Positions 1 to 64,000 of a stretch of DNA of 64,000 nt are shown here, in pieces (positions within the stretch are counted from its first letter, which is position 1; each line of letters opens with the position of its first letter). A program made the position numbers and the translations under genes. A model generated the notes under the pieces. That model ran no database searches. It saw only the letters and a program-made list of their open reading frames with translations, and was not told where the DNA came from. The DNA lies in assembly GCF_019656335.1 (NCBI RefSeq), contig NZ_BPLZ01000002.1, forward strand, positions 178,904-242,903, given 5' to 3'. The stretch comes from Pseudomonas sp. NCCP-436 (GTDB lineage Bacteria; Pseudomonadota; Gammaproteobacteria; Pseudomonadales; Pseudomonadaceae).

Positions 1-1
1 T

Positions 2-1063
2 GCCGTGCTGCAGTACACTGGTGGCACCACCGGAGTGGCCAAGGGCGCCATGCTGACCCATCGCAACCTAGTGGCCAACATGCTGCAGGTCAAGGAGCTG
101 ATGGGGGCCAACCTGAACGAAGGTTGTGAAGTGCTGATCGCGCCGTTGCCTCTGTACCACATCTATGCCTTTACCTTCCACTGCATGGCCATGATGCTGA
201 TCGGTGGTCACAACATTCTGTTGACCAATCCGCGTGACCTGCCGGCGGTTGTCAGGGAGCTGGCCAAGCATCGTTTTACCGGCTTCGTCGGCCTCAATAC
301 CCTGTTCGTCGCTCTGTGCAACAACGAAGAGTTCCGCAAGCTGGACTTCTCCGGCCTGAAAGCCACGTTCTCCGGGGGGATGGCGCTGCAGCAGGCTACT
401 GCCGAGCGCTGGCGCGAAGTCACCGGCTGCGCGATCTGCGAAGGTTTCGGTATGACCGAAACCAGCCCGGTGGCCACTGTCAATCCGTTCGGTGCAATCC
501 AGCTGGGCACTATCGGCATTCCGCTGCCTTCGACCCTGTGCAGGATTGTCGATGAGCAGGGGCGTGAGTTGCCCATCGGTGAGATCGGCGAGCTGTGCGT
601 GAAAGGCCCTCAGGTGATGAAGGGCTACTGGCAGCGTCAGGAGGCTACCGACGAGGTTCTTGATGCCGATGGCTGGCTGAAGACCGGCGACATCGGTCTG
701 ATCCAGGAGGACGGCTACCTGCGTATCGTCGATCGCAAGAAGGACATGATTCTGGTGTCCGGTTTCAACGTCTACCCCAACGAGCTGGAAGACGTGCTGG
801 CGACTCTGCCGGGCGTGCTGCAGTGCGCCGCCATCGGTGTGCCGGACGAGCGCTCCGGCGAGACGATCAAGGTATTTGTGGTGGTCAAGCCGGGCGCCAG
901 CCTGACCAGAGAGCAGGTGATCGAGCACATGCGTGCCAACGTAACCGGCTATAAGGTGCCCAAGGCCGTGGAGTTCCGCGACTCGCTGCCGACCACCAAC
1001 GTCGGCAAGATTCTGCGCCGCGAGCTGCGAGATGAAGAACTGAAGAAGCTGGGCCGGAAGTAA
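2..1063 (+). CDS. fadD: Long-chain-fatty-acid--CoA ligase, C-terminal part (5' end lies outside the window)
   Basis: Frame is open from the window edge. Acyl-CoA synthetase motifs seen: TGGTTGVAKGAMLTHRN, GYGMTE, GWLKTGD, and a C-terminal PKTxVGKILRREL. A terminator follows. Confidence 0.85.
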   Translation, partial: AVLQYTGGTTGVAKGAMLTHRNLVANMLQVKELMGANLNEGCEVLIAPLPLYHIYAFTFHCMAMMLIGGHNILLTNPRDLPAVVRELAKHRFTGFVGLNTLFVALCNNEEFRKLDFSGLKATFSGGMALQQATAERWREVTGCAICEGFGMTETSPVATVNPFGAIQLGTIGIPLPSTLCRIVDEQGRELPIGEIGELCVKGPQVMKGYWQRQEATDEVLDADGWLKTGDIGLIQEDGYLRIVDRKKDMILVSGFNVYPNELEDVLATLPGVLQCAAIGVPDERSGETIKVFVVVKPGASLTREQVIEHMRANVTGYKVPKAVEFRDSLPTTNVGKILRRELRDEELKKLGRK

Positions 1064-1080
1064 CTCGTCTGGTCGCACAG

Positions 1081-1106
1081 AAAACCCGCTTCGGCGGGTT
1101 TTTTGC
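1081..1106 (+). terminator. Rho-independent terminator after the fadD-like gene
   Basis: aaaacccgc-ttcg-gcgggtttttt, GC stem plus T-run. Confidence 0.8.
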
Positions 1107-1276
1107 GTCTGAGGGATAGCAGCATGCCGGTCTTTCGCCGGATGTCTTGAGGTGAACTGCTGCAGCCTTTGTTGAGAGGGGCGACAGCGCGTTCTGCGCG
1201 GCAATTTGTCATGCCCCGGTAGTCGTTGTGTTGATGCCGAAAATGAGAAGATAGTGCAGTTGACCGGGCAGACCAT

Positions 1277-2662
1277 ATGTCGAGGATGAAGATGTCTTAT
1301 ACCCGCAGGCAGATACTGGGCGGGCTGGCCGCTCTCGGCGTCGCTGGACTGGGTGCAGGTGGTGTTCGCTACTGGCTGGGGCGTCCGGCGAGCGTCGCGA
1401 GCCACGACTACGAGCTGATTGCCGCGCCGGTGGATTTGCAACTGGTGCCCGGACATCTGACTCAGTCCTGGGGCTATGGCGCCCAGGCGCCTGGCGTCGA
1501 GCTGCGCTGCCGCCAGGGCGAGCGGCTGCGAGTGCGCTTTATCAACCGCCTGGAGGTGGAGACCACCATTCACTGGCATGGCATCCGTCTGCCGCTGGAG
1601 ATGGATGGCGTGCCCTATGTCTCGCAACTGCCGGTCAAGCCTGGCGAGTATTTCGACTACGACTTTGTCTGCCACGATGCCGGCAGTTTCTGGTATCACC
1701 CGCATATGGCCAGTGCCGAGCAGCTTGGCCGCGGTCTGGTTGGCCCGCTGATTGTCGAAGAGCGCGAGCCGAGCGGCTTTCGGCACGAACGCACGCTGTG
1801 TCTGAAGACCTGGCACATCGACGAACAGGGCGCCTTTACCGATTTTCTGGTGCCACGCCTGGCTGCCCGTGAAGGTACCCGTGGACGCCTGACCACCCTC
1901 AACGGTACGCCGAACCCGACTCTGGATCTGCCGGCCGGACAGGTGGTGCGCCTGCGTCTGCTGAATGTCGACAACACGGTCACCTACCGCCTCAACCTGC
2001 CCGGTGGCGAGGCGCGTATCTATGCGCTGGACGGCAATCCGGTCGAGCCGCGCCCGCTGGGGCGGGAATATTGGCTCGGGCCGGGGATGCGCCTTGATCT
2101 GGCGCTGAAAGTTCCGGAGGCCGGGCAGGAGTTGTCACTGCGCAACGGCTCGTTACGTCTGGCCACTCTCAGGGGCGTCGCCAGTTCGGAGGTGCCGGGG
2201 CAATGGCCGCCGGCGCTGCCGGCCAACCCGGTGGCCGAGCCGGATCTGCAGCGTGCCGAGACCCTGCGTTTCAACTTCGAGTGGGCGGCAATGCCCTCCG
2301 GAGATGTCGGACGAGGTGGTAGCTATCGCTACTGGCAGATCAACGGTCAGGCCTGGGACATCAATGATCGAACCTGCGCCGAGCGGCCCATTGCCACGCT
2401 CAGGCAGGGCGGTCACTACATCTTCGTGCTGCGCAACCTGGCCCAATACCAGCACCCCATCCATCTGCACGGGATGACTTTCAAGGTGCTGGGTTCGGAT
2501 CGGCGGCGGATAGTCCCTTATTTCACCGATACCTACCTGCTGGGGAAGAACGAGACGGCGCGTATCGCTTTCGTTGCCGACAACCCGGGTGTCTGGATGT
2601 TTCACTGCCATGTGGTTGATCACATGGAAACGGGGCTGATGACGGCCATCGAAGTGGTGTAG
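1277..2662 (+). CDS. Multicopper oxidase with a Tat (twin-arginine) signal peptide
   Basis: N-terminal RRQILGGLAALGVAG Tat motif. Copper-site motifs HWHG, HPH, HLHG and HCH..H. Start could be 1277, 1286 or 1292. Confidence 0.85.
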   Translation: MSRMKMSYTRRQILGGLAALGVAGLGAGGVRYWLGRPASVASHDYELIAAPVDLQLVPGHLTQSWGYGAQAPGVELRCRQGERLRVRFINRLEVETTIHWHGIRLPLEMDGVPYVSQLPVKPGEYFDYDFVCHDAGSFWYHPHMASAEQLGRGLVGPLIVEEREPSGFRHERTLCLKTWHIDEQGAFTDFLVPRLAAREGTRGRLTTLNGTPNPTLDLPAGQVVRLRLLNVDNTVTYRLNLPGGEARIYALDGNPVEPRPLGREYWLGPGMRLDLALKVPEAGQELSLRNGSLRLATLRGVASSEVPGQWPPALPANPVAEPDLQRAETLRFNFEWAAMPSGDVGRGGSYRYWQINGQAWDINDRTCAERPIATLRQGGHYIFVLRNLAQYQHPIHLHGMTFKVLGSDRRRIVPYFTDTYLLGKNETARIAFVADNPGVWMFHCHVVDHMETGLMTAIEVV

Positions 2663-2694
2663 GGTGGCGCGGTTTTCGCCGTCAGGCAGGTGGG

Positions 2695-3180
2695 ATGGAT
2701 GCAATGAGACAACCGCGGATCATCGATCGTTCGTGTGACGAGCAGTTCATGCGTCTGGCGCTGGAGCAGGCACGCCTCGGTGGTGAGCAGGGCGAAGTGC
2801 CGGTGGGGGCCGTGCTGGTGCAGGAGGGGGAGGTGATCGGTCGCGGCTTCAACTGCCCGATTTCCCGTCATGATCCGAGCGCGCATGCCGAGATGGTGGC
2901 CATTCGTGCCGCTGCCGAGTCGGTACGCAACTACCGTCTACCCGGCAGTACTCTGTACGTCACTCTGGAGCCGTGCAGCATGTGCGCTGGACTGATCGTG
3001 CATGCACGAATTGCCCGTGTAGTCTTTGCCGCAAGCGAACCACGTGCCGGTATGGCGGTCAGTCAGGGCCGTTTCTTCGAGCAGGGTTTTCTCAATCACC
3101 GCGTGCTGGTAGAGGGCGGCTTGCTGGCCGAAGAGAGCGGTGAGTTGCTGCGGACGTTCTTCCGGGCCCGGCGTGGCTAG
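2695..3180 (+). CDS. tadA: tRNA-specific adenosine deaminase
   Basis: CDA-fold motifs HAEM and PCSMC. Size and position next to mltF are as in Pseudomonas. Confidence 0.9.
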   Translation: MDAMRQPRIIDRSCDEQFMRLALEQARLGGEQGEVPVGAVLVQEGEVIGRGFNCPISRHDPSAHAEMVAIRAAAESVRNYRLPGSTLYVTLEPCSMCAGLIVHARIARVVFAASEPRAGMAVSQGRFFEQGFLNHRVLVEGGLLAEESGELLRTFFRARRG

Positions 3181-3189
3181 GTTCTGCAC

Positions 3190-4770
<1,581 letters not shown>

Positions 4771-4824
4771 TTAGGATAGAATGCCCGGCCTCCAGCACAC
4801 TCCTTCCCAGAGGCTGTTCCGACG

Positions 4825-7800
4825 ATGTTGATTCTGCGCGGCGCTCCCGCTCTTTCCGCTTTCCGCCATGGCAAGTTGCTTGATCAACTGACCAGCAAGG
4901 TGCCGGCCGTGACCGGGCTGTACGCCGAGTTCGCACACTTTGCTGATGTTGATGGCGCCCTTTCTGCCGACGAACGGCATGTGCTGGCGCGTCTGCTCGA
5001 ATACGGCCCCAGCGTGCCGGTGCAGGAGCCAGTCGGTCGGCTGTTCCTGACCATCCCGCGCTTTGGCACCATCTCGCCCTGGTCGAGCAAGGCCAGCGAC
5101 ATCGCGCGTAACTGCGGTCTGGGCTGCATCCGCCGCTTGGAGCGGGGCGTTGCCTATTACGTAAGTGGTGATCTGACGGAGTCGGATCGGATCGCCGTCG
5201 CGACGCTGCTGCACGATCGTATGACCCAGGTGGTGGTCGACAGCATGGAAGCCGCTGCGCCGCTGTTCAGCCAGGCCGAGCCACGGCCGCTCACTGCTGT
5301 CGACGTTATCGGTGGCGGTCGTGCAGCACTGGAGCAGGCCAACCAGGATCTGGGCCTGGCGCTGGCCGAGGACGAGATCGACTACTTGGTTAAGGCCTTC
5401 AGCGAGTTGGGTCGCAATCCGCACGACATTGAGCTGATGATGTTTGCCCAGGCCAACTCCGAGCACTGTCGGCACAAGATTTTCAACGCCAGTTGGGACA
5501 TCGATGGCGAGGCCCAGGACAAGTCCCTGTTTGGCATGATCAAGAACACATACCAGATGCACAACGAGGGCGTGCTGTCGGCATACAAGGACAACGCCTC
5601 GGTGATCGAGGGTTTCACCGCCGGGCGTTTCTTCCCGAACCCGGAGACTCGCGAGTACGGCTTCAACAAGGAGCCGGTGCACATTCTGATGAAGGTGGAA
5701 ACGCACAACCACCCGACCGCCATTGCCCCGTTCCCTGGTGCCTCCACCGGTTCCGGCGGTGAGATCCGTGACGAGGGTGCCACCGGTCGCGGCGCCAAGC
5801 CCAAGGCGGGGCTCACCGGCTTCTCGGTGTCGAACCTGAATATTCCAGGTTTCGTGCAACCCTGGGAAAAGCCCTATGGCAAGCCCGAGCGCATCGTCAG
5901 CGCACTGGATATCATGATCGAAGGCCCGTTGGGCGGTGCCGCGTTCAACAACGAATTTGGCCGGCCGGCACTCAATGGCTACTTCCGGACTTTTGAGCAG
6001 GCCGTCGACAGCCCACGTGGCGAGGAAGTGCGTGGCTATCACAAGCCGATCATGCTTGCCGGCGGTCTTGGCAATATCCGCGAGGAGCATGTGCAAAAGG
6101 GCGAGATTTCGGTCGGCGCCAAGCTGATCGTGCTCGGTGGCCCGGCCATGCTGATCGGCCTGGGTGGTGGTGCGGCCTCATCCATGGCCACCGGTGCCAG
6201 CTCGGCCGACCTGGACTTTGCCTCGGTGCAGCGTGAGAACCCGGAAATGGAGCGTCGTTGCCAGGAGGTCATCGACCGCTGCTGGCAACTGGGGGCGAAG
6301 AACCCGATCAAGTTCATTCACGACGTCGGTGCCGGCGGCATCTCCAATGCCTTGCCGGAACTGATCAACGATGGCGGCCGCGGTGGGCGCTTCGAGCTGC
6401 GTGACGTGCCCAACGACGAGCCGGGCATGGCGCCGCACGAAATCTGGTGCAACGAGTCGCAGGAACGCTACGTGTTGTCGGTTGATGCCGCCGATTTCGA
6501 GACCTTCAAGGCTATCTGCGAGCGTGAGCGTTGCCCCTTCGCCGTGGTCGGTGAAGCTACCGCAGAGCCGCAACTGACCGTTACCGATCGCCACTTTGGC
6601 AATACCCCGGTGGACATGCCGCTCAACGTGCTGCTCGGTAAGCCGCCGCGCATGCACCGTAGCGTCACCCGCGAAGCCGAGCAGGGCGATGACTTTGCTG
6701 CCGGCGATGTTGCCATTGGCGAAGCGCTGGAGCGCGTGCTGCGTCACCCGGCAGTGGCCAGCAAGAGCTTCCTGATTACCATTGGTGATCGCACCATCAC
6801 CGGCCTGGTGGCCCGCGACCAGATGGTCGGCCCCTGGCAGGTGCCGGTGGCTGACTGTGCCGTGACCGCCACCAGCTTCGATGTCTACACCGGTGAAGCC
6901 ATGGCCATGGGCGAGCGCACCCCGCTGGCGCTGCTCGATGCTCCGGCTTCGGGCCGCATGGCCATCGGTGAAACCATTACCAACCTGGCTGCCGCTCGCA
7001 TCGAGAAACTGTCCGATATCAAGCTTTCGGCCAACTGGATGGCCGCTGCCGGTCACCCGGGCGAGGATGCGCGTCTGTATGACACGGTCAAGGCCGTGGG
7101 TATGGAGCTGTGCCCGCAACTCGGCCTGACCATTCCGGTAGGCAAGGACTCCATGTCCATGAAGACCCGCTGGCAGGAAGAGGGTGTCGACAAGAGCGTG
7201 ACCGCGCCGTTGTCGCTAGTGATCTCCGGTTTTGCTCCGGTACAGGACATCCGCCGGACCCTGACTCCACAGCTGCGCATGGACAAGGGCGATACCGACC
7301 TGATCCTGATCGACCTCGGTCGTGGCCAGAACCGTATGGGTGGCTCCATCCTTGCCCAGGTTTACGCCCGGATCGGCCAGCAGGCGCCGGATCTCGACGA
7401 CGCCGAAGATCTTAAGGCCTTCTTCGCGATAATTCAGGGGCTCAACGCCGACGGTCACCTGCTGGCCTACCACGACCGCTCCGACGGCGGCCTGCTGACC
7501 ACCGTGTTGGAAATGGCCTTTGCCGGGCATTGCGGCCTGAACCTGAGCTTCGATGCATTGGCCGATGACGCCTCCGAACTACCTGCCGTACTGTTCAATG
7601 AGGAACTCGGTGCGGTGATTCAGGTGCGTCGTGACGACACCGCCGGAGTGCTGGCCCAATTCAGCGCCGCCGGTCTTGGCGACTGCATCGCGGTGATCGG
7701 CCAGCCGGTCAACAGTGGTGCGGTCGAGATCCGGTTCAACGGCGAGTCGGTGTTCAGTGGCGAACGGCGTCTGCTGCAGCGCCAGTGGGCCGAGACCAGC

Positions 7801-8721
7801 TACCGCATCCAGCTCCTGCGCGACAATGCCGAGTGCGCCGATCAAGAGTTTGACGCGTTGCTGGAGGAGGACAATCCCGGCTTGCATGTCAAACTCAGTT
7901 ATGACGTCAACCAGGACATCGCCGCGCCCTACATCAGGAAGGGTGTGCGGCCGCAGGTGGCGATCCTCCGCGAGCAGGGCGTCAATGGTCAGGTGGAAAT
8001 GGCGGCAGCCTTCGATCGTGCCGGTTTCAGTGCCATCGACGTGCACATGAGCGACATTCTTGCCGGACGTGTCGATCTGGAAGCCTTCAAGGGGCTGGTG
8101 GCCTGTGGTGGGTTCTCTTATGGTGACGTGCTGGGTGCCGGCGAGGGCTGGGCCAAGTCGATCCTGTTCAATGCCCGTGCCCGTGATGCCTTTCAGGCCT
8201 TCTTCGAGCGCAAGGACAGCTTCGCCCTTGGGGTGTGCAATGGCTGCCAGATGATGAGCAACCTGCACGAGCTGATTCCAGGCACCGAGTTCTGGCCGCA
8301 CTTTGTGCGCAACCGCTCCGAGCAGTTCGAGGCACGCGTGGCCATGGTGCAGGTTCAGGAGTCGGCTTCGATCTTCCTGCAAGGTATGGCCGGCTCGCGC
8401 ATGCCGATCGCCATCGCCCACGGCGAGGGGCATGCCGAGTTCGAAAGTGAAGAGGCGCTGCTCCAGGCTGATCTGTCCGGCACTGTGGCCCTGCGTTATG
8501 TCGATAATCACGGCAAGGTTACTGAAACCTACCCGGCCAACCCCAACGGTTCTCCGCGCGGAATCACTGGCCTGACCAGCCGTGACGGTCGTGTCACCAT
8601 CATGATGCCGCACCCGGAGCGGGTGTTCCGCGCTGTGCAGAACTCCTGGCGCCCGGATGAGTGGCAGGAGGACGGCGGCTGGATGCGCATGTTCCGCAAC
8701 GCTCGCGTCTGGGTCGACTAA
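4825..8721 (+). CDS. purL: Phosphoribosylformylglycinamidine synthase
   Basis: 1298 aa. Large PurL architecture with a C-terminal glutamine amidotransferase (GVCNGCQ). Confidence 0.97.
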
Positions 8722-8774
8722 GGCGTTGCTTGCACCTTTTCCCCGTATGCGGAGAAGGTGCTTTCAGGGACTGA

Positions 8775-8808
8775 AAAGGCCGGATCGGCGTTGCCGCCGG
8801 CCTTTTGG
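8775..8808 (+). terminator. Rho-independent terminator after purL
   Basis: aaaaggccggatcggcgttgccgccggcc followed by ttttgg. Confidence 0.7.
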
Positions 8809-8861
8809 TTGAGCCATGATGCATGACATGGCTGTCCGGCCGGGTCTGCAGGAGCTGCCCC

Positions 8862-9131
8862 ATGCCGACCGATTATCCCGGCATTTTTCCCGAAGTTCGC
8901 CTGGTTCGGCTTGGCGAAACCCACCACCTGTGCGGTTGCGGCCGCTGCGTCGGTCTACCCGATAGTGGAGCGAACTGCCCGCGTGTCGTCATTCTTCGTC
9001 CAAGACGCGAGCAGCGAGTGCTGCTGTGTCGTTGCGGGCGTTCGGCTGAGCTACCTTACTGTGACGGACGTCACGGCGCCCCGGCGCCGCGACTGGCCGA
9101 CAAGTGGCGGCGCTTTTTCGGCGCGGAGTGA
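8862..9131 (+). CDS. Small protein with a tandem CDGSH-type [2Fe-2S] domain
   Basis: Two motifs of the C-x-C-x2-S-x3-P-x-C-D-G-x-H type (LCGCGRC...; CRCGRSAELPYCDGRHG). GGAG ribosome-binding site 8 nt upstream of the ATG at 8862. Confidence 0.6.
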   Translation: MPTDYPGIFPEVRLVRLGETHHLCGCGRCVGLPDSGANCPRVVILRPRREQRVLLCRCGRSAELPYCDGRHGAPAPRLADKWRRFFGAE

Positions 9132-9279
9132 GAACGGCATGGGGAGCGACCAGTCCCATCCTGCATGTAGTGTCTTGTGATTTTGTGTGGCTGCGCTCAA
9201 GACAGAAGGGTGGCGAACTGACATTATATTGGCATCGTAGTCCTGTCTGCTGTTCAGTTGCCCATCACTGGAGAACTTG

Positions 9280-9597
9280 ATGTACAAGCTATGTTTCTAC
9301 GTGCCCGAAAGCCACCTGGAGCCGGTGAAGAGGGCGGTATTCGCTGCTGGTGGAGGGCGTATCGGCCTTTATGACAATTGCTGCTGGCAGGTGCTGGGAC
9401 AGGGGCAGTTTCGTGCTCTGGAGGGCAGTCAGCCGTTTCTCGGACAGGTCGGTGCGGTCGAGCAGGTGGCCGAGTGGAAGGTGGAAATGGTTGTAGCCGA
9501 CGAACTGATCCATGATGCGGTCAAGGCGCTGAAGAGTGCGCATCCCTACCAGACACCAGCCTTCGATGTGTGGCGGTTGTCCGATCTGCAGTTCTGA
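9280..9597 (+). CDS. Small conserved PII-like-fold protein (CutA/NIF3-insert-like, HPYQTP motif)
   Basis: 105 aa. GGAGAA ribosome-binding site. Conserved HPYQTP motif near the C-terminus. Confidence 0.6.
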   Translation: MYKLCFYVPESHLEPVKRAVFAAGGGRIGLYDNCCWQVLGQGQFRALEGSQPFLGQVGAVEQVAEWKVEMVVADELIHDAVKALKSAHPYQTPAFDVWRLSDLQF

Positions 9598-9619
9598 GCC
9601 GCACGACGTAGTCGTTACA

Positions 9620-10123
9620 TCAGGGGCGTATCTCGATCAGCGTGCCGTCACGCACCAGGCTCCAGACTTCGCGCATGTCGTCGTTCTTCATGGCGATGCA
9701 GCCCTCGGTCCAGTCCAGCGTATGGAAGAACCACTCCGGATATTCATCATCCAGTGGTGTGCCGTGGATCATGATCATGCCGCCTGGCGGCACGTCGGCG
9801 GCCTTGGCGCGGGCCAGATCGCGGGCGTTCGGATAGGAAATGTGCAGCGACAGCTGGTACTTCTCGCTGGGTTTGCGCCAGTCGATCCAGTAAAAGCCTT
9901 CCGGGGTTTTGAGATCTCCCTCGCGCTCTTTCGCGCCTTTGGGCTGTTTGCCCAGGGAGATGCGGTAGGAACGGATTGTCTCGCCACTGCGTTGCAGATG
10001 CAGCCTGCGTTCGGATTTGACCACCAGCACTTTGTCCACTGCAGGGGGGCTGATGGCCGTTGCGCTGGCTGCCGGAGCGTCTAGGCTGAGGAACAGGCAA
10101 AGCAGGGGCAGCAACCAGCGCAT
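9620..10123 (-). CDS. L,D-transpeptidase (YkuD domain) with a signal peptide
   Basis: Signal peptide, then a catalytic HGT...GCIAM motif typical of the YkuD L,D-transpeptidase domain. Confidence 0.85.
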   Translation of the reverse strand: MRWLLPLLCLFLSLDAPAASATAISPPAVDKVLVVKSERRLHLQRSGETIRSYRISLGKQPKGAKEREGDLKTPEGFYWIDWRKPSEKYQLSLHISYPNARDLARAKAADVPPGGMIMIHGTPLDDEYPEWFFHTLDWTEGCIAMKNDDMREVWSLVRDGTLIEIRP

Positions 10124-10405
10124 CGGGAGTATCCGTACAGGTCAACGGGGTTTGTAATGAGCGCGCAATGTGGCAAGTGGCTTGTTGCGCACCGGGAAAT
10201 TGTTCTGCCGATAGTTGGCGAAGAAGCATTCTAGGGTACGCTCCGTGGCGGGGAAAGCGAGTTCGGATCAGGGGGGCTGTGATTCTTCGAGCAGCTCCAT
10301 CTTCAGGTCATTTCTCCGGCAAACCGCATCCTCCGTCGGGCTTGGGCGCGGCAGTATTTTCGTGCCATGATGCCGGCTGGTTGAAAATGCCGGATACGTA
10401 TCCCG

Positions 10406-11008
10406 ATGCTTGATGAGTTGCTGCAACGTGTGCGCGGTTACCAGCCGCGTCCCCTGGAGGCCGCAGGCCGCTTTCCAGAGGCTGCGGTGCTGGTGCCTAT
10501 CACTCGCAGCGAAGAGCCGGAGCTGATTCTGACGCTGCGTGCAGCCGGCCTTTCGACGCATGGCGGCGAGGTGGCCTTCCCGGGCGGTCGGCGTGACCCG
10601 GGGGATCCGGATCTGGTGTTTACCGCCTTGCGCGAGTCAGAGGAGGAGGTGGGACTGCCACCAGGTCTGGTAGAGGTGATCGGGCCGTTAAGCAGTCTGG
10701 TCTCGCGTCATGGCATTCAGGTCACGCCTTATGTCGGTCTGGTGCCGGACTATGTCGAATACCGGGCCAACGACGCCGAGATCGCCTCGGTATTCTCCGT
10801 GCCGTTGAGCTTCTTTCGCAGCGACCCGCGAGAAATGACCCATCGCATCGATTACCTGGGGCGTAGCTGGTATGTGCCGTCCTATACCTACGGCGATTAC
10901 CGGATCTGGGGGTTGACGGCGATCATGGTAGTGGAACTGGTGAATCTGCTGTACGACGCCGACATCAGGCTGCAACAAGCGCCAGAACGCTTCATTCATT
11001 TGCCTTGA
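10406..11008 (+). CDS. NUDIX hydrolase, CoA pyrophosphatase type (NudL-like)
   Basis: Nudix box GGRRDPGDPDLVFTALRESEEEVGL. Size matches the CoA-pyrophosphatase subgroup. Confidence 0.8.
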   Translation: MLDELLQRVRGYQPRPLEAAGRFPEAAVLVPITRSEEPELILTLRAAGLSTHGGEVAFPGGRRDPGDPDLVFTALRESEEEVGLPPGLVEVIGPLSSLVSRHGIQVTPYVGLVPDYVEYRANDAEIASVFSVPLSFFRSDPREMTHRIDYLGRSWYVPSYTYGDYRIWGLTAIMVVELVNLLYDADIRLQQAPERFIHLP

Positions 11009-11020
11009 GGACAGACGAGC

Positions 11021-11545
11021 ATGAAATACCGACTGGGACAGTCCCGAGTCGACGCCCACCCCGACAGCTGGATCGCTCCGAGTGCCGAACTGATTGGCAA
11101 GGTGCGTCTGGAGGCTGGTTCCAGTGTCTGGTTTGGCGCCGTATTGCGCGGCGACAACGAGCTGATCCATGTCGGTGAGAACAGCAATGTGCAGGATGGC
11201 AGCGTGCTGCATACCGACATGGGATATCCGCTGACCCTGGGGCGTGGTGTGACGGTCGGGCATAAGGTGATGCTGCATGGCTGCACGGTGGACGATCACA
11301 GTCTGATCGGTATCAATGCAGTGATCCTTAACGGCGCAAAGATCGGCAAGTACTGCATCATCGGTGCCAATAGCCTGATTCCTGAAGGCAAGGTGATCCC
11401 GGATGGTAGCCTGGTGATGGGTAGCCCCGGCAAGGTCGTGCGCGAGCTGACTGAGGAGCAGAAGAAGATGCTTGAGGCCAGTGCTGCGCACTATGTACAC
11501 AATGCCCAGCGCTATGCACGCGAGCTGGAGCGTGACGATGGATGA
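11021..11545 (+). CDS. Gamma-class carbonic anhydrase family / hexapeptide-repeat protein (YrdA/PaaY-like)
   Basis: Left-handed beta-helix hexapeptide repeats. Conserved His ligands (HTDMG..., HGC). Confidence 0.85.
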
Positions 11546-11738
11546 GTCGCAGCGGTCGCTGCGCTCTCCCTGTGTGCAGGTGTGTGCTCTGGACGAACAG
11601 GATGTCTGCATCGGTTGTCACCGCACGGCAGCGGAGATCACCGCCTGGGGGCGCCTGGATAACGAGCAGCGCCGTATGGTGCTGCAGCGCAGTCTTGAGC
11701 GGGCTCGCACTGCGGGGGTGCTGTCGGTTCCATCCTGA
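11538..11738 (+). CDS. DUF1289-like small Cys-rich (putative Fe-S or Zn) protein
   Basis: C-x3-C...C-x2-C motif ([19 protein letters not shown]). The ATG overlaps the upstream stop (ATGGATGA coupling). Confidence 0.6.
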
Positions 11739-11866
11739 AGCAGCGTCCTTTGGTCGCTGTGCCGGGACGAATTTCTCTTAAGGCGCTGGGGCGGCCGCGT
11801 GTAAACTTCGTGCGCCGGCCGGTTGGCCTGTTTCGTCGACTCCATGTCCCGCTTCGAGGATTATTC

Positions 11867-13048
11867 ATGCCCCGTATTGGAACCCCCCTGTCGCCGAGTG
11901 CGACCCGTGTACTGCTGTGCGGCTGTGGCGAGCTCGGCAAGGAAGTGGTGATCGAACTGCAGCGTTTGGGCTGCGAGGTCATCGGTGTGGATCGCTACAC
12001 CGATGCGCCGGCCATGCAGGTGGCGCATCGCAGTCATGTCATCGACATGCTCGACGGTGCGGCGCTGCGTGCAGTGATCGAGCAAGAGCAGCCGCACTAC
12101 ATCGTGCCGGAAATCGAAGCCATTGCCACTGCCACACTGGTTGAACTGGAGGCCGAGGGCTTCAACGTGGTGCCCACTGCCCGTGCCGCACAATTGACCA
12201 TGAACCGCGAGGGAATCCGTCGCCTGGCTGCCGAGCAGTTGGGGTTGCCGACATCGCCTTACTTCTTCTGCGATGTCTTCGAGGAATTTGTCGCGGCCGT
12301 CAAAGCGCTGGGCTATCCCTGTGTGACTAAACCGATCATGAGTTCTTCGGGCAAGGGGCAAAGTGTGATTCGCTCCGAAGCCGATCTGCGCAAGGCGTGG
12401 GACTACGCTCAGGAGGGAGGTCGCGCAGGCAAGGGCCGGGTGATAGTCGAGGGATTCATCGACTTCGATTACGAAATTACCCTGCTGACCGTGCGACACA
12501 TCGGTGGCACCAGCTTCTGCGCACCGATCGGCCACCGTCAGGAAAATGGTGACTATCAGGAGTCCTGGCAGCCGCAGCCCATGAGCCCGGCGGCGCTGGC
12601 CGAGTCCGAGCGTGTGGCGTTGGCCGTGACCGAAGCGCTGGGTGGGCGCGGCCTGTTTGGCGTAGAGCTGTTCGTCAAGGGCGATCAGGTATGGTTCAGC
12701 GAGGTTTCGCCGCGTCCCCACGATACCGGCCTGGTGACCCTGATCTCTCAGGAGTTGTCCGAGTTCGCTCTGCATGCGCGCGCCATTCTTGGCTTGCCGA
12801 TTCCGGCCATCCGTCAGTTGGGCCCTTCGGCTTCGGCAGTGATTCTGGTCGACGGGCATTCCAGTCAGGCCGCCTTTGCCAATCTCGGCGAGGCGCTGAG
12901 CGAGGCGGACACTGCGCTGCGACTGTTTGGCAAGCCGGAGGTCAAAGGCCAGCGACGCATGGGGGTGGCCCTGGCTCGTGACGAGTCGATCGACAGGGCG
13001 CGTGCCAAGGCCTTGCGCAGCGCACGGGCGGTTCGCGTCGAGCTGTGA
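11867..13048 (+). CDS. purT: Formate-dependent phosphoribosylglycinamide formyltransferase
   Basis: ATP-grasp PurT motifs (LLGSGELGKEV-like, [10 protein letters not shown]). GAGGA ribosome-binding site 7 nt upstream. Confidence 0.93.
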
Positions 13049-13776
13049 GTCGGATCCAGCATGTGCTGTGGTGGCTGGCAGCGCTGGCGCTGGCCCCGTT
13101 GACGCTGCCTTTGGCGCTGCATACCCGGCGTACCGCCCTGCGCCTGCCGCCGGCTGTCGGCGAGGTACGCGGGCTGGCCGGCGCCGGACTGCCCGGAGAG
13201 CCCTTTCGCCTACTGCTGATTGGCGAGTCCACGGTGGTCGGCGTCGGCGTCGAGGCGCTCGATCAGGCACTGGCTGCCTGTCTGGCCAGGGAGTTGTCCC
13301 GTCGTTTGCAGCGTTCGGTGCGCTGGCATGCCTGTGGCGAGAACGGCATTACCGCTGTGCAGGCCTGTCAGCGGCTTCTGCCAGGACTGAGCGAAGAGAG
13401 GGCTGATCTGGCACTGCTGGTCTTCGGTGTCAACGACACCACTCACCTGACATCCAGTCGCCACTGGCGGGCGGCTCTTGGCAAGATGATCGGGCAATTG
13501 CGTGGGCAGGGGATGCAGGTGGCTTGCAGCGGGGTGCCGCCACTGCAGCACTTCCGGGCCTTGCCCTGGCTGCTGCGTCGCCTGCTGGGCTGGCGCGCGG
13601 GTTTGATGGATCGGGAAGTGCGTGCATTGGCGCAGCGGATGCAGGTTGCCTACTGCGGGCTGAATCTGACCTTCGAGGCGCAGTATCTGGCTGAAGATGG
13701 CTACCATCCCTCGGCGCTGGGCTATCGGCTTTGGGCCGACGGTCTGGCCGATCAACTGGTCAGATGTGCAGAATGA
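13045..13776 (+). CDS. SGNH/GDSL-family hydrolase (lipase/acylhydrolase-like)
   Basis: GESTVVG (Ser block I), GVNDT (block III) and DGYHP (block V). The start (GTG 13045 or 13063) is uncertain; it overlaps the purT stop. Confidence 0.7.
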
Positions 13777-14560
13777 ATTCTCGAACCAGCTTGCTGCCGA
13801 AGTAGGCGAGCATCAGCAGGCAGAAACCGGCCAGCGTCCAGCGGATTGCCTTGTGGCCACGCCAGCCCATCTGGTGACGGCCCCACAGCAGCACGGCAAA
13901 CACCAGCCAGGCAAAGCAGGACAGCAGGGTCTTGTGCACCAGATGCTGGGCGAACAGGTTGTCGAGATACACAGCTCCTGAGAGTAGTGACAGTGAAAGG
14001 GCGAGCCAACCGGCGAGCAGGAAGCCGAACAGCAGGCTTTCCATGGTCTGCAGTGGCGGGAAGGTTTTGATCAGCCCGGATGGGTGCTTGTGCTTGAGCT
14101 GGTAGTCCTGCAGCAGCAGTAGGATCGACTGAAATGCGGCGATGGTGAGCAGGCCGTAGGCCAGGATCGACAGCAGGATATGGGCAAGGATGCCCGGGTG
14201 GGCGTGTAGCGGACTGACGGTGCCGGATGGCATGAACTGCGCCAGCAGCACCGTCAGGGCGCCAAGAGGGAGCAGCAGCAACAGCAGGTTGTGTACCGGG
14301 ATGCGCAGGCAAGCCAGTAGAACCTGGGCGATTACCGCGCAGGCTATCAGGCTGGCGGCATTGAAAAAGTCCAGATTCAGAGCGCCATGATCGTTGAGTT
14401 GGAAAACCAGGCTGACGGTGTGCAGGAGCACGGCGAAGGCGCCGAGACCGAGCAGCAGGGCGCGATTGGGCGTGCTGCGCCTGCTCAGGTGTAGGCCCTG
14501 ATAGGCGGTGGCGCCGGCGTAGAGCAAGGCAGCGGCTAGGCTGGGCAGCAGAGGGTGCAT
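13760..14560 (-). CDS. Cytochrome c assembly family inner-membrane protein (YpjD-like)
   Basis: Polytopic membrane protein with a WGxxxxGWRG-like motif (LWGRHQMGWRGHK). Divergent from ffh, as ypjD is in E. coli. Confidence 0.8.
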   Translation of the reverse strand: MHPLLPSLAAALLYAGATAYQGLHLSRRSTPNRALLLGLGAFAVLLHTVSLVFQLNDHGALNLDFFNAASLIACAVIAQVLLACLRIPVHNLLLLLLPLGALTVLLAQFMPSGTVSPLHAHPGILAHILLSILAYGLLTIAAFQSILLLLQDYQLKHKHPSGLIKTFPPLQTMESLLFGFLLAGWLALSLSLLSGAVYLDNLFAQHLVHKTLLSCFAWLVFAVLLWGRHQMGWRGHKAIRWTLAGFCLLMLAYFGSKLVREFILHI

Positions 14561-14716
14561 AAGTCCGTGTAAGGCGAGCCCGAAAGTCGCTGAGTTTGGC
14601 ACATAAGCGCCGTGTCACGAAAGACCGCTGACGGTGTCGGCAGCGCATCGACTTCGCTATAATCGCCAGCCTGTTGCATGCCTGGCCCGCTCTGGGCGCT
14701 CTTCAAAGGAACGCGC

Positions 14717-16093
14717 ATGTTCGAAAATCTTACCGATCGTCTTTCCCAAACACTGCGTCACGTTACGGGCAAGGCCAAGCTCAGCGAAGACAACATCAAG
14801 GACACTCTGCGTGAAGTGCGCATGGCTCTGCTGGAGGCCGATGTGGCCCTGCCGGTGGTCAAGGACTTCGTGGCCCGGGTCAAGGAGCGTGCGGTCGGCA
14901 CCGAAGTGTCGAAGAGCCTGACTCCGGGGCAGGCCTTTGTGAAGATCGTGCGCGCCGAGCTCGAAGAGCTGATGGGGGCGGCCAACGAGGATCTGGCGCT
15001 CAATGCGGCTCCGCCAGCTGTGGTGCTGATGGCTGGTCTGCAGGGGGCGGGTAAGACTACCACCGCAGGCAAACTGGCCAAGTTCCTCAAGGAGCGCAAG
15101 AAGAAGTCGGTGCTGCTGGTGTCGGCCGACGTCTACCGACCTGCGGCGATCAAGCAGCTGGAAACCCTGGCGGGCGATCTGGGGGTGACCTTCTTCCCCT
15201 CCGATGCCAGCCAGAAACCGGTCGACATTGCCAATGCGGCAATCCGCGAAGCCAAGCTCAAGTTTATCGATGTCGTCATCCTCGATACTGCCGGTCGTCT
15301 GGCGGTCGATGCCGAGATGATGGCCGAAATCCAGGCACTGCATGCCGCAGTCAAGCCGGTGGAAACCCTGTTCGTGGTCGATGCCATGACCGGCCAGGAC
15401 GCTGCCAACACCGCCAAGGCCTTTGCCGATGCCTTGCCGCTGACCGGTGTGGTGCTGACCAAGGTTGACGGTGATGCCCGTGGTGGCGCTGCTTTGTCCG
15501 TGCGCCACATTACCGGCAAACCCATCAAGTTTATCGGCATGGGCGAGAAGAGCGATGCGCTTGAGCCCTTCCATCCTGATCGCATCGCCTCACGCATTCT
15601 CGGCATGGGTGATGTGCTCAGCCTGATCGAGCAGGCCGAGCAGACCCTTGACCGCGAAAAAGCCGAGAAGCTCACCAAAAAGCTGAAGAAGGGCAAGGGC
15701 TTCGACCTGGAAGATTTCCGCGATCAACTGCAGCAGATGAAAAATATGGGCGGCCTAGGCGGTCTGATGGACAAGCTGCCGTCCATCGGTGGCATCAATC
15801 TGTCGCAGATGGGCGCGGCTCAGGGGGTGGCGGAGAAGCAGTTCAAGCAGATGGAGGCGATCATCAACTCCATGACCCCGGCCGAACGGCGTGACCCGGA
15901 CATCATCAGTGGCTCGCGCAAGCGTCGCATCGCCATGGGCTCCGGCACACAGGTGCAGGACATCGGCCGGCTGATCAAGCAGCACAAGCAGATGCAGAAG
16001 ATGATGAAGAAATTCACCGCCAAGGGTGGCATGGCCAAGATGATGCGCGGGATGGGTGGCATGTTCCCGGGCGGCGGAATGCCGAAATTCTGA
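14717..16093 (+). CDS. ffh: Signal recognition particle protein Ffh
   Basis: N, G (GLQGAGKTT) and Met-rich M domains. AAGGA ribosome-binding site. Confidence 0.97.
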   Translation: MFENLTDRLSQTLRHVTGKAKLSEDNIKDTLREVRMALLEADVALPVVKDFVARVKERAVGTEVSKSLTPGQAFVKIVRAELEELMGAANEDLALNAAPPAVVLMAGLQGAGKTTTAGKLAKFLKERKKKSVLLVSADVYRPAAIKQLETLAGDLGVTFFPSDASQKPVDIANAAIREAKLKFIDVVILDTAGRLAVDAEMMAEIQALHAAVKPVETLFVVDAMTGQDAANTAKAFADALPLTGVVLTKVDGDARGGAALSVRHITGKPIKFIGMGEKSDALEPFHPDRIASRILGMGDVLSLIEQAEQTLDREKAEKLTKKLKKGKGFDLEDFRDQLQQMKNMGGLGGLMDKLPSIGGINLSQMGAAQGVAEKQFKQMEAIINSMTPAERRDPDIISGSRKRRIAMGSGTQVQDIGRLIKQHKQMQKMMKKFTAKGGMAKMMRGMGGMFPGGGMPKF

Positions 16094-16164
16094 GGTGTGC
16101 GCCCCGGTTGATGGTCTGCCGGAAAAAGAGATTTGCAAACCGCTGCATTATCCTTAAAATATGC

Positions 16165-16190
16165 GGCCTTTCGGGCCTAGGCCCATTTTT
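16165..16190 (+). terminator. Palindromic hairpin plus T-run between ffh and rpsP (ffh terminator or rpsP leader structure)
   Basis: ggcctttcgggcctaggccc followed by attttt. Confidence 0.55.
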
Positions 16191-16234
16191 GATGTGTGCC
16201 TCAAGTTAGCACCGACTACAGGAACGATGTTCAC

Positions 16235-16486
16235 ATGGTAACTATTCGTCTCGCTCGCGGCGGCTCCAAAAAGCGCCCCTTCTACCACCTGACCGTGACC
16301 AACAGCCGCAATGCGCGCGATGGTCGCTTCGTAGAGCGTATCGGCTTCTTCAATCCGATCGCCTCGGGTGCTGAAGTGAAGCTGTCCGTGAATCAAGAGC
16401 GTGCAGCTTACTGGCTGAGCCAGGGTGCCCAGCCGTCTGAGCGCGTTGCTCAGCTGCTCAAGGAAGCTGCCAAGGCTGCAGCCTGA
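16235..16486 (+). CDS. rpsP: 30S ribosomal protein S16
   Basis: [17 protein letters not shown]... Confidence 0.97.
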
Positions 16487-16494
16487 GAGCATCC

Positions 16495-17031
16495 ATGAGT
16501 ACGACGCCGGCCGTCGCCGAGGATCTTCTGGTTCTCGGCAAGATTGTTTCGGTGCACGGCGTCCGGGGCGAGGTCAAGGTCTATTCCTTTACCGATCCCA
16601 TCGATAACGTGCTCGATTATCCTCGCTGGACGCTTCGGCGCGAAGGCGAGGTGAAACAGGTGGAATTGGCCAGAGGCCGTCTTCAGGGCAGGGTTCTGGT
16701 TGCCAAGCTGAAAGGGCTGGATGATCGCGAGGTCGCGCGCACTTATGCGGGTTTTGAAATCTGCGTGTCGCGCAGCGAGCTGCCGGAGCTTCAGGATGGC
16801 GAGTTCTACTGGTACCAGTTGCAGGGGTTGAAGGTCACCGATCAGGCAGGTCAGCTGCTTGGCGTGGTTGACCATCTCTTCGAGACCGGTGCCAACGATG
16901 TGATGGTGGTCAAGCCCTGCGCGGGCAGTCTGGATGACCGCGAGCGCCTGCTGCCCTACACAGAGCAGTGCGTACTTGAGGTGAATCTGGTTGCCGGCGA
17001 GATGCGGGTGGACTGGGATGCGGACTTCTAA
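16495..17031 (+). CDS. rimM: Ribosome maturation factor RimM
   Basis: Size and motifs match. Position is the conserved rpsP-rimM-trmD-rplS operon. Confidence 0.95.
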
Positions 17032-17036
17032 GGGCC

Positions 17037-17780
17037 ATGCGCGTAGAAGTCATCACGCTGTTTCCGGAGATGTTTGCCGCCATCAGTGAGTACGGCATCA
17101 CCAGTCGTGCGGTGAGGCAGGGGCTGCTTAGTCTGCACTGCTGGAATCCGCGGGACTATACAACTGATCGACACCACACCGTGGATGATCGCCCCTTTGG
17201 TGGCGGCCCCGGGATGGTGATGAAGATCAAGCCCCTTGAGGACGCACTGGCCGATGCCAGGCAGGCCGCCGGGGTGGGGGCGAAGGTCATCTACCTGTCG
17301 CCTCAGGGCCGGCAGCTGAAGCAGGCTGCGGTTCGCCAGTTGGTTCAGGAGCAGTCACTGATCCTGATCGCTGGTCGTTACGAGGGTATCGACGAGCGCT
17401 TCATCGAAGCGCATGTCGACGAGGAATGGTCGATTGGCGACTACGTCCTGTCCGGCGGTGAGCTGCCGGCCATGGTGCTGATCGACGCGGTAACGCGCCT
17501 TTTGCCTGGTGCATTGGGTCATGCCGATTCGGCCGAGGAGGACTCCTTTACGGATGGCCTGCTCGACTGCCCGCACTACACCCGACCGGAGGTGTATGCG
17601 GACAAGCGTGTTCCTGAGGTGTTGCTTAGTGGCAACCATGAACACATCCGGCGCTGGCGTTTACAGCAGTCCCTTGGACGGACTTGGGAACGCCGCGCTG
17701 ATCTTCTGGATAGCCGCTCGCTTTCTGGAGAAGAGAAGAAGCTGCTGGAGGAATACATCCGCCAGCGGGACGATAGTTAA
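17037..17780 (+). CDS. trmD: tRNA (guanine37-N1)-methyltransferase
   Basis: SPOUT (trefoil-knot) methyltransferase motifs. Operon context. Confidence 0.96.
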
Positions 17781-17822
17781 CGTATCGATGGCAGGCCGGG
17801 AGGCTTGTCTTAGGAGCGCAGC

Positions 17823-18173
17823 ATGACCAACAAGATTATCCAGATGCTCGAAGCCGAGCAGATGAACAAGGAAATCCCGCCGTTCGCCCCGGGTGACACC
17901 GTGGTTGTTCAGGTGAAAGTGAAAGAAGGCGACCGTCAGCGTCTGCAGGCCTTCGAGGGCGTGGTTATCGCCAAGCGCAACCGCGGCCTGAACAGCGCTT
18001 TCACCGTGCGTAAGATTTCCAGCGGTGTTGGTGTAGAGCGTACCTTCCAGACCTACTCGCCGCTGGTCGACAGCATCAGCGTCAAGCGTCGCGGTGATGT
18101 GCGCAAGGCCAAGCTGTACTACCTGCGCGACCTGTCCGGCAAAGCCGCGCGCATCAAGGAAAAACTGTCCTGA
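17823..18173 (+). CDS. rplS: 50S ribosomal protein L19
   Basis: [14 protein letters not shown]... is canonical L19. Confidence 0.97.
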
Positions 18174-18190
18174 TTCTGGACGTTTTTGCA

Positions 18191-18220
18191 GAAAAAAGCA
18201 GTCTTCGGGCTGCTTTTTTC
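18191..18220 (+). terminator. Rho-independent terminator of the rpsP operon
   Basis: aaaaaagcagtcttcgggctgcttttttc. Confidence 0.85.
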
Positions 18221-18342
18221 ATTTCTGCGCCGTGTAAATGTGAGTAGCAAGACATGCACACCGGAGAGTGGAGAATCGCGCATCATATGCTGCAGTCGGC
18301 AAGCACGAGTGACCCGGGGCAGTGTTCTCGTCCGATCAAGCA

Positions 18343-18600
18343 TCACGGCGTCCTGCTCGATGACACGGCTTGGGGTAGTTGTCCTTCATCGCCGCTACGC
18401 GCTTTTGCCACCTGCCGCTGGTGAAGGTGTTTAGTGATCGCATCGACTTCAGGCATGCCTTCCTCGCAGCTTTCATCGTTGAGATGGTCGGGCGGAATAT
18501 CAGGTTCAAGGTGGAGATATTTGTCGAGGAGCTGTATCGGGAGGTTAGAGAGCGTGCCATCAGTGGCGTATATGATTTCGTTGTCGTCGTCGATCGGCAT
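18343..18600 (-). CDS. Hypothetical acidic small protein (85 aa)
   Basis: The only sizeable ORF in a lower-GC 550-bp spacer. The ribosome-binding site is weak and I recognise no motif. Confidence 0.3.
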   Translation of the reverse strand: MPIDDDNEIIYATDGTLSNLPIQLLDKYLHLEPDIPPDHLNDESCEEGMPEVDAITKHLHQRQVAKARSGDEGQLPQAVSSSRTP

Positions 18601-18729
18601 CGGCCGGCCCCGTTGCCGTCAAACTTTCCGTAGTCGTGTCGGTGTCGCTTTCAGCAGATATTAGTGCCGGCTGGAGGTCGGTGACGGCCTGTGGAACACT
18701 GGATTTCCTCTCTTTCCTGACGAGTCTGC

Positions 18730-19626
18730 ATGACTACCCTGAATCACCCGTTGATCGAGCAGTTTCTCGAGGTTCTATGGCTTGAAAAGGGCCTGTCGGC
18801 TCATACTCGTGCGGCCTATCGCAGTGATCTGGAGCACTTTAATGTCTGGCTCGAAGATCGCAGTCTGAGGCTTGAGCAGATCGGCCGTGAAGCGATTCTT
18901 GATCATCTCGCCTGGCGTCTGGAGCAAGGTTACCAGGCCCGCTCCACGGCACGTTTCCTATCTGGTGTGCGCGGTTTCTATCGTTTCCTGCTGCGCGAGA
19001 ATCTGATCGACGAAGATCCTACGCTGCAGGTCGAGTTGCCGCAGATCGGCCGGCCGTTGCCCAAGTCGCTTTCCGAGGCGGATGTCGAGGCATTACTACT
19101 GGCACCGGATACCGATGACCCCATCGGTCTGCGCGACCGTGCCATGCTTGAGGTTCTCTATGCCTGCGGGCTGCGGGTGACCGAGTTGGTGTCGCTGACC
19201 CTGGAGCAGGTCAATCTGCGTCAGGGAGTGCTGCGAGTATTCGGCAAGGGCAGCAAGGAGCGGCTGGTGCCGCTGGGTGAGGAGGCCATCGTCTGGCTAG
19301 AACGTTTCCAGCGCGAGGCCCGGCCGCTGCTGCTTGGCGGGCGTCCCAGCGATGTGCTGTTTCCCAGTCAGCGTGGCGAACAGATGACCCGGCAGACCTT
19401 CTGGCACCGTATCAAGCATCAGGCTAGGGTGGCCGGCATCGACAAACCGCTGTCGCCACACACGCTGCGACATGCCTTCGCTACACATCTGCTCAACCAT
19501 GGTGCGGATTTGCGCGTGGTGCAGATGCTGCTTGGTCATAGTGATCTGTCAACCACGCAGATCTACACCCATATCGCCCGTGCCCGTCTGCAGGAGCTGC
19601 ACGCGCAGCACCATCCGCGCGGCTGA
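18730..19626 (+). CDS. xerD: Site-specific tyrosine recombinase XerD
   Basis: Catalytic R...HxxR...Y residues (LRHAFATHLL, HSDLSTTQIYTH). Confidence 0.95.
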   Translation: MTTLNHPLIEQFLEVLWLEKGLSAHTRAAYRSDLEHFNVWLEDRSLRLEQIGREAILDHLAWRLEQGYQARSTARFLSGVRGFYRFLLRENLIDEDPTLQVELPQIGRPLPKSLSEADVEALLLAPDTDDPIGLRDRAMLEVLYACGLRVTELVSLTLEQVNLRQGVLRVFGKGSKERLVPLGEEAIVWLERFQREARPLLLGGRPSDVLFPSQRGEQMTRQTFWHRIKHQARVAGIDKPLSPHTLRHAFATHLLNHGADLRVVQMLLGHSDLSTTQIYTHIARARLQELHAQHHPRG

Positions 19627-20011
19627 CAATAAGTACCCGGCTTCGCGCCCGGAAGCGGTAGTGGGGTTAGGTTTTACGACTGTTTACTCCTGGACGCAGT
19701 GTCAGCCAGACCCAGGGCGTTGTGTTTCTTTGGGGGAAGTGTCGAGAAAACCCGGTGGCCGCGTTTCACGCCGAAGCTGGCGGTGGAATGCTGTCGCTGA
19801 TCGTCAGCGCTGGCAGGTCGTGGAAGGTTGAAGTGACTTGGGCCCTGTACGAAAAGCCGTCGATCCCGGATTCGCAGAAGTAAAAAACGGGTGAGGAAGA
19901 CACCGGGCACGCGTCAGGCATTTATGAGCTGTAGGTGAGCATTGCGAACCAGTTTTTAACTAAGTCTTACCGAGCGCAGGCGCTTTCCCGGCAGAGCTTG
20001 GCTCGGCTGAT

Positions 20012-20260
20012 TCAGTTCTGACGACTGCAAGCATCGGCCAGTTGCCGAAAGTTCAGGGTTTGCAGATGTCCGGCGCTGTCGCGGTAGATCATCTTCGCGC
20101 GGACTATCTCGCAGTGGTCGGTATCCGGCACCTGAATGGCAATCAGCTGGGCGATGTCCAGCTTTTGGCCGTAGCTATAGTCGGTACCTTTGGCCTGGGC
20201 CAAGCCGCTGCCAAGGGTGAGAAGGGCGATTACGGTGGCAAGCAGAGCGCGTATTTTCAT
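20012..20260 (-). CDS. DUF2790-like small periplasmic protein
   Basis: Signal peptide plus about 60 aa. AGGAG ribosome-binding site. The family assignment is from memory. Confidence 0.55.
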   Translation of the reverse strand: MKIRALLATVIALLTLGSGLAQAKGTDYSYGQKLDIAQLIAIQVPDTDHCEIVRAKMIYRDSAGHLQTLNFRQLADACSRQN

Positions 20261-20308
20261 AAGAGTTCTCCTTCTGGCAGCGCACCCGAGTGGGTGCGCT
20301 GCAGTGAT

Positions 20309-20734
20309 TCATACGATGGTCAGGGTGACGTCGATGTTGCCGCGGGTGGCGTTGGAGTACGGGCAGACGATATGGGCGCGTTCTACCAGGGTATGTGCGG
20401 CTTCGTGATCGAGGCCTGGCAGGCTGATGCGTAGTTCCACTTGGATGGTGAAGCCGGTGGGGATGGGGCCGATACCCACTGTGCCCTCGACGAAGGTGTC
20501 GGCAGGGATCTTCAGCTTGTCGCGGGCTGCGACGAATTTCATCGCCCCCAGGAAACAGGCGGAGTAACCGGCGGCAAACAGCTGTTCAGGGTTGGTTCCG
20601 TTGCCACCAGCACCACCCAGTTCTTTGGGGGTGGTCAGGACTACGTCGAGAATGCCGTCAGAGGAGACGGCGCGGCCTTCACGGCCGCCAAAGGCTTCAG
20701 CAGTGGCGCGGTAGAGAACGTTTTCGATAGTCAT
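20309..20734 (-). CDS. ohr: Organic hydroperoxide resistance protein Ohr (OsmC/Ohr family)
   Basis: Two conserved Cys (AGYSACF, HIVCPYS) and GGAG... motifs. GGAG ribosome-binding site 7 nt upstream. Confidence 0.92.
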
Positions 20735-20944
20735 GGTGATACTCCATCTATGAATTCTGAAATTTGATTTGCCTGCAAAAATTTTGTTCGCAAAGTAAAT
20801 CTGCAGGAAATGTATTGCGCAAATATTTAGTGCGCAAGATAAATTCTTAGAGTATTTTGCTATATGGTTTTACGGATTTTGAATATGCAGGCCGATGAGG
20901 CCTGCAGCTTCAACCACTGACGGGATGGCAGGACACGTCGTCAG
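20735..20944 (-). promoter_or_regulatory. AT-rich ohrR-ohr intergenic region; putative OhrR operator and ohr promoter
   Basis: Sharp GC drop. Repeated tgcgcaa / aaat...attt elements (tgcgcaaatatttagtgcgcaag). Confidence 0.5.
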
Positions 20945-21397
20945 TCAGAGTGTGCTCTGCAGATTGCGACGCAGCTCCATCAGGTTGTCGCGAAGTTCGG
21001 CCAGGTTCTGCAGGTCCAGTCCCGTGGCCTTTAGGATGCAGGCTGGCAGGGACTTCGCCTGCTCATGCAGGGCACGCCCCTTGTCGGTGAGGTAGAGCCG
21101 GACGATACGTTCGTCTTCGGTGCTGCGGCGCCGCTGCAGCAGTCCTTCACTTTCCAGGCGCTTGAGCAGGGGAGTCAGCGAGCCGGGATCCGTCAGCATG
21201 CGTGCGCTGATTTCGCTGACCGTGATGCCTTCGTTTTCCCATAGCACCAGCATTGCCAGGTACTGCGGATAGGTCAGACCCAGAGCCTGCAGTAATGGCT
21301 TGTAGGTTTTGGTCATCAGCAGTGAGGTGGAATAAAGGGCAAAGCACAGCTGGTTGTCCAGCAGCAGTTCGTCACAGGGTTGGAGCGGGGGTGTCAT
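20945..21397 (-). CDS. ohrR: MarR-family organic-hydroperoxide sensor/repressor OhrR
   Basis: LLLDNQLCFALYSTS contains the sensing Cys. Winged helix-turn-helix. Adjacent to ohr. Confidence 0.88.
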   Translation of the reverse strand: MTPPLQPCDELLLDNQLCFALYSTSLLMTKTYKPLLQALGLTYPQYLAMLVLWENEGITVSEISARMLTDPGSLTPLLKRLESEGLLQRRRSTEDERIVRLYLTDKGRALHEQAKSLPACILKATGLDLQNLAELRDNLMELRRNLQSTL

Positions 21398-21579
21398 GGC
21401 GTATGCCTGTTGCAGTCGGAGTCAGGGACAAGTTAGCGCGCCAATGATTTTTGCACCATGGGCAGTCGGTGTTATCCCGGTTCGCTAATAGCGCTATCTG
21501 TTACCCGATCCGCTGTTCGGGAACCTGTATGTGATAGTCTTTGTCGACTTAGCGAGTCCGTCATTCGACAGGAGTGTTC

Positions 21580-22308
21580 ATGTCCCTGACCCGTCTTTCC
21601 GCTGCGCTGGCACTCCTGCTGGGTAGCAGCTTCGCTTTCGCCGCCAATCCCGACGAAGCCATTCGCCAGAGCCTTAAATCTCTGGATGCCAATCTGCCAA
21701 TTGAGACCGTTGCCGAAAGTGCGATGCCCGGTGTCTACCAAGTGCAGTTGCAGGGAGGTCGGCAGTTTTACACTAGTGCCGATGGTCAGTTCCTGCTTCA
21801 GGGGTACCTGTACCAGGTGCGCGACGGCAAGGCGGTCAATCTGACTGAGCTTGACGAGAACCGTGCCGTGGCCAAGCGGATCAATGCTATTCCGGCCAGT
21901 GAGATGGTGGTTTTCGCCCCCAAGGCACCGAAGACCCATATCACCGTGTTTACCGACACTGACTGCGGCTACTGCCAGAAGCTGCACAGCGAGGTGCCGG
22001 AACTCAATCGGCTTGGGGTTGAGGTGCGCTATCTGGCGTTTCCGCGTCAGGGGTTGAACAGTCCGGCGGCCAAGGAACTGGTCAGTGTCTGGTGCGCCAA
22101 GGATCAGCAAGAGGCCATGAACCGTGCCAAGAGCCGCCAGGATGTAGCCGAGGCGACCTGCGACAATCCAGTGGCCAAACAGTACGAGCTGGGCCAGATG
22201 ATCGGGGTCAACGGTACTCCGGCCATCGTGCTGGCCAATGGCAAGATGATCCCGGGCTACCAGCCGGCACCGCAGTTGGCGAAGATCGCGTTGGAGTCGA
22301 ACGACTGA
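21580..22308 (+). CDS. dsbC: Periplasmic thiol:disulfide interchange protein (DsbC/DsbG family)
   Basis: Signal peptide, a dimerisation domain and a thioredoxin CGYC active site. Confidence 0.85.
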   Translation: MSLTRLSAALALLLGSSFAFAANPDEAIRQSLKSLDANLPIETVAESAMPGVYQVQLQGGRQFYTSADGQFLLQGYLYQVRDGKAVNLTELDENRAVAKRINAIPASEMVVFAPKAPKTHITVFTDTDCGYCQKLHSEVPELNRLGVEVRYLAFPRQGLNSPAAKELVSVWCAKDQQEAMNRAKSRQDVAEATCDNPVAKQYELGQMIGVNGTPAIVLANGKMIPGYQPAPQLAKIALESND

Positions 22309-22393
22309 GAGTGGATTGACTAACACATGGCCGCTTCGTAATGTGCGGCTCTTTCCGCGGCCGGGCTTGCCCCGGCCGTTTTATGCAGTGCTG

Positions 22394-23713
22394 ATGGGGA
22401 ATCTGAGTGTGAAGCCGGTCAAAGTGGGCATCTGTGGGCTGGGTACCGTTGGTGGCGGTACCTTTAACGTTCTGCAACGTAACGCCGAGGAGATTGCCCG
22501 CCGTGCCGGGCGCGGAATTACCGTTGCCCAGATTGCCATGCGCTCGGCCAATCCGCAGTGCGACATTACCGGGATTCCAACCACCAACGACGTGTTCGAG
22601 GTAGCCTGCAACCCTGACATCGAGATCGTCATCGAGCTGATCGGCGGCTACACCCTGGCCAAGGAGCTGGTGCTCAAGGCCATCGACAACGGCAAGCACG
22701 TGGTCACCGCCAACAAGGCGCTGATCGCTGTGCACGGCAACGAGATCTTTGCCCGGGCCCGCGAGAAGGGCGTGATCGTCGCCTTCGAGGCCGCGGTGGC
22801 CGGCGGTATCCCGGTGATCAAGGCGATCCGCGAGGGCCTGGCCGCCAACCGCATCAACTGGCTGGCCGGCATCATCAACGGCACCGGTAACTTCATCCTC
22901 ACCGAGATGCGCGAGAAGGGTCGGGCCTTCGAGGACGTGCTCAAGGAGGCCCAGGCGCTGGGCTACGCCGAGGCCGACCCGACCTTCGACGTGGAAGGCA
23001 TCGACGCCGCCCACAAGCTGACCATCCTGGCGTCCATTGCCTTCGGTATCCCGTTGCAGTTCGACAAGGCCTACACCGAAGGCATCACCAGGCTGACCAC
23101 GGCCGACGTGAACTATGCCGAGGCGCTGGGTTATCGCATCAAGCATCTGGGCGTGGCCCGTCGTACAGAGGCTGGTATCGAGCTGCGCGTACACCCGACG
23201 CTGATCCCGGCTGATCGCCTGATCGCCAACGTCAACGGTGTGATGAATGCCGTGATGGTCAATGGCGATGCGGTAGGCAGCACCTTGTACTACGGCGCCG
23301 GTGCCGGTATGGAGCCGACCGCTTCGGCGGTGGTCGCCGATCTGGTGGATGTGGTGCGTGCCCTGACCACTGATCCGACCAACCGTGTACCGCACCTAGC
23401 CTTCCAGCCGGATGCTCTGAGCGATCATCCGATTCTGCCGATCGAGCAGTGCGAGAGCGCCTACTACCTGCGCATCCAGGCCAAGGATCACCCGGGGGTT
23501 CTGGCGCAGGTGGCGAGCATCCTCTCCGAGCGCGGTATCAACATCGAATCGATCATGCAGAAGGAGGCCGAGGAGCAGGACGGTCTGGTACCGATGATTC
23601 TGGTCACCCATCGCGTGGTCGAGGCGCGTATCATCGAAGCCATCGCCGCCATGGAAGCGCTGGATGGCGTCACCTCACCGGTGATCCGTCTGCGTGTCGA
23701 GCAGCTCAACTAA
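22394..23713 (+). CDS. hom: Homoserine dehydrogenase
   Basis: KPVKVGICGLGTVGGG NAD-binding site and a C-terminal ACT domain. The start could instead be GTG at 22409. Confidence 0.95.
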   Translation: MGNLSVKPVKVGICGLGTVGGGTFNVLQRNAEEIARRAGRGITVAQIAMRSANPQCDITGIPTTNDVFEVACNPDIEIVIELIGGYTLAKELVLKAIDNGKHVVTANKALIAVHGNEIFARAREKGVIVAFEAAVAGGIPVIKAIREGLAANRINWLAGIINGTGNFILTEMREKGRAFEDVLKEAQALGYAEADPTFDVEGIDAAHKLTILASIAFGIPLQFDKAYTEGITRLTTADVNYAEALGYRIKHLGVARRTEAGIELRVHPTLIPADRLIANVNGVMNAVMVNGDAVGSTLYYGAGAGMEPTASAVVADLVDVVRALTTDPTNRVPHLAFQPDALSDHPILPIEQCESAYYLRIQAKDHPGVLAQVASILSERGINIESIMQKEAEEQDGLVPMILVTHRVVEARIIEAIAAMEALDGVTSPVIRLRVEQLN

Positions 23714-23773
23714 TCCCCGTGTCCGGCCGCAGGCCCTTGCCTGCGGTCGCAGCAGAACGAAGGTTTGACCCCA

Positions 23774-25183
23774 ATGCGCTATATCAGTACCCGCGGCCAG
23801 GCGCCGGCCCTGAATTTCGAAGACGTGCTGCTTGCCGGCCTGGCCAGTGATGGCGGCCTCTACGTGCCGGAAAACCTGCCGCGTTTCACCGTTGAAGAAA
23901 TTGCTTCCTGGGCCGGTCTGCCCTATCACGAACTGGCCTTCCGCGTAATGCGTCCGTTTGTTGAAGGCAGCATTCCCGACGCCGACTTCAAGAAGATCCT
24001 CGAGGACACCTACGGCGAGTTCGCTCACAACGCCGTGGCGCCGCTGCGTCAGCTCAACGGTAATGAGTGGGTGCTGGAACTGTTCCATGGTCCGACCCTG
24101 GCCTTTAAAGACTTTGCCCTGCAGTTGCTCGGCCGTCTGCTCGACTACGTGCTGGCCAAGCGCAACGAGCGCGTGGTGATCATGGGTGCCACCTCCGGTG
24201 ATACCGGCTCGGCGGCCATCGAAGGCTGTAAGGCCTGCGAGAACGTCGACATCTTCATCATGCACCCGCACAACCGCGTGTCCGAGGTGCAGCGCCGGCA
24301 GATGACCACCATTCTCGGCGACAACATCCACAACATCGCCATCGAGGGCAACTTCGATGACTGCCAGGAGATGGTCAAGGCCAGCTTCGCTGATCAGGGC
24401 TTCCTCAAGGGTACCCGTCTGGTGGCGGTCAACTCGATCAACTGGGCGCGGATCATGGCCCAGATCGTCTACTACTTCCACGCCGCCATCCAGCTCGGCG
24501 CGCCGGCCCGCTCGGTGGCCTTCTCGGTGCCCACCGGCAACTTCGGTGACATCTTCGCCGGCTACCTGGCGCGTAACATGGGCCTGCCGGTGAGCCAGCT
24601 GATCGTCGCGACCAACCGCAACGACATCCTGCACCGCTTTATGAGCGGCAATCAGTACGTCAAGGAAACCCTGCACCCGACCCTGTCGCCGTCGATGGAT
24701 ATCATGGTCTCGTCGAACTTCGAGCGCCTGCTGTTCGACCTGCACGGCCGCAACGGTGCGGCGATTGCCAGCCTGATGGACAGCTTCAAGCAGGGTGGTG
24801 GCTTCAGCGTCGAACAGGATCGCTGGACCGAGGCGCGCAAACTGTTCGATTCGCTGGCGGTCAGCGACGAGCAGACCTGCGAAACCATTGCCGAGGTGTA
24901 CAAGGAGTGTGGTGAGCTGCTCGATCCGCACACCGCCATCGGTGTGCGTGCTGCCCGCGAATGCCGTCGCAGTCTGGCCACTCCCATGGTGGTGCTGGGG
25001 ACTGCGCATCCGGTCAAATTCCCGGAGGCGGTGGAGAGGGCTGGAATCGATGCCGTGCCAGCGCTTCCGGCGCATCTGGCCGACCTGTTCCAGCGCGAAG
25101 AGCGTTGTACCGTGCTGGCCAACGACCTGCAGGCCGTACAGCAGTTCGTTGCCGCCCACGGTAATCGTGGCAAGCCGCTGTAA
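23774..25183 (+). CDS. thrC: Threonine synthase
   Basis: PLP-fold motifs (FHGPTLAFKD). Follows hom. Confidence 0.96.
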   Translation: MRYISTRGQAPALNFEDVLLAGLASDGGLYVPENLPRFTVEEIASWAGLPYHELAFRVMRPFVEGSIPDADFKKILEDTYGEFAHNAVAPLRQLNGNEWVLELFHGPTLAFKDFALQLLGRLLDYVLAKRNERVVIMGATSGDTGSAAIEGCKACENVDIFIMHPHNRVSEVQRRQMTTILGDNIHNIAIEGNFDDCQEMVKASFADQGFLKGTRLVAVNSINWARIMAQIVYYFHAAIQLGAPARSVAFSVPTGNFGDIFAGYLARNMGLPVSQLIVATNRNDILHRFMSGNQYVKETLHPTLSPSMDIMVSSNFERLLFDLHGRNGAAIASLMDSFKQGGGFSVEQDRWTEARKLFDSLAVSDEQTCETIAEVYKECGELLDPHTAIGVRAARECRRSLATPMVVLGTAHPVKFPEAVERAGIDAVPALPAHLADLFQREERCTVLANDLQAVQQFVAAHGNRGKPL

Positions 25184-25195
25184 CACGGTGCGTCA

Positions 25196-25226
25196 CAAAA
25201 AGCCGGCCTCAGGTCGGCTTTTTTGT
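25196..25226. terminator. Bidirectional Rho-independent terminator (thrC and the convergent GMC gene)
   Basis: aaaaagccggcctcaggtcggctttttt, with an A-run on one side and a T-run on the other. Confidence 0.8.
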
Positions 25227-26801
25227 TTGCGCCAGAAAACGTTCGGCGAAGCGCTCGGCCAGAGCGGTGATGGTCAGACTGGGGTTGACTCCGACGTTGG
25301 CCGGGATCGCACTGGCATCGACCACGTACAGTCCGGGGTGGCCGAATACCTGGTGGTCGGTATCGATTACGCCCTTGTCCGGCGTGGCGGCCATTACCGC
25401 GCCACCCAGTGGGTGTGCCGTGACCGACAGATTGCCCAGGCTTTCCGGCAGTACGTTCATGGCAATTCCGTTGCTGACCTCGGCAAAGGCGCGGGCGGCG
25501 GCGTTGGCCTGTGGCAGATAGGAAGGCGTGCGCTGGCCGAAGCTGACTGCCGACTGCAGGCCGTATCGGCCGCCGCGTAGCCACTTGCGCGCGTAGGTAA
25601 GGCGCAACTGATTGTCGGCCTGCTGCATCACCGTCAGTACCGATACGCGCTTGTGCCAGTCACCTGTGCGCCACGCTCGGCTGCTGTCCAGTGGATGGCG
25701 CAGCATCTGACCGATTACGCGCAGGGCGCGACCTAGTGGGCGGCTGCCATCTACCAGCGGGCCCATGTAGAAGCGCATAAAGGCGTAGCTGGCGGGAAAG
25801 CGGTTCTGCGTGATGTGAGTGTGCGAATCCGCATGAAAATGGCTGGAGATGGTCGTGCCGTCAGTCAGGTCGATGTGCGCATCCCTGCTGAGAATGCTGA
25901 CGACAGCTTCGCTGTTGGTGCGCACATGTTCGCCCAGAGCGCGGGAGATGTCGGGCAGGGTGCGGAAGCGTTCGCGGGAGTTGAAAAGGATCTCCAGAGT
26001 ACCGATCACACCTGCGCTGAGAATGACCAGGCGGGCGCTCAATGGCGCCTGTTGCTGCCTCTGCCATGGATGCCGGCGATGCAGACGGTAACCGCCTGTC
26101 CAGGGTTCGATATGGCTGACCCGGGTTTCTGCAAGCACTTGGGCGCCGGCCTGCCTGGCCAGGAACAGGTAGTTGGTCGGCAGGCTGTTCTTGGCGCCAT
26201 GAGGGCAGCCGGTGATGCACTGGCCGCAGCGCGTGCAGCCGCTGCGCAGGGGGCCTTGGCCGTTGAAGAAGGGATCGTGCGGTGGTAGCGCCGGGTTGCC
26301 GAAATAGATGCCCTGCGGCACGCTGGTGTAGCTGTCGGCCACGCCTAGGCGTGCAGCGGTCTGTTCCAGCCAGTGATCCTGGAGGCTGCGATATGGGTTC
26401 TCGCTAAGCCCCAGCATCTGTTGTGCCCGTTCATAGTGGGGGGCCAGTTCCGCCTGCCAGTCCGGGCTCAGGTGTGCCCAGGCGTGATCCTGATAGAAAG
26501 TGGTGCCTGGCTTGAGCAGTACGGCGGCGTAGACCAGGCTGCCGCCACCGACGCCGATGCCGCGCACCACGCCGACATGACGGAATACCTCCTGCGCCAG
26601 CGGGCCGGTGAGTTTCAGGGCAGGCGCCCAGATCAGGTGGCGGGTGGACTGGCCGCTGCGGGTGAAATCTTGCGCTTGGTAGTCGCGACCCTGTTCCAGT
26701 ACTGCCACCCTGAATCCCGCTTCGCTCAGGCGCAGCGCACTGACGCTGCCGCCAAAGCCAGAGCCGACGATGATCACGTCATAATCAAAGTTCTGGGGCA
26801 T
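25209..26801 (-). CDS. GMC-family FAD-dependent oxidoreductase
   Basis: DYDVIIVGSGFGGSVSA Rossmann FAD-binding site. GMC C-terminal motifs (HPLGGAVM). Confidence 0.85.
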   Translation of the reverse strand: MPQNFDYDVIIVGSGFGGSVSALRLSEAGFRVAVLEQGRDYQAQDFTRSGQSTRHLIWAPALKLTGPLAQEVFRHVGVVRGIGVGGGSLVYAAVLLKPGTTFYQDHAWAHLSPDWQAELAPHYERAQQMLGLSENPYRSLQDHWLEQTAARLGVADSYTSVPQGIYFGNPALPPHDPFFNGQGPLRSGCTRCGQCITGCPHGAKNSLPTNYLFLARQAGAQVLAETRVSHIEPWTGGYRLHRRHPWQRQQQAPLSARLVILSAGVIGTLEILFNSRERFRTLPDISRALGEHVRTNSEAVVSILSRDAHIDLTDGTTISSHFHADSHTHITQNRFPASYAFMRFYMGPLVDGSRPLGRALRVIGQMLRHPLDSSRAWRTGDWHKRVSVLTVMQQADNQLRLTYARKWLRGGRYGLQSAVSFGQRTPSYLPQANAAARAFAEVSNGIAMNVLPESLGNLSVTAHPLGGAVMAATPDKGVIDTDHQVFGHPGLYVVDASAIPANVGVNPSLTITALAERFAERFLAQTKKPT

Positions 26802-27255
26802 CGGCGCGTCTCAGCAGAAATGGAAAGGCCAGGCGCTTAAGCAGGGGCAGTTCGATGATGGTCATGCCCAGCAGGGTGTTGTCGTCGAACTGACGCAGTT
26901 CATCGCGCAGCCAGCGCCAGGGAATAGGCCCGTGGGCTCCGTAGCTCAGATCTACGCCGATCTTGCCGTCGATCAGGGACGGGCGCCTGTTGCACTGCAT
27001 GGAGAACTTCTCCATCAGTTGTCCGCGCCGGCGCAGTACGTTGGTGGCGGTGAGCGGGTCGAGGAAGCGTTTACCCTGCCATCCGGGCAGGCCGCACAGT
27101 GCCACGCTGGGGTCGGCACAGACACGCAGCCAGGCCGGGCCGATAAAGCTCGCCTGGTAGAAGCCTGTGCGACTCGATACTGGTGCCGGAGCCAGCTGCC
27201 GGAACAGTTGGCCCAGCTGTTTCAGGGAAGCATTGCTAAGCGAGGCGTGGTGCAT
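26785..27255 (-). CDS. Hypothetical protein (about 157 aa), coupled to the GMC oxidoreductase
   Basis: Coding-like frame overlapping the GMC start by 17 nt. Start chosen at ATG 27255. Confidence 0.45.
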   Translation of the reverse strand: MHHASLSNASLKQLGQLFRQLAPAPVSSRTGFYQASFIGPAWLRVCADPSVALCGLPGWQGKRFLDPLTATNVLRRRGQLMEKFSMQCNRRPSLIDGKIGVDLSYGAHGPIPWRWLRDELRQFDDNTLLGMTIIELPLLKRLAFPFLLRRADAPEL

Positions 27256-27344
27256 GCTGGTGCGAGATCCTGCTCTTCGGCCGGTTTGCGTCCAGCATGC
27301 CCAGTACGTCGGCCACCGCCTAGCACCTTGGCATGATCGTCCTG

Positions 27345-28544
27345 TCAAATGGCTCCATGGCTGCGCAGTTCGGCGATCTGTTCGGGACTGTAGCCAAGCT
27401 CGCCGAGCACCTCGTCATTGTGCTGGCCCAATGCCGGGCCGATCCATTCGACGCTGCCGGGCGTCTCCGAGAGCTTGGGGACGATGCCCGGCATGCGGAA
27501 CGGTTTGCCGTCCGGCAGCCTGGCGGCAAGGAACATCTCGCGGGCCAGGTATTGTGGGTCGCCGAACATGTCCTCTACCGAGTAGATGCGGCTGGCCGGC
27601 ACTTCGGCTTGTCGCAGCACCTGCTCCACCTCGCTGAGAGGCAGGCTCGCGGCCCAGCGGTCGATGACCTCATACAGTTCGCCGCGCCGTGCATCGCGAC
27701 CATCGTTGCTGGCCAGGCCCGGATCGTTTGCCAGGTCGTCGCGGCCGATGGCCAGCATGAAGCGCTTGAAAATGGCATCGCCGTTGGCGCCAATCTGGAT
27801 GTGCTTGTTGTCGGCGGTGGTGTGGATCGAGGATGGCGTGATGCCGGGCATGATGTTGCCACTGCGTTCGCGGATGAAGCCGAACACGTCAAACTCCGGC
27901 ACCATCGACTCCATCATGGCGAACACGGCTTCGTAAAGTGCCACGTCCACCACCTGGCCGCTACCGCCGTTGACTTCGCGCTGGCGCAGGGCCATCAGGG
28001 CGCCGATCACGCCCCAGAGGGCGGCGATGGAGTCACCGATGCTGATGCCGGTGCGTACCGGTGGGCGATCCTCGAAGCCGGTGATGTAGCGCAGGCCGCC
28101 CATGGACTCGCCGACGGCGCCGAAGCCCGGCTGTTCCTTCATCGGGCCACTCTGGCCGAACCCGGAAAGACGCACCATCACCAGTTTGGGGTTGAGTGCG
28201 TGCAGGGTCTGCCAGTCGAAACCGAGTTTTTCCAGTACGCCGGGGCGGAAATTCTCGATCAGGACATCGGCATTGCTCAACAGTCTGCGCAGAGCCTCGC
28301 GACCAGCCTCATGCTTGAGGTTGAGGGTGATCGAGCGCTTGTTGCGTGCCTGTACGAACCACCACAGCGAGGTGCCTTCATAAATCTTGCGCCACTTGCG
28401 CAGCGGATCGCCACCGTCGGGCGATTCCACCTTGATGACTTCGGCGCCGAACTCGGCGCAGATGCGGGAGGCGAAGGGGCCGGCGATCAGGCTGCCTAGC
28501 TCGATGACCTTGAGGCCGGCGAGGGGTTTGCTGGATGTGTTCAT
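27345..28544 (-). CDS. CoA-transferase family III (CaiB/BaiF)
   Basis: LAGLKVIELGSLIAGPFASRICAEFGAEVIKVE. Catalytic Asp region present. AGGAG ribosome-binding site. Confidence 0.9.
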   Translation of the reverse strand: MNTSSKPLAGLKVIELGSLIAGPFASRICAEFGAEVIKVESPDGGDPLRKWRKIYEGTSLWWFVQARNKRSITLNLKHEAGREALRRLLSNADVLIENFRPGVLEKLGFDWQTLHALNPKLVMVRLSGFGQSGPMKEQPGFGAVGESMGGLRYITGFEDRPPVRTGISIGDSIAALWGVIGALMALRQREVNGGSGQVVDVALYEAVFAMMESMVPEFDVFGFIRERSGNIMPGITPSSIHTTADNKHIQIGANGDAIFKRFMLAIGRDDLANDPGLASNDGRDARRGELYEVIDRWAASLPLSEVEQVLRQAEVPASRIYSVEDMFGDPQYLAREMFLAARLPDGKPFRMPGIVPKLSETPGSVEWIGPALGQHNDEVLGELGYSPEQIAELRSHGAI

Positions 28545-28806
28545 GCGGGCTCCTGTGAGTGACTGCGCGGCAAGCCTATTCCTTTTCCGGAGTGTCGGCC
28601 AGGCGTTGCAAGTGCGAATGGGTTGACGCATTTCTGAGTGCACTTGCTGCCTGGCTGCGGTTTAATCTGCTGGCCAAAGGACATTCCCGGATTTTGCTCA
28701 TGGATGGCTTTTCTCCTCTTTTCCCTGTCGTTCTTCCTGCCGGACGCAGCTCATGCGTGATGGCGGGATGACTTCGCGTCTTTTCCGACGAATGACATGA
28801 CGCACT

Positions 28807-28838
28807 TCACATGTGATGTATTGCGATGTCACATGTGA
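28807..28838. promoter_or_regulatory. Tandem perfect palindromes TCACATGTGA (x2, 22-bp spacing); putative operator
   Basis: 28807-28816 and 28829-28838, about 20 bp upstream of the first ATG of the locus. Confidence 0.55.
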
Positions 28839-28856
28839 GGTTTTACGCTGAGGCGC

Positions 28857-29477
28857 ATGAGTACCAGGACATCAGCCTATTACCAGCGTCTTTATCGCCA
28901 GCGACTGCGTGAGCAGGGACTGGTGAAGAAGGAAGTCTGGATCCTGCCCGAGCACGCGCCGCTGTTGCTCGCGTTCGAGCGCAAACTCCGCCAGCCACAG
29001 GTGTCGCTGGCTACGATGGAAAAGGAGGAGGGTATGAGCATGCCGCAGGTTTGGACCGCCCAGGCGCTGTACGAGGCGCTGGCAGGTACGCAGCTTTTCC
29101 AGAGTGGGCAGGCCGGTATCGAACTGCTGCAGGGCGCTGACGCCAGTCTGCATGTGACCATGCATGAGTACGGCGAGCTGCCGTTGTTCATTGCGGTGTC
29201 CGGCGAGCAGATCGTGGTCGAGGCCCTGCTGTGGCCGGCCAGTGAGGTGATTGATGCGGCCACCTTCAACGAGGAGGTGCTGCGGACCCACAAGCTGTTT
29301 CCGCTGTCGTCCATCGGTCTGGAGCGCACGGCTGACGGTGGCGACTGCTACATCATGTTCGGCGCGCTGAGTTCGTCCTCGACCTTGGCCGACGTGGTGT
29401 TCGAGATCGAGCTGCTGGCCGACAACGTGATCAAGGCCACCGAAGCCTATGAAGGCTTCCTCAAGACCGGCGCCTGA
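28857..29477 (+). CDS. YjfI-like (DUF2170) protein with an N-terminal DUF3018-like (putative RHH-type DNA-binding) extension
   Basis: The first 59 aa carry YRQRLREQGL...VWILPEH (DUF3018-like). A strong internal ribosome-binding site AAAGGAGGAG precedes ATG 29034, so a shorter product starting at 29034 is possible. Confidence 0.65.
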   Translation: MSTRTSAYYQRLYRQRLREQGLVKKEVWILPEHAPLLLAFERKLRQPQVSLATMEKEEGMSMPQVWTAQALYEALAGTQLFQSGQAGIELLQGADASLHVTMHEYGELPLFIAVSGEQIVVEALLWPASEVIDAATFNEEVLRTHKLFPLSSIGLERTADGGDCYIMFGALSSSSTLADVVFEIELLADNVIKATEAYEGFLKTGA

Positions 29478-29491
29478 GAGGAGAACAAGCG

Positions 29492-30187
29492 ATGAATGTC
29501 TGGAGCAAGTTGCTGACGGCACTGCGCGGCGGTGCCAATGAAGTGGGTGAAGCCATGGTCGACAGCCAGGCCCTGCGTATCCTCGATCAGGAAATCCGCG
29601 ACGCCGACGCCGAGCTGCGCAAGTCCAAGGAGGCGCTGGCCGAGATCATGGCCAGGCACAAGCTGTCGGTGGACCGGTTGGCCAAGTGTACGGCGAGCAT
29701 TGCCGAGTATGAGCAGTACGCCCTCAAGGCGCTGGAAAGCGGCAACGAATCGCTGGCCAGGGAAGTGGCCGAGAAGATCGCCAACCTGGAGATCGAACAG
29801 GCCAGCGAGCGTGAGCAGGTCGAAGGTTTTGCCGCCAGCGTGGCGCAACTGCGCCAGGCGGTGAGCCAGGCCGAAGGCAATATCAAGCGCCTCAAGCAGC
29901 AGGTGGATACGGTCAAGGCCACCGAAAGCGTGCAGCGTGCGCAGATGGCCGTGGCCCAGCGCTACGGTGGTTCGCAGGCCAAGCTGCAGACCGCGGTCGA
30001 GTCGCTGGAGCGGATCAAGCAGAAGCAGGCCGAGCGGGTGGCGAAGATGGAGGCCTCGGCCGAGCTGGCCGCCACCAGTGCTCCGGACGATTCGCTGGAT
30101 GCCAAGCTGCGCGAGGCCGGGATCAAGGCCGGTAATGCCAGTGCCGAGAGTGTGTTGGCGCGCCTTAAGGACAAGGGCCGCGGTTGA
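29492..30187 (+). CDS. PspA/IM30 family protein (YjfJ-like; ESCRT-III superfamily)
   Basis: Coiled-coil PspA-like sequence (MNVWSKLLTALRGGANE...). GAGAGGAGAA ribosome-binding site. Confidence 0.85.
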   Translation: MNVWSKLLTALRGGANEVGEAMVDSQALRILDQEIRDADAELRKSKEALAEIMARHKLSVDRLAKCTASIAEYEQYALKALESGNESLAREVAEKIANLEIEQASEREQVEGFAASVAQLRQAVSQAEGNIKRLKQQVDTVKATESVQRAQMAVAQRYGGSQAKLQTAVESLERIKQKQAERVAKMEASAELAATSAPDDSLDAKLREAGIKAGNASAESVLARLKDKGRG

Positions 30188-30246
30188 GCCTTGTAAATAC
30201 GGGGCGCCTGCGTCCCGTTACCTGATTCGCTACGGAAAAGCATCAG

Positions 30247-30888
30247 ATGGAACTCTTCCTGCAGACTTTACTGTCGTTCCCTACAGTCATCTACAGCTTC
30301 CTGCTGTGCGTGGCGGTCATCTACTGGCTGGTGGTGGCTGCCGGTCTGCTGGAGATCGACCTGCTCGACATCGAGGCCGAGTCGGTGATGGAAGGCAGCG
30401 GCCAGACCGAGGGGCTGGCCGGTCTGCTGTACAAGTTCAAGCTTGATGGCGTTCCGCTCACCCTGATGCTGAGCCTGCTGTTCTTCTTCGGCTGGTTCGT
30501 CTGTTATTTCGTCGAGCTGTGGCTGCTGCGTCATCTGCCCTTGGGCTTACTGCGCTACCCGCTGGGGCTGCTGGTCATTGGTGGTGCCTTCGTCGTGGCT
30601 GCGCCATTGTCTGCTGCCGTTTGCCGGCCGTTGCGTCCTCTGTTCCTCAAGGCCGAAGCCACCAGCAACAAGTCGGTGCTGGGGCAGGTGGCAGTGGTAC
30701 GTAGCGGAAGGGTTAGCGCCAGCCATGGCGAGGCAATACTGGAGGATGGCGGTGCAGGCCTGATTCTGCGCGTGCGTTGCGATGAGACACAGGGCTTTAG
30801 GCGCGGCGACCGGGTGGTGCTGCTGGAGTACCTGGCAGCCGAGCACGCCTACCGGGTAATCAGCGAAGAAGAGTTCCGAGGCGTCTAG
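30247..30888 (+). CDS. YqiJ/NfeD-like inner-membrane protein (usual partner of SPFH proteins)
   Basis: N-terminal transmembrane helices and a C-terminal OB-like soluble domain. Sits directly upstream of the flotillin gene. Confidence 0.6.
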   Translation: MELFLQTLLSFPTVIYSFLLCVAVIYWLVVAAGLLEIDLLDIEAESVMEGSGQTEGLAGLLYKFKLDGVPLTLMLSLLFFFGWFVCYFVELWLLRHLPLGLLRYPLGLLVIGGAFVVAAPLSAAVCRPLRPLFLKAEATSNKSVLGQVAVVRSGRVSASHGEAILEDGGAGLILRVRCDETQGFRRGDRVVLLEYLAAEHAYRVISEEEFRGV

Positions 30889-30979
30889 CGGCTGCGGCCA
30901 GTCCCCTGGCAACGGAGCATCGGCAGGATGGGCGGCTGTCGTGCCTGTCGGTACATAAAAGCAAAGGAGTAGAGCTGTA

Positions 30980-33022
30980 ATGGAAAACCTTATCCCCTTC
31001 ATCGTCGGGGCAGGGCTGGTCGTTCTTTTCGTGATGGCCCTGATAGCCCTGTTCAAGGCGTTCTACATCAAGGTTCCGCAGGGTACGGCGCTGATCGTCA
31101 ACGACATGAGTTCCACCCCCAAGGTGCACTTCACCGGTGCGCTGGTGTATCCGGTGATCCACCTCAAGGAGTTCATGAAGATATCCCTGATCACCCTGGA
31201 GGTGGATCGTCGCGGCAAGGACGGGCTGATCTGCCGTGACAATCTGCGGGCCGACATCACCGTGGCCTTCTACCTGCGGGTCAACGAAACTCAGGAAGAC
31301 GTGCTAAAGGTGGCCAAGGCCATCGGTGTGGAGCGCGCTTCCGACCGTGGTGCGGTCAACGAGCTGTTCAACGCCAAGTTTTCCGAGGCGCTGAAGACCG
31401 TCGGCAAGCAGTTCGACTTCGTCCAGCTGTTCGAGAATCGCCAGGAGTTCCGTGACCGCATCGTCGAGGTGATCGGCAATGACCTCAACGGCTATGTGCT
31501 GGAGGACGTGGCCATCGACTATCTGGAGCAGACAGCTAAAACGTCGTTGGATCCAAGCAACATTCTTGATGCCGAAGGTATCCGCAAGATCACTGAGCTG
31601 ACCGCCGCGCAGAACGTCATCACCAACGAGCTGGAGCGCAACGAAGAGCTGGCGATCAAGAAGAAAAACGTCGAGACACGCGAGGCCACCCTGGCTCTGG
31701 AACGCCAGCAGGCCGACGCCGAAGCACGGCAGAAGCGTGAGATCGAGACCATCCGTGCCCGCGAAGAGGCCGAAACCCTCAAGGTGCGCGAGGAAGAGCG
31801 TCTGAAGGCCGAACAGGCGCGTATCCAGACTCAGCAGGAGCTGGATATTCGTGCCGAGAACCATTTGCGCGAGGTCGAGGTAGCCCAGCAGAACCGCCAG
31901 CGTGCGGTGGTCATCGAGATGGAGAAGGTCACCCGTGCCAAGGAGCTGGAAATGGTGGCCCGCGAGCGGGAAGTGGAGTTGCAGCGCATCGAAAAGGAAA
32001 AGGCGCTGGAAGAAGAGCGCAAGAATATCGCCGGAGTGATCCGCGAGCGCGTGGCGGTGGAGAAGACCGTGGCGCAGGAAGAGGAGCGCATCAAGGAGGT
32101 GCGCGAGGTTTCCGAGGCCGAGCGTCTCAAGCAGGTCGCCGTGCTCAACGCCCAGGCTGAAGCGGAGCAGGAGCTGGTGCGTCAGGTCAAGCAGGCCGAA
32201 GCCGACGAAGCCCGCTCCAAGCACAAGGCGGTGGAGATCAATACCCTGGCCCAGGCCGAGCTGGAGGCTGCGGCCAAGAGCGCCGAGGCCAAGAAGAAAC
32301 TCGCCGAAGGCATCGAAGCCGAGCGCGCGGCCCCCGGCCTGGCCGACGCCAAGGTGCGTGAAGTCACTGCTGCGGCAAAAGAGAAGGAAGGCCTGGCCGA
32401 AGCCCGCGTGGAGGCCGAGCGTCTGATCGCCGAAGCCAAGGGCGAGCAGGAAAAAGGTCTGGCGGAAGCGCGTGTGCTGGAAGCCCAGGCGGCCGCCAAG
32501 GAGAAAGACGGCCTGGCCGAAGCCAGGGTGATGGAGGAAAAACTCAGTGCCCAGGCACGTGGCGAAGAGCAACTGGGTCTGGCCAAGGCCAAGGCGACCA
32601 AGGAGCAGGGCTCTGCCGAGGCGGCAATCCTGCTGGAGCGTCTGAGCTCCGAAGCCGAAGGTCTGGGCAAGAAGTTCGGTGCTCTGGATTCGCTCAGCGA
32701 TGCGGCGCGTGCCCACGAGGAGTTCCGCATGCAGCTGGAGAAGAGCTTCGAGGAAGCCATGGCTGCCATCGCCGCAAACAAGGAAATCGCCAAGGATCAG
32801 GCCGAGGTGCTGGCCGCGGCCATGGCCAAGGCGAAGATCGAGATCGTCGGCGGCGAGGGCGACTTCTTCAATTCCTTCGCCAAGTCGCTGTCGGTGGGCA
32901 AGGCCATCGAAGGTGTGGTCGGCAAGAGCCCAGTGGTGCAGGACGTGATCGCCCGCCTGCTGGCTGGCAAGGCCGCAGCAGCGCAGCCGGTCGCGCCGAG
33001 CGCAGGTCCGGAGCAGGGCTGA
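30980..33022 (+). CDS. Flotillin-like SPFH/band-7 protein (YqiK-type)
   Basis: N-terminal transmembrane segment, an SPFH domain and a long EA-rich coiled coil with internal repeats. AAAGGAG ribosome-binding site. Confidence 0.88.
   Translation: MENLIPFIVGAGLVVLFVMALIALFKAFYIKVPQGTALIVNDMSSTPKVHFTGALVYPVIHLKEFMKISLITLEVDRRGKDGLICRDNLRADITVAFYLRVNETQEDVLKVAKAIGVERASDRGAVNELFNAKFSEALKTVGKQFDFVQLFENRQEFRDRIVEVIGNDLNGYVLEDVAIDYLEQTAKTSLDPSNILDAEGIRKITELTAAQNVITNELERNEELAIKKKNVETREATLALERQQADAEARQKREIETIRAREEAETLKVREEERLKAEQARIQTQQELDIRAENHLREVEVAQQNRQRAVVIEMEKVTRAKELEMVAREREVELQRIEKEKALEEERKNIAGVIRERVAVEKTVAQEEERIKEVREVSEAERLKQVAVLNAQAEAEQELVRQVKQAEADEARSKHKAVEINTLAQAELEAAAKSAEAKKKLAEGIEAERAAPGLADAKVREVTAAAKEKEGLAEARVEAERLIAEAKGEQEKGLAEARVLEAQAAAKEKDGLAEARVMEEKLSAQARGEEQLGLAKAKATKEQGSAEAAILLERLSSEAEGLGKKFGALDSLSDAARAHEEFRMQLEKSFEEAMAAIAANKEIAKDQAEVLAAAMAKAKIEIVGGEGDFFNSFAKSLSVGKAIEGVVGKSPVVQDVIARLLAGKAAAAQPVAPSAGPEQG
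32380..32600 (+). repeat. Imperfect in-frame tandem repeats inside the flotillin gene (encode KEK(E/D)GLAEARV... units)
   Basis: Three to four units of about 57-60 nt of gaaggcctggccgaagcccgcgtg-like sequence. Confidence 0.6.
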
Positions 33023-33030
33023 AAAATGTA

Positions 33031-33097
33031 GGGTGGACAAGGCTCTTGTTGTCCACCATTGGCGACTCGAACGGTGGACAAGCTGCGCGTTGTCCAC
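33031..33097. promoter_or_regulatory. Twin stem-loops GGTGGACAA-N8-TTGTCCACC (x2) between the flotillin and giant genes
   Basis: 33031-33056 and 33072-33097. Identical 9-bp arms. No U-tail. Confidence 0.5.
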
Positions 33098-33248
33098 CCA
33101 CCGACTACGCAGCATCATCGCCCGGCTTCACCCCGAGGAAGTCGACGAGGCACTGCGCGCCAAGATTGCCATTGTCGAGCAAAAGATCGGCGCTTGACTG
33201 ATGGGGTGGCTCAGGCCATCCGGATGCTGCAAATCCAGGAAGAACACG

Positions 33249-36200
33249 ATGTCGGACGCACAAACACAGGACGTATTGGACCGTGCCGTTGCCGAAGGCG
33301 GCGCCTACGAGGTGCTGCACAGGCGCCTGCAGGAGCAGGGCCAGCGCCTGCGCGGACTGACCGAAGCACTCAATGACCAGCGTCTGGCCGAGTTCGGCAG
33401 CAGTCAGATGGAAGCCATCGGCCGGGTACGCATCCGCACCGAAAACAACTGCATCGCCCGCGATATCGTCCAGGTCGGCGACAGCCTGCTATTCGGCTAC
33501 AACGTGTTCATCGGTCTGAAGAAGGAAACCCACGTCGCCGACGTGTTCTCCCTCTATCGTCTGGTCGAGGGTGTCGAAGGCTTCGAGGCCGAGCCGGTGC
33601 CGCTGGAGGGCAGTTTCCTGGCTCAGGCCAGTTTCGTCGCCGACTTCAACGAGCTGTACACCTATTACAAGAACACCCGCCTGCTGCAGCTAGCCATTCG
33701 CGACGGCAAGCTGCTGGCGAGTTTCCAGATCGGAGAGCGGATCACCGATATCCGCGTGTTCCGCTGGTCGATCTCCATGGACGGCAAGGACGTTCGCTAC
33801 ATCGACAACCGCGGCGAACGCGATATCGCGCTGCCGTCGCCGTTCGACTTCGAATGGCAGAAGACTTCCCGCGAGATGGTGGTCGCCGGCCGCCATCCGC
33901 ACATGAACATTCTCGATACCCTGTTCGTCGAGACCATCGGTGGCGACCTCACCATCAAGGTCGAGAACAACACCCAGGACGGTTTGGGCATCTACCGCGA
34001 AACGGTGGTGGACAAGACCCAGTCGCTGGACGACGCGCAGATCGAATATGCCCGTCTGGGCAGCCTGATCCTGTTGAAGATCCTGCCGTACCGCGAGGAG
34101 CAGTGGCGCTACCTGGTGTTCAACAGCCTGACCCGCCAGGTCGAACGCATCGATGCCATCGGCCTGGCCTGCGTGCAGCTGCCGGAAGACCACGGCATCA
34201 TCTTCCCCGGCGGCTACTACCTGCAGAGCGGCGAGTACAAGACCTTCGAGCAGCCCATGGGCGGCATGCGCTTCAAGCGCTCGGTGCGCTCACCCAACGG
34301 CGAGGACGTGCAGTACATCTTCTACCACCCGGAAGAAGGCCGTTCGGCGTTGTTCACCTACAACATGATCAACCGCCAGCTGCACAACCCCATCTTCGGC
34401 CACGGCTATGCGCGCCTGGAAGACGGGCGCATGGTGATCTTTTCCGCCGAGGGCAGCGAGCCGACCCGCATCCACCCGATGCAGATCTGGCAGACGCCGT
34501 TCGAGAGCGATGACTACGCCGCACGCCAGCCGGCGCGCAGCGGCTTCTTCGGGCGCATCGGCAACGCCGAGCTGGTGCGTGGTGTGTCCGACCTGCTTAA
34601 CCTCAGCCGTGAGATCGACAGCCGCGAAGTGTCGGTGGCGCGCTACACCCAGTTGTGCCAGAACACCCGTCGCCTGTTCGACGTCTATCACTGGCTGGGC
34701 GATGCCCAGTGCGCCGAGCTGGCGCCGCTGCTGCGCGAGATCGCCGCTACTGGCGAGCTGGTACTAGACGAATTCGAGAAGGTCGAGAGCATCCGCCAGC
34801 AGTCTGCCCGCGCCATGGCCGAGGCCGAGACACGGCACAAGAGCCTGCTCTCCGGCCTGCTGGTCGACAGCTGGGACGAGGTGCAGCATTTTGTCGAGGC
34901 ACTCAACGCCATCAATGCCCAACGCGGCCAGTTGCTGACCATCCGCGACCACCGCTACATCGACGTGGCGCGTATCGACGCCATGGAAACCGAGTTGCTG
35001 GAAGCGCAGGAGCGCGTGGCCACGGCCACTTCCGCCTTCCTCGCCAGCGACGCCGCGCTGCAACCCTACGTGCAGCGCCTGGGCGAGCTGGACAGCCTGG
35101 CGCAGAAGGCCGAGAGCGTCACCCAGCTCAACGAGCCGCTGGCCGAGATGCAGGCCATGGCCGGCAACCTGGACATGCTCTCCAGCCTGATGGCCGGGCT
35201 CAAGATCGACGACGCCACCCGGCGCACCGCCATCGTCGAGTCGATTTCCGAGGTCTACGCCCACCTCAACCAGGCCAAGGCGCGTGCCGAGCAGCGGCGC
35301 AAGGGGCTAGGCTCGGCCGAGACCGTGGCGCAGTTCGGCGCCCAGTTCAAGCTATTCGGTCAGGGCATCACCAACGCCCTGGCGCTGGCCCAGGATCCGG
35401 AGAAGTGCGACGAGCAGCTGTCGCGCCTGCTGGTGCAGCTCGAAGAGCTGGAAAGCCAGTTCGGTGATCACGAGCAGTTCCTCAGCGACATTCTCGGCAA
35501 GCGCGAGGAACTGCTGGAAACCTTCGAGTCGCACAAGCAGAGCCTGCTCGACGACCGCCAGCGCCGCGCCCAAGGCGTGCTCGATGCCGCCCGGCGCATC
35601 CTCGACAGCCTGAGCCGACGCACCGCGCGTCTGACCCAGATGGAAGAGCTCAACGCCTTCTTCGCCGCCGACCCGCTGATCCTCAAGCTGCGCGAGATGG
35701 CCGAGCGCCTGCGCGAGCTCAAGGACAGCGTCAAGGCCGATGATGTCGAAGCGCGTCTGAAGGCCGCCCGCGACCAGGCCGTGCGCGCCCTGCGCGACAA
35801 GAGCGAGCTGTTCGAGGAGGGCGGCAACGTCATCAGGCTCGGTCCGCGCCACCGCTTCAGCGTCAACACCCAGGAACTCGACCTGACCCTGATGCCGCGC
35901 GGTGATCAGCTCTATCTGCACCTGACCGGCACCGATTTCCTCGAACCGCTGCGCGACGAGAGGCTGGATGGTCTGCGCGACTACTGGCAGGTGTCGCTGG
36001 AGTCAGAATCGCCTTCGCTGTACCGCGCCGAATACCTCGTCGGCCTGGTGCTCGACGCCGCCTTGGCCGACCGTGAAGGACTGAGCCTGGATCTGCTCAA
36101 GACCCACCTGGCGCAGCCGGAAACCCTGACCCGGCTGATCCGCGACTTCGCCGCGCCGCGCTACAAGGATGCCTACGAGAAGGGCATCCACGATCATGAT

Positions 36201-38486
36201 GCGGCGCTGATCCTCGCCCGGTTGCTGCCGCTGCGCGAAAGCGCCGGGCTGCTGCGTTACGCGCCGGCCGCGCGGGGCTTTGCCGCGCTGTTCTGGAACC
36301 GCTGGGGACAGGATATCGAGGCCGAGCTGTGGCCGGAGCGCGCACGCAGCAGCCTGCACCTGCGCCAGTTGTTCGGCAGCGAGGACGGCGTGCAGCGCCT
36401 GCGCGAAGAGATCGATGCAGCCATGCAGCGCTTCCTCGCCCAGTACCCGCTGCCGGTAGACGCTGCGCAGCGCCAGGCGGCTGCGGCTTATCTGGTCGAG
36501 GAACTGGCGGCCAAGCCCATCGAGTTCAGCTTCAGCAGGTACGCCCGGCAACTGCTCGACAGCCTGCAGCAGCGCATGCAGGCCAGCCATGTCTGGGACG
36601 ACTACCGCGCCGCGCTGGACAACCTGCGTGGCCGCCCGGTGCAGCGCTGGTCGCTGGCGCAGACCTGGTTCGACGGCCTGTGTGCGCAGGATGCCAGCAT
36701 GGCCGAGCTGGCCGACTATGTGCCCGAAGCCATCGCCGTCAGCCTGCTGGATGACGAATTCCCGCGGCGTTTCACCGAGGTCGACCTGCGTTTCACTGTC
36801 AGCGGCCTGCTCGGCGATCATCCGCGTGTGCAGGATGGCGCGCTGCTGCTGGCCATCGACGACTACTTCGCCCGCCTGCAGCAGCACCTGGATCACTTCG
36901 TGCCGCAACTGCAGCGCTACCAGGCGCTGCGCCAGGAGGTGATCAACCGCGAGCGCGATGCGCTGCGCCTGAGCGAATTCAAGCCACGGCCGCTGTCGTC
37001 CTTCGTGCGCAACAAGCTGATCAATGACGTGTACCTGGGTTTCATCGGCGACAACCTGGCCAAGCAGATGGGCACCGCCGGCGAGAACAAGCGTACCGAC
37101 CTGATGGGCCTGCTGATGCTCATCTCACCGCCCGGCTACGGCAAGACCACGCTGATGGAGTACGTGGCACACCGCCTGGGCCTGATCTTCATGAAGGTCA
37201 ACGGCCCGGCGCTCGGTCACGAGGTGCGTTCCATCGATCCGGCGCAGGCGCCGGACGCCACCTCGCGCCAGGAGCTGGAGAAGCTCAACCTGGCTCTGGA
37301 GATGGGCAACAACGTGATGCTCTACGTCGACGACATCCAGCACACCCACCCCGAGTTTCTGCAGAAATTCATCTCGCTGTGCGACGGCACGCGGCGCATC
37401 GAAGGCGTGTGGAAGGGCAGGACCAAGACCTACGACATGCGCGGCAAGAAGTTCTGCGTGGTGATGAGCGGCAACCCGTACACCGAGTCCGGCGACGTGT
37501 TCAAGATTCCCGACATGCTCGCCAACCGCGCCGACATCTACAACCTCGGCGACACCCTCGGCGGCATGCAGGAAGCCTTCGCGCTGAGCTACATCGAGAA
37601 CGCCCTGACCTCCAACCCGGTGCTGGCGCCATTGGCCACCCGCGACATGGCCGACGTCTACCGCTTCGTCGCCAAGGCCGAGGGCAAGCCGTTCTCGGTG
37701 GGCGAGCTGAGCCACACCTACAGCGCCGCCGAGATCAACGAGATCACCTCGACCCTGCAGCGTCTGATGCAGGTGCGCGACGTGGTGCTCAAGGTCAACC
37801 AGCAGTACATCGCCAGCGCCGCGCAGGCCGACAGCTACCGCACCGAGCCGCCGTTCAAGCTGCAGGGCAGCTACCGCAATATGAACAAGATGGCCGAGAA
37901 GATCAGCTCGGTGATGAACGATGCCGAGCTGCTGCAGCTGATCGCCGACCACTATCAGGGCGAGTCGCAGCTGCTCACCACCGGCGCCGAGGAGAACCTG
38001 CTCAAGCTCGCCGAGCTGCGCGGCAACCAGACGTCCGAGCAGGCCGAGCGCTGGGCGCAGATCAAGCGCGACTTCATGCGCAACAAGGCCATGGGCGGCA
38101 GCGACAGCGATATTGGTGGCCGCGTGGTGGCGCAGCTCAATGACCTGGTCGAGAGCGTGCGCGGCCTGGGCGCCGGCAAGTCGGTCAGCGAAGCACCGAG
38201 CATTCCCTGGGAGCAGTTGCTGGCGGGGCTGGATAACCTCGGCAAGCTGCGTCCGCAGGTGGAGCTGGTTGCTCCGCCGCAGCCCGGCACGCAAAAATTG
38301 CTCGAAAGCCTGGCCGATAGCCTGGAGAACAGCTTTCTGCCGCTGATCAAGGCGATGGACAAGAAGATCGACATCGATTTGCGCACCCACAACCGCATGC
38401 TGGAAATCTCCACCCAGCTGCGTGACCTCGGCACGTTGCTCGGCCAGGAGCAGCGCAGCGCTGCCGCGGACGACGAGGCGACGTGA
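33249..38486 (+). CDS. Giant (1745 aa) uncharacterised protein: N-terminal beta-rich region, long coiled-coil middle, single MoxR/AAA_5-type ATPase domain near the C-terminus
   Basis: AGGAAG ribosome-binding site. Walker A SPPGYGKTT (about nt 37128), Walker B MLYVDDIQ, sensor VVMSGNPYTE, and an LANRAD arginine-finger-like motif. Confidence 0.85.
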   Translation: MSDAQTQDVLDRAVAEGGAYEVLHRRLQEQGQRLRGLTEALNDQRLAEFGSSQMEAIGRVRIRTENNCIARDIVQVGDSLLFGYNVFIGLKKETHVADVFSLYRLVEGVEGFEAEPVPLEGSFLAQASFVADFNELYTYYKNTRLLQLAIRDGKLLASFQIGERITDIRVFRWSISMDGKDVRYIDNRGERDIALPSPFDFEWQKTSREMVVAGRHPHMNILDTLFVETIGGDLTIKVENNTQDGLGIYRETVVDKTQSLDDAQIEYARLGSLILLKILPYREEQWRYLVFNSLTRQVERIDAIGLACVQLPEDHGIIFPGGYYLQSGEYKTFEQPMGGMRFKRSVRSPNGEDVQYIFYHPEEGRSALFTYNMINRQLHNPIFGHGYARLEDGRMVIFSAEGSEPTRIHPMQIWQTPFESDDYAARQPARSGFFGRIGNAELVRGVSDLLNLSREIDSREVSVARYTQLCQNTRRLFDVYHWLGDAQCAELAPLLREIAATGELVLDEFEKVESIRQQSARAMAEAETRHKSLLSGLLVDSWDEVQHFVEALNAINAQRGQLLTIRDHRYIDVARIDAMETELLEAQERVATATSAFLASDAALQPYVQRLGELDSLAQKAESVTQLNEPLAEMQAMAGNLDMLSSLMAGLKIDDATRRTAIVESISEVYAHLNQAKARAEQRRKGLGSAETVAQFGAQFKLFGQGITNALALAQDPEKCDEQLSRLLVQLEELESQFGDHEQFLSDILGKREELLETFESHKQSLLDDRQRRAQGVLDAARRILDSLSRRTARLTQMEELNAFFAADPLILKLREMAERLRELKDSVKADDVEARLKAARDQAVRALRDKSELFEEGGNVIRLGPRHRFSVNTQELDLTLMPRGDQLYLHLTGTDFLEPLRDERLDGLRDYWQVSLESESPSLYRAEYLVGLVLDAALADREGLSLDLLKTHLAQPETLTRLIRDFAAPRYKDAYEKGIHDHDAALILARLLPLRESAGLLRYAPAARGFAALFWNRWGQDIEAELWPERARSSLHLRQLFGSEDGVQRLREEIDAAMQRFLAQYPLPVDAAQRQAAAAYLVEELAAKPIEFSFSRYARQLLDSLQQRMQASHVWDDYRAALDNLRGRPVQRWSLAQTWFDGLCAQDASMAELADYVPEAIAVSLLDDEFPRRFTEVDLRFTVSGLLGDHPRVQDGALLLAIDDYFARLQQHLDHFVPQLQRYQALRQEVINRERDALRLSEFKPRPLSSFVRNKLINDVYLGFIGDNLAKQMGTAGENKRTDLMGLLMLISPPGYGKTTLMEYVAHRLGLIFMKVNGPALGHEVRSIDPAQAPDATSRQELEKLNLALEMGNNVMLYVDDIQHTHPEFLQKFISLCDGTRRIEGVWKGRTKTYDMRGKKFCVVMSGNPYTESGDVFKIPDMLANRADIYNLGDTLGGMQEAFALSYIENALTSNPVLAPLATRDMADVYRFVAKAEGKPFSVGELSHTYSAAEINEITSTLQRLMQVRDVVLKVNQQYIASAAQADSYRTEPPFKLQGSYRNMNKMAEKISSVMNDAELLQLIADHYQGESQLLTTGAEENLLKLAELRGNQTSEQAERWAQIKRDFMRNKAMGGSDSDIGGRVVAQLNDLVESVRGLGAGKSVSEAPSIPWEQLLAGLDNLGKLRPQVELVAPPQPGTQKLLESLADSLENSFLPLIKAMDKKIDIDLRTHNRMLEISTQLRDLGTLLGQEQRSAAADDEAT

Positions 38487-39031
38487 GACGAGGCTGGCTG
38501 GTTGAGTTGCGTCCGCTGCTGCTGATCAGCGGCGCGATGCTGCTGGTGCAGGTGGTCAATGGCGCCCGGAGTGGCGCCTTGAATCTCTGGGGCCTGGTGC
38601 CCCGCCATATCGAGGCGCTACCCGGCATCCTTCTCGCGCCCTGGCTACACGGCAGCTGGGCGCATCTGCTCAGCAATCTCAGTGGTCTGCTGGTACTCGG
38701 CAGTCTGGTGCTGCTGCGCTCGCGTCGGGACTTTTTCCTCGCCAGCGCCTTCATCATCGTCGGCAGCGGGGTGCTGGTCTGGCTGTTCGGCCGTACCGGC
38801 CTGCATGTCGGTGCCAGTGGCTGGCTGTTCGGCTTCTGGGGACTTTTACTGGCCCGGGCCTGGTTCGAGCGCAGCCTGCTCGACCTGCTGTTGGCGGTGC
38901 TGGTCTTCTTCCTTTATGGCGGCTGGTTCTTCGGCCTGCTGCCACGCGCCGGGGTCTCCTTCGAGTACCACCTGGCTGGTGCCTTCAGCGGCGTGCTATA
39001 CGCTGCGCTGAGTCGCCACCGCAATCAATGA
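38483..39031 (+). CDS. Rhomboid-family intramembrane serine protease
   Basis: GASGWLFG (Gx-S-G catalytic Ser) and HLAGAFSG (catalytic His). Six transmembrane helices. GTGA start/stop overlap with the giant gene. Confidence 0.8.
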   Translation: MRRGWLVELRPLLLISGAMLLVQVVNGARSGALNLWGLVPRHIEALPGILLAPWLHGSWAHLLSNLSGLLVLGSLVLLRSRRDFFLASAFIIVGSGVLVWLFGRTGLHVGASGWLFGFWGLLLARAWFERSLLDLLLAVLVFFLYGGWFFGLLPRAGVSFEYHLAGAFSGVLYAALSRHRNQ

Positions 39032-39046
39032 CGAAAGGGAATTTGC

Positions 39047-39736
39047 ATGGACTTCAACCGCCTCGACCAAACCCTGCGCGACAGCCTCGCCGACCTGCGC
39101 CTGAGCAATGAAGAGCGCGACGAACTGCGTGATCTGGGCAACGACCTGAGCCCGGATCAGGTGCGCTTCATGCGCAACCGCGCCTTTGCTCTGGTGCGTG
39201 ACCTGATCGCCAACCCCGAGGATGCCCTGCCGGCGCTGAAGTGGCTGGAGCAGGTGATCAAGACCCTGGAAGTGCGCTGTTCACCACTGCGCGGTCACAG
39301 CAGCGCGCACTTCAGTCCTGGCGAGAGCTGCCGCCAGCGCATCCGCGACCTGTGCCGCCACGCCCGGGAGTCGGTGGATGTCTGTGTGTTCACCATCTCC
39401 GATGACCAGCTCAGCGACGAACTGATTGCCGTGCACCGCCGAGGCCTGGCCGTGCGCATCATCAGCGACAGCGAGAAGCGCTTCGACGTCGGCAGTGACA
39501 TCCAGCAGCTGATCGATGCCGGCGTACCGCTGCGCATCGACAACAGCCCCTTCCACATGCACCACAAGTTCGCCCTGTTCGACGGCCGCCTGCTGCTCAA
39601 TGGCAGCTTCAACTGGACCCGCAGTGCCAGCACCAGCAATGAGGAAAACCTGCTGGTGACCGACGACCCGCATCTGGTTGGCGAGTACCAGCGTGAGTTC
39701 GACAAGCTCTGGGGCCGTTATGCAAGCAATGAATGA
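39047..39736 (+). CDS. Phospholipase D-like / Nuc-like single-HKD protein
   Basis: HMHHKFALFDGRLLLNGSFNWTRSA (HxK...D...GSxN). Helical N-terminal extension. AAAGGGA ribosome-binding site. Confidence 0.85.
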   Translation: MDFNRLDQTLRDSLADLRLSNEERDELRDLGNDLSPDQVRFMRNRAFALVRDLIANPEDALPALKWLEQVIKTLEVRCSPLRGHSSAHFSPGESCRQRIRDLCRHARESVDVCVFTISDDQLSDELIAVHRRGLAVRIISDSEKRFDVGSDIQQLIDAGVPLRIDNSPFHMHHKFALFDGRLLLNGSFNWTRSASTSNEENLLVTDDPHLVGEYQREFDKLWGRYASNE

Positions 39737-39935
39737 CGCATGCTTGCGCCACCTGTCCGGTGAGTATCCGCCTGTGGCGATTGACTGCGGCTGAAGGCTG
39801 GAGCGCTGTAACCGGTCCGCTATGGGGCGCTCGGAACAGGTTCTATGATGAGCCTGCTTCCAGCCAGGCGGAAGCAGCAGAGACAGGCTATTCGAGGTAG
39901 ACTTGTCGCCCTGTTTTTTCGCCAAGAAGCCCGCC

Positions 39936-40475
39936 ATGGCCCTGCCGTCGACCACCTACAAGATCGAAATGAATCTCACGGACATGGATCGCAGCGTTTA
40001 TGAAAACCTGCGGTTCACTGTCGCCCGTCACCCGTCCGAGACCGAAGAGCGTCTGGCTGTGAGGTTGATCGCCTACGCGCTGTTTTACGACGAGCTATTG
40101 GCCTTTGGTCGCGGTCTGTCGGATGTGGACGAGCCGGCACTGTGGCAGAAGAGCCTTGATGATCGGGTTCTACACTGGATCGAGGTGGGCCAGCCGGACA
40201 GCGAGCGCATCACCTGGTGCAGTCGCCGCGCCGAGCGCTTCAGCCTGGTGGCTTACGGCAATCTGCGGGTCTGGCAGGGAAAATGCCTCGAGCCGGTACG
40301 CAACCTGAAAAACATCAACGTGGTGGCTCTGGGGCAGGAGGCGTTGACCGATCTGGCGCAAGATCTGCCTCGCTCGCTGTCCTGGAGCGTGATGATCAGC
40401 GATGGCGAACTGTTCGTCACCGACGAGCGTGGACAGCACGAGATTCCGCTGGAGTGGCTGGTCGGCGAACGCTGA
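39936..40475 (+). CDS. yaeQ: YaeQ family protein
   Basis: MALPSTTYKIEMNLTDMDRSVYE... is the characteristic YaeQ N-terminus. Confidence 0.85.
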   Translation: MALPSTTYKIEMNLTDMDRSVYENLRFTVARHPSETEERLAVRLIAYALFYDELLAFGRGLSDVDEPALWQKSLDDRVLHWIEVGQPDSERITWCSRRAERFSLVAYGNLRVWQGKCLEPVRNLKNINVVALGQEALTDLAQDLPRSLSWSVMISDGELFVTDERGQHEIPLEWLVGER

Positions 40476-40546
40476 AGCCGGGCTACGGTTCGGTTCCCTC
40501 TCCCCTAGGGGGAGACAAACCCCGTCTCACCTGAAATAGACCCAAG

Positions 40547-42256
40547 ATGCGCATCGAAGCCCGACCCTTACCTTCCCAGTTGCCTGATCTGGGCAATCTG
40601 CCGCCGCTGCTCACCCGTCTCTACGCCGCCCGTGGCGTGCAGTCCGCCGAGGAGCTGGACAAGGGCCTGGCGCGGCTGATTCCCTACCAGCAGCTCAAGG
40701 GCATCGACGCTGCCGTCGAGCTGTTGGTCGAGGCGCTTGCGCAGCGCCAGTGCATCCTGATCGTCGGCGACTTCGATGCCGATGGCGCCACCGCCAGCAC
40801 GGTCGGCGTGCTTGGCCTGCGTCTGCTCGGCGCCGCGCATGTGGACTACCTGGTGCCGAACCGTTTCGAGTATGGCTACGGCCTGACCCCGGAAATCGTC
40901 GCCGTGGCGCTGCAGCGCAAGCCCGACCTGCTGCTGACCGTAGACAACGGCATCTCCAGCGTCGACGGCGTGGCCGCAGCCAAGGCCGCCGGGCTCAAGG
41001 TGCTGGTCACCGACCACCACCTGCCGGGGCCGGAACTGCCCGCAGCTGACGCCATCGTCAATCCCAACCAGCCGGGTTGCGCCTTCCCGAGCAAGGCCAT
41101 GGCCGGCGTCGGGGTGATGTTCTACGTGCTGCTGGCGTTGCGCGCGCGTCTGCGTGAAAACGGCTGGTTTGCCAGCCGTGGGGAGCCGAACCTGGGCGAG
41201 TTGCTCGACTTGGTGGCGCTTGGCAGTGTGGCCGATGTGGTGCCGTTGGATGCCAACAACCGCATCCTGGTGCACCAGGGGCTGGCACGCATTCGCGCAG
41301 GTCGGGCACGGCCAGGACTGCGGGCGATTCTCGAAGTGGCCGGGCGCGATCATAGGCGCATTACTTCCACCGACCTGGGTTTTATTCTTGGCCCACGGCT
41401 GAACGCGGCCGGGCGCCTGGACGACATGAGTCTGGGGATCGAATGCCTGCTCTGTGACGACGAGGCGCTGGCCCGCGACATGGCGGTACAGCTCGACCAG
41501 CTCAACCAGGATCGCAAGGCCATCGAGCAGGGTATGCAGCGCGAGGCGCTGGCGCAGCTCAAGGATTTGGCTCTGGACGATATGCCGTTCGGTCTGTGCC
41601 TGTTCGAGCCGGACTGGCATCAGGGGGTGATCGGCATCCTCGCTTCGCGGCTGAAGGAGCGCTATCACCGCCCGGCCATCGCCTTTGCCGATGCAGGGGA
41701 GGGCATGCTCAAGGGCTCGGCGCGTTCGGTGCCGGGGCTGCATATCCGTGACGCGCTGGACGCCGTGGCGGCGCGCCATCCGGGGCTGATCAGCAAGTTT
41801 GGCGGGCATGCCATGGCCGCTGGACTGTCGCTGCCGCAGGCTAATTTCGGCGCGTTCGCGGCCGCCTTCGATGCCGAGGTGCGTCGCCAGCTCAGCGAGG
41901 ACGACCTGACCGGTCGACTGCTGTCTGACGGACAACTGGCAGCCCACGAGTTCCACCTGGAACTGGCGCGCGCCTTGCGCAACGCCGGCCCCTGGGGCCA
42001 GCACTTCCCCGAGCCGCTGTTCCATGGTGTGTTCCAGATCGTGGGGCAGCGCATCGTAGGTGAGCGCCATCTGAAACTGGTGCTCAAAACCGAGTGCGGC
42101 AGCATGCAGCTCGACGGCATCGCCTTCAACGTGGATCGCGACGTCTGGCCCAACCCCACGCTGCGCTGGGCTGAACTGGCCTACAAGCTCGATCTCAACG
42201 AGTTCCGTGGTGTCGAGAGCGTGCAGTTGTTGGTGGTACATATCGCGCCGCGCTGA
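40547..42256 (+). CDS. recJ: Single-stranded-DNA-specific exonuclease RecJ
   Basis: DHH motifs (VGDFDADGATA, DHH) and a DHHA1 domain. Confidence 0.96.
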   Translation: MRIEARPLPSQLPDLGNLPPLLTRLYAARGVQSAEELDKGLARLIPYQQLKGIDAAVELLVEALAQRQCILIVGDFDADGATASTVGVLGLRLLGAAHVDYLVPNRFEYGYGLTPEIVAVALQRKPDLLLTVDNGISSVDGVAAAKAAGLKVLVTDHHLPGPELPAADAIVNPNQPGCAFPSKAMAGVGVMFYVLLALRARLRENGWFASRGEPNLGELLDLVALGSVADVVPLDANNRILVHQGLARIRAGRARPGLRAILEVAGRDHRRITSTDLGFILGPRLNAAGRLDDMSLGIECLLCDDEALARDMAVQLDQLNQDRKAIEQGMQREALAQLKDLALDDMPFGLCLFEPDWHQGVIGILASRLKERYHRPAIAFADAGEGMLKGSARSVPGLHIRDALDAVAARHPGLISKFGGHAMAAGLSLPQANFGAFAAAFDAEVRRQLSEDDLTGRLLSDGQLAAHEFHLELARALRNAGPWGQHFPEPLFHGVFQIVGQRIVGERHLKLVLKTECGSMQLDGIAFNVDRDVWPNPTLRWAELAYKLDLNEFRGVESVQLLVVHIAPR

Positions 42257-42355
42257 TGTCGGCAGGGCGACGGTAATATCCGGAAGCACTCCGACGGCTG
42301 TCCGCAGTGACGCCCAGGCCTACACTCAGCAGGATTTTCTTGCGGAGAATGTGTG

Positions 42356-43078
42356 ATGAATACCCGTGGACTGCTCGACCAATTGCTCAAGTCCGGACAG
42401 GATCTGTTGCAGCAAAAGGGTGGCTCTGGTGTTTCCTCCGGTTTCGGTGAGGCGCTCGGCAGCTTGCTCGGCAGTGGCGGCAGCAAGCCCGCAGGTTCTG
42501 GCGGCGACCTCGGGTCGTTGCTCAAGGGGGCTGGTGGTGGCGCTGCGCTGGCCATGCTGCTGGGCAACAAGCGGGTGCGCAAGGCTGGCGGCAAGTTGGC
42601 GGTCTATGGCGGTCTGGCCGCGCTCGGTGTGCTTGCCTACAAGGCCTACGGCAACTGGCAGGCGCAGCAGGGACAGGCACAATCGATCGAGCCGCGTACG
42701 CTTGATCGCCTGCCGGCGCCACAGGTCGAGCAACATAGCCGCGCTATTCTCAAGGCGCTGGTAGCGGCGGCCAAGGCTGATGGTCATGTGGACGAGCGCG
42801 AGCGGCAGTTGATCGAGCAGGAACTGGCCCGGCTGGAGCCGGACGCCGAGCTGCAGGCCTGGCTGCACACTGAGCTGAACACGCCGCTGGATCCGCAGTC
42901 CGTAGCCAAAGAGGCTGTTACGCCGGAGATGGCGGCGGAAATGTACCTGGCCAGTGTGCTGGTGGTGGACGAGCAGCACTTCATGGAGCGGGCCTATCTG
43001 GATGAGCTGGCGCGCCAACTGCAATTGGCGCCGGAGCTGCAGCGCGAGCTGGAGGCTCAGGCAGGTATCAGCCGTTGA
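42356..43078 (+). CDS. DUF533 (YebE/TerB-like) inner-membrane protein
   Basis: Gly-rich N-terminus, a transmembrane segment, and C-terminal TerB-like helices. Confidence 0.7.
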   Translation: MNTRGLLDQLLKSGQDLLQQKGGSGVSSGFGEALGSLLGSGGSKPAGSGGDLGSLLKGAGGGAALAMLLGNKRVRKAGGKLAVYGGLAALGVLAYKAYGNWQAQQGQAQSIEPRTLDRLPAPQVEQHSRAILKALVAAAKADGHVDERERQLIEQELARLEPDAELQAWLHTELNTPLDPQSVAKEAVTPEMAAEMYLASVLVVDEQHFMERAYLDELARQLQLAPELQRELEAQAGISR

Positions 43079-43079
43079 G

Positions 43080-44846
43080 TCAGTCGGCGTGCCGGATACT
43101 GTCCGGCCTGGCATGACTGCCATGGTCATTCAGGTAGGCATCCACCGCCGCCCCTACAGTTGGCTGGAAGTGTTGCTCTCGGGCCGGATCTAGCAGACCG
43201 AAGCGGCGCATCTTGTCCTTCACCGGGCTTTTCACTTCGGCAAAGTGCAGTTCGATTCCGGCCTGCGTCAGCAGTCGTTCCAGTTCCGTGAGCATATCTG
43301 CGGAGGTTACGTCGATGCTGGTAACCGGCTCGGCAGCAACCACTACCCTGTGCACCGGCGTCGGTGCGCAGGCTATAGCCTGTAGCAGACTCTGCTGGAA
43401 TAGCTCGGCATTGGCGAAGAACAGCGGTGCATCCCAGCGAAACAGTAGCAGGCCGGGAATCTGCTGCGCTCCCGGGTTACGCTCGATGTCGTGAAAGCCG
43501 CGCACGCCGTCGACCTGGCCGAGAACGGCGTAGTAGGGGCGCCAGGCATCCCAGAGAAACTCGATGATCGCCAGCAGCACGGCCAGCCCGATGCCCGGGA
43601 TCACGCCAAAGGCCAGTACGCCGATGAAACAGGCTATGGACAGCCAGAACTCCCACTGCTGGATGCGGAAGATGCGGCGCAGATCCGTGACCACGAACAG
43701 GCCCATGACGGCGGCTATCACCACGGCGGCCAGCGCACTGGTGGGCAGGTATTGCATCAGATCCGGCGCCAGAACCAGCAGCAGGGTAACGCACAGGGCG
43801 CCGACCACGCCGGTCAGTTGGGTCCTGGCGCCAGCTGCCTCGGCTACTGGCGTGCGCGACGAACTGCTGCTGACCGGAAAACCCTGGAACAGTCCGCCGG
43901 CCAGGTTGGCGGCGCCAAGCGCGATCAACTCCTGATTCGGGTCAACAGGGCGACCGGTACGCGCGGCATAGGTGCGCGATAGCACGCTGGTGTCGGCGAA
44001 GGCCACCAGCGCTACGGCGACGCCGCCCAGCACCACGCTGGCCAGATCAATGCCGCTGAGCCAGGGCAGGGTCAGGCTGGGCAGTCCCTGCGGCAGCTCG
44101 CCAAGTATCTGTACGCCGCGGGTATCGAGATCAAGCAGGGCGACAAGCAGAGTCGCCAGGGTCACCGCGATGAGGATGACCGGCAGTTGGCGGAAGCGCT
44201 GGAGCAGCAGGATCAACGTCAGTGTCCCGGTCCCAACGGCCAGACTATAGGGATTGATCAGCCCGGCGAGCGAGGCTTTGGTGATGACGTAGAGGTCTTG
44301 TACGGGGTTCTGGCTGTCGATGGAAAAGCCCAGCAGCCGTGGCAGCTGGCTGATCAGTACGCTGAGGGCGATGCCATTCATGTAGCCATAGCGGATCGGC
44401 TTGGACAGCAGTTCGGTGACAAAGCCCAGGCGCAGCAGACCGGCGATTATGCAGGTCAATCCTGCTACCAGTGCCATCATGCTGGCCAGGGTGATGGCCC
44501 GCATTGGGTCGCCTCTGGACAGAGGCAGTACCACGGCAAGTATCAGGGCGGCCAGGGCTGAGTCCGGGCCTAGCACGAGGATGCGGCTGGGGCCGAACAG
44601 GGCATAGGCCAGCAGCGGCACTATGGTTGCGTACAGGCCGTAGATTCCTGGCACCCCGGAGGCTTCGGCATAGGCGATACCTACCGGCACCAGCATGCTG
44701 GTCAGTACCAGGCCGGCAGCGATGTCTTTTGGCAGCCAGCTCATGCGGTATTCGCGCAGGACTTGCAGGCCGGGGAGCCAGCGTCGCCAGCTACTCTGCC
44801 GTGGTGACAGGACCTGACGGGAAAATGGCTGTGGAGAAGATGGCAT
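43080..44846 (-). CDS. SulP-family anion transporter with a C-terminal STAS domain
   Basis: [11 protein letters not shown]...IAGL N-terminus, about 11 transmembrane helices, and a STAS domain. Start chosen at MPSS (44846). Confidence 0.88.
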
Positions 44847-45037
44847 GTGCAAAGGATTCGGCAAGACGTATGGCAAGTAAAGCGCATAACGCCAGCCGAT
44901 CACCAGCGAGAGGATCCGGCTGGCATGCCGCCGGTCAATAGAATTGCCGGTGCAGACTATCGACGGGCTGCCAGAGTATTTGGGGTCAGGTATAATCCGG
45001 GGCTTTTCCGTCCGATTTGCCACGAGCGCGACCAACC

Positions 45038-46133
45038 ATGGAAATCAACCCGATCCTCAACGCCATCAAGGACCTTTCCGAGCGCACCCAGACTATTCGG
45101 GGGTATCTTTGACTACGATCAAAAGCATGATCGGCTGGTCGAAGTAAACCGCGAGCTCGAAGATCCGAGCATCTGGAACAATCCCGAATATGCGCAGAAC
45201 CTCGGGCGCGAGCGTGCCATGCTGGCACAAATCGTCGAGACCATCGACGACCTCAGCAGTAGCCTGAGCGATTCCCGCGATCTGCTGGACATGGCCGTCG
45301 AAGAGAATGACGAGACCGCCGTGGCCGATGTGGCCAGCGAAGTAGAGCGCTTGCGCGAAATCCTTGAGAAGCTTGAGTTCCGCCGAATGTTCAGCGGTGA
45401 GATGGACCCGAACAACTGCTATCTGGATATCCAAGCGGGTTCCGGTGGCACCGAGGCGCAGGACTGGGCCAACATTCTGCTGCGCATGTACCTGCGCTGG
45501 GCTGACAAACGCGGCTTCTCGGCCGAAATCGTCGAGCTGTCCGAAGGCGAGGTGGCCGGCATCAAGGGCGCAACCGTACATATCAAGGGTGAGTACGCCT
45601 TTGGCTGGCTGCGTACCGAGAGTGGCGTGCACCGTCTGGTGCGCAAGAGCCCGTTCGACTCCGGCAACCGTCGTCATACCTCGTTCACTGCGGTATTCGT
45701 ATCGCCGGAAATTGACGACAACATCGAGATCGAGATCAACCCGGCGGATCTGCGTATCGACACCTACCGCTCTTCCGGTGCCGGTGGCCAGCACGTCAAC
45801 ACCACCGACTCGGCCGTGCGTATCACCCACGTGCCGACCAATACCGTGGTGGCCTGCCAGAACGAGCGTTCCCAGCACGCCAACAAGGACACCGCCATGA
45901 AGATGCTGCGGGCCAAGCTGTACGAGATGGAGATGCAGAAGCGCACGGCAGCTTCCCAGGCCCTGGAAGACTCCAAGTCCGATATCGGCTGGGGCCATCA
46001 GATCCGCTCTTACGTGCTGGATCAGTCGCGGATCAAGGATCTGCGTACCGGTGTGGAGCGCAGTGACTGCGACAAGGTGCTCGACGGCGATCTGGACGAG
46101 TACCTCGAGGCCAGCCTCAAGCAGGGGCTTTGA
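45038..46133 (+). CDS. prfB: Peptide chain release factor 2, with programmed +1 ribosomal frameshift (join 45038..45109, 45111..46133)
   Basis: Frame 0 reads [24 protein letters not shown] then TGA. The +1 frame continues DYDQKHDRL... through the GGQ and SPF motifs. Shift site cgggggtatctttgac. Confidence 0.95.
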
Positions 46134-46281
46134 ACCGGCGCGGCGTAGTCCGCTGCCCCGATCGCTCAGGGCTTTGCCGTTGCAGGCCCGGAGCCGTGCC
46201 CGAAGTGGAGGCTGTTCGTCCTGCTTCGGGCCATCAATTTGCAACAGGCGATGAATCGCCTTACCAGGAACTCCCGCAATC

Positions 46282-47784
46282 ATGAGTGACCAACAACTCG
46301 ACTCCCTCGAACTGCAACAGGAAGAAAACAAGCTGATTGCCCAGCGCAAGGAAAAGCTTGCCGCCATCCGTAAGCAGGGCATTGCCTTCCCCAACGACTT
46401 CCGCCGCGATAGCCTGTGTGGCGAGCTGCAGAAGAAGTACGAAGGCAAGAGCAAGGAAGAGCTGGAGGCCGCAGCCATTCCGGTCAAGATTGCCGGGCGC
46501 ATCATGCTCAACCGTGGGGCCTTCATGGTGCTGCAGGACACCAGCGGCCGTTTGCAGGTCTATGTGGATCGCAAAGGCCTGCCGGCGGAAACCCTCGAAG
46601 CCATCAAAACCTGGGATCTGGGCGACATCATCGCTGCCGAAGGCACTCTGGCCCGCTCCGGCAAGGGCGACCTGTACGTACACATGAGCAATGTACGACT
46701 GCTGACCAAGTCGCTGCGCCCACTGCCGGACAAGCACCACGGCCTGACCGATACCGAGCAGCGCTACCGTCAGCGTTACGTCGACCTGATCGTCAACGAG
46801 GAAACCCGTCACACCTTCCGCGTGCGTTCGCAGGTGATCGCGCATATCCGTCGTTTCCTCAACGAGCGCGGCTTCCTCGAAGTGGAAACCCCGATGCTGC
46901 AGACCATCCCCGGTGGCGCCGCGGCCAAGCCGTTCGAGACGCACCACAATGCGCTGGACATGGCCATGTTCCTGCGTATCGCCCCGGAGCTGTACCTCAA
47001 GCGCCTGGTGGTCGGTGGCTTCGAGAAGGTCTTCGAGATCAACCGCAACTTCCGCAACGAAGGGGTCTCGACCCGGCACAATCCCGAGTTCACCATGCTC
47101 GAGTTCTACCAGGCCTACGCAGACTATCGCGACAACATGGATCTGACCGAAGAACTGTTCCGCGAGCTGGCCATGACGGTGCTGGGCACTACCGACGTGC
47201 CGTATGGCGACAAGGTGTTCCACTTCGGCGAGCCGTTCGCACGTCTGTCGGTGTACGACTCGATCCTCAAGTACAACCCGGACATTACCGAAGCCGATCT
47301 CAACGACATCGACCGAGCCCGCGAGATCGCCAGGAAAGCCGGCGCCAAGGTGCTCGGCCATGAGGGACTGGGTAAACTGCAGGTGATGATTTTCGAGGAG
47401 CTGGTCGAGCACAAGCTGGAACAGCCGCACTTCATTACCGAATATCCCTTTGAAGTATCGCCGCTGGCGCGTCGCAATGACGACAACCCGAACGTTACTG
47501 ACCGCTTCGAGCTGTTTATCGGCGGGCGTGAGATCGCCAACGCCTACTCCGAGCTTAATGATGCCGAGGATCAGGCCGAGCGCTTCCTCGCTCAGGTGGC
47601 CGAGAAGGACGCCGGTGACGACGAGGCCATGCACTATGACGCCGACTTCGTCCGTGCGCTGGAGTACGGCATGCCGCCGACCGCCGGCGAAGGCATCGGT
47701 ATCGACCGCCTGGTCATGCTGCTGACCAACTCGCCGTCGATCCGCGATGTCATCCTGTTCCCGCACATGCGTCCGCAGGCCTGA
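46282..47784 (+). CDS. lysS: Lysine--tRNA ligase
   Basis: Class II aaRS motifs. prfB-lysS operon context. Confidence 0.97.
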
Positions 47785-47910
47785 TGGCCTGCCATGGGCC
47801 GTCCGATGGCGGCTCGTGGTAGCTATCCATCCGGCACTGAGTGATAGTTGGGGAAGGGGCGAAGCATAACGCTCGCTGGTCATCTTCAGAACGTAGAGGA
47901 TCGAGTCATC

Positions 47911-48624
47911 GTGAGTTCCACGTCTTTGTCCCCGAATGCCGCCGAAGCGGCTTACGCGGTCGCCGAAAGAGTCCATTACCAGGGACGCAAGACCAGTCGT
48001 CAGGGCAGTGAACAGCGTCGTCAGACGATTCTTGAGGCGGTCATGCGCATCATCGTACGTGATGGTGTGCGTGCCGTACGCCACCGCGCGGTGGCTGCCG
48101 AAGCCCAGGTGCCGCTGTCGGCGACCACCTATTACTTCAAGGATATCGATGACCTGATCACCGATACCTTCGCTCTGTTCGTCGAGCGCAGTGCTGCACA
48201 GATGGCATCTTTCTGGGCCGGTATCGAGGAGAGTGTGGCTCAGATGGTCAGTCGCCTGGACGGTAGCGAACAGGCCCGTCGGCAGTTGGCCGACGAACTG
48301 GCCGCAATGGCGGTGAAGTATGTGCAGCACCAATTGCGTGAGCGTCGTGACCATCTGATCGTCGAGCAGGCTTTCCAGCAGGAGGCGCTGCTCAATCCGC
48401 GTCTGCGCGATCTGGTTCGGGCGCACCGGCGTATCCTGCAGCAGGGAGTGACTCACTTCTTTGAAGTACTCGGTTCACGCCAGCCGGAGCAGGATGCGGT
48501 GTTGTTGACGGCCACCATCGTACGAGTGGAGTATCAAGGCCTACTCGATGGCCCTGAACAACTGGACAGCGAAGGAATGCTGGCCATCCTTAAACGCTAC
48601 ATGAACCTGGTTCTTGGCTTTTGA
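47911..48624 (+). CDS. TetR-family transcriptional regulator
   Basis: N-terminal helix-turn-helix (RAVRHRAVAAEAQVPLSATTYYF). GTG start with a GAGGA ribosome-binding site. Confidence 0.75.
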   Translation: MSSTSLSPNAAEAAYAVAERVHYQGRKTSRQGSEQRRQTILEAVMRIIVRDGVRAVRHRAVAAEAQVPLSATTYYFKDIDDLITDTFALFVERSAAQMASFWAGIEESVAQMVSRLDGSEQARRQLADELAAMAVKYVQHQLRERRDHLIVEQAFQQEALLNPRLRDLVRAHRRILQQGVTHFFEVLGSRQPEQDAVLLTATIVRVEYQGLLDGPEQLDSEGMLAILKRYMNLVLGF

Positions 48625-48661
48625 AGCCGAGCCGGTCGGCGTTATTCACAAGGAGAGCGAA

Positions 48662-49222
48662 ATGAAAGTCTGGCGCATACTGGTTGCCTTGTCCTGCCTG
48701 CTACTGGGAGGCTGCCTGGTTACTTTCAAGGAGCCTATCCCGGCCAATGAGGCGGCTCCCATAGCGCTGCTGGGCGAGTGGACTCAACTGGATGAATGGG
48801 GCGACCGGTTATTCCTGGAAATCACCCGGGCCGGCGCCAATCTCTACCAGGCACGACTGAGTGAAGGCAGCACCGACAGTGCAGCAAGTCTGGAGACTTT
48901 CGGTTTCACAGTTTCCCATCATGGCCGCCGCTGGTATCTGTCAGCCGGTTTGCCGAAAAGCGTCGGTGCCAACTTTGCCATCGCCGGATTCGAGCTGACC
49001 CGCAATAACGAGCTGGTGATCTACAACCTGGATGTCGCACGGATTCAGCAGGACATGCAGCGTGGTCTGCTGGAAGGGCAGACGGTGACCATGCCGGAGG
49101 CCGATGGCGTGCTGATCACCAGCCCGCTGGACAAGGTGTTTGGCTACCTTGATGATCCGGCCAATGCCGGCTTGTTCGTCGAAGTGGCGCGCTATCAGCG
49201 AGTCGAGCTACAGGAACCCTGA
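48662..49222 (+). CDS. Lipoprotein of unknown function
   Basis: LLGGC lipobox. GGAGAG ribosome-binding site. Confidence 0.7.
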   Translation: MKVWRILVALSCLLLGGCLVTFKEPIPANEAAPIALLGEWTQLDEWGDRLFLEITRAGANLYQARLSEGSTDSAASLETFGFTVSHHGRRWYLSAGLPKSVGANFAIAGFELTRNNELVIYNLDVARIQQDMQRGLLEGQTVTMPEADGVLITSPLDKVFGYLDDPANAGLFVEVARYQRVELQEP

Positions 49223-50511
49223 TGAACGAAGCACTTGAGCTGGACGACTATCAGCGCTGCATCCGCAGCCTTTCCGACCGCATCGTCGAGGCACAGACGC
49301 CGATTCGCGTACTTGATGCGGTAAAGTGGGACGACTCCATCCGTGAGGATTTTCTCAAGGCCAAGGGCAAGGCCCTGCCGGCCGTCGACCGTGACTATTA
49401 CCGGGGCCGGCCGTTGGCATTCGATGCCGCTGCGAAGAAACTGGAGTTCCAGAATATCGAGCGCGATATCACCCGCCAGTTGGGCCAGTTCAATCCGGTT
49501 GGACAGATCATGCGGCGCATGTGCAAGGAGTACCGCATGGTGATCCGCATGCTCGAGGCACGCGGAACCGAGGATTTCGGACTGATCTCGCAGGAGCTTT
49601 ACGGCGCCGCTTCCGACGCCTTTCATGCCGGCGATCCAACCCTGGCGGATCTTGGTCTGATGCTGTCGGATTACCTCAACAACATCGCCGCCCGTGGCGA
49701 TCTGGAAGACGAGCCGAAGACACTGGCTGCTGGCGATGCCGTGGATATTCTGCAGCAGCGCCTTGCCGAAGTGTTTGGTGACGACACCATTCGCGTGTTC
49801 GAGTCCGATGGCATCCTCGCCGATGCTGCAGCTGGTGCCGACTACATCAAGATCCGCAGCGATGCGCGTTTCAACGCTCGTGATGTCAAGGCACTGGAGG
49901 TTCACGAAGGGCTGGTGCATGTCGGCACCACGCTCAATGGCCTGAACCAGCCGATCTGCACCTTCCTGGCCAAGGGCCCACCTTCGTCGACGGTGACCCA
50001 GGAGGGGCTGGCGATTCTGATGGAGGTTATCGCTTTCGCGTCCTACCCGACCCGCCTGCGCAAGCTGACCAACCGCACCCGGGCCATTCATATGGCCGAG
50101 GAGGGTGCTGATTTTCTCGAGGTGTTCGCCTTCTTCCGCGAGCAGGGCTACGACATGGCTTCCAGCTACAGCAATGCCGGCCGGGTATTCCGTGGATCCC
50201 TGCCGAACGGTCTGCCGTTCACCAAGGATCTGTCGTATCTCAAGGGTTTCATCCTGATTTACAACTACATCCAGCTGGCGGTGCGCAAGGGCAAGCTGGA
50301 GCAGATTCCGCTGCTGTTTTGCGGCAAGACCACGCTGGAGGACATGCGTACCCTGCGCAAACTGGTGGACGAAGGTCTGGTGCTGCCGCCCAAATACCTG
50401 CCGCCGCAGTTCCAGGATATGAATGCGCTGTCGGCGTGGATGTGCTTTTCCAACTTCCTCAACCATCTGAGTCTGGACCGCATCGAGGCGGATTACGCCA
50501 ATATTCTCTAG
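49222..50511 (+). CDS. Flavohemoglobin expression-modulating QEGLA-motif protein (DUF1704)
   Basis: QEGLA motif present (TVTQEGLAILMEV). The ATG overlaps the upstream TGA by 1 nt. Confidence 0.8.
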   Translation: MNEALELDDYQRCIRSLSDRIVEAQTPIRVLDAVKWDDSIREDFLKAKGKALPAVDRDYYRGRPLAFDAAAKKLEFQNIERDITRQLGQFNPVGQIMRRMCKEYRMVIRMLEARGTEDFGLISQELYGAASDAFHAGDPTLADLGLMLSDYLNNIAARGDLEDEPKTLAAGDAVDILQQRLAEVFGDDTIRVFESDGILADAAAGADYIKIRSDARFNARDVKALEVHEGLVHVGTTLNGLNQPICTFLAKGPPSSTVTQEGLAILMEVIAFASYPTRLRKLTNRTRAIHMAEEGADFLEVFAFFREQGYDMASSYSNAGRVFRGSLPNGLPFTKDLSYLKGFILIYNYIQLAVRKGKLEQIPLLFCGKTTLEDMRTLRKLVDEGLVLPPKYLPPQFQDMNALSAWMCFSNFLNHLSLDRIEADYANIL

Positions 50512-50569
50512 AGGCTTCAGATTCCTTCAGCCGCACCCCGGATGAAATCCGGGAACCGGAGACCTGTAC

Positions 50570-51316
50570 GTGTCCTCTCATCAACTGGAGTACGAAATCC
50601 TCGGCGCATCAGCGCAATTGGTGGAGATCATTCTCGATCCCGGCGAGACGGTGATCGCCGAAGCCGGTGCGATGAACTACATGACCGACGGCATACGCTT
50701 CGAAACGCGCATGGGCGACGGTTCGACCAGCGGCCTGCTGGGCAAGCTGTGGAGCGCCGGCAAGCGCATGCTCACCGGCGAGTCGCTGTTCATGACGCAT
50801 TTCAGCAATGCTGGTAGTGTCCAGGCGCGGGTAGCTTTCGCCGCGCCTTATCCGGGCACCGTGGTGCCCATCGACCTGGCCACGATCGGCGGGCGGTTGA
50901 TCTGCCAGAAGGATGCCTTTCTCTGTGCTTCTTACGGTACCAGCATCGGCATCAGCTTTGCCAAGCGTTTGGGCGCCGGTTTCTTTGGTGGCGAAGGCTT
51001 TATCCTGCAGAAACTCGAAGGCGATGGCTTGGCGTTTGTGCATGCCGGCGGCGCCGTGATCCGCAAGGAACTGAACAATGAAACCCTGCGTCTGGACACC
51101 GGTTGCCTGGTTGCCTTTACCTCGGGCATCGATTACGACATCGCGCTGGCGGTAGGGCTGAAGACCATGTTGTTTGGTGGTGAAGGTATTCTCCTGACCA
51201 CACTTAGGGGAACCGGCAGCGTATGGATCCAGAGTCTGCCTTTCTCGCGTCTGGCCGGACGTATCCAGGTCGCAGTCGGGCAGGCTCGTGAGGAGGTAAG
51301 GGCCGGTGGCAAGTAG
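50570..51316 (+). CDS. AIM24 / TIGR00266-family protein
   Basis: Family-typical sequence. GTG start with a GGAGA ribosome-binding site. Confidence 0.75.
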
Positions 51317-51317
51317 C

Positions 51318-52184
51318 ATGCGCATGTTGGTGCTATTGGCCGGACTGCTGCTGTCCGGCTGCAGCGGGCTGCTGTTCTACCCGGAAGCCGGGCTGCCAAT
51401 CACTCCGGAACGTGCCGACCTGGAATATCGCGATGTCGAGCTGCGTGCCGCCGATGGTACGCGTTTGCATGCATGGTGGTTGCCAGCCAGGACAGGGACG
51501 AAAATCAAGGGTACGGTGCTGCATCTGCATGGCAATGGCGGCAATCTGGCCTGGCACTTGGGCGGTGTTTACTGGCTCCCTGAGCAGGGCTATCAGGTGC
51601 TGATGCTGGATTACCGAGGTTATGGTCTGTCCGCTGGAAAGCCGCGGCTGCCGGAGGTCTATCAGGATATCGACGCAGCCTTTGCCTGGCTGGCCCAGGC
51701 TCCGGAGGTGCAGAACCGGCCGTTGCTGGTACTTGGACAGAGTCTGGGCGGTGCGCTGGTGGTGCACTATCTGGCTGAGCGGCCCGAACGGCGGGTGCAG
51801 ATCAATGGCCTGGCACTCGACGGAGCGCCGGCGAGCTACCGAGATGTGGCACGTTACGCCCTGAGTAATTCCTGGTTGACCTGGCCATTGCAGGTGCCGC
51901 TTTCCTGGTTGGTGCCCGATGGCGAGAGTGCAGTGCGCAGCATCGACCAATTGCAGGGGCTGCCCCTGCTGATTTATCACAGTGTTGACGATAGGATCGT
52001 GCCGTTTTCCAATGGGCGCCGCCTATACCGGGCTGCGCGCCCGCCGCATGCCTTTCAGGCAACCCGTGGTGTGCACGTGCAGACCTTTGCCGAGCCTACC
52101 TGGCGCCAGTCGTTACTGGCGTTCTTCAGTGCACCGCTGGCATTCGTCGAGCGTCGTGCCGAATCTGCAGAAGAGAGTCCGTAA
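51318..52184 (+). CDS. Alpha/beta-hydrolase lipoprotein
   Basis: Lipobox LLLSGC, HLHGNGGN and the nucleophile elbow GQSLGG. Confidence 0.8.
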   Translation: MRMLVLLAGLLLSGCSGLLFYPEAGLPITPERADLEYRDVELRAADGTRLHAWWLPARTGTKIKGTVLHLHGNGGNLAWHLGGVYWLPEQGYQVLMLDYRGYGLSAGKPRLPEVYQDIDAAFAWLAQAPEVQNRPLLVLGQSLGGALVVHYLAERPERRVQINGLALDGAPASYRDVARYALSNSWLTWPLQVPLSWLVPDGESAVRSIDQLQGLPLLIYHSVDDRIVPFSNGRRLYRAARPPHAFQATRGVHVQTFAEPTWRQSLLAFFSAPLAFVERRAESAEESP

Positions 52185-52507
52185 TGTCCGAACGAGATCC
52201 CATTCCCCTGATCCTCACCGCTGTAGCCAGCATCGTCGGTACCGTTGGTGTGCTGTGGTATTACGGCTACGTGCATTTTGCCAAGCCCGAGGATGCGCTG
52301 TTGCTGTCCGAGTTCACCATGCTCAAGACCATTCCGGGCGAGGACTACCGGGTTTCTCTGAAGCCGGCGGATCAGGTGGCGCAGTGCATCGATGGTGTGC
52401 TGGTACTTTTCGACACCCAGCAGAAGGGGCTGACCGGTGTTCTGGTGGATGATCGCAAGCGTGCGGTGCGCTGCACGGGCCAGGAAACCCCGCAGCTACA
52501 GGAGTAA
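52184..52507 (+). CDS. Small hypothetical protein (107 aa), coupled by TAATG
   Basis: Last gene before the terminator. I recognise no motif. Confidence 0.5.
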   Translation: MSERDPIPLILTAVASIVGTVGVLWYYGYVHFAKPEDALLLSEFTMLKTIPGEDYRVSLKPADQVAQCIDGVLVLFDTQQKGLTGVLVDDRKRAVRCTGQETPQLQE

Positions 52508-52520
52508 GTTTGCCTGACAG

Positions 52521-52556
52521 AAAAAGAAACCCGCCATCAGGCGGGTTTCTTTTGGG
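52521..52556. terminator. Rho-independent (probably bidirectional) terminator
   Basis: aaaaagaaacccgccatcaggcgggtttcttttgg. Confidence 0.85.
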
Positions 52557-52567
52557 GCGAGGTTCGG

Positions 52568-53362
52568 TCAGATAGCGCTGGCCGAACGGGGAGCCACCGG
52601 GCGGTTGTCGTTGGAGATGGTGACCTCCACGCGACGGTTCTGTGCACGACCGGAATCGGTGGAGTTATCGGCCACCGGATATTCCTTGCCGTAGCCCTGA
52701 GCGACGATGCGCGACGGCTCGATGCCGGCGCGAATCAGGGCGCGGCGCACGGATTCTGCGCGACGTTCGGACAGACCCTGGTTGTAGCTGGCCGAGCCAA
52801 CACTGTCGGTATAGCCCTCGACGATCACCTTGCGCTCCGGATTTTCCTGGAGGAAACGAGCCAGTTGGGTAATGTTTGGCAGGGCGCTGCTCTTGAGTTC
52901 GGCCTTGTTGAAGTCGAACAGTACGTCGCCAAAAGTGACCAGTGTGCCGCGGTCGGTCTGCTTGGCGTTGAGGCTCTCCTGCAGTTTGCGGATCTCGGCG
53001 TCACGGGCGTCCAGCAGAGCCTGGGCACGTTTTGCCGAGGTGTTTTTTAGTTCTGCTTCCGCAGTGCGCAGGGCGATAGTCTGCTTGGCAACTTCGACGC
53101 GCTGGTTGGTCAGGTAGGCCAGTTGGTCGACCTTCTCTTTGTCCTCTTTCTCCAGGTAGGCCTTTTCGGCTTTGTTCAGCCACTCCTGGGCTTCCTTGGT
53201 CTCCAGAGCTGCAACCTTACTGGCCTGCGGATCACTCTGCAGAGAGGAGAAGTTGCTGCGAGCAGCCTCGAGGCCGGGATTGGGTTGGTACGAGCAGGCG
53301 GCCAGGCCGACGCTAAGCGCCAGCAGGGCAGGAATCATGACGAGTTTGCGCATGGCGTTCAT
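52568..53362 (-). CDS. OmpA-family outer-membrane lipoprotein (LptF-like)
   Basis: Lipobox LAAC, a coiled-coil region and a C-terminal OmpA domain (NRRVEV). Confidence 0.85.
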   Translation of the reverse strand: MNAMRKLVMIPALLALSVGLAACSYQPNPGLEAARSNFSSLQSDPQASKVAALETKEAQEWLNKAEKAYLEKEDKEKVDQLAYLTNQRVEVAKQTIALRTAEAELKNTSAKRAQALLDARDAEIRKLQESLNAKQTDRGTLVTFGDVLFDFNKAELKSSALPNITQLARFLQENPERKVIVEGYTDSVGSASYNQGLSERRAESVRRALIRAGIEPSRIVAQGYGKEYPVADNSTDSGRAQNRRVEVTISNDNRPVAPRSASAI

Positions 53363-53399
53363 CCTTTAATCAAAGTGCAAATGAGTAGTGTGTGTAGGC

Positions 53400-53798
53400 T
53401 CATTGCGCGTTGCGCATGCCTTCCTTACGCAGTTCCTGAACACCCTGGCGAGCATCCTGAAGCGCACGCTCGGCCTTGGCTGCCTGTGCCTTGCGTTCGG
53501 CCAGTCGGGCATCCCATTCGGCCTGTTCAGCCAGACGGCGGGCCTTGTCATATTCTTTCTCGTGCATGGCCAGCTCGGCTTCCTTGAGCTTGTCTTGCGC
53601 CGATTTCATCTCCACCGCCGCGAATTCAGTGCCTCCGGCGCTGATGGCTGAGTTCACCGCTGATTTAGTCACGGCATGCTGCTCGGTCGGCGGGTTGCCG
53701 GCACAGCCGGCCAGCACCAGGCTGCTGCCCAGTACCAGAGCTGCCAGTTTGATCCCATGCAGACGAGAGCGGTGGGATTTTTCGGTATGGGTATTCAT
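53400..53798 (-). CDS. DUF4398-like lipoprotein
   Basis: Lipobox LAGC plus a helical domain. Paired with the OmpA-family gene. Confidence 0.7.
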   Translation of the reverse strand: MNTHTEKSHRSRLHGIKLAALVLGSSLVLAGCAGNPPTEQHAVTKSAVNSAISAGGTEFAAVEMKSAQDKLKEAELAMHEKEYDKARRLAEQAEWDARLAERKAQAAKAERALQDARQGVQELRKEGMRNAQ

Positions 53799-54678
53799 GG
53801 CGGCTAACTCCATTTGAAACACTCCTAAATGAATATGTCCGTGCCTTCAAATTCATCCGCGACAAGGGATGAACTACGTGAAATGGACATGGCGTTTTGC
53901 TAAATGGTTCCGAAAAAAACTGAGCTGGATTCTTTTTTGCATGACCATTCAGTCATTTTTTTTGCTTCGAATAGCCCGGCCATGGGGCAGTTCAGTGCTA
54001 TCGATGTTTGTACCTGCAAGATGGAGCGAGTAGGGCACGTGCTATCCCCAGCCAGCAGTGCAAGGGGAGTCGTTCATTCTGAAAACAGGAGTGGAAGGCG
54101 ACGACATGACGTGAATCAGTGCACGTCTGGGCGAGTAGGATGAGCGGTCTGTCGAGCCGCTCAGCCCTCGGATCCTATGCTCTGTACGACGATTGCCTGG
54201 TGGAGCAGGTACTGGCTTGGCTCGAGGTTTTTACGCGACCTATTGTCGCATGCCGGTGCTTCGGTTCTGGAAATGACCGGTCAGTCTCGATGCCGGTGTG
54301 CAGTTTCGAGCCCCTGGAATCCATCTGCGCGGGCAATACCTACCTCTATTCGCATTACTCGCTTCAGGCCAGGCTGATGGCTTCTTGCTGCCTGCGAAAA
54401 CAGGCGTCGCAGAGCCTTCTGGAGCAGGTGCAACCGGTCAGTATGACGCGTGACGTCACAGGTTTTCGTCGCACTGAGTGGGTCTGCAGGCAGGGTTAGG
54501 GACACCGCCTGAAAGCCCTCTGCCGGCTGTCGCCAGACGGTATTCCCTCCGACTTTCGATGGCTTGTGCACCCGAAACACGCTGTGTATCTTGGGCACCC
54601 TTTTGGTACTACAGCTGCCGAAGACGCACAGATTAAGAGATTGGCCCCATGAGGCGAGTCCGACCGATTACTACATAA

Positions 54679-55344
<666 letters not shown>

Positions 55345-55366
55345 GCTGCGCACCAGTCGTCTGTCA

Positions 55367-55395
55367 CCCAGGGCCCCGAAAGGGGCCTTGGTCGT
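55367..55395 (+). terminator. Probable terminator after adk
   Basis: cccagggccccgaaaggggccttgg followed by tcgttt. Confidence 0.55.
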
Positions 55396-55525
55396 TTATG
55401 GCGTCCGGATATGTTCTGGTCGCTTTCAGGCATGTCCCTGATCACGACGTAGCTAGTATCGAAGATGCAAGCTTCCGGCCTGCGTCGGAGCGCGTCGACA
55501 ACCTGTTAGGAAGAGGGCATGGTAC

Positions 55526-56299
55526 ATGACCGAGAAACGCATCTGGCTGGGCCTTGCGGCGTCGCTGTTGAGCACTCCACTGGTATTCGCCGAACCTGCC
55601 GCAGAGTTCAAGGCTGACTGTTCCGTCGCGCAATTCACCATGGGCTTGCGTTTTCAGCAGCAGTCCGCGGAGATCCAGGCACTGCAACTGCAGGCCTACA
55701 ACATCGCCACGGAAAGGCTCGACAAGGCGGTGGCTGCGGCGAAAGATCCATCGAAGCTGGCCATCGTTACCGACCTCGACGAAACCGTAATCGATAACAG
55801 TGCGTTGCTGGTGCGCGATCTGGCCAACTGTCATCAGTACGACGTCTGGGATACCTGGTTGCCCTGGGAGCGTGACGGTACGCCGGTGCTGATCCCCGGT
55901 GCGAAGAAGTTCCTCGAACATGCCGACAGGCTCGGAGTGACCATCCGCTACATCTCCGATCGCGCCGACGAACAGAAGAAATACACTCTGGCCACCCTGA
56001 CCAAGCTGGGGCTACCGCAGGTGTCAGAGGAGAGTGTGCTGCTGCTCGGCCCGCCCAAGGTGGAACGACGCGCCATCGTCAGTGCCGATCACCAGATCAT
56101 CCTGCTGCTGGGTGATACCCTGCATGACTTCGATGCACGCTTTCGCAAGACGCCGCTCGACGCTCAGCGCCAGACCGTGGCCGATGAGGCCGGCAAGTGG
56201 GGCGTGGAGTGGATAGTGTTCCCCAATGCGGGCTATGGCACTTGGTCCGAGGCGCCGCTCAAAGGTTGGGAGGCCGAGCTTGTGGTCGAGCCCTGGTAA
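55526..56299 (+). CDS. Class C acid phosphatase / 5'-nucleotidase lipoprotein e(P4) family (HAD superfamily)
   Basis: Signal peptide. DLDETV HAD motif I. Confidence 0.8.
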   Translation: MTEKRIWLGLAASLLSTPLVFAEPAAEFKADCSVAQFTMGLRFQQQSAEIQALQLQAYNIATERLDKAVAAAKDPSKLAIVTDLDETVIDNSALLVRDLANCHQYDVWDTWLPWERDGTPVLIPGAKKFLEHADRLGVTIRYISDRADEQKKYTLATLTKLGLPQVSEESVLLLGPPKVERRAIVSADHQIILLLGDTLHDFDARFRKTPLDAQRQTVADEAGKWGVEWIVFPNAGYGTWSEAPLKGWEAELVVEPW

Positions 56300-56359
56300 G
56301 GCGGCAGTGAGCGATTCAGGTCGTCCCGCACAAGCCTCACAGACGTCATGAGGCTGGAA

Positions 56360-56400
56360 AAAAAAACTCCGAGCCGGTCTAATGCCGGCTCTTTTTATTT
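56360..56400 (+). terminator. Rho-independent terminator
   Basis: aaaaaaaactccgagccggtctaatgccggctcttttt. Confidence 0.85.
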
Positions 56401-56415
56401 GACCGTCTGAACGCA

Positions 56416-57099
56416 ATGACCACTCTCCTGGCCCTGGATACCGCCACCGAAGCCTGTTCCGTCGCGCTGCTGCATGATGGCCGCGTACTCAGTCACTACG
56501 AGGTGGCACCACGCCTGCATGCCCAGCGCCTGCTGCCGATAATCCGGCAACTGCTGGGGGAGGCAGGCATTACTCCGGGAGCACTGGATGCCATCGCCTT
56601 CGGGCGCGGCCCGGGAGCCTTTACCGGGGTGAGGATTGCCGTGGGGGTGGTGCAGGGGCTGGCTTTTGCTCTGGATCGCCCCGTATTGCCCGTATCGAAT
56701 CTGGCATTGCTGGCGCAGCGTGCGCTGCGTGAGCACGGCGCCGAGCAGGTCGCGGCGGCCATCGATGCGCGAATGGATGAGGTTTACTGGGGCTGTTATC
56801 GCGCCGAGTCTGGTGAAATGCGCCTGTGTGGGAAGGAGGCAGTGCTGCCGCCGGAGCAGGCAGAGGTGCCACGCGGCAGCCAAGGGCGCTGGTTCGGTGC
56901 CGGTACTGGCTGGGGCACATATGGCAAGCGCATTTTTCTGCAGCCTGCGGGGCAGGACGGTGCAATGCTGCCGCATGCAGAGGATCTGCTGAGCCTGGCG
57001 CGCTTTGCATGGGGTCGCGGCGAGGCGTTGCCGGCGGATCAGGCGCAGCCGGTGTACCTGCGCGACCAGGTCGCCACCCCCAAGGCACCGATAGTCTGA
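56416..57099 (+). CDS. tsaB: tRNA threonylcarbamoyladenosine biosynthesis protein TsaB
   Basis: LALDTATEACSVAL N-terminus. YeaZ family. Confidence 0.92.
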   Translation: MTTLLALDTATEACSVALLHDGRVLSHYEVAPRLHAQRLLPIIRQLLGEAGITPGALDAIAFGRGPGAFTGVRIAVGVVQGLAFALDRPVLPVSNLALLAQRALREHGAEQVAAAIDARMDEVYWGCYRAESGEMRLCGKEAVLPPEQAEVPRGSQGRWFGAGTGWGTYGKRIFLQPAGQDGAMLPHAEDLLSLARFAWGRGEALPADQAQPVYLRDQVATPKAPIV

Positions 57100-57204
57100 T
57101 CCCGGCAAGGCGAGGCGCATGACAGGCGGCATTTGCCAAGCCTCGGACGCGCCGCTACATTGCCTGCATCAGTAGCTGCATAGAGCTTTCGCGGACGTTT
57201 CCAG

Positions 57205-57552
57205 ATGCGCATCGACGGTTTCCTTCCTCCGTACTCGCCGGATCGTGGGCCCCGCTCGGGGACAGCGGTCACGCCCTATCGCGAAGCGCAACACGAGGCC
57301 GAGGTTCGTCAGGAGCAACCGGTAGCACCGGCCGTCAGCCAGGGGCTGGAGCCGGTTGCGCAGATTCGCCGGGTGCAGCCTGGCCAGCCCGGTACCGACA
57401 GCCTGCCGAGCAGTGTCCGAAGCGGGCAGCTTCTGTACGACGCCGTTCCAGGCAGCCGCACCACACAAGCACTGGCCAGCTACAGTGCAACTGCAGCTTA
57501 CGGCCAGGATTACGATGCCCAGGAAGTGCTCGGGCTCGATCTCTACGCCTGA
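57205..57552 (+). CDS. Hypothetical protein (115 aa)
   Basis: ORF in an otherwise unassigned gap. Weak support. Confidence 0.35.
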   Translation: MRIDGFLPPYSPDRGPRSGTAVTPYREAQHEAEVRQEQPVAPAVSQGLEPVAQIRRVQPGQPGTDSLPSSVRSGQLLYDAVPGSRTTQALASYSATAAYGQDYDAQEVLGLDLYA

Positions 57553-57575
57553 AAATCTGCTGTCTTGACCGCCCG

Positions 57576-58445
57576 ATGAATGCCCTTCTGCCGTACCGGC
57601 TCGGCTGTCCGTCATGGAGCGAAGCTGCCTGGCGCGGCTCGCTGTACGCCGACGATGCGCGTTCGGCTGATTTCCTCACCAGCTATGCCCGTGTGTTCAA
57701 TGCGGTGGAGGGCAATACCACCTTCTATGCTCGTCCTTCTGCGCAGACTGTAGCGCGCTGGGCCGAGCTAATGCCGGCCGAGTTCCGTTTCTGTGCCAAG
57801 CTGCCGCGTGACATCAGTCATGCCGAGGATCTGTGCCGGCAACTGGACGAAGTAGCCAGCTTTCGGCAGCTGCTTGCGCCACTTGGTGCTCGGGTGGCCC
57901 CGTACTGGTTGCAGTTGCCGGCCAGCTTCGGCCCATCGCGCCTGGCTGAATTGGCCGCTTTCCTTGAGGCCTGGGGAGATTGGCCTTTGGCGGTTGAGCC
58001 ACGGCATGTCGAATTCTTCGCTAAGGGCGAGGCCGAGCGCACGCTTAACTGCCTGCTGCTGGGGCGGGGAGTCGAGCGCATCTGCCTGGACACTCGTGCC
58101 TTGTTCAGTTGTACCTCAAAGGACAGTGCGGTGCTGCATGCCCAGTCGCGCAAGCCGCGTCGCCCCACCCGACCAACGGCCTTCAGCAGCAGCCCGCAGT
58201 TGCGCTTTATTGGCCATCCAGAGCTACTGGCCAATGATCCCTTTATGGCGCCCTGGCTGGACAAGGTCGCCGGCTGGATTGAACAGGGCTTGTCTCCCTA
58301 TGTGTTTGCCCACACCTCGGACAACCGTCTGGCTCCGCAACTGGCCCGGCGCTTTCATGAGGGCCTTATGCAGCGCCTGCCGGGGCTGCCCGAACTGCCG
58401 GAGCTGGATGCTGCTCCAGCGCTGCATCAGCTTGACCTGCTCTGA
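57576..58445 (+). CDS. DUF72 (YecE-like) family protein
   Basis: Family-typical N-terminus (YRLGCPSWSEAAWRGSLY). Confidence 0.8.
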   Translation: MNALLPYRLGCPSWSEAAWRGSLYADDARSADFLTSYARVFNAVEGNTTFYARPSAQTVARWAELMPAEFRFCAKLPRDISHAEDLCRQLDEVASFRQLLAPLGARVAPYWLQLPASFGPSRLAELAAFLEAWGDWPLAVEPRHVEFFAKGEAERTLNCLLLGRGVERICLDTRALFSCTSKDSAVLHAQSRKPRRPTRPTAFSSSPQLRFIGHPELLANDPFMAPWLDKVAGWIEQGLSPYVFAHTSDNRLAPQLARRFHEGLMQRLPGLPELPELDAAPALHQLDLL

Positions 58446-58486
58446 GCTGGCTATGGTCGATGGCGTTTAGTCGCCTGGACAGGGAT

Positions 58487-59251
58487 TCAGCGCTTGGCCA
58501 GCAACAGGTCGGCGGCCTGCCCCTGGCGACCGTCGCTGAATTCGAATTGGCCAAGCTGAGCAATCCGGTCGTAGGTGCCCAGTGCCTGATGGATATCGCG
58601 GGCATGCAGTTCTATGGCGCTCACTGCGGAATCGGCAAGGCTTTGCAGGTGCTGACGTCCTAGAGCATCGAAGCGCAGCAGGCGCAACTGCTCGAAGACG
58701 CTATCGGCCGCATCGATACGGCCGTCGCCATTCTCGTCGAAACGTGCCAGCTCGGCAAAGCCGTTGGCGGCCCCATGCTGGTCGCCGAACAGTTCGCGGC
58801 CGTCATCAATGCGGCCATTGCCGTTGCGATCCAGTGCCAGCAGGGCATCGTCGCCGGTAGGAACACTGATTTGATCGAGACGTCCGTCGGCATCCAGGTC
58901 AAAACGTACCGGACGGCTGAGGCCGCTAGTGGAAAAGCCGTTCCCGGCCAGGTCCAGAACCAGCGGGTCGATCTGCTGCGGTACTGGCTCGGCATTTACC
59001 TGCAGCTCCAGGCTACGCTGCTCCACCAGGCGCCGACTGAAGGCCTCGGCCTGCAAGGCCGCCTCCGGTGCTTCGCTGGCCTGGCGCAGCTCATCGGCTA
59101 CCTGTTCCGACGGCTCCTGCTCGATGCCGAGCGTGCGACGCAGGATCTGGTAGTCGACAGATTCGCGGGTCGCCTGTTCAAGATCCTGCTCCAGCGAACG
59201 CGGGCTGGCGGTGCTGGCGGAATGGCGTGGGGACTGGATGCTGTCGATCAT
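58487..59251 (-). CDS. Putative Ca2+-binding protein with DxDxDG-type repeats
   Basis: Repeated DADGRLD, DRNGNGRIDDG and DENGDGRIDAAD loops. Confidence 0.6.
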   Translation of the reverse strand: MIDSIQSPRHSASTASPRSLEQDLEQATRESVDYQILRRTLGIEQEPSEQVADELRQASEAPEAALQAEAFSRRLVEQRSLELQVNAEPVPQQIDPLVLDLAGNGFSTSGLSRPVRFDLDADGRLDQISVPTGDDALLALDRNGNGRIDDGRELFGDQHGAANGFAELARFDENGDGRIDAADSVFEQLRLLRFDALGRQHLQSLADSAVSAIELHARDIHQALGTYDRIAQLGQFEFSDGRQGQAADLLLAKR

Positions 59252-59335
59252 GCTATCTCCCGATGCGGTCGATGGGCGCCGGCTCTGGCAGAATGTGCAT
59301 CTTGGTTATCGGCCATATGGTCGATGGTTTGAGTC

Positions 59336-60145
59336 ATGTCCGGGAAGAACGCACCGATGTCCGACCAGCGGTATAACGCCAGCATCTGTATCCAGTCCCT
59401 GGATCCCCGTCATGCCGAGGCGACCGAGGAGTGGGCCGCGCGCCTGGGGCTGGCTATGGGCGGGGAGGCGGAGTATGCCCTGCAACTTGGGGACGACGGC
59501 CTGCAATTGGTCGAGCTGGGGGAACGTGCCCCGGGGCCTGTGCGGGTGGATTTTGTTGAGGGCGCGATGGCGCACCGGCGCCAGTTTGGCGGCGGTAGCG
59601 GGCAGATGATCGCCAAGGCGGTCGGTGTTCAGCCAGGCATTCGCCCACGCATCCTCGATGCTACGGCAGGCCTCGGTCGCGATGCCTTCGTACTGGCCAG
59701 CCTGGGTTGCGAGATGACTCTGATAGAGCGCCAGCCGCTGGTTGCGGCGCTGCTGGCGGACGGTTTGCAGCGAGCCCGATGCGATCCGGAGGTGGCGCCA
59801 ATCGTTGCCCGCATGCGGTTGCTGGATGGTGATGCCATCGAGTTGATGCAGCGCTGGCAGGAGCCACTGGCACCACAGGTGATCTACCTTGACCCCATGT
59901 TTCCCCATCGCGACAAGAGCGCTCTGGTGAAAAAGGAGATGCGTCTGTTCCGGCCCTTCGTCGGCGACGACACGGATGCACCAGCTCTGCTGGAGGCGGC
60001 CTTGGCACTGGCAAGCCATCGGGTGGTCGTCAAGCGTCCACGCAAGGCGCCAGCTATCGAGGGTGTGCGTCCTGGCTATGTGCTGGAGGGTAAGTCCAGC
60101 CGCTATGACATCTACCCGAAGAAGAAGCTGGTGGCGACTGACTGA
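59336..60145 (+). CDS. rsmJ: 16S rRNA (guanine1516-N2)-methyltransferase RsmJ
   Basis: [27 protein letters not shown] and YLDPMFPH motifs. Confidence 0.9.
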
Positions 60146-60146
60146 G

Positions 60147-60797
60147 TCAGCCTGTCTGGCCTGCGCGGTAGGCGCGCAGGAAAAGCTGTACCGAGTCCTG
60201 CACGTGGGCTTCCGCTTCTTCCTCACTCAGTGGGGCGGCACAACCGATCAGCAGGCGGAAGTGTGCGCCACCCTTGAGCAGGCTGAAGAAGTGGTCGGCG
60301 GCCCGCAGTGGATCCTCCACCTGCAGCAGGCCACGCTGATCCGCCTTGCGCAGGAGTAACGCCATTTCCTCCAGCACGCGCTTGGGGCCTGCTTCGTAGA
60401 AGGTGCGGGACAGCTTCGAGCCCTGGTTGGCCAGGCTCACCATCATCCGGTGCATTTCCAGCGATTCGCGGCTGTTGATCAGCGCCAGGAAGCCGCGAGC
60501 GATATCTATCAGCTGGTTTTCCAGTGGTGCTTCTTCTTCCGGCAACTGGAACAACAACTCCGGCAACTGCTCCTGACACTTGGCCTTGATGGCGGCAGAG
60601 AACAGCGTCTCCTTGTCGGTGAAGTGACTGTACACGGTAAGTTTGGAAACCCCGGCTTCGGCGGCGATGGCATCCATGCTGCTGCCCTCATATCCGTGGC
60701 GGAGGAACAGTGTCTTGGCCGCATCCAGAATGGCACGACGCTTGGCGGGATCCTTCGGTCGGCCTGGGCCGGTGGATTGCAACAACTTGTCAGGCAT
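60147..60797 (-). CDS. TetR-family repressor, MexL-like
   Basis: N-terminal helix-turn-helix (AILDAAKTLFLRHGYEGSSMDAIA). Divergent from an RND operon. Confidence 0.85.
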   Translation of the reverse strand: MPDKLLQSTGPGRPKDPAKRRAILDAAKTLFLRHGYEGSSMDAIAAEAGVSKLTVYSHFTDKETLFSAAIKAKCQEQLPELLFQLPEEEAPLENQLIDIARGFLALINSRESLEMHRMMVSLANQGSKLSRTFYEAGPKRVLEEMALLLRKADQRGLLQVEDPLRAADHFFSLLKGGAHFRLLIGCAAPLSEEEAEAHVQDSVQLFLRAYRAGQTG

Positions 60798-60803
60798 TGG
60801 CGA

Positions 60804-60856
60804 GTTTTAAAACTGGACTGGCGGGTTTGCTATTTTTACTATACCGGCCAGTATAA
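60804..60856. promoter_or_regulatory. Operator-like palindromes in the mexL-like / mexJ-like intergenic region
   Basis: A perfect 12-bp palindrome AGTTTTAAAACT (60804-60815). A near-palindrome TATACCGGCCAGTATA (60841-60856) overlaps a TATAAAT -10-like box. Confidence 0.55.
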
Positions 60857-60938
60857 ATATTCCCAAGGGCACTGTGGTGCTGGTCGCGCGCAGGATGCTC
60901 GTAGGTCTCTTCCACCTTCTCTGAACGGTTTCAGACAC

Positions 60939-62039
60939 ATGTCCCGCTACCATCCTTCTCTCACTGCGTTACTGGGTTTAGCGCTGCTGTTGTCGGCTTG
61001 CGGCAATAGCGAGCCGCCACAAGAGTCGGTTCGCCCTGCACTGGTGGTGCAGCCGCAGCCGGCCAGCGCACTGGTTGACAGCTATCCAGGGGAGGTTCGC
61101 GCTCGCTACGAACCGGAACTGGCCTTCCGTATCGCCGGCAAGGTGGCCAGACGCCTGGTGGAAGTCGGTGATCGGGTGAAGAAGGACCAGCCGCTGGCCG
61201 AGCTGGATCCACAGGATGTGCGCCTGCAGCTGGAGGCCATTCGTGCTCAGGTGACGGCGGCAGAGGCCAATCTGCAGACCGTGCGCGCCGAGCGCGAGCG
61301 CTACAAGGCGCTACTGGGGCGCAACCTGGTCAGCCGCTCGCAGTTCGACAGCATCGAGAATCAGTACCGCGCTGGCGAGGCGCGGCTCAAACAGGTGCGA
61401 GCCGAGTACGATGTGGCCCGCAATCAGGCCGGTTACGCGGTATTGCGTGCCTCGCAGGACGGTGTGATCGCCCGACGTTCGGTGGAGGTAGGACAGGTGG
61501 TGGCAGCCGGGCAGGCCGTATTCACCCTTGCTGCTGATGGCGAGCGTGAAGTTTCCATCAGCCTGCCGGAGCAGAGCATCGGGCGTTTTTCGATTGGTCA
61601 GGTGGTCGAGGTTGAGCTCTGGTCGCAGCCGGATCGGCGTTTCTCCGGTCGTATCCGCGAGATGGCACCGGCCGCCGATCCGCAGTCGCGTACCTTTGCC
61701 GCGCGCGTCGCCTTCAGCGAGGGCGAGGTGCCGGCAGAGCTTGGGCAGAGCGCGCGGGTATTCATTGCCAGTCATGCAGAGGTGCCGCTGGCTGTGCCGC
61801 TGTCGGCCGTTAGTGCCGAGCAGGGCCAGCCATTCGTCTGGGTCATCGACCCTAAGACGCAGACAGTGCAGCGCCGGGTGGTGCGTATCGGCGCCTATGG
61901 TGATGACCGGGTTCCGGTGCTGGAGGGGTTATCGGCCTCCGATTGGGTGGTGGCGGCCGGGGTGCAGATACTCCGTGAGGGGCAGTCGGTACGACCGGTA
62001 GATCGGGAAAACCGTGCCGTTGAGCTGAGCAAGGAGTAA
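60939..62039 (+). CDS. RND efflux membrane-fusion (periplasmic adaptor) lipoprotein, MexJ-like
   Basis: Lipobox LLSACG. Biotinyl-like hairpin and beta-barrel domains. Confidence 0.88.
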   Translation: MSRYHPSLTALLGLALLLSACGNSEPPQESVRPALVVQPQPASALVDSYPGEVRARYEPELAFRIAGKVARRLVEVGDRVKKDQPLAELDPQDVRLQLEAIRAQVTAAEANLQTVRAERERYKALLGRNLVSRSQFDSIENQYRAGEARLKQVRAEYDVARNQAGYAVLRASQDGVIARRSVEVGQVVAAGQAVFTLAADGEREVSISLPEQSIGRFSIGQVVEVELWSQPDRRFSGRIREMAPAADPQSRTFAARVAFSEGEVPAELGQSARVFIASHAEVPLAVPLSAVSAEQGQPFVWVIDPKTQTVQRRVVRIGAYGDDRVPVLEGLSASDWVVAAGVQILREGQSVRPVDRENRAVELSKE

Positions 62040-62044
62040 GCGCG

Positions 62045-64000
62045 GATGAGCTTCAATCTCTCGGCATGGGCGCTACGCCACCGTCAGATCGTCCTCTACA
62101 TCATGCTGCTTTTCGCCGTGGTCGGGGCGTTGTCCTACACCAAATTGGGGCAGAGCGAGGATCCGCCTTTTACCTTCAAGGCCATGGTGATCCGCACCAA
62201 CTGGCCGGGCGCCAGCGCCGAAGAGGTCTCGCGCCAGGTCACTGAGCGCATCGAGAAGAAACTGATGGAGACCGGCGAGTACGACAAGATCATCAGTTTC
62301 TCTCGCCCGGGTGAGTCCCAGGTCACCTTTGTCGCACGCGACTCCATGCGCAGCGCGGAAATTCCCGAGCTTTGGTATCAGGTGCGCAAGAAGGTCAGTG
62401 ACATCCGCCATACTCTGCCGCCCGGTGTTCAGGGGCCGTTCTTCAATGACGAGTTCGGCACTACTTTCGGCAACATCTATGCCTTGAGTGGCAGCGGATT
62501 CGACTACGCAGTGCTCAAGGATTACGCGGATCGCCTGCAACTGCAGCTGCAGCGGGTCAAGGACGTTGGCAAGGTCGAGCTGATCGGGTTGCAGGACGAA
62601 AAGATCTGGATCGAGCTTTCCAATACCAAACTGGCGACCCTCGGCCTGCCGCTGTCGGCGGTACAGCAGGCTCTGGAAGCGCAGAATGCGGTGGCGGCAG
62701 CAGGCTTCTTCGAGACCGCCAGCGAGCGGATTCAGCTGCGGGTTACTGGCCGCTTCGAGTCGGTGGATGAAATCCGCAACTTCCCCATCCGGGTCGGTGA
62801 TCGCACCTTCCGCATTTCCGATGTGGGTGAGGTCAAGCGCGGTTTCAACGACCCGCCTGCGCCCCGCATGCGCTTTATGGGCGAGGACGCCATTGGCATC
62901 GCAGTGTCGATGAAGGACGGTGGCGACATCCTGGTGCTGGGCAAGGCGCTGGAGCAGGAGTTCGCCCGCCTGCAGCAGACCCTGCCAGTGGGGATGGAGC
63001 TGCACAAGGTATCGGATCAGCCGGCTGCGGTTAAAACCGGCGTAGGTGAGTTCGTCAAGGTGCTGGTCGAGGCCCTGGTAATCGTGCTGGCGGTCAGTTT
63101 CTTTTCCCTTGGTCTGCGTACCGGCCTGGTGGTGGCACTGGTGATTCCTCTGGTGCTGGCGATGACCTTTGCTGCCATGTATTACATGGGCATTGGCCTG
63201 CACAAGATTTCCCTTGGAGCGCTGGTGCTGGGGCTTGGTCTGCTGGTGGACGACGCGATCATTGCGGTGGAGATGATGGCGATCAAGATGGAGCAGGGCC
63301 TAGATCGCTTCCGGGCGGCCAGCTTTGCCTGGACCAGTACGGCCTTCCCGATGCTCACCGGCACCCTGATTACCGCCGCCGGTTTTCTGCCTATCGCCAC
63401 CGCCCAGTCCGGTACTGGCGAATACACCCGCTCGATTTTCCAGGTGGTAGCCATCTCGCTGATTGCCTCGTGGATTGCCGCTGTGATGTTCGTGCCATAT
63501 CTGGGGGACAAGTTGCTGCCGGATCTGGCGAAACGTCATGCCGAGCGGAACGGCGCTGGCGAGGCCGATCACGATCCCTATGCAACAGCTTTCTATCGTC
63601 GGGTACGGGCCACTGTGCAGTGGTGCGTACGTCACCGTGGCACAGTGATCCTGCTGACCATTGCCCTGTTCGTTGCCTCGGTGTTGCTGTTCCGCTTCGT
63701 CCCGCAGCAGTTCTTCCCGGCCTCCGGGCGGATGGAGCTGATGGTCGACATCAAGTTGGAGGAGGGCGCCTCGCTGAGTGCCACCGAGGCCGAAGTGCGC
63801 CGTCTGGAAAGTCTGCTGCGGGAGCAGCCGGGCATCGACAACTATGTTGCCTACGTCGGTACCGGTTCACCACGTTTCTATCTGCCTCTGGACCAGCAAC
63901 TGCCTGCGGCCAGCTTTGCCCAGTTCGTGGTACTGGCGAAAGGTATCGAGGAGCGTGAGCAGTTGCGCAGTTGGCTGATACAGGTGCTGAACGAGCAGTT
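62045..64000 (+). CDS. RND efflux transporter (AcrB/MexK-like), N-terminal part; continues beyond the window
   Basis: Starts MSFNLSAWALRHRQIVLY. AAGGAG ribosome-binding site. Open to the window end. Not in the ORF track because it has no stop. Confidence 0.88.

Follow-up and report, generated by a model that had tools for sequence, protein, structure and literature searches.

What is the seven-gene array in which Pseudomonas sp. NCCP-436 brings together a PspA-family protein, a flotillin, a giant AAA+ protein, a rhomboid and a PLD, and how might its expression be controlled? We addressed this question in a 64-kb stretch of DNA (64,000 nucleotides, hereafter the window), for which a sequence-only reading had proposed a candidate membrane-remodelling system. 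The locus is the bac operon, a membrane-stress operon already published for Pseudomonas that encodes PspA, a flotillin and a giant ATPase, here with an extra rhomboid gene; its first product, BacA, seems to be an unreported self-repressor whose targets would be a pair of conserved palindromes in the bacA promoter. What is new here comprises the conserved 47-residue N-terminal domain of BacA, the candidate operator pair, a putative near-leaderless promoter and a predicted internal start.

The gene array and its published counterpart

All seven co-directional ORFs claimed by the sequence-only reading are present on the plus strand of the window, and every identity assigned to them holds, including the subtle DUF3018-like N-terminus of the first product. 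Successive genes are spaced by 14, 59, 91, 226, -4 and 15 nt, so that the description of the array as tightly packed is true except at the junction between the fourth and fifth genes (226 nt, against -4 to 91 nt elsewhere). Order and chromosomal context match those of PA3732-PA3727 in P. aeruginosa, named bacABCDEF (Mace 2008; Wallart 2024, PMC10948618)—with orthologous genes, a shared promoter/operator layout and one extra gene in the window, a rhomboid between bacE and bacF that the P. aeruginosa operon lacks. At both loci, a CoA-transferase gene flanks one side and yaeQ-recJ the other (CoA_transf_3, YaeQ and RecJ at the P. aeruginosa locus, where the six genes in between encode 206, 231, 213, 688, 1746 and 230 aa). 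The first product passes the BacA equivalog NCBIfam NF050185 (343.5 bits against a cut-off of 300, over residues 1-205 of 206), and tblastn comparison with a P. paraeruginosa locus gave identities of 62% for BacA, 77% for PspA, 71% for BacC, 87% for BacD (best segment) and 70% for the PLD.

Another difference from the P. aeruginosa operon lies in the bacD-bacE gap, where the window carries two hairpins and the decayed end of a small gene. The 26-nt hairpins (GGTGGACAA..TTGTCCACC, 33032-33098, fold z-score -3.7) were considered as a conserved attenuator and rejected: they are missing from all 81 loci and are therefore strain-specific. The adjacent stretch at 33105-33197 (plus strand) retains the last 30 codons and stop of a small gene (tblastn, 73% identity over 30 aa, E 6e-9) and is, judging from this match, what remains of an accessory gene that relatives carry intact (~91 aa).

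Since the operon was published by Wallart 2024 and its class by Ravi et al. 2024 (PMC11237479), the core claim is not new, and the view of the system as undescribed falls. The class of Ravi et al. 2024—CesT/Tir-PspA with band-7/flotillin, a novel AAA+ and YqiJ/YuaF, with or without PLD—shares with the window its exact domain set, the optional PLD (HKD) and an inferred role in membrane dynamics; the ESCRT-like inference was already drawn there, and a wider "abbreviated" flotillin-YqiJ-ATPase form is also described. The membrane-remodelling reading agrees with this literature, and the tie to a Pseudomonas biofilm-associated cluster was correct, that cluster being the P. aeruginosa bac operon. 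As to the three downstream genes said to be uncharacterised, the label fails for two, the named bacE and bacF; the third, the rhomboid, is an extra gene not present in P. aeruginosa. The rhomboid is mentioned neither in Wallart 2024 nor in the text and one supplement of Ravi et al. 2024, which likewise contain no N-terminal domain of the DUF2170 protein and no operator.

Experimental work on the P. aeruginosa operon is available as well. In PA14, bacA-F are co-transcribed and co-regulated, with RT-PCR products across all junctions (Wallart 2024, PMC10948618), and a proteome study found PA3728-PA3732 raised together (PMC13637947). Moreover, osmotic shock induces PA3731 (PMC2587700), and deletion in PA14 of paFlo3, the P. 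aeruginosa counterpart of bacD, lowered biofilm by only ~20% (PMC13086221).

An invariant core around the giant ATPase

We compared the array with 80 related loci, 68 of which have enough upstream DNA for counts of the first four genes. Together, the seven genes make up a single conserved array with a common orientation, and their order is kept far beyond chance. Its invariant core consists of the YqiJ-like BacC, the flotillin BacD and the giant AAA+ protein BacE, found in the same order and on the same strand in 68/68 loci, with bacC upstream of the flotillin gene in each. BacA and PspA (BacB) make up a frequent regulatory and ESCRT-III-like pair that occurs or is missing as a unit—both present in 51/68 loci, both missing in 17/68 and never one alone. 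The rhomboid (24/72 loci) and the MitoPLD-like PLD (30/72) are optional; translation of both enzymes is coupled to that of the ATPase gene. The full array of seven genes was found in order in 16/65 loci. The operon is present in at least 584 species representatives. In Xanthomonadales, a helical ORF that replaces the rhomboid and PLD genes was considered as a PspA substitute and rejected (hhalign probability 0.6%).

BacC (30247-30888, plus strand; 213 aa) combines hydrophobic N-terminal segments with a soluble C-terminal domain. The full protein has no Pfam match, and the profile of its homologues matched E. coli YqiJ with an hhalign probability of 90.6% (E 1.3e-6) and gave only noise against PDB sequences; Pfam YqiJ_N appeared below threshold in 6/29 homologues, and NfeD in none. 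BacD (30980-33022, plus strand; 680 aa) consists of an N-terminal membrane anchor, an SPFH domain and a long Glu/Ala/Lys-rich coiled coil, and it is presumably because of this biased coiled coil that the full-length protein has no Pfam match; its N-terminal 240 aa match Band_7 (E 4.3e-8, 33.9 bits against a cut-off of 23.6). BacD is also related to E. coli YqiK (BLASTP 7e-40, 28% identity over 456 aa), and no match was found among PDB sequences. BacB (29492-30187, plus strand; 231 aa; PspA_IM30, E 2.6e-56) scores 191.1 bits against PF04012 (threshold 33.9) over residues 2-227 and fails the canonical PspA equivalog TIGR02977 (24.1 bits against 242.95), which marks it by profile as a YjfJ-type paralogue rather than PspA proper. 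In E. coli, yjfIJ carries the DUF2170 and PspA_IM30 domains of bacA and bacB, and yqiJK, by a remote relationship in the case of YqiJ, resembles bacC and bacD; the two pairs, however, lie at separate loci there, with no giant ATPase beside yqiJK.

The bacE ORF is open from 33201 to 38486 (plus strand), and alignment with homologues sets its start at ATG 33249, confirming the length of 1745 aa given by the sequence-only reading. An N-terminal DUF3686 (E 1e-206) is followed by DUF7902, a long helical middle and a single AAA+ module towards the C-terminus. Walker A reads GYGKT and Walker B LYVDD, with Asp for the usual Glu and invariant in 12 homologues; a Walker B of DD rather than DE and the lack of a recognisable pore loop leave an unfoldase mechanism not assured. 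The earlier assignment of one MoxR/AAA_5-type domain stands as to the single module, which scores 27.9 bits against AAA_5 (threshold 22) and 25.2 bits against AAA (21.2). Its clade is not assignable, given the low confidence of the AF2 model (mean pLDDT 60.6) and the generic nature of the Foldseek matches: RuvB and NorQ were matched with probability 1.0, yet with TM below 0.4, and RuvB, NorQ (MoxR-type), MCM, Rubisco activase and Vps4 score alike with this low-confidence model. Against PDB sequences, residues 1-1189 gave no match and the C-terminal region matched at the Walker A motif only. BacE is 79% identical to the ATPase of P. aeruginosa cluster P0032.

Could BacE then work on PspA? PspA/IM30 belongs to the ESCRT-III superfamily, and an ESCRT-III/Vps4-type machine, in which the AAA+ protein would disassemble or recycle membrane PspA (BacB) polymers and the flotillin and enzymes would be accessory, fits the common operon of PspA and ATPase in 51/68 loci, the presence of Vps4 among the Foldseek matches and the analogy made for PspA-AAA+ linkages in Ravi et al. 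2024 (PMC11237479). The distribution of the genes argues otherwise: 17/68 loci carry the ATPase, flotillin and YqiJ-like protein without BacA/PspA, and the ATPase occurs without the flotillin and YqiJ-like protein in 0/68, from which it follows that the giant ATPase tracks the flotillin module and not PspA. In addition, Pfam returned no MIT or Vps4 family match for BacE, no classical pore-loop motif is visible and Vps4 fits the model no better than RuvB, NorQ or MCM, all with TM below 0.4. The "ESCRT-III plus ATPase" logic of the sequence-only reading is weakened by these results, and we regard such a machine as doubtful.

Candidate operators, promoter and two predicted forms of BacA

Two copies of the palindrome TCACATGTGA precede bacA (28857-29477, plus strand). 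The distal candidate operator (28807-28816) lies directly upstream of a candidate -35 hexamer, TTGCGA (28821-28826, plus strand), and the proximal one (28829-28838) falls within the 17-nt spacer between this hexamer and a candidate -10 hexamer, TACGCT (28844-28849, plus strand). The first base of the distal palindrome, 28807, is also where the sequence-only reading had begun the locus; no gene starts there. A generic sigma-70 scan, at the stringency used, detected no promoter. The -35 and -10 elements were therefore read from conservation between species: 37 upstream regions, aligned at the proximal palindrome, give the consensus TTGAC/T and TAGnCT, so that the promoter elements conserved in these loci are sigma-70-like. 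Operator, -35 and -10 positions are conserved, P. aeruginosa included, and the palindromes stand 22 bp apart in the window and mostly 22-24 bp apart across loci. A sigma-54 promoter for bac has been proposed in two papers, by sequence inspection only; a TGGCAC-N5-TTGCW-like element with up to two mismatches is absent from 27224-30248. A search of 28400-40000 against Rfam found no RNA family.

The palindrome is closely associated with bacA. In the 64-kb window, YACATGTR occurs at two sites only, both ahead of bacA. In 42/51 loci with bacA, the 200 nt ahead of this gene contain at least two such sites, compared with 11 sites in the remaining 1.78 Mb of those loci, and the loci with a pair span Gamma-, Beta- and Deltaproteobacteria-type lineages; among the loci without bacA, 0/17 have YACATGTR upstream of bacC. 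Moreover, a divergent BacA subfamily has a co-varying operator, TCATGTAA/TTACATGA. A CRP/Vfr-type or other global-regulator site was considered for the palindrome and rejected, on half-site order and spacing by inspection and because the palindrome occurs only with bacA.

The long form of BacA (206 aa) comprises a MazE-like/DUF3018-like domain (~1-47), a disordered linker (~46-62) and a CesT/Tir-like DUF2170 domain (64-204; Pfam E 4.8e-52). Its best-conserved part is the N-terminal 47 residues, with many invariant Arg and Lys; the crystal structure PDB 8q8o spans residues 64-204 only, the N-terminal domain being absent. By profile, this domain resembles the MazE-like antitoxin family PF11455 (formerly DUF3018) at a level below the membership threshold: PF11455 is the top Pfam family in 25/35 BacA homologues (best E 1.1e-3), and BacA of the window scores 12.5 bits against a gathering threshold of 22. 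In the AF2 model of full-length BacA, the domain shows two helices (pLDDT 43-67) and no defined fold, and its profile returned only noise (E above 1) from PDB sequences. To our knowledge, E. coli YjfI is without such an N-terminal domain.

The candidate -10 element ends ~6-7 nt ahead of the bacA ATG, so close that the bacA mRNA is probably leaderless or near-leaderless. A Shine-Dalgarno match of at least 5 nt precedes the first bacA ATG in 0/46 loci and the equivalent internal Met in 37/46, compared with 7.8% of control codons. In the window, this internal Shine-Dalgarno (AAGGAGG, 29022-29028, plus strand) stands ahead of the ATG at 29034 (Met60), the whole element covering 29022-29036, and is predicted to give rise to a short BacA isoform that would be devoid of the N-terminal domain and unable to bind DNA. 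BacA as published for P. aeruginosa is a 146-aa short form, under a sigma-54 promoter model; binding of BacA to BacB has been predicted with AF2 at a probability of 0.98 (PMC13092808). A long DNA-binding and a short dimerising form, here predicted for BacA, are found in the Tn5 transposase and its inhibitor, which also arise as internal-start isoforms, although the proteins are unrelated and the BacA pair is purely a prediction.

The palindromes could also be bound by another regulator encoded elsewhere, with the BacA N-terminal domain unrelated to DNA. The lack of a confident fold assignment for this domain, whose DNA binding is a prediction, leaves room for that reading. However, the operator pair occurs only with bacA across distant lineages (42/51 against 0/17 loci), its sequence changes along with the BacA subfamily, the 64-kb window holds no further copy and BacB-F are raised 6-13-fold in a bacA::Tn mutant of PA14 (PMC10948618), a de-repression to which transposon read-through could contribute. 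We therefore consider a separate regulator rather improbable and retain BacA itself as the putative repressor.

Optional enzymes and the proposed role of the operon

The rhomboid gene (38483-39031, plus strand; 182 aa) shares its first 4 nt with the end of bacE, an overlap also seen in 16 loci. Its product scores 73 bits against Rhomboid (threshold 22.6; E 3.7e-20) and carries the catalytic motifs HxxxN (AHLLSN), GASG and H..G..SG (YHLAGAFSG), the signature expected of a rhomboid intramembrane serine protease. It stays below the cut-off of the rhombosortase equivalog TIGR03902 (34.6 bits against 84) and has no match among PDB sequences. The bacF orthologue (39047-39736, plus strand; 229 aa) scores 105.8 bits against PLDc_2 (threshold 27; E 1.9e-30) and has one HxK(x4)D(x6)GSxN motif, HHKFALFDGRLLLNGSFN. 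By sequence, its closest solved relatives are the MitoPLD/Zucchini (PLD6) mitochondrial cardiolipin hydrolases (9lkx, E 1.5e-28; 4ggj, 6.5e-25), followed by bacterial Nuc (1byr, 5.9e-12), all of which share the single HKD motif; a homodimeric active site is expected on this basis. In contrast to MitoPLD/Zucchini, which has a membrane anchor, the window protein begins with a helical extension of ~95 aa and is predicted to be cytosolic. MitoPLD-family enzymes can also act as nucleases, which leaves the assignment of a lipid substrate tentative.

A nuclease activity would suit an anti-phage or abortive-infection system that senses membrane perturbation and whose large ATPase drives the PLD as effector. 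Defence systems often pair a large ATPase with a PLD nuclease. The PLD is weakly similar to DrmC, MkoC, DpdK and NucT, and PA3728-PA3732 are co-induced by phage, with raised levels in every infected P. aeruginosa sample (PMC12041424). Against this, PADLOC gave only generic HKD (best 6.8e-9, DrmC) and coiled-coil similarity, and fewer than half of the loci have the PLD. The operon is chromosomal and syntenic with P. aeruginosa beside recJ, yaeQ and lasB, unlike a mobile defence island, it is found in thousands of P. aeruginosa sequences (cluster P0032 has 3222 members) and its induction extends to osmotic shock and biofilm, all of which makes a dedicated defence role highly doubtful. Scarcely credible is a function in DNA repair with the PLD as a Nuc-like nuclease, as the Pfam description of DUF3686, the PGAP product name ("DNA repair ATPase"), recJ 0.8 kb downstream and a weakly RuvB-like Walker A might suggest: no experimental basis for the name was found, a literature search on DUF3686 came back empty, BacE is invariably accompanied by two membrane proteins, the RuvB similarity is confined to the generic AAA+ core and recJ/yaeQ, whose adjacency was looked at in the window and the P. 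aeruginosa locus, are set off from the PLD gene by 166-200 nt.

We thus favour, with a probability of roughly 0.6, a bac orthologue that would act as a self-regulated, stress-inducible system for inner-membrane maintenance. Long BacA would repress the operon, its MazE-like N-terminal domain binding the two TYACATGTRA palindromes, one beside the -35 element and one in the spacer of the sigma-70-type promoter. Transcription would start at or next to the bacA ATG and yield a leaderless mRNA, and the internal Shine-Dalgarno and ATG would supply short BacA, made up of the CesT-like domain only, as in the crystallised form. Short BacA may bind PspA or heterodimerise with long BacA and in this way tune repression. 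Upon membrane damage, PspA would move to the membrane, operator occupancy by BacA would change and the operon would be de-repressed. The flotillin and the YqiJ-like protein may then form a membrane scaffold that the AAA+ protein assembles or remodels together with the proteins in it, while the rhomboid would cleave membrane-anchored clients and the PLD would hydrolyse an anionic phospholipid, e.g., cardiolipin. With the classical Psp system, bac shares a PspA-family effector, an envelope-stress-induced operon and control via a PspA-binding protein; unlike it, the locus has no PspF, PspB or PspC gene, and sigma-54 with activator sequestration is replaced by sigma-70-like elements and predicted repression.

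More speculatively, bacA may be a switch of one gene and two proteins, and the operon a bacterial counterpart of SPFH hubs. The leaderless transcript would give the long autorepressor and the internal ribosome-binding site a short form titrating PspA, long BacA or both, so that membrane state would reach transcription without PspF or sigma-54. A flotillin/NfeD cage might recruit the giant AAA+ remodeller, the rhomboid and the cardiolipin-type PLD, which would act at lesions, ridding the membrane of damaged proteins and remodelling anionic lipids. HflK/C-FtsH and the mitochondrial SLP2-PARL-YME1L (SPY) complex are assemblies of an SPFH scaffold, an AAA+ protein and, in SPY, a rhomboid; the window resembles them in this combination, here as a genetic link only, although BacE lacks a protease domain, is ~1745 aa long and has a unique N-terminal region.

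The bac operon belongs to the core chromosome of P. aeruginosa, where it has been linked to biofilm, swarming, virulence and phage response. If BacA is indeed a repressor acting at a pair of 10-bp palindromes, this would replace the sigma-54 model and explain the proteome of the bacA mutant; if BacA exists in short and long isoforms, the crystal structure and the mutants would need reinterpreting. The obligate partner of the 1745-aa AAA+ protein, itself without a solved relative, would be the flotillin and not PspA. Finally, the rhomboid-containing variant represents a natural bacterial linkage of SPFH, AAA+ and rhomboid proteins, and offers a possible route to a bacterial rhomboid substrate.

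Gene content and relationship to the bac cluster of P. aeruginosa

Seven ORFs were read directly from positions 28857-39736 of the window, all on the + strand and separated, in order, by 14, 59, 91, 226, -4 and 15 nt. The first matches DUF2170 (Pfam) and passed the NCBIfam BacA equivalog (343.5 vs. 300 bits), while the second belongs to PspA_IM30 (Pfam). A family search gave no match for the third (bacC); its resemblance to E. coli YqiJ emerged from an hhalign comparison using a profile of 29 homologues (probability 90.6%, E = 1.3e-6). The flotillin (bacD) yielded no family match when scanned at full length; its residues 1-240 pass Band_7, and its BLASTP alignment to E. coli YqiK has an E-value of 7e-40. 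The fifth product (BacE) contains DUF3686, DUF7902 and a single AAA module (Pfam), and homologue alignment shifted its start to the ATG at 33249, giving 1745 aa. A rhomboid protein (Pfam Rhomboid; HxxxN, GASG and His motif present) and a PLD protein (PLDc_2, Pfam; one HKD motif) complete the set. The sequence-only reading, which had described seven co-directional genes with these identities, was accurate in view of these ORFs, family matches, motifs and spacings.

The biofilm-associated cluster of P. aeruginosa is orthologous to this locus—a link likewise made in the sequence-only reading and borne out by the gene set and flanks common to the window and a P. aeruginosa contig (L082). In the latter, the same genes lie between a divergent CoA-transferase gene and YaeQ-RecJ-LasB, with the same flanks in the window; the PLD gene directly follows the ATPase gene in P. 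aeruginosa, whereas the rhomboid gene separates them in the window. Mace et al. 2008 gave PA3729-PA3732 the name "bac", and Wallart et al. 2024 (PMC10948618) extended the cluster to bacABCDEF by RT-PCR, solved a BacA structure and reported a 6-13-fold increase of BacB-F in a bacA::Tn mutant. Co-transcription and co-regulation are directly established in P. aeruginosa only. Ravi et al. 2024 (PMC11237479) described an operon class combining CesT/Tir-PspA, TM-band-7-flotillin, a novel AAA+, YqiJ/YuaF and sometimes PLD. Most of the seven-gene idea has already been published (Mace 2008, Wallart 2024, Ravi 2024). We found no mention of a rhomboid in three papers searched for the term, Ravi et al. 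2024 among them, or in one supplement of the latter, and the rhomboid-containing architecture appears to be new.

Core and accessory genes across related loci

With a BacE profile, relatives were identified in no fewer than 584 species representatives; the best 80 loci were analysed, with gene presence scored by tblastn and jackhmmer. BacC and BacD lay directly upstream of BacE in 68/68 loci; BacA and PspA were present in 51/68, never one without the other. The rhomboid was found in 24/72 and the PLD in 30/72, while 17/72 loci had both enzymes. The complete set occurred in 16/65 loci (the group of Ectopseudomonas, Aquipseudomonas and Phytopseudomonas, together with Cellvibrio, Saccharospirillaceae and Oleiphilaceae), and in 16 loci the first 4 nt of the rhomboid gene are shared with the end of the ATPase gene. 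Based on these counts, the conserved machine is flotillin, YqiJ-like protein and AAA+ ATPase, with PspA/BacA and the two enzymes as add-ons. An SPFH-scaffold-plus-AAA+ logic fits this pattern better than the ESCRT-III-plus-ATPase logic put forward earlier. ESCRT-like membrane dynamics were also proposed for this operon class by Ravi et al. 2024 (PMC11237479); a PspA-centred, Vps4-like disassembly is rather unlikely in view of the loci without PspA.

BacE has a GYGKT Walker A motif and, within about residues 1289-1365 of 1745, an Asp-Asp Walker B (LYVDD) that lacks the catalytic Glu usual in AAA+ proteins and is unchanged across 12 homologues (65-94% identity). PDB sequence searches matched solved structures in the P-loop region only, and Foldseek hits of an AF2 model of the AAA+ region were generic to AAA+ proteins, pointing to no particular clade. 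Proteins with the N-terminal DUF3686 domain of BacE form a compact family: 50% clustering of 1.84 billion proteins gave 765 representatives, and nearly all full-length members measure 1600-1900 aa. By sequence, the PLD (39047-39736) is closest to MitoPLD/Zucchini (E = 1.5e-28), the mitochondrial cardiolipin hydrolase of eukaryotes, with the bacterial nucleases Nuc and NucT much more distant; the N-terminal helical extension of the PLD, ~95 aa long, had no family match.

We also observed, in Xanthomonadales-type loci (L028, L030, L032, L037, L042, L054, L061, L064, L067, L072, L078 and L080), an all-helical ORF of 205-263 aa with the motif GWLGRLLGRDI, which begins 4 nt before the ATPase stop, is translationally coupled to the ATPase gene and occupies the position of the window's rhomboid. 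It was present in 18 loci overall and has no Pfam family, and hhalign ruled out a PspA-like identity.

Within the bacD-bacE gap, positions 33105-33197 preserve the final 30 codons of a small ~91-aa gene with weak EF-hand/TerB-like similarity—a decayed remnant in the window, intact at the same position in Ectopseudomonas composti (L001 9548-9823) and found at varying positions within or beside the operon in 22 other loci. The place of its 5' part is taken by two 26-nt perfect-stem hairpins (33032-33057 and 33073-33098; GGTGGACAA..TTGTCCACC), the only copies in the window, in a region with a fold z-score of -3.7. Absent from 81/81 retrieved loci, even those of relatives whose BacE shares 92-94% identity with that of the window, the pair resembles a REP-like insertion specific to this strain. 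The gap between the PLD and YaeQ genes (39737-39936) contains a hairpin, GCTGCTTCC-N8-GGAAGCAGC (about 39850-39880), which lacks a T-tract, was not among the terminator-scan results and is a possible operon end.

Putative operators and a predicted second start of bacA

TCACATGTGA occurs twice directly upstream of bacA, at a distance of 22 bp, and these copies are the only sites matching the palindrome YACATGTR in the 64-kb window. In 42/51 loci, ranging from Pseudomonas to Lampropedia and Candidatus Adiutrix, bacA has at least two of these sites within 200 nt; the remaining 1.78 Mb of loci contains only 11, and the 17 loci without bacA have none upstream of bacC. Binding of these palindromes by a regulator other than BacA seems improbable. 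Five of the nine exceptions (L025, L027, L054, L061, L072) belong to a divergent BacA subfamily, with PspA 29-36% identical to that of the window. Upstream of bacA they have a variant pair, TCATGTAA and TTACATGA, at a distance of 21 bp, and the bacA start codon is part of the latter copy.

Anchoring the alignment on the proximal palindrome revealed one layout in 37 loci—operator, TTGAC-like -35, operator within the spacer, TAGnCT -10, 6-7 nt and ATG—which the P. aeruginosa bacA promoter shares. No sigma-54 consensus was found near bacA in the window; the published bac sigma-54 site derives from sequence inspection alone (Wallart 2024, PMC10948618; a second paper likewise). This layout predicts a sigma-70-type bacA promoter that would be blocked by a repressor. 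The mRNA is probably leaderless, and the first ATG has a Shine-Dalgarno match of at least 5 nt in 0/46 loci.

Residues 1-47 are the most conserved part of BacA (invariant Arg14, Arg16, Gly21, Lys24, Lys25 and Trp28), with MazE-like antitoxin (formerly DUF3018) as the top Pfam family, below threshold, in 25/35 homologues. PDB 8q8o, which aligns with residues 64-204 only, lacks these 47 residues, as does the 16-kDa PAO1 annotation. In the AF2 model, a disordered linker joins two low-confidence N-terminal helices to the CesT-like domain, which is modelled with confidence. In 37/46 loci (vs. 7.8% of control codons), an internal Met 6-8 codons before DUF2170 has a strong Shine-Dalgarno sequence ahead of it, kept at the nucleotide level though linker residues vary (EKEEG, KGES, QEGI); in the window, AAGGAGG (29022-29028, + strand) precedes the ATG at 29034. 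BacA may hence exist as a long repressor and a short form.

Function of the operon

We consider the locus to be a self-repressed, stress-induced membrane-maintenance operon, with a probability of roughly 60%. The long form of BacA would repress its own sigma-70-type promoter via the palindrome pair, and the short form would keep the chaperone-like domain only; here, we infer DNA binding by BacA, its isoforms, a scaffold-ATPase interaction and the enzyme substrates. PA3728-PA3732 respond jointly to phage infection (PMC12041424) and are up together in another proteome (PMC13637947), an RsmA study lists PA14_16190 among the most significantly regulated genes, and deletion of PaFlo3 (BacD) had mild effects only (PMC13086221). 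Anti-phage defence, to which induction on phage infection could point, is quite improbable, as the chromosomal surroundings are conserved and not mobile and no specific PADLOC match was obtained. A role in DNA repair is scarcely credible, its one argument being the database name of BacE, 'DNA repair ATPase', for which we found no experimental basis.

The predicted model of a BacA operator, a leaderless start and two isoforms also appears to be new and, together with the rhomboid architecture of this operon, is open to direct testing.

Follow-up and report, generated by a model that had tools for sequence, protein, structure and literature searches.

What does a giant ATPase do in an operon that also encodes a flotillin and a PspA protein? 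This question is raised by bacE, a gene in the 64-kb window analysed here (the whole stretch of Pseudomonas sp. NCCP-436 DNA to which all coordinates refer). Its product, BacE, is annotated everywhere as a "DNA repair ATPase", and we know of no study in which BacE itself has been characterised. Gene adjacency alone leaves open which component of the locus is its substrate. The reading that we favour, at a probability of roughly 0.5, is that BacE uses ATP to remodel the flotillin/NfeD assembly, and that PspA is an accessory partner wired into the system in some lineages.

The bacE gene and its family

The reading frame outlined in the first-pass annotation is real and its coordinates stand: bacE runs on the plus strand from an ATG at 33249, preceded by the ribosome-binding site AGGAAG, to a stop codon ending at 38486. 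The product is a soluble ATPase of 1745 aa that carries DUF3686, DUF7902 and a MoxR-class AAA+ module. In homologue alignments the column of M1 (33249) does not vary, so the ATG at 33201 is an improbable start. The gene is no chance open reading frame: more than 5400 homologous clusters at 90% identity match the protein, and the N-terminal 1200 aa are matched by roughly 500–1400 clusters at 50% identity. Pseudomonas homologues are collinear over 99–100% of BacE at 79–94% identity, from P. aeruginosa PA3728 (79% over the full length) to the P. sihuiensis protein (94%). The DUF3686 match scores 687.2 bits against a cut-off of 25 (E 1e-206; aa 34–481, profile positions 2–448 of 448) and the DUF7902 match 99 bits against 26 (aa 603–685).

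On these sequence criteria, BacE belongs to a catalogued Pfam family (DUF3686 + DUF7902 + AAA), and bacE is the orthologue of the gene for P. aeruginosa BacE, PA3728/PA14_16190, in the bacABCDEF operon. The family is strongly conserved and found in at least five bacterial phyla; both Pfam and Ravi et al. (PMC11237479) also note eukaryotic or archaeal members. The novelty first claimed for the protein does not hold, given the Pfam entries, the PA3728 orthologue and a published operon (PMC10948618). Its PspA/flotillin/AAA+ neighbourhood was likewise already described by Ravi et al. 2024 (PMC11237479)—the same family, the same operon and the same inference of ATP-dependent membrane dynamics, in a brief, purely computational account. 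All three, the gene, its operon and the hypothesis of remodelling, are thus in the literature already, and this window adds little as discovery; what is new here is the AAA+ clade, the domain map and the partner counts.

A single MoxR-class ATPase module

The AAA+ alpha/beta core spans aa 1287–1436 (37107–37556, plus strand, as for all BacE segments below). The motifs quoted in the first-pass annotation lie at the residues given there: motif scan and alignment place Walker A, SPPGYGKTT, at aa 1293–1301 (37125–37151) and Walker B, MLYVDDIQ, at aa 1357–1364 (37317–37340), and these are followed by the sensor-1 strand VVMSGNPYTE (aa 1404–1413) and PDMLANRAD (NRAD at aa 1426–1429; together 37458–37535). 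From its position, R1427 is a candidate arginine finger. A pre-sensor-1 beta-hairpin between alpha3 and beta4 (aa 1383–1396; 37395–37436) is predicted in an AF2 model starting at aa 1201, with strands at aa 1383–1388 and 1391–1396 (block pLDDT 85–88). The MoxR superclade also has a helix-2 insert; the candidate for it here is an 18-residue conserved segment between beta2 and alpha2 (aa 1319–1336), which the model folds into a short helix and a loop and not into a hairpin.

The ATPase motifs of orthologues are not degenerate: across 69 full-length representatives, whose N-terminal-region identity falls to 27%, there is almost no variation in Walker A (which reads GKTS in three), DDIQH, GNPYT or PDMLxNR. 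In every family member aligned the Walker B acidic pair is DD, not DE, which may mean slow hydrolysis and a cycle that is switch-like rather than motor-like. As first reported, the N-terminus lacks a P-loop; BacE has a single further GxGK[ST], GAGKS at aa 1641, in a poorly conserved, low-confidence tail.

The closest solved structures to the module are of the MoxR class, with a moderate structural margin over other AAA+ clades of ~3 Z units. Among Foldseek matches, NorQ has the highest target-normalised TM-score (0.53–0.60), and RuvB comes first when matches are ranked by E-value; searches of PDB sequences with BacE and with a 28-sequence profile returned only ~40-residue P-loop matches to RuvB, p97 and Rix7. 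On the modelled structure, then, BacE carries one MoxR-class (AAA_5) AAA+ module. The VWA/MIDAS-domain partner typical of MoxR proper is absent from the operon (by Pfam) and from the flanks of 80 bacE loci. Two families named at the outset as possible homes for the protein can be set aside: it has no SMC or Rad50 Pfam match and its Walker A and B lie 64 residues apart in a single AAA+ domain, and it has no dynamin or GTPase match in Pfam or NCBIfam.

Architecture outside the ATPase module

The models give the following order: an N-terminal helix, a beta-propeller of ~7 blades, ~430 aa of long helices, an orphan domain, the AAA+ module and a helical C-terminal extension. A hydrophobicity scan finds no TM segment, consistent with a soluble protein. 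The beta-rich N-terminus described earlier is borne out by DUF3686 and by a propeller at aa 55–415 (33411–34493; AF2 secondary structure, Foldseek and Pfam), where ~28 modelled strands are consistent with roughly seven blades. Foldseek matches this region to 7-bladed propellers. Weaker matches are to Nup, clathrin heavy chain and IFT-A, coat proteins for which the TM-scores of ~0.1 show no more than a local likeness in the propeller.

The next segment, aa 421–849 (34509–35795; AF2, Pfam and heptad scan), includes DUF7902 and is modelled as 13 helices of 15–51 residues each. Heptad periodicity exceeds the 99th percentile of shuffles at aa 489–568, 660–695 and 700–806, ~223 residues in all. The earlier description of ~800 aa of coiled coil therefore stands as to the helical character of the middle of the protein and falls as to extent, since the heptad signal is short and aa 879–1170 are compact. 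The modelled loops that interrupt the helices speak against a continuous dynein-like stalk, and a second, degenerate AAA+ domain in the middle region is rejected because the model there is nearly all helical and contains no Rossmann-like sheet.

The compact orphan helical domain at aa 879–1170 (35883–36758) is confidently modelled (pLDDT ~90) and has no heptad signal. Its invariant columns form a polar cluster: E920, R926, E928, Y972, Y976, G979-x-H981-D982-x-D984 and R1009. A profile search of PDB sequences and a Pfam scan of domain members gave nothing significant for aa 872–1175, and for this reason an HD-phosphohydrolase reading of H981-D982 is unsupported. Downstream of the core lie the lid and a conserved C-terminal helical extension with the invariant EPPFKLQGSYRNMNK (aa 1441–1642; 37569–38174), and the extension is predicted to end in a coiled-coil-like helix—a long, heptad-periodic helix of variable sequence at aa 1681–1730 (38289–38438). 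In total, ~1250 conserved aa of BacE lie outside the ATPase.

The bac operon in this window

The gene bacE is the fifth of an envelope-stress operon on the plus strand of this Pseudomonas, a member of the mendocina/oleovorans group, with the order bacA-bacB(pspA)-bacC(nfeD)-bacD(flotillin)-bacE-(rhomboid)-bacF(PLD). The first gene, bacA (28857–29477), encodes a DUF2170 / CesT-Tir-like chaperone or regulator (Pfam DUF2170, 175.8 bits) that also matches the NCBIfam equivalog "biofilm formation regulator BacA" (343.5 bits; cut-off 300). It is followed by bacB (29492–30187), for a PspA/IM30 protein of the ESCRT-III superfamily, and by bacC (30247–30888), whose short NfeD / YqiJ-like product, assigned by hydrophobicity scan and orthology, has three hydrophobic segments and a C-terminal soluble domain; the orthologue PA14_16160 has been called a short NfeD (PMC13086221). 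The flotillin-type SPFH protein BacD (680 aa; 30980–33022) begins with a TM, its one TM-like segment (aa 1–33), which is followed by lysines; after the SPFH domain come a long coiled coil rich in E/A/K/R and a C-terminal region. At full length BacD has no match in Pfam, NCBIfam or PDB. The PspA and flotillin neighbours named in the first-pass annotation are both confirmed, by PspA_IM30 at 191 bits for BacB and by Band_7/SPFH at 32.9 bits (cut-off 23.6) for the first 250 aa of BacD. Downstream, a rhomboid-family intramembrane protease gene (38483–39031; Pfam Rhomboid, 73 bits) has a GTG start that overlaps the bacE stop (GTGA), and bacF (39047–39736) encodes a soluble, single-HKD PLD-superfamily protein (Pfam PLDc_2, 105.8 bits) in a position orthologous to PA14_16200 (cf. 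PMC10948618).

Two copies of the palindrome TCACATGTGA (28807–28816 and 28829–28838) lie 19–50 nt upstream of the bacA start and are a candidate operator of the operon. A related TYACATGTGA pair, ~22 bp apart, precedes bacA in P. aeruginosa, Lysobacter, Oleiphilaceae and Gilliamella, and a match with at most one mismatch occurs in 19 of 38 loci. For the PA14 operon a sigma-54 promoter was proposed by sequence inspection only; here, no TGGCAC-N5-TTGC site within 2 mismatches lies in the 28644–28856 interval upstream of bacA, and matches across the whole window number 96 against 94 expected by chance. The bacD–bacE spacer contains two tandem REP-like hairpins, GGTGGACAA-N8-TTGTCCACC (33032–33098); the REP-like 9-mer has five exact copies in the window, against 0.35 expected, and the hairpin at 33032–33057 has a T-run on the minus strand only. 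Our scan of 28500–40600 found no sigma-70 promoter-like sites and no convincing plus-strand terminator within the operon.

The locus is syntenic with that of P. aeruginosa from a CoA-transferase gene to yaeQ-recJ-lasB. Identity of 79% and matching domains, order (DUF2170-PspA-NfeD-SPFH-BacE-PLD) and flanks amount to direct orthology with the bacABCDEF "biofilm-associated cluster" (PMC10948618); the one difference is the extra rhomboid gene here, between bacE and the PLD gene. In PA14 the six genes are co-transcribed, and loss of bacA raises the levels of the Bac proteins jointly, by 6- to 13-fold; mutants of bacA and bacB only were studied (PMC10948618). PA3728–PA3732 are co-induced upon phage infection (PMC12041424). 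Deletion of the flotillin gene (paFlo3) in PA14 lowers biofilm by only ~20% (PMC13086221), so the physiological role of the flotillin module is subtle or conditional.

Conservation of neighbours across genomes

Neighbours were counted in 80 bacE loci, among them 69 proteobacterial loci with at least 5 kb of upstream sequence. BacC is encoded upstream of bacE, and BacD immediately upstream, in 69/69. PspA and BacA are each present in 41/69; no copy of PspA lies within 10 kb in the other 28, and PspA is divergently oriented in Marinobacter and Cellvibrionaceae. Eight distant loci (Verrucomicrobiota, Planctomycetota, Bacteroidota and Sumerlaeia) give a similar picture, with BacD nearby in 7/8, BacC in 6/8 and PspA in 2/8. 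Individual distant loci differ: in one from Bacteroidota (L084), PspA and BacA again share the operon of bacE; in one from Verrucomicrobiota (L083), PspA has a separate partner, a classical AAA protein of 559 aa, beside BacC-BacD-BacE; and in Aureibacter (Bacteroidota, L081), BacE has no flotillin nearby. Other genes of the window recur far less, with the PLD gene in 18/80 loci, the rhomboid gene in 13/80 and recJ and yaeQ in only 7/80, and the flanks of the 80 loci contained no other universal neighbour and no recurrent extra family. BacE is the sole ATPase consistently paired with one widespread type of bacterial flotillin/NfeD.

Proposed role and alternatives

A flotillin/NfeD-remodelling role is the most likely one because BacC and BacD accompany bacE in every proteobacterial locus counted and PspA in only 41 of 69, with similar figures in distant phyla. 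We suggest that BacE probably remodels the flotillin scaffold under envelope stress. By analogy with other single-module members of the class, its AAA+ domains would assemble into a probably hexameric ring, with the helical arms carrying the propellers outward. The obligate partners would be the membrane-anchored flotillin BacD and the NfeD-like BacC, with the bulk of both in the cytoplasm; propeller and arms would hold on to the flotillin assembly while the ring, by hydrolysing ATP, would open, disassemble or turn over the SPFH cage, or extract something from it. In Pseudomonas-type lineages the module may be wired to BacA/PspA, coupling it to PspA's flotillin-dependent membrane repair. SPFH proteins build closed cages on membranes (PMC11260169, PMC12624060), and pairs of SPFH and AAA+ proteins are known in HflK/C-FtsH (PMC13220708) and in prohibitin with the m-AAA protease (PMC13376388); this precedent is loose, since those partners are membrane-anchored proteases of a different clade. 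In B. subtilis, recruitment of PspA to the membrane depends on an SPFH protein (PMC8581546).

A more specific version is tentative: BacE may be a dedicated, ATP-driven SPFH/flotillin cage remodeller, the first of its kind, using six propeller-tipped arms to grip the dome and to open or disassemble it. If so, it would be to flotillin what NSF is to SNAREs or Vps4 to ESCRT-III, and the invariant GxHDxD cluster of the orphan domain would be a docking site or an unrecognised catalytic centre. To our knowledge, no mechanism by which closed SPFH cages are opened or recycled has been described in any organism, and such a remodeller would explain both. Since P. aeruginosa is genetically tractable, PA3728 offers a direct handle on SPFH cage assembly, opening and turnover, and on the role of bacterial flotillins.

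A doubtful alternative, raised in the first-pass annotation, is a Vps4-like disassembly motor that remodels or recycles PspA (BacB) polymers on the membrane, with flotillin as a mere platform. PspA and BacA do share the bacE operon in 41/69 loci and in L084, the bac genes of P. aeruginosa share a transcript and their regulation (PMC10948618, PMC12041424), PspA–AAA+ associations have been read as ESCRT-like ATP-dependent remodelling (PMC11237479), and in B. subtilis an SPFH protein recruits PspA to the membrane (PMC8581546). The case is weakened by the loci from which PspA is missing (28/69, and 6/8 in distant phyla) or divergent, by L083, where PspA has an AAA partner of its own adjoining BacC-BacD-BacE, by the lack of a MIT domain detectable in BacE with Pfam, and by a fold that differs from the classical Vps4 clade. 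BacE is probably not a dedicated Vps4 analogue.

We consider it unlikely that BacE is mainly a nucleotide-gated scaffold or tether and not a force-generating motor; in that case a six-armed ring of coat-like build, propeller plus helices, would coat or cross-link flotillin domes with ATP binding as an assembly switch. The DD Walker B, the ~1250 aa of conserved non-ATPase sequence and the propeller-then-helices region with its weak matches to Nup, clathrin heavy chain and IFT-A would suit such a role; however, a full cycle of hydrolysis is favoured by the invariance of Walker A, of the sensor-1 Asn and of the candidate arginine finger, the coat-protein TM-scores are as low as noted above, and the proteins nearest in structure, CbbQ and NorQ, themselves remodel actively.

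An anti-phage defence or abortive-infection module formed with the PLD-family BacF seems very improbable. Phage induces PA3728–PA3732 (PMC12041424), as it would any Psp-type, general response to envelope stress; the PLD protein has a weak likeness to DrmC and DpdK and also matches NucT (E 1e-6 to 1e-12 for the three), but its gene is in few loci; and McrB is also of the AAA_5 class, yet PADLOC gives BacE only an 18-bit coiled-coil match, to LmuB, and the locus, here as in P. aeruginosa, belongs to the syntenic core of the chromosome and not to a variable island. Finally, the DNA-repair role named by Pfam and NCBI has no support, since it draws only on the database names, the recJ and yaeQ genes downstream in Pseudomonas (near bacE in 7/80 loci, whereas BacC and BacD are universal) and a weak P-loop similarity to RuvB confined to ~40 residues, with no DNA-binding or nuclease domain detected by Pfam. 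Within the literature searched, no paper mentions DUF3686 or PF12458, and no experimental basis for that name was therefore found; "flotillin-associated MoxR-class AAA+ ATPase (BacE)" is a better label, and the DNA-repair name should not spread further.

Comparison with known systems

CbbQ and NorQ (PDB 6l1q, 9qh4) are MoxR-family AAA+ ATPases; they stand alone at ~260 aa and act through a VWA/MIDAS partner (CbbO, NorD). BacE differs in having no VWA partner in 80 loci, ~1250 aa upstream and ~300 aa downstream of the module, a DD Walker B and an identity to them of only 14–18%. Dynein and midasin (Rea1) have six concatenated modules per chain and BacE has one, with no homology beyond the AAA+ fold. 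SMC/Rad50 proteins have a split head, with an N-terminal Walker A, a C-terminal Walker B/signature and an antiparallel coiled coil between; BacE has no such split.

The likeness to Vps4/ESCRT-III is that an AAA+ gene lies beside a gene of the ESCRT-III superfamily, pspA, in many loci, and disassembly is a plausible role; BacE nevertheless belongs to a different AAA+ clade, has a propeller N-terminus and no MIT, and has a neighbourhood in which PspA is inconsistent and dispensable. HflK/C-FtsH, prohibitin/m-AAA and SLP2-PARL-YME1L resemble the proposed BacE system in that an SPFH cage-former works together with an AAA+ machine. A rhomboid is part of the SLP2-PARL-YME1L hub, as it is of 13/80 bacE loci; the P. 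aeruginosa locus has none. The AAA+ partners in these systems are membrane-anchored, classical-clade proteases of the FtsH type; in contrast, BacE is soluble, of the MoxR class and without a protease domain.

Identity of the BacE ATPase

The gene bacE (33249–38486, forward strand) is a genuine open reading frame: an RBS-like AGGAAG lies 5' of the ATG at 33249, the stop codon ends at 38486, and the product has 1745 aa. A longer frame from 33201 is mechanically possible, but in alignments the homologues begin at the M1 encoded at 33249. The ATPase motifs lie where the first-pass annotation put them (SPPGYGKTT at residue 1293, MLYVDDIQ at 1357, VVMSGNPYTE at 1404, and NRAD at 1426), and the absence of an N-terminal P-loop is upheld for the first 1290 residues. 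A second, unconserved GxGKS (residue 1641) falls within the tail, which varies in sequence and is modelled with low confidence. A hydrophobicity scan of BacE found no hydrophobic segment with transmembrane (TM) character.

In Pfam, BacE matches DUF3686 (residues 34–481, 687 bits; title "ATPase involved in DNA repair"), DUF7902 (603–685, 99 bits), and, weakly yet over threshold, AAA_5 and AAA (1289–1416, 27.9 and 25.3 bits). The closest database protein, from Pseudomonas sihuiensis, is 94% identical, identity to the P. aeruginosa protein is 79% at full length, and nearly all matches carry the NCBI name "DNA repair ATPase". In P. aeruginosa the corresponding locus is syntenic and carries a CoA-transferase (minus strand), DUF2170, PspA, 213-aa, 688-aa, and 1746-aa proteins, and a PLD protein, followed by YaeQ, RecJ, and an M4 peptidase (lasB); this shared gene order identifies the genes of the window as bacA to bacF (PA3732–PA3727), the giant one being bacE (PA3728/PA14_16190). 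Operons of this type, with the BacE family, have been explicitly described by Ravi et al. 2024 (PMC11237479), who report abbreviated operons without PspA as the more widespread form.

BacE is thus an already catalogued, widely conserved, and mis-annotated protein rather than one new from this window. The first-pass annotation knew of no such protein, a claim superseded by the DUF3686/DUF7902 family, the PA3728 orthologue, and the published operon; its observations were otherwise accurate apart from the extent of the coiled coil, and its ATPase classification was right.

Predicted Architecture

Two AlphaFold2 models were built from a 73-sequence alignment (41–95% identity). The first (residues 1–1200, mean pLDDT 82.9) has a helix at 19–49 and about 28 strands at 55–415, which Foldseek matched to 7-bladed propellers. 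Weak matches to propeller-plus-solenoid proteins (a nucleoporin, clathrin heavy chain, and IFT-A) reached a TM-score of only ~0.1, so this likeness is local. Thirteen helices of 15–51 residues each span 421–849, followed by a disordered linker (850–878). The first-pass annotation had placed about 800 aa of coiled coil here; long helices do exist, but they form a segmented stretch of ~430 aa, with heptad character in about half of it, and a distinct globular domain follows. When hydrophobic periodicity was tested by Fourier analysis against shuffled sequences, heptad signal appeared only at 489–568, 660–695, 700–806, 1197–1243, and 1659–1733, which makes the original figure an overstatement.

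The globular domain (residues 879–1170, window 35883–36758, pLDDT ~90) is compact and helical with a small sheet; neither Pfam nor the PDB sequences yielded a match to it. A polar cluster (E920, R926, E928, Y972, Y976, G979-x-H981-D982-x-D984, and R1009) is invariant family-wide and kept across phyla; the domain may serve for docking, or may be an active site of a kind not yet recognised.

The second model (residues 1201–1745, mean pLDDT 79.6) contains a canonical AAA+ core (beta1 to beta5), a pre-sensor-1 beta-hairpin between alpha3 and beta4 (1383–1396), and a lid with a conserved helical extension, then a long terminal helix. The leading Foldseek hits were a mix of RuvB, NorQ, CbbQ, and MCM, with the highest target-normalised TM-scores for NorQ (0.53–0.60). 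These scores, the hairpin, and the GNPYTE...PDMLANRAD motifs support the AAA_5/MoxR class proposed in the first-pass annotation, by a moderate margin; the helix-2 insert is not clearly modelled. The ATPase region is the best-conserved part of BacE (91–96% among the 120 nearest homologues). Degenerate motifs in orthologues had been named as evidence against the original motor proposal; in 69 full-length representatives the motifs are nearly invariant, while N-terminal regions are 27–56% identical to BacE, so the proposal is not refuted on this point. The domain architecture and the intact, conserved MoxR-class ATPase can be regarded as established.

Gene Neighbourhood and Expression

Searches with the N-terminal 1200 aa of BacE found 483 clusters (50% identity) at E<1e-30 and 1420 at E<1e-3. 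Named members include Pseudomonadales, Xanthomonadales, Enterobacterales, Burkholderiales, Myxococcota, Zetaproteobacteria, Verrucomicrobiota, Planctomycetota, Bacteroidota, and Sumerlaeia. We searched the ORFs of 80 genome loci with the window proteins, and based the core counts on the 69 that had 5 kb or more of upstream sequence. Flotillin and NfeD are obligatory genomic neighbours: BacD (flotillin) and BacC (NfeD-like) are encoded directly upstream of bacE, on the same strand, in 69/69 loci. PspA and BacA are each found in 41 of the 69, sometimes in divergent orientation; what is conserved is therefore an NfeD-flotillin-BacE core, to which PspA/BacA are often added. HMMs made from the orthologues were also run on eight loci of distant phyla, where they found BacD in seven, BacC in six, and PspA in two; one Bacteroidota genome has BacE alone.

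Other flanking ORFs, once clustered, showed lineage-specific synteny only, apart from a ~114-aa protein in 11 loci. Conserved but absent from the window, it is encoded ~3.4 kb 5' of bacE, within the pspA-bacC region (in L068, a BacE homologue locus, at 6835–7200 between pspA and bacC), in hosts spanning several orders (Methylomonas, Thiodiazotropha, Marinobacter, Burkholderiales, and others). At the verrucomicrobial locus L083 (1151–3750 and 14444–21151), BacC-BacD-BacE has as its immediate neighbours PspA and, divergently paired with it, a distinct classical AAA protein of 559 aa, and an RtcR/Ro60-like/RtcB/RtcA RNA-repair cluster lies just downstream. The rtc locus of P. aeruginosa holds another SPFH gene (PMC13086221), and rtc and PA3728–32 are co-induced there (PMC13637947). 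In one further genome (locus L089, 2912–8038), an inserted block of mobile/toxin-like ORF6N, RhuM, and Fic genes separates bacE from the flotillin gene.

BacD (30980–33022) had no full-length match in Pfam, NCBIfam, or PDB sequence searches because its E/A/K/R-rich coiled coil masks the domain; its first 250 aa alone reach Band_7/SPFH in Pfam. Precomputed Pfam lists are blank for BacD homologues in other loci too. The P. aeruginosa orthologues of BacD and BacC are PaFlo3 and a short NfeD, respectively (PMC13086221). With a single N-terminal TM segment followed by lysines in BacD and three hydrophobic segments in BacC, the bulk of both would face the cytoplasm, where soluble BacE and PspA are. 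BacF (39047–39736) is a soluble, single-HKD PLD protein with an intact HxK...D...GSxN motif, encoded in 18/80 loci; it is nearer to the nuclease-type PLDs NucT, DrmC, and DpdK (E 1e-6 to 1e-12) than to phospholipases, and its substrate may be lipid or nucleic acid.

In Pseudomonas, bacE is co-expressed with PspA. RT-PCR showed bacA-F to be a single transcript, and a bacA mutant has BacB, C, D, E, and F jointly up 6- to 13-fold (Wallart et al. 2024, PMC10948618); phage infection co-induces PA3728–PA3732 (PMC12041424), and the same genes are jointly up in a proteome study (PMC13637947). PA3728 figures in a list of genes found recurrently mutated in cystic-fibrosis-adapted P. aeruginosa by three independent studies (PMC8190622), with large gene size an obvious confounder.

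Upstream of bacA (ATG 28857), the perfect palindrome TCACATGTGA occurs twice, 22 bp apart (28807–28816 and 28829–28838); a related pair (TYACATGTGA twice) holds the equivalent place in P. aeruginosa, other Pseudomonas, Lysobacter, Oleiphilaceae, and Gilliamella. With at most one mismatch it was found in 19/38 loci, against ~0.01 per locus expected by our own estimate, and the pair is probably an operator for a regulator. No sigma-54 consensus was found in the bacA upstream region of the window. Within the operon, the bacD-bacE spacer contains two tandem REP-like hairpins (33032–33057 and 33073–33098; GGTGGACAA-N8-TTGTCCACC), whose 9-mer has five copies in the window against 0.35 expected; they may serve mRNA stability or differential bacE expression, or be a selfish element.

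A Proposed Mechanism and Its Alternatives

We propose that BacE would form a ring via its AAA+ module, that its helical arms and propellers would bind the flotillin/NfeD assembly, and that ATP hydrolysis would remodel this assembly; in lineages carrying bacAB, PspA-mediated membrane repair would be coupled to the module. Precedents include SPFH cages (PMC11260169, PMC12624060), SPFH-AAA+ pairs (PMC13220708, PMC13376388), and the dependence of PspA recruitment on SPFH in B. subtilis (PMC8581546); an early ESCRT-III/SPFH link has also been noted (PMC10936438).

The first-pass annotation instead took PspA as the substrate of a Vps4-like motor. We consider this unlikely, though the best of the alternatives: PspA is missing from many loci that keep both BacD and BacC, is scarce in the distant phyla, and in L083 has a classical AAA protein of its own, making flotillin/NfeD the likelier substrate. 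That BacE is a nucleotide-gated scaffold seems a little less probable still. A role in anti-phage defence is very improbable, PADLOC being negative. DNA repair is the least credible, as the literature searched makes no mention of DUF3686/PF12458 and no basis was found for the name. Remodelling of flotillin/NfeD by BacE is the reading we prefer. BacE is an interesting target for bacterial flotillin research.

Comparison with Known Systems

BacE differs from canonical MoxR proteins in having no VWA partner, either in its own operon or in the 80 related loci, and in its Walker B pair (window 37317–37340), which is DD rather than DE. The pair is DD in 69/69 representatives (DDIQH, with one DDVQH), and, as read from these alignments, the usual catalytic glutamate is replaced across the family.

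A rhomboid-family gene (38483–39031), absent from P. aeruginosa, follows in the window, its GTG start overlapping the bacE stop (GTGA); a rhomboid gene adjoins bacE in 13/80 loci. With SPFH, AAA+, and rhomboid proteins encoded together, this part of the window resembles the mitochondrial SLP2-PARL-YME1L hub, which unites the same three types.
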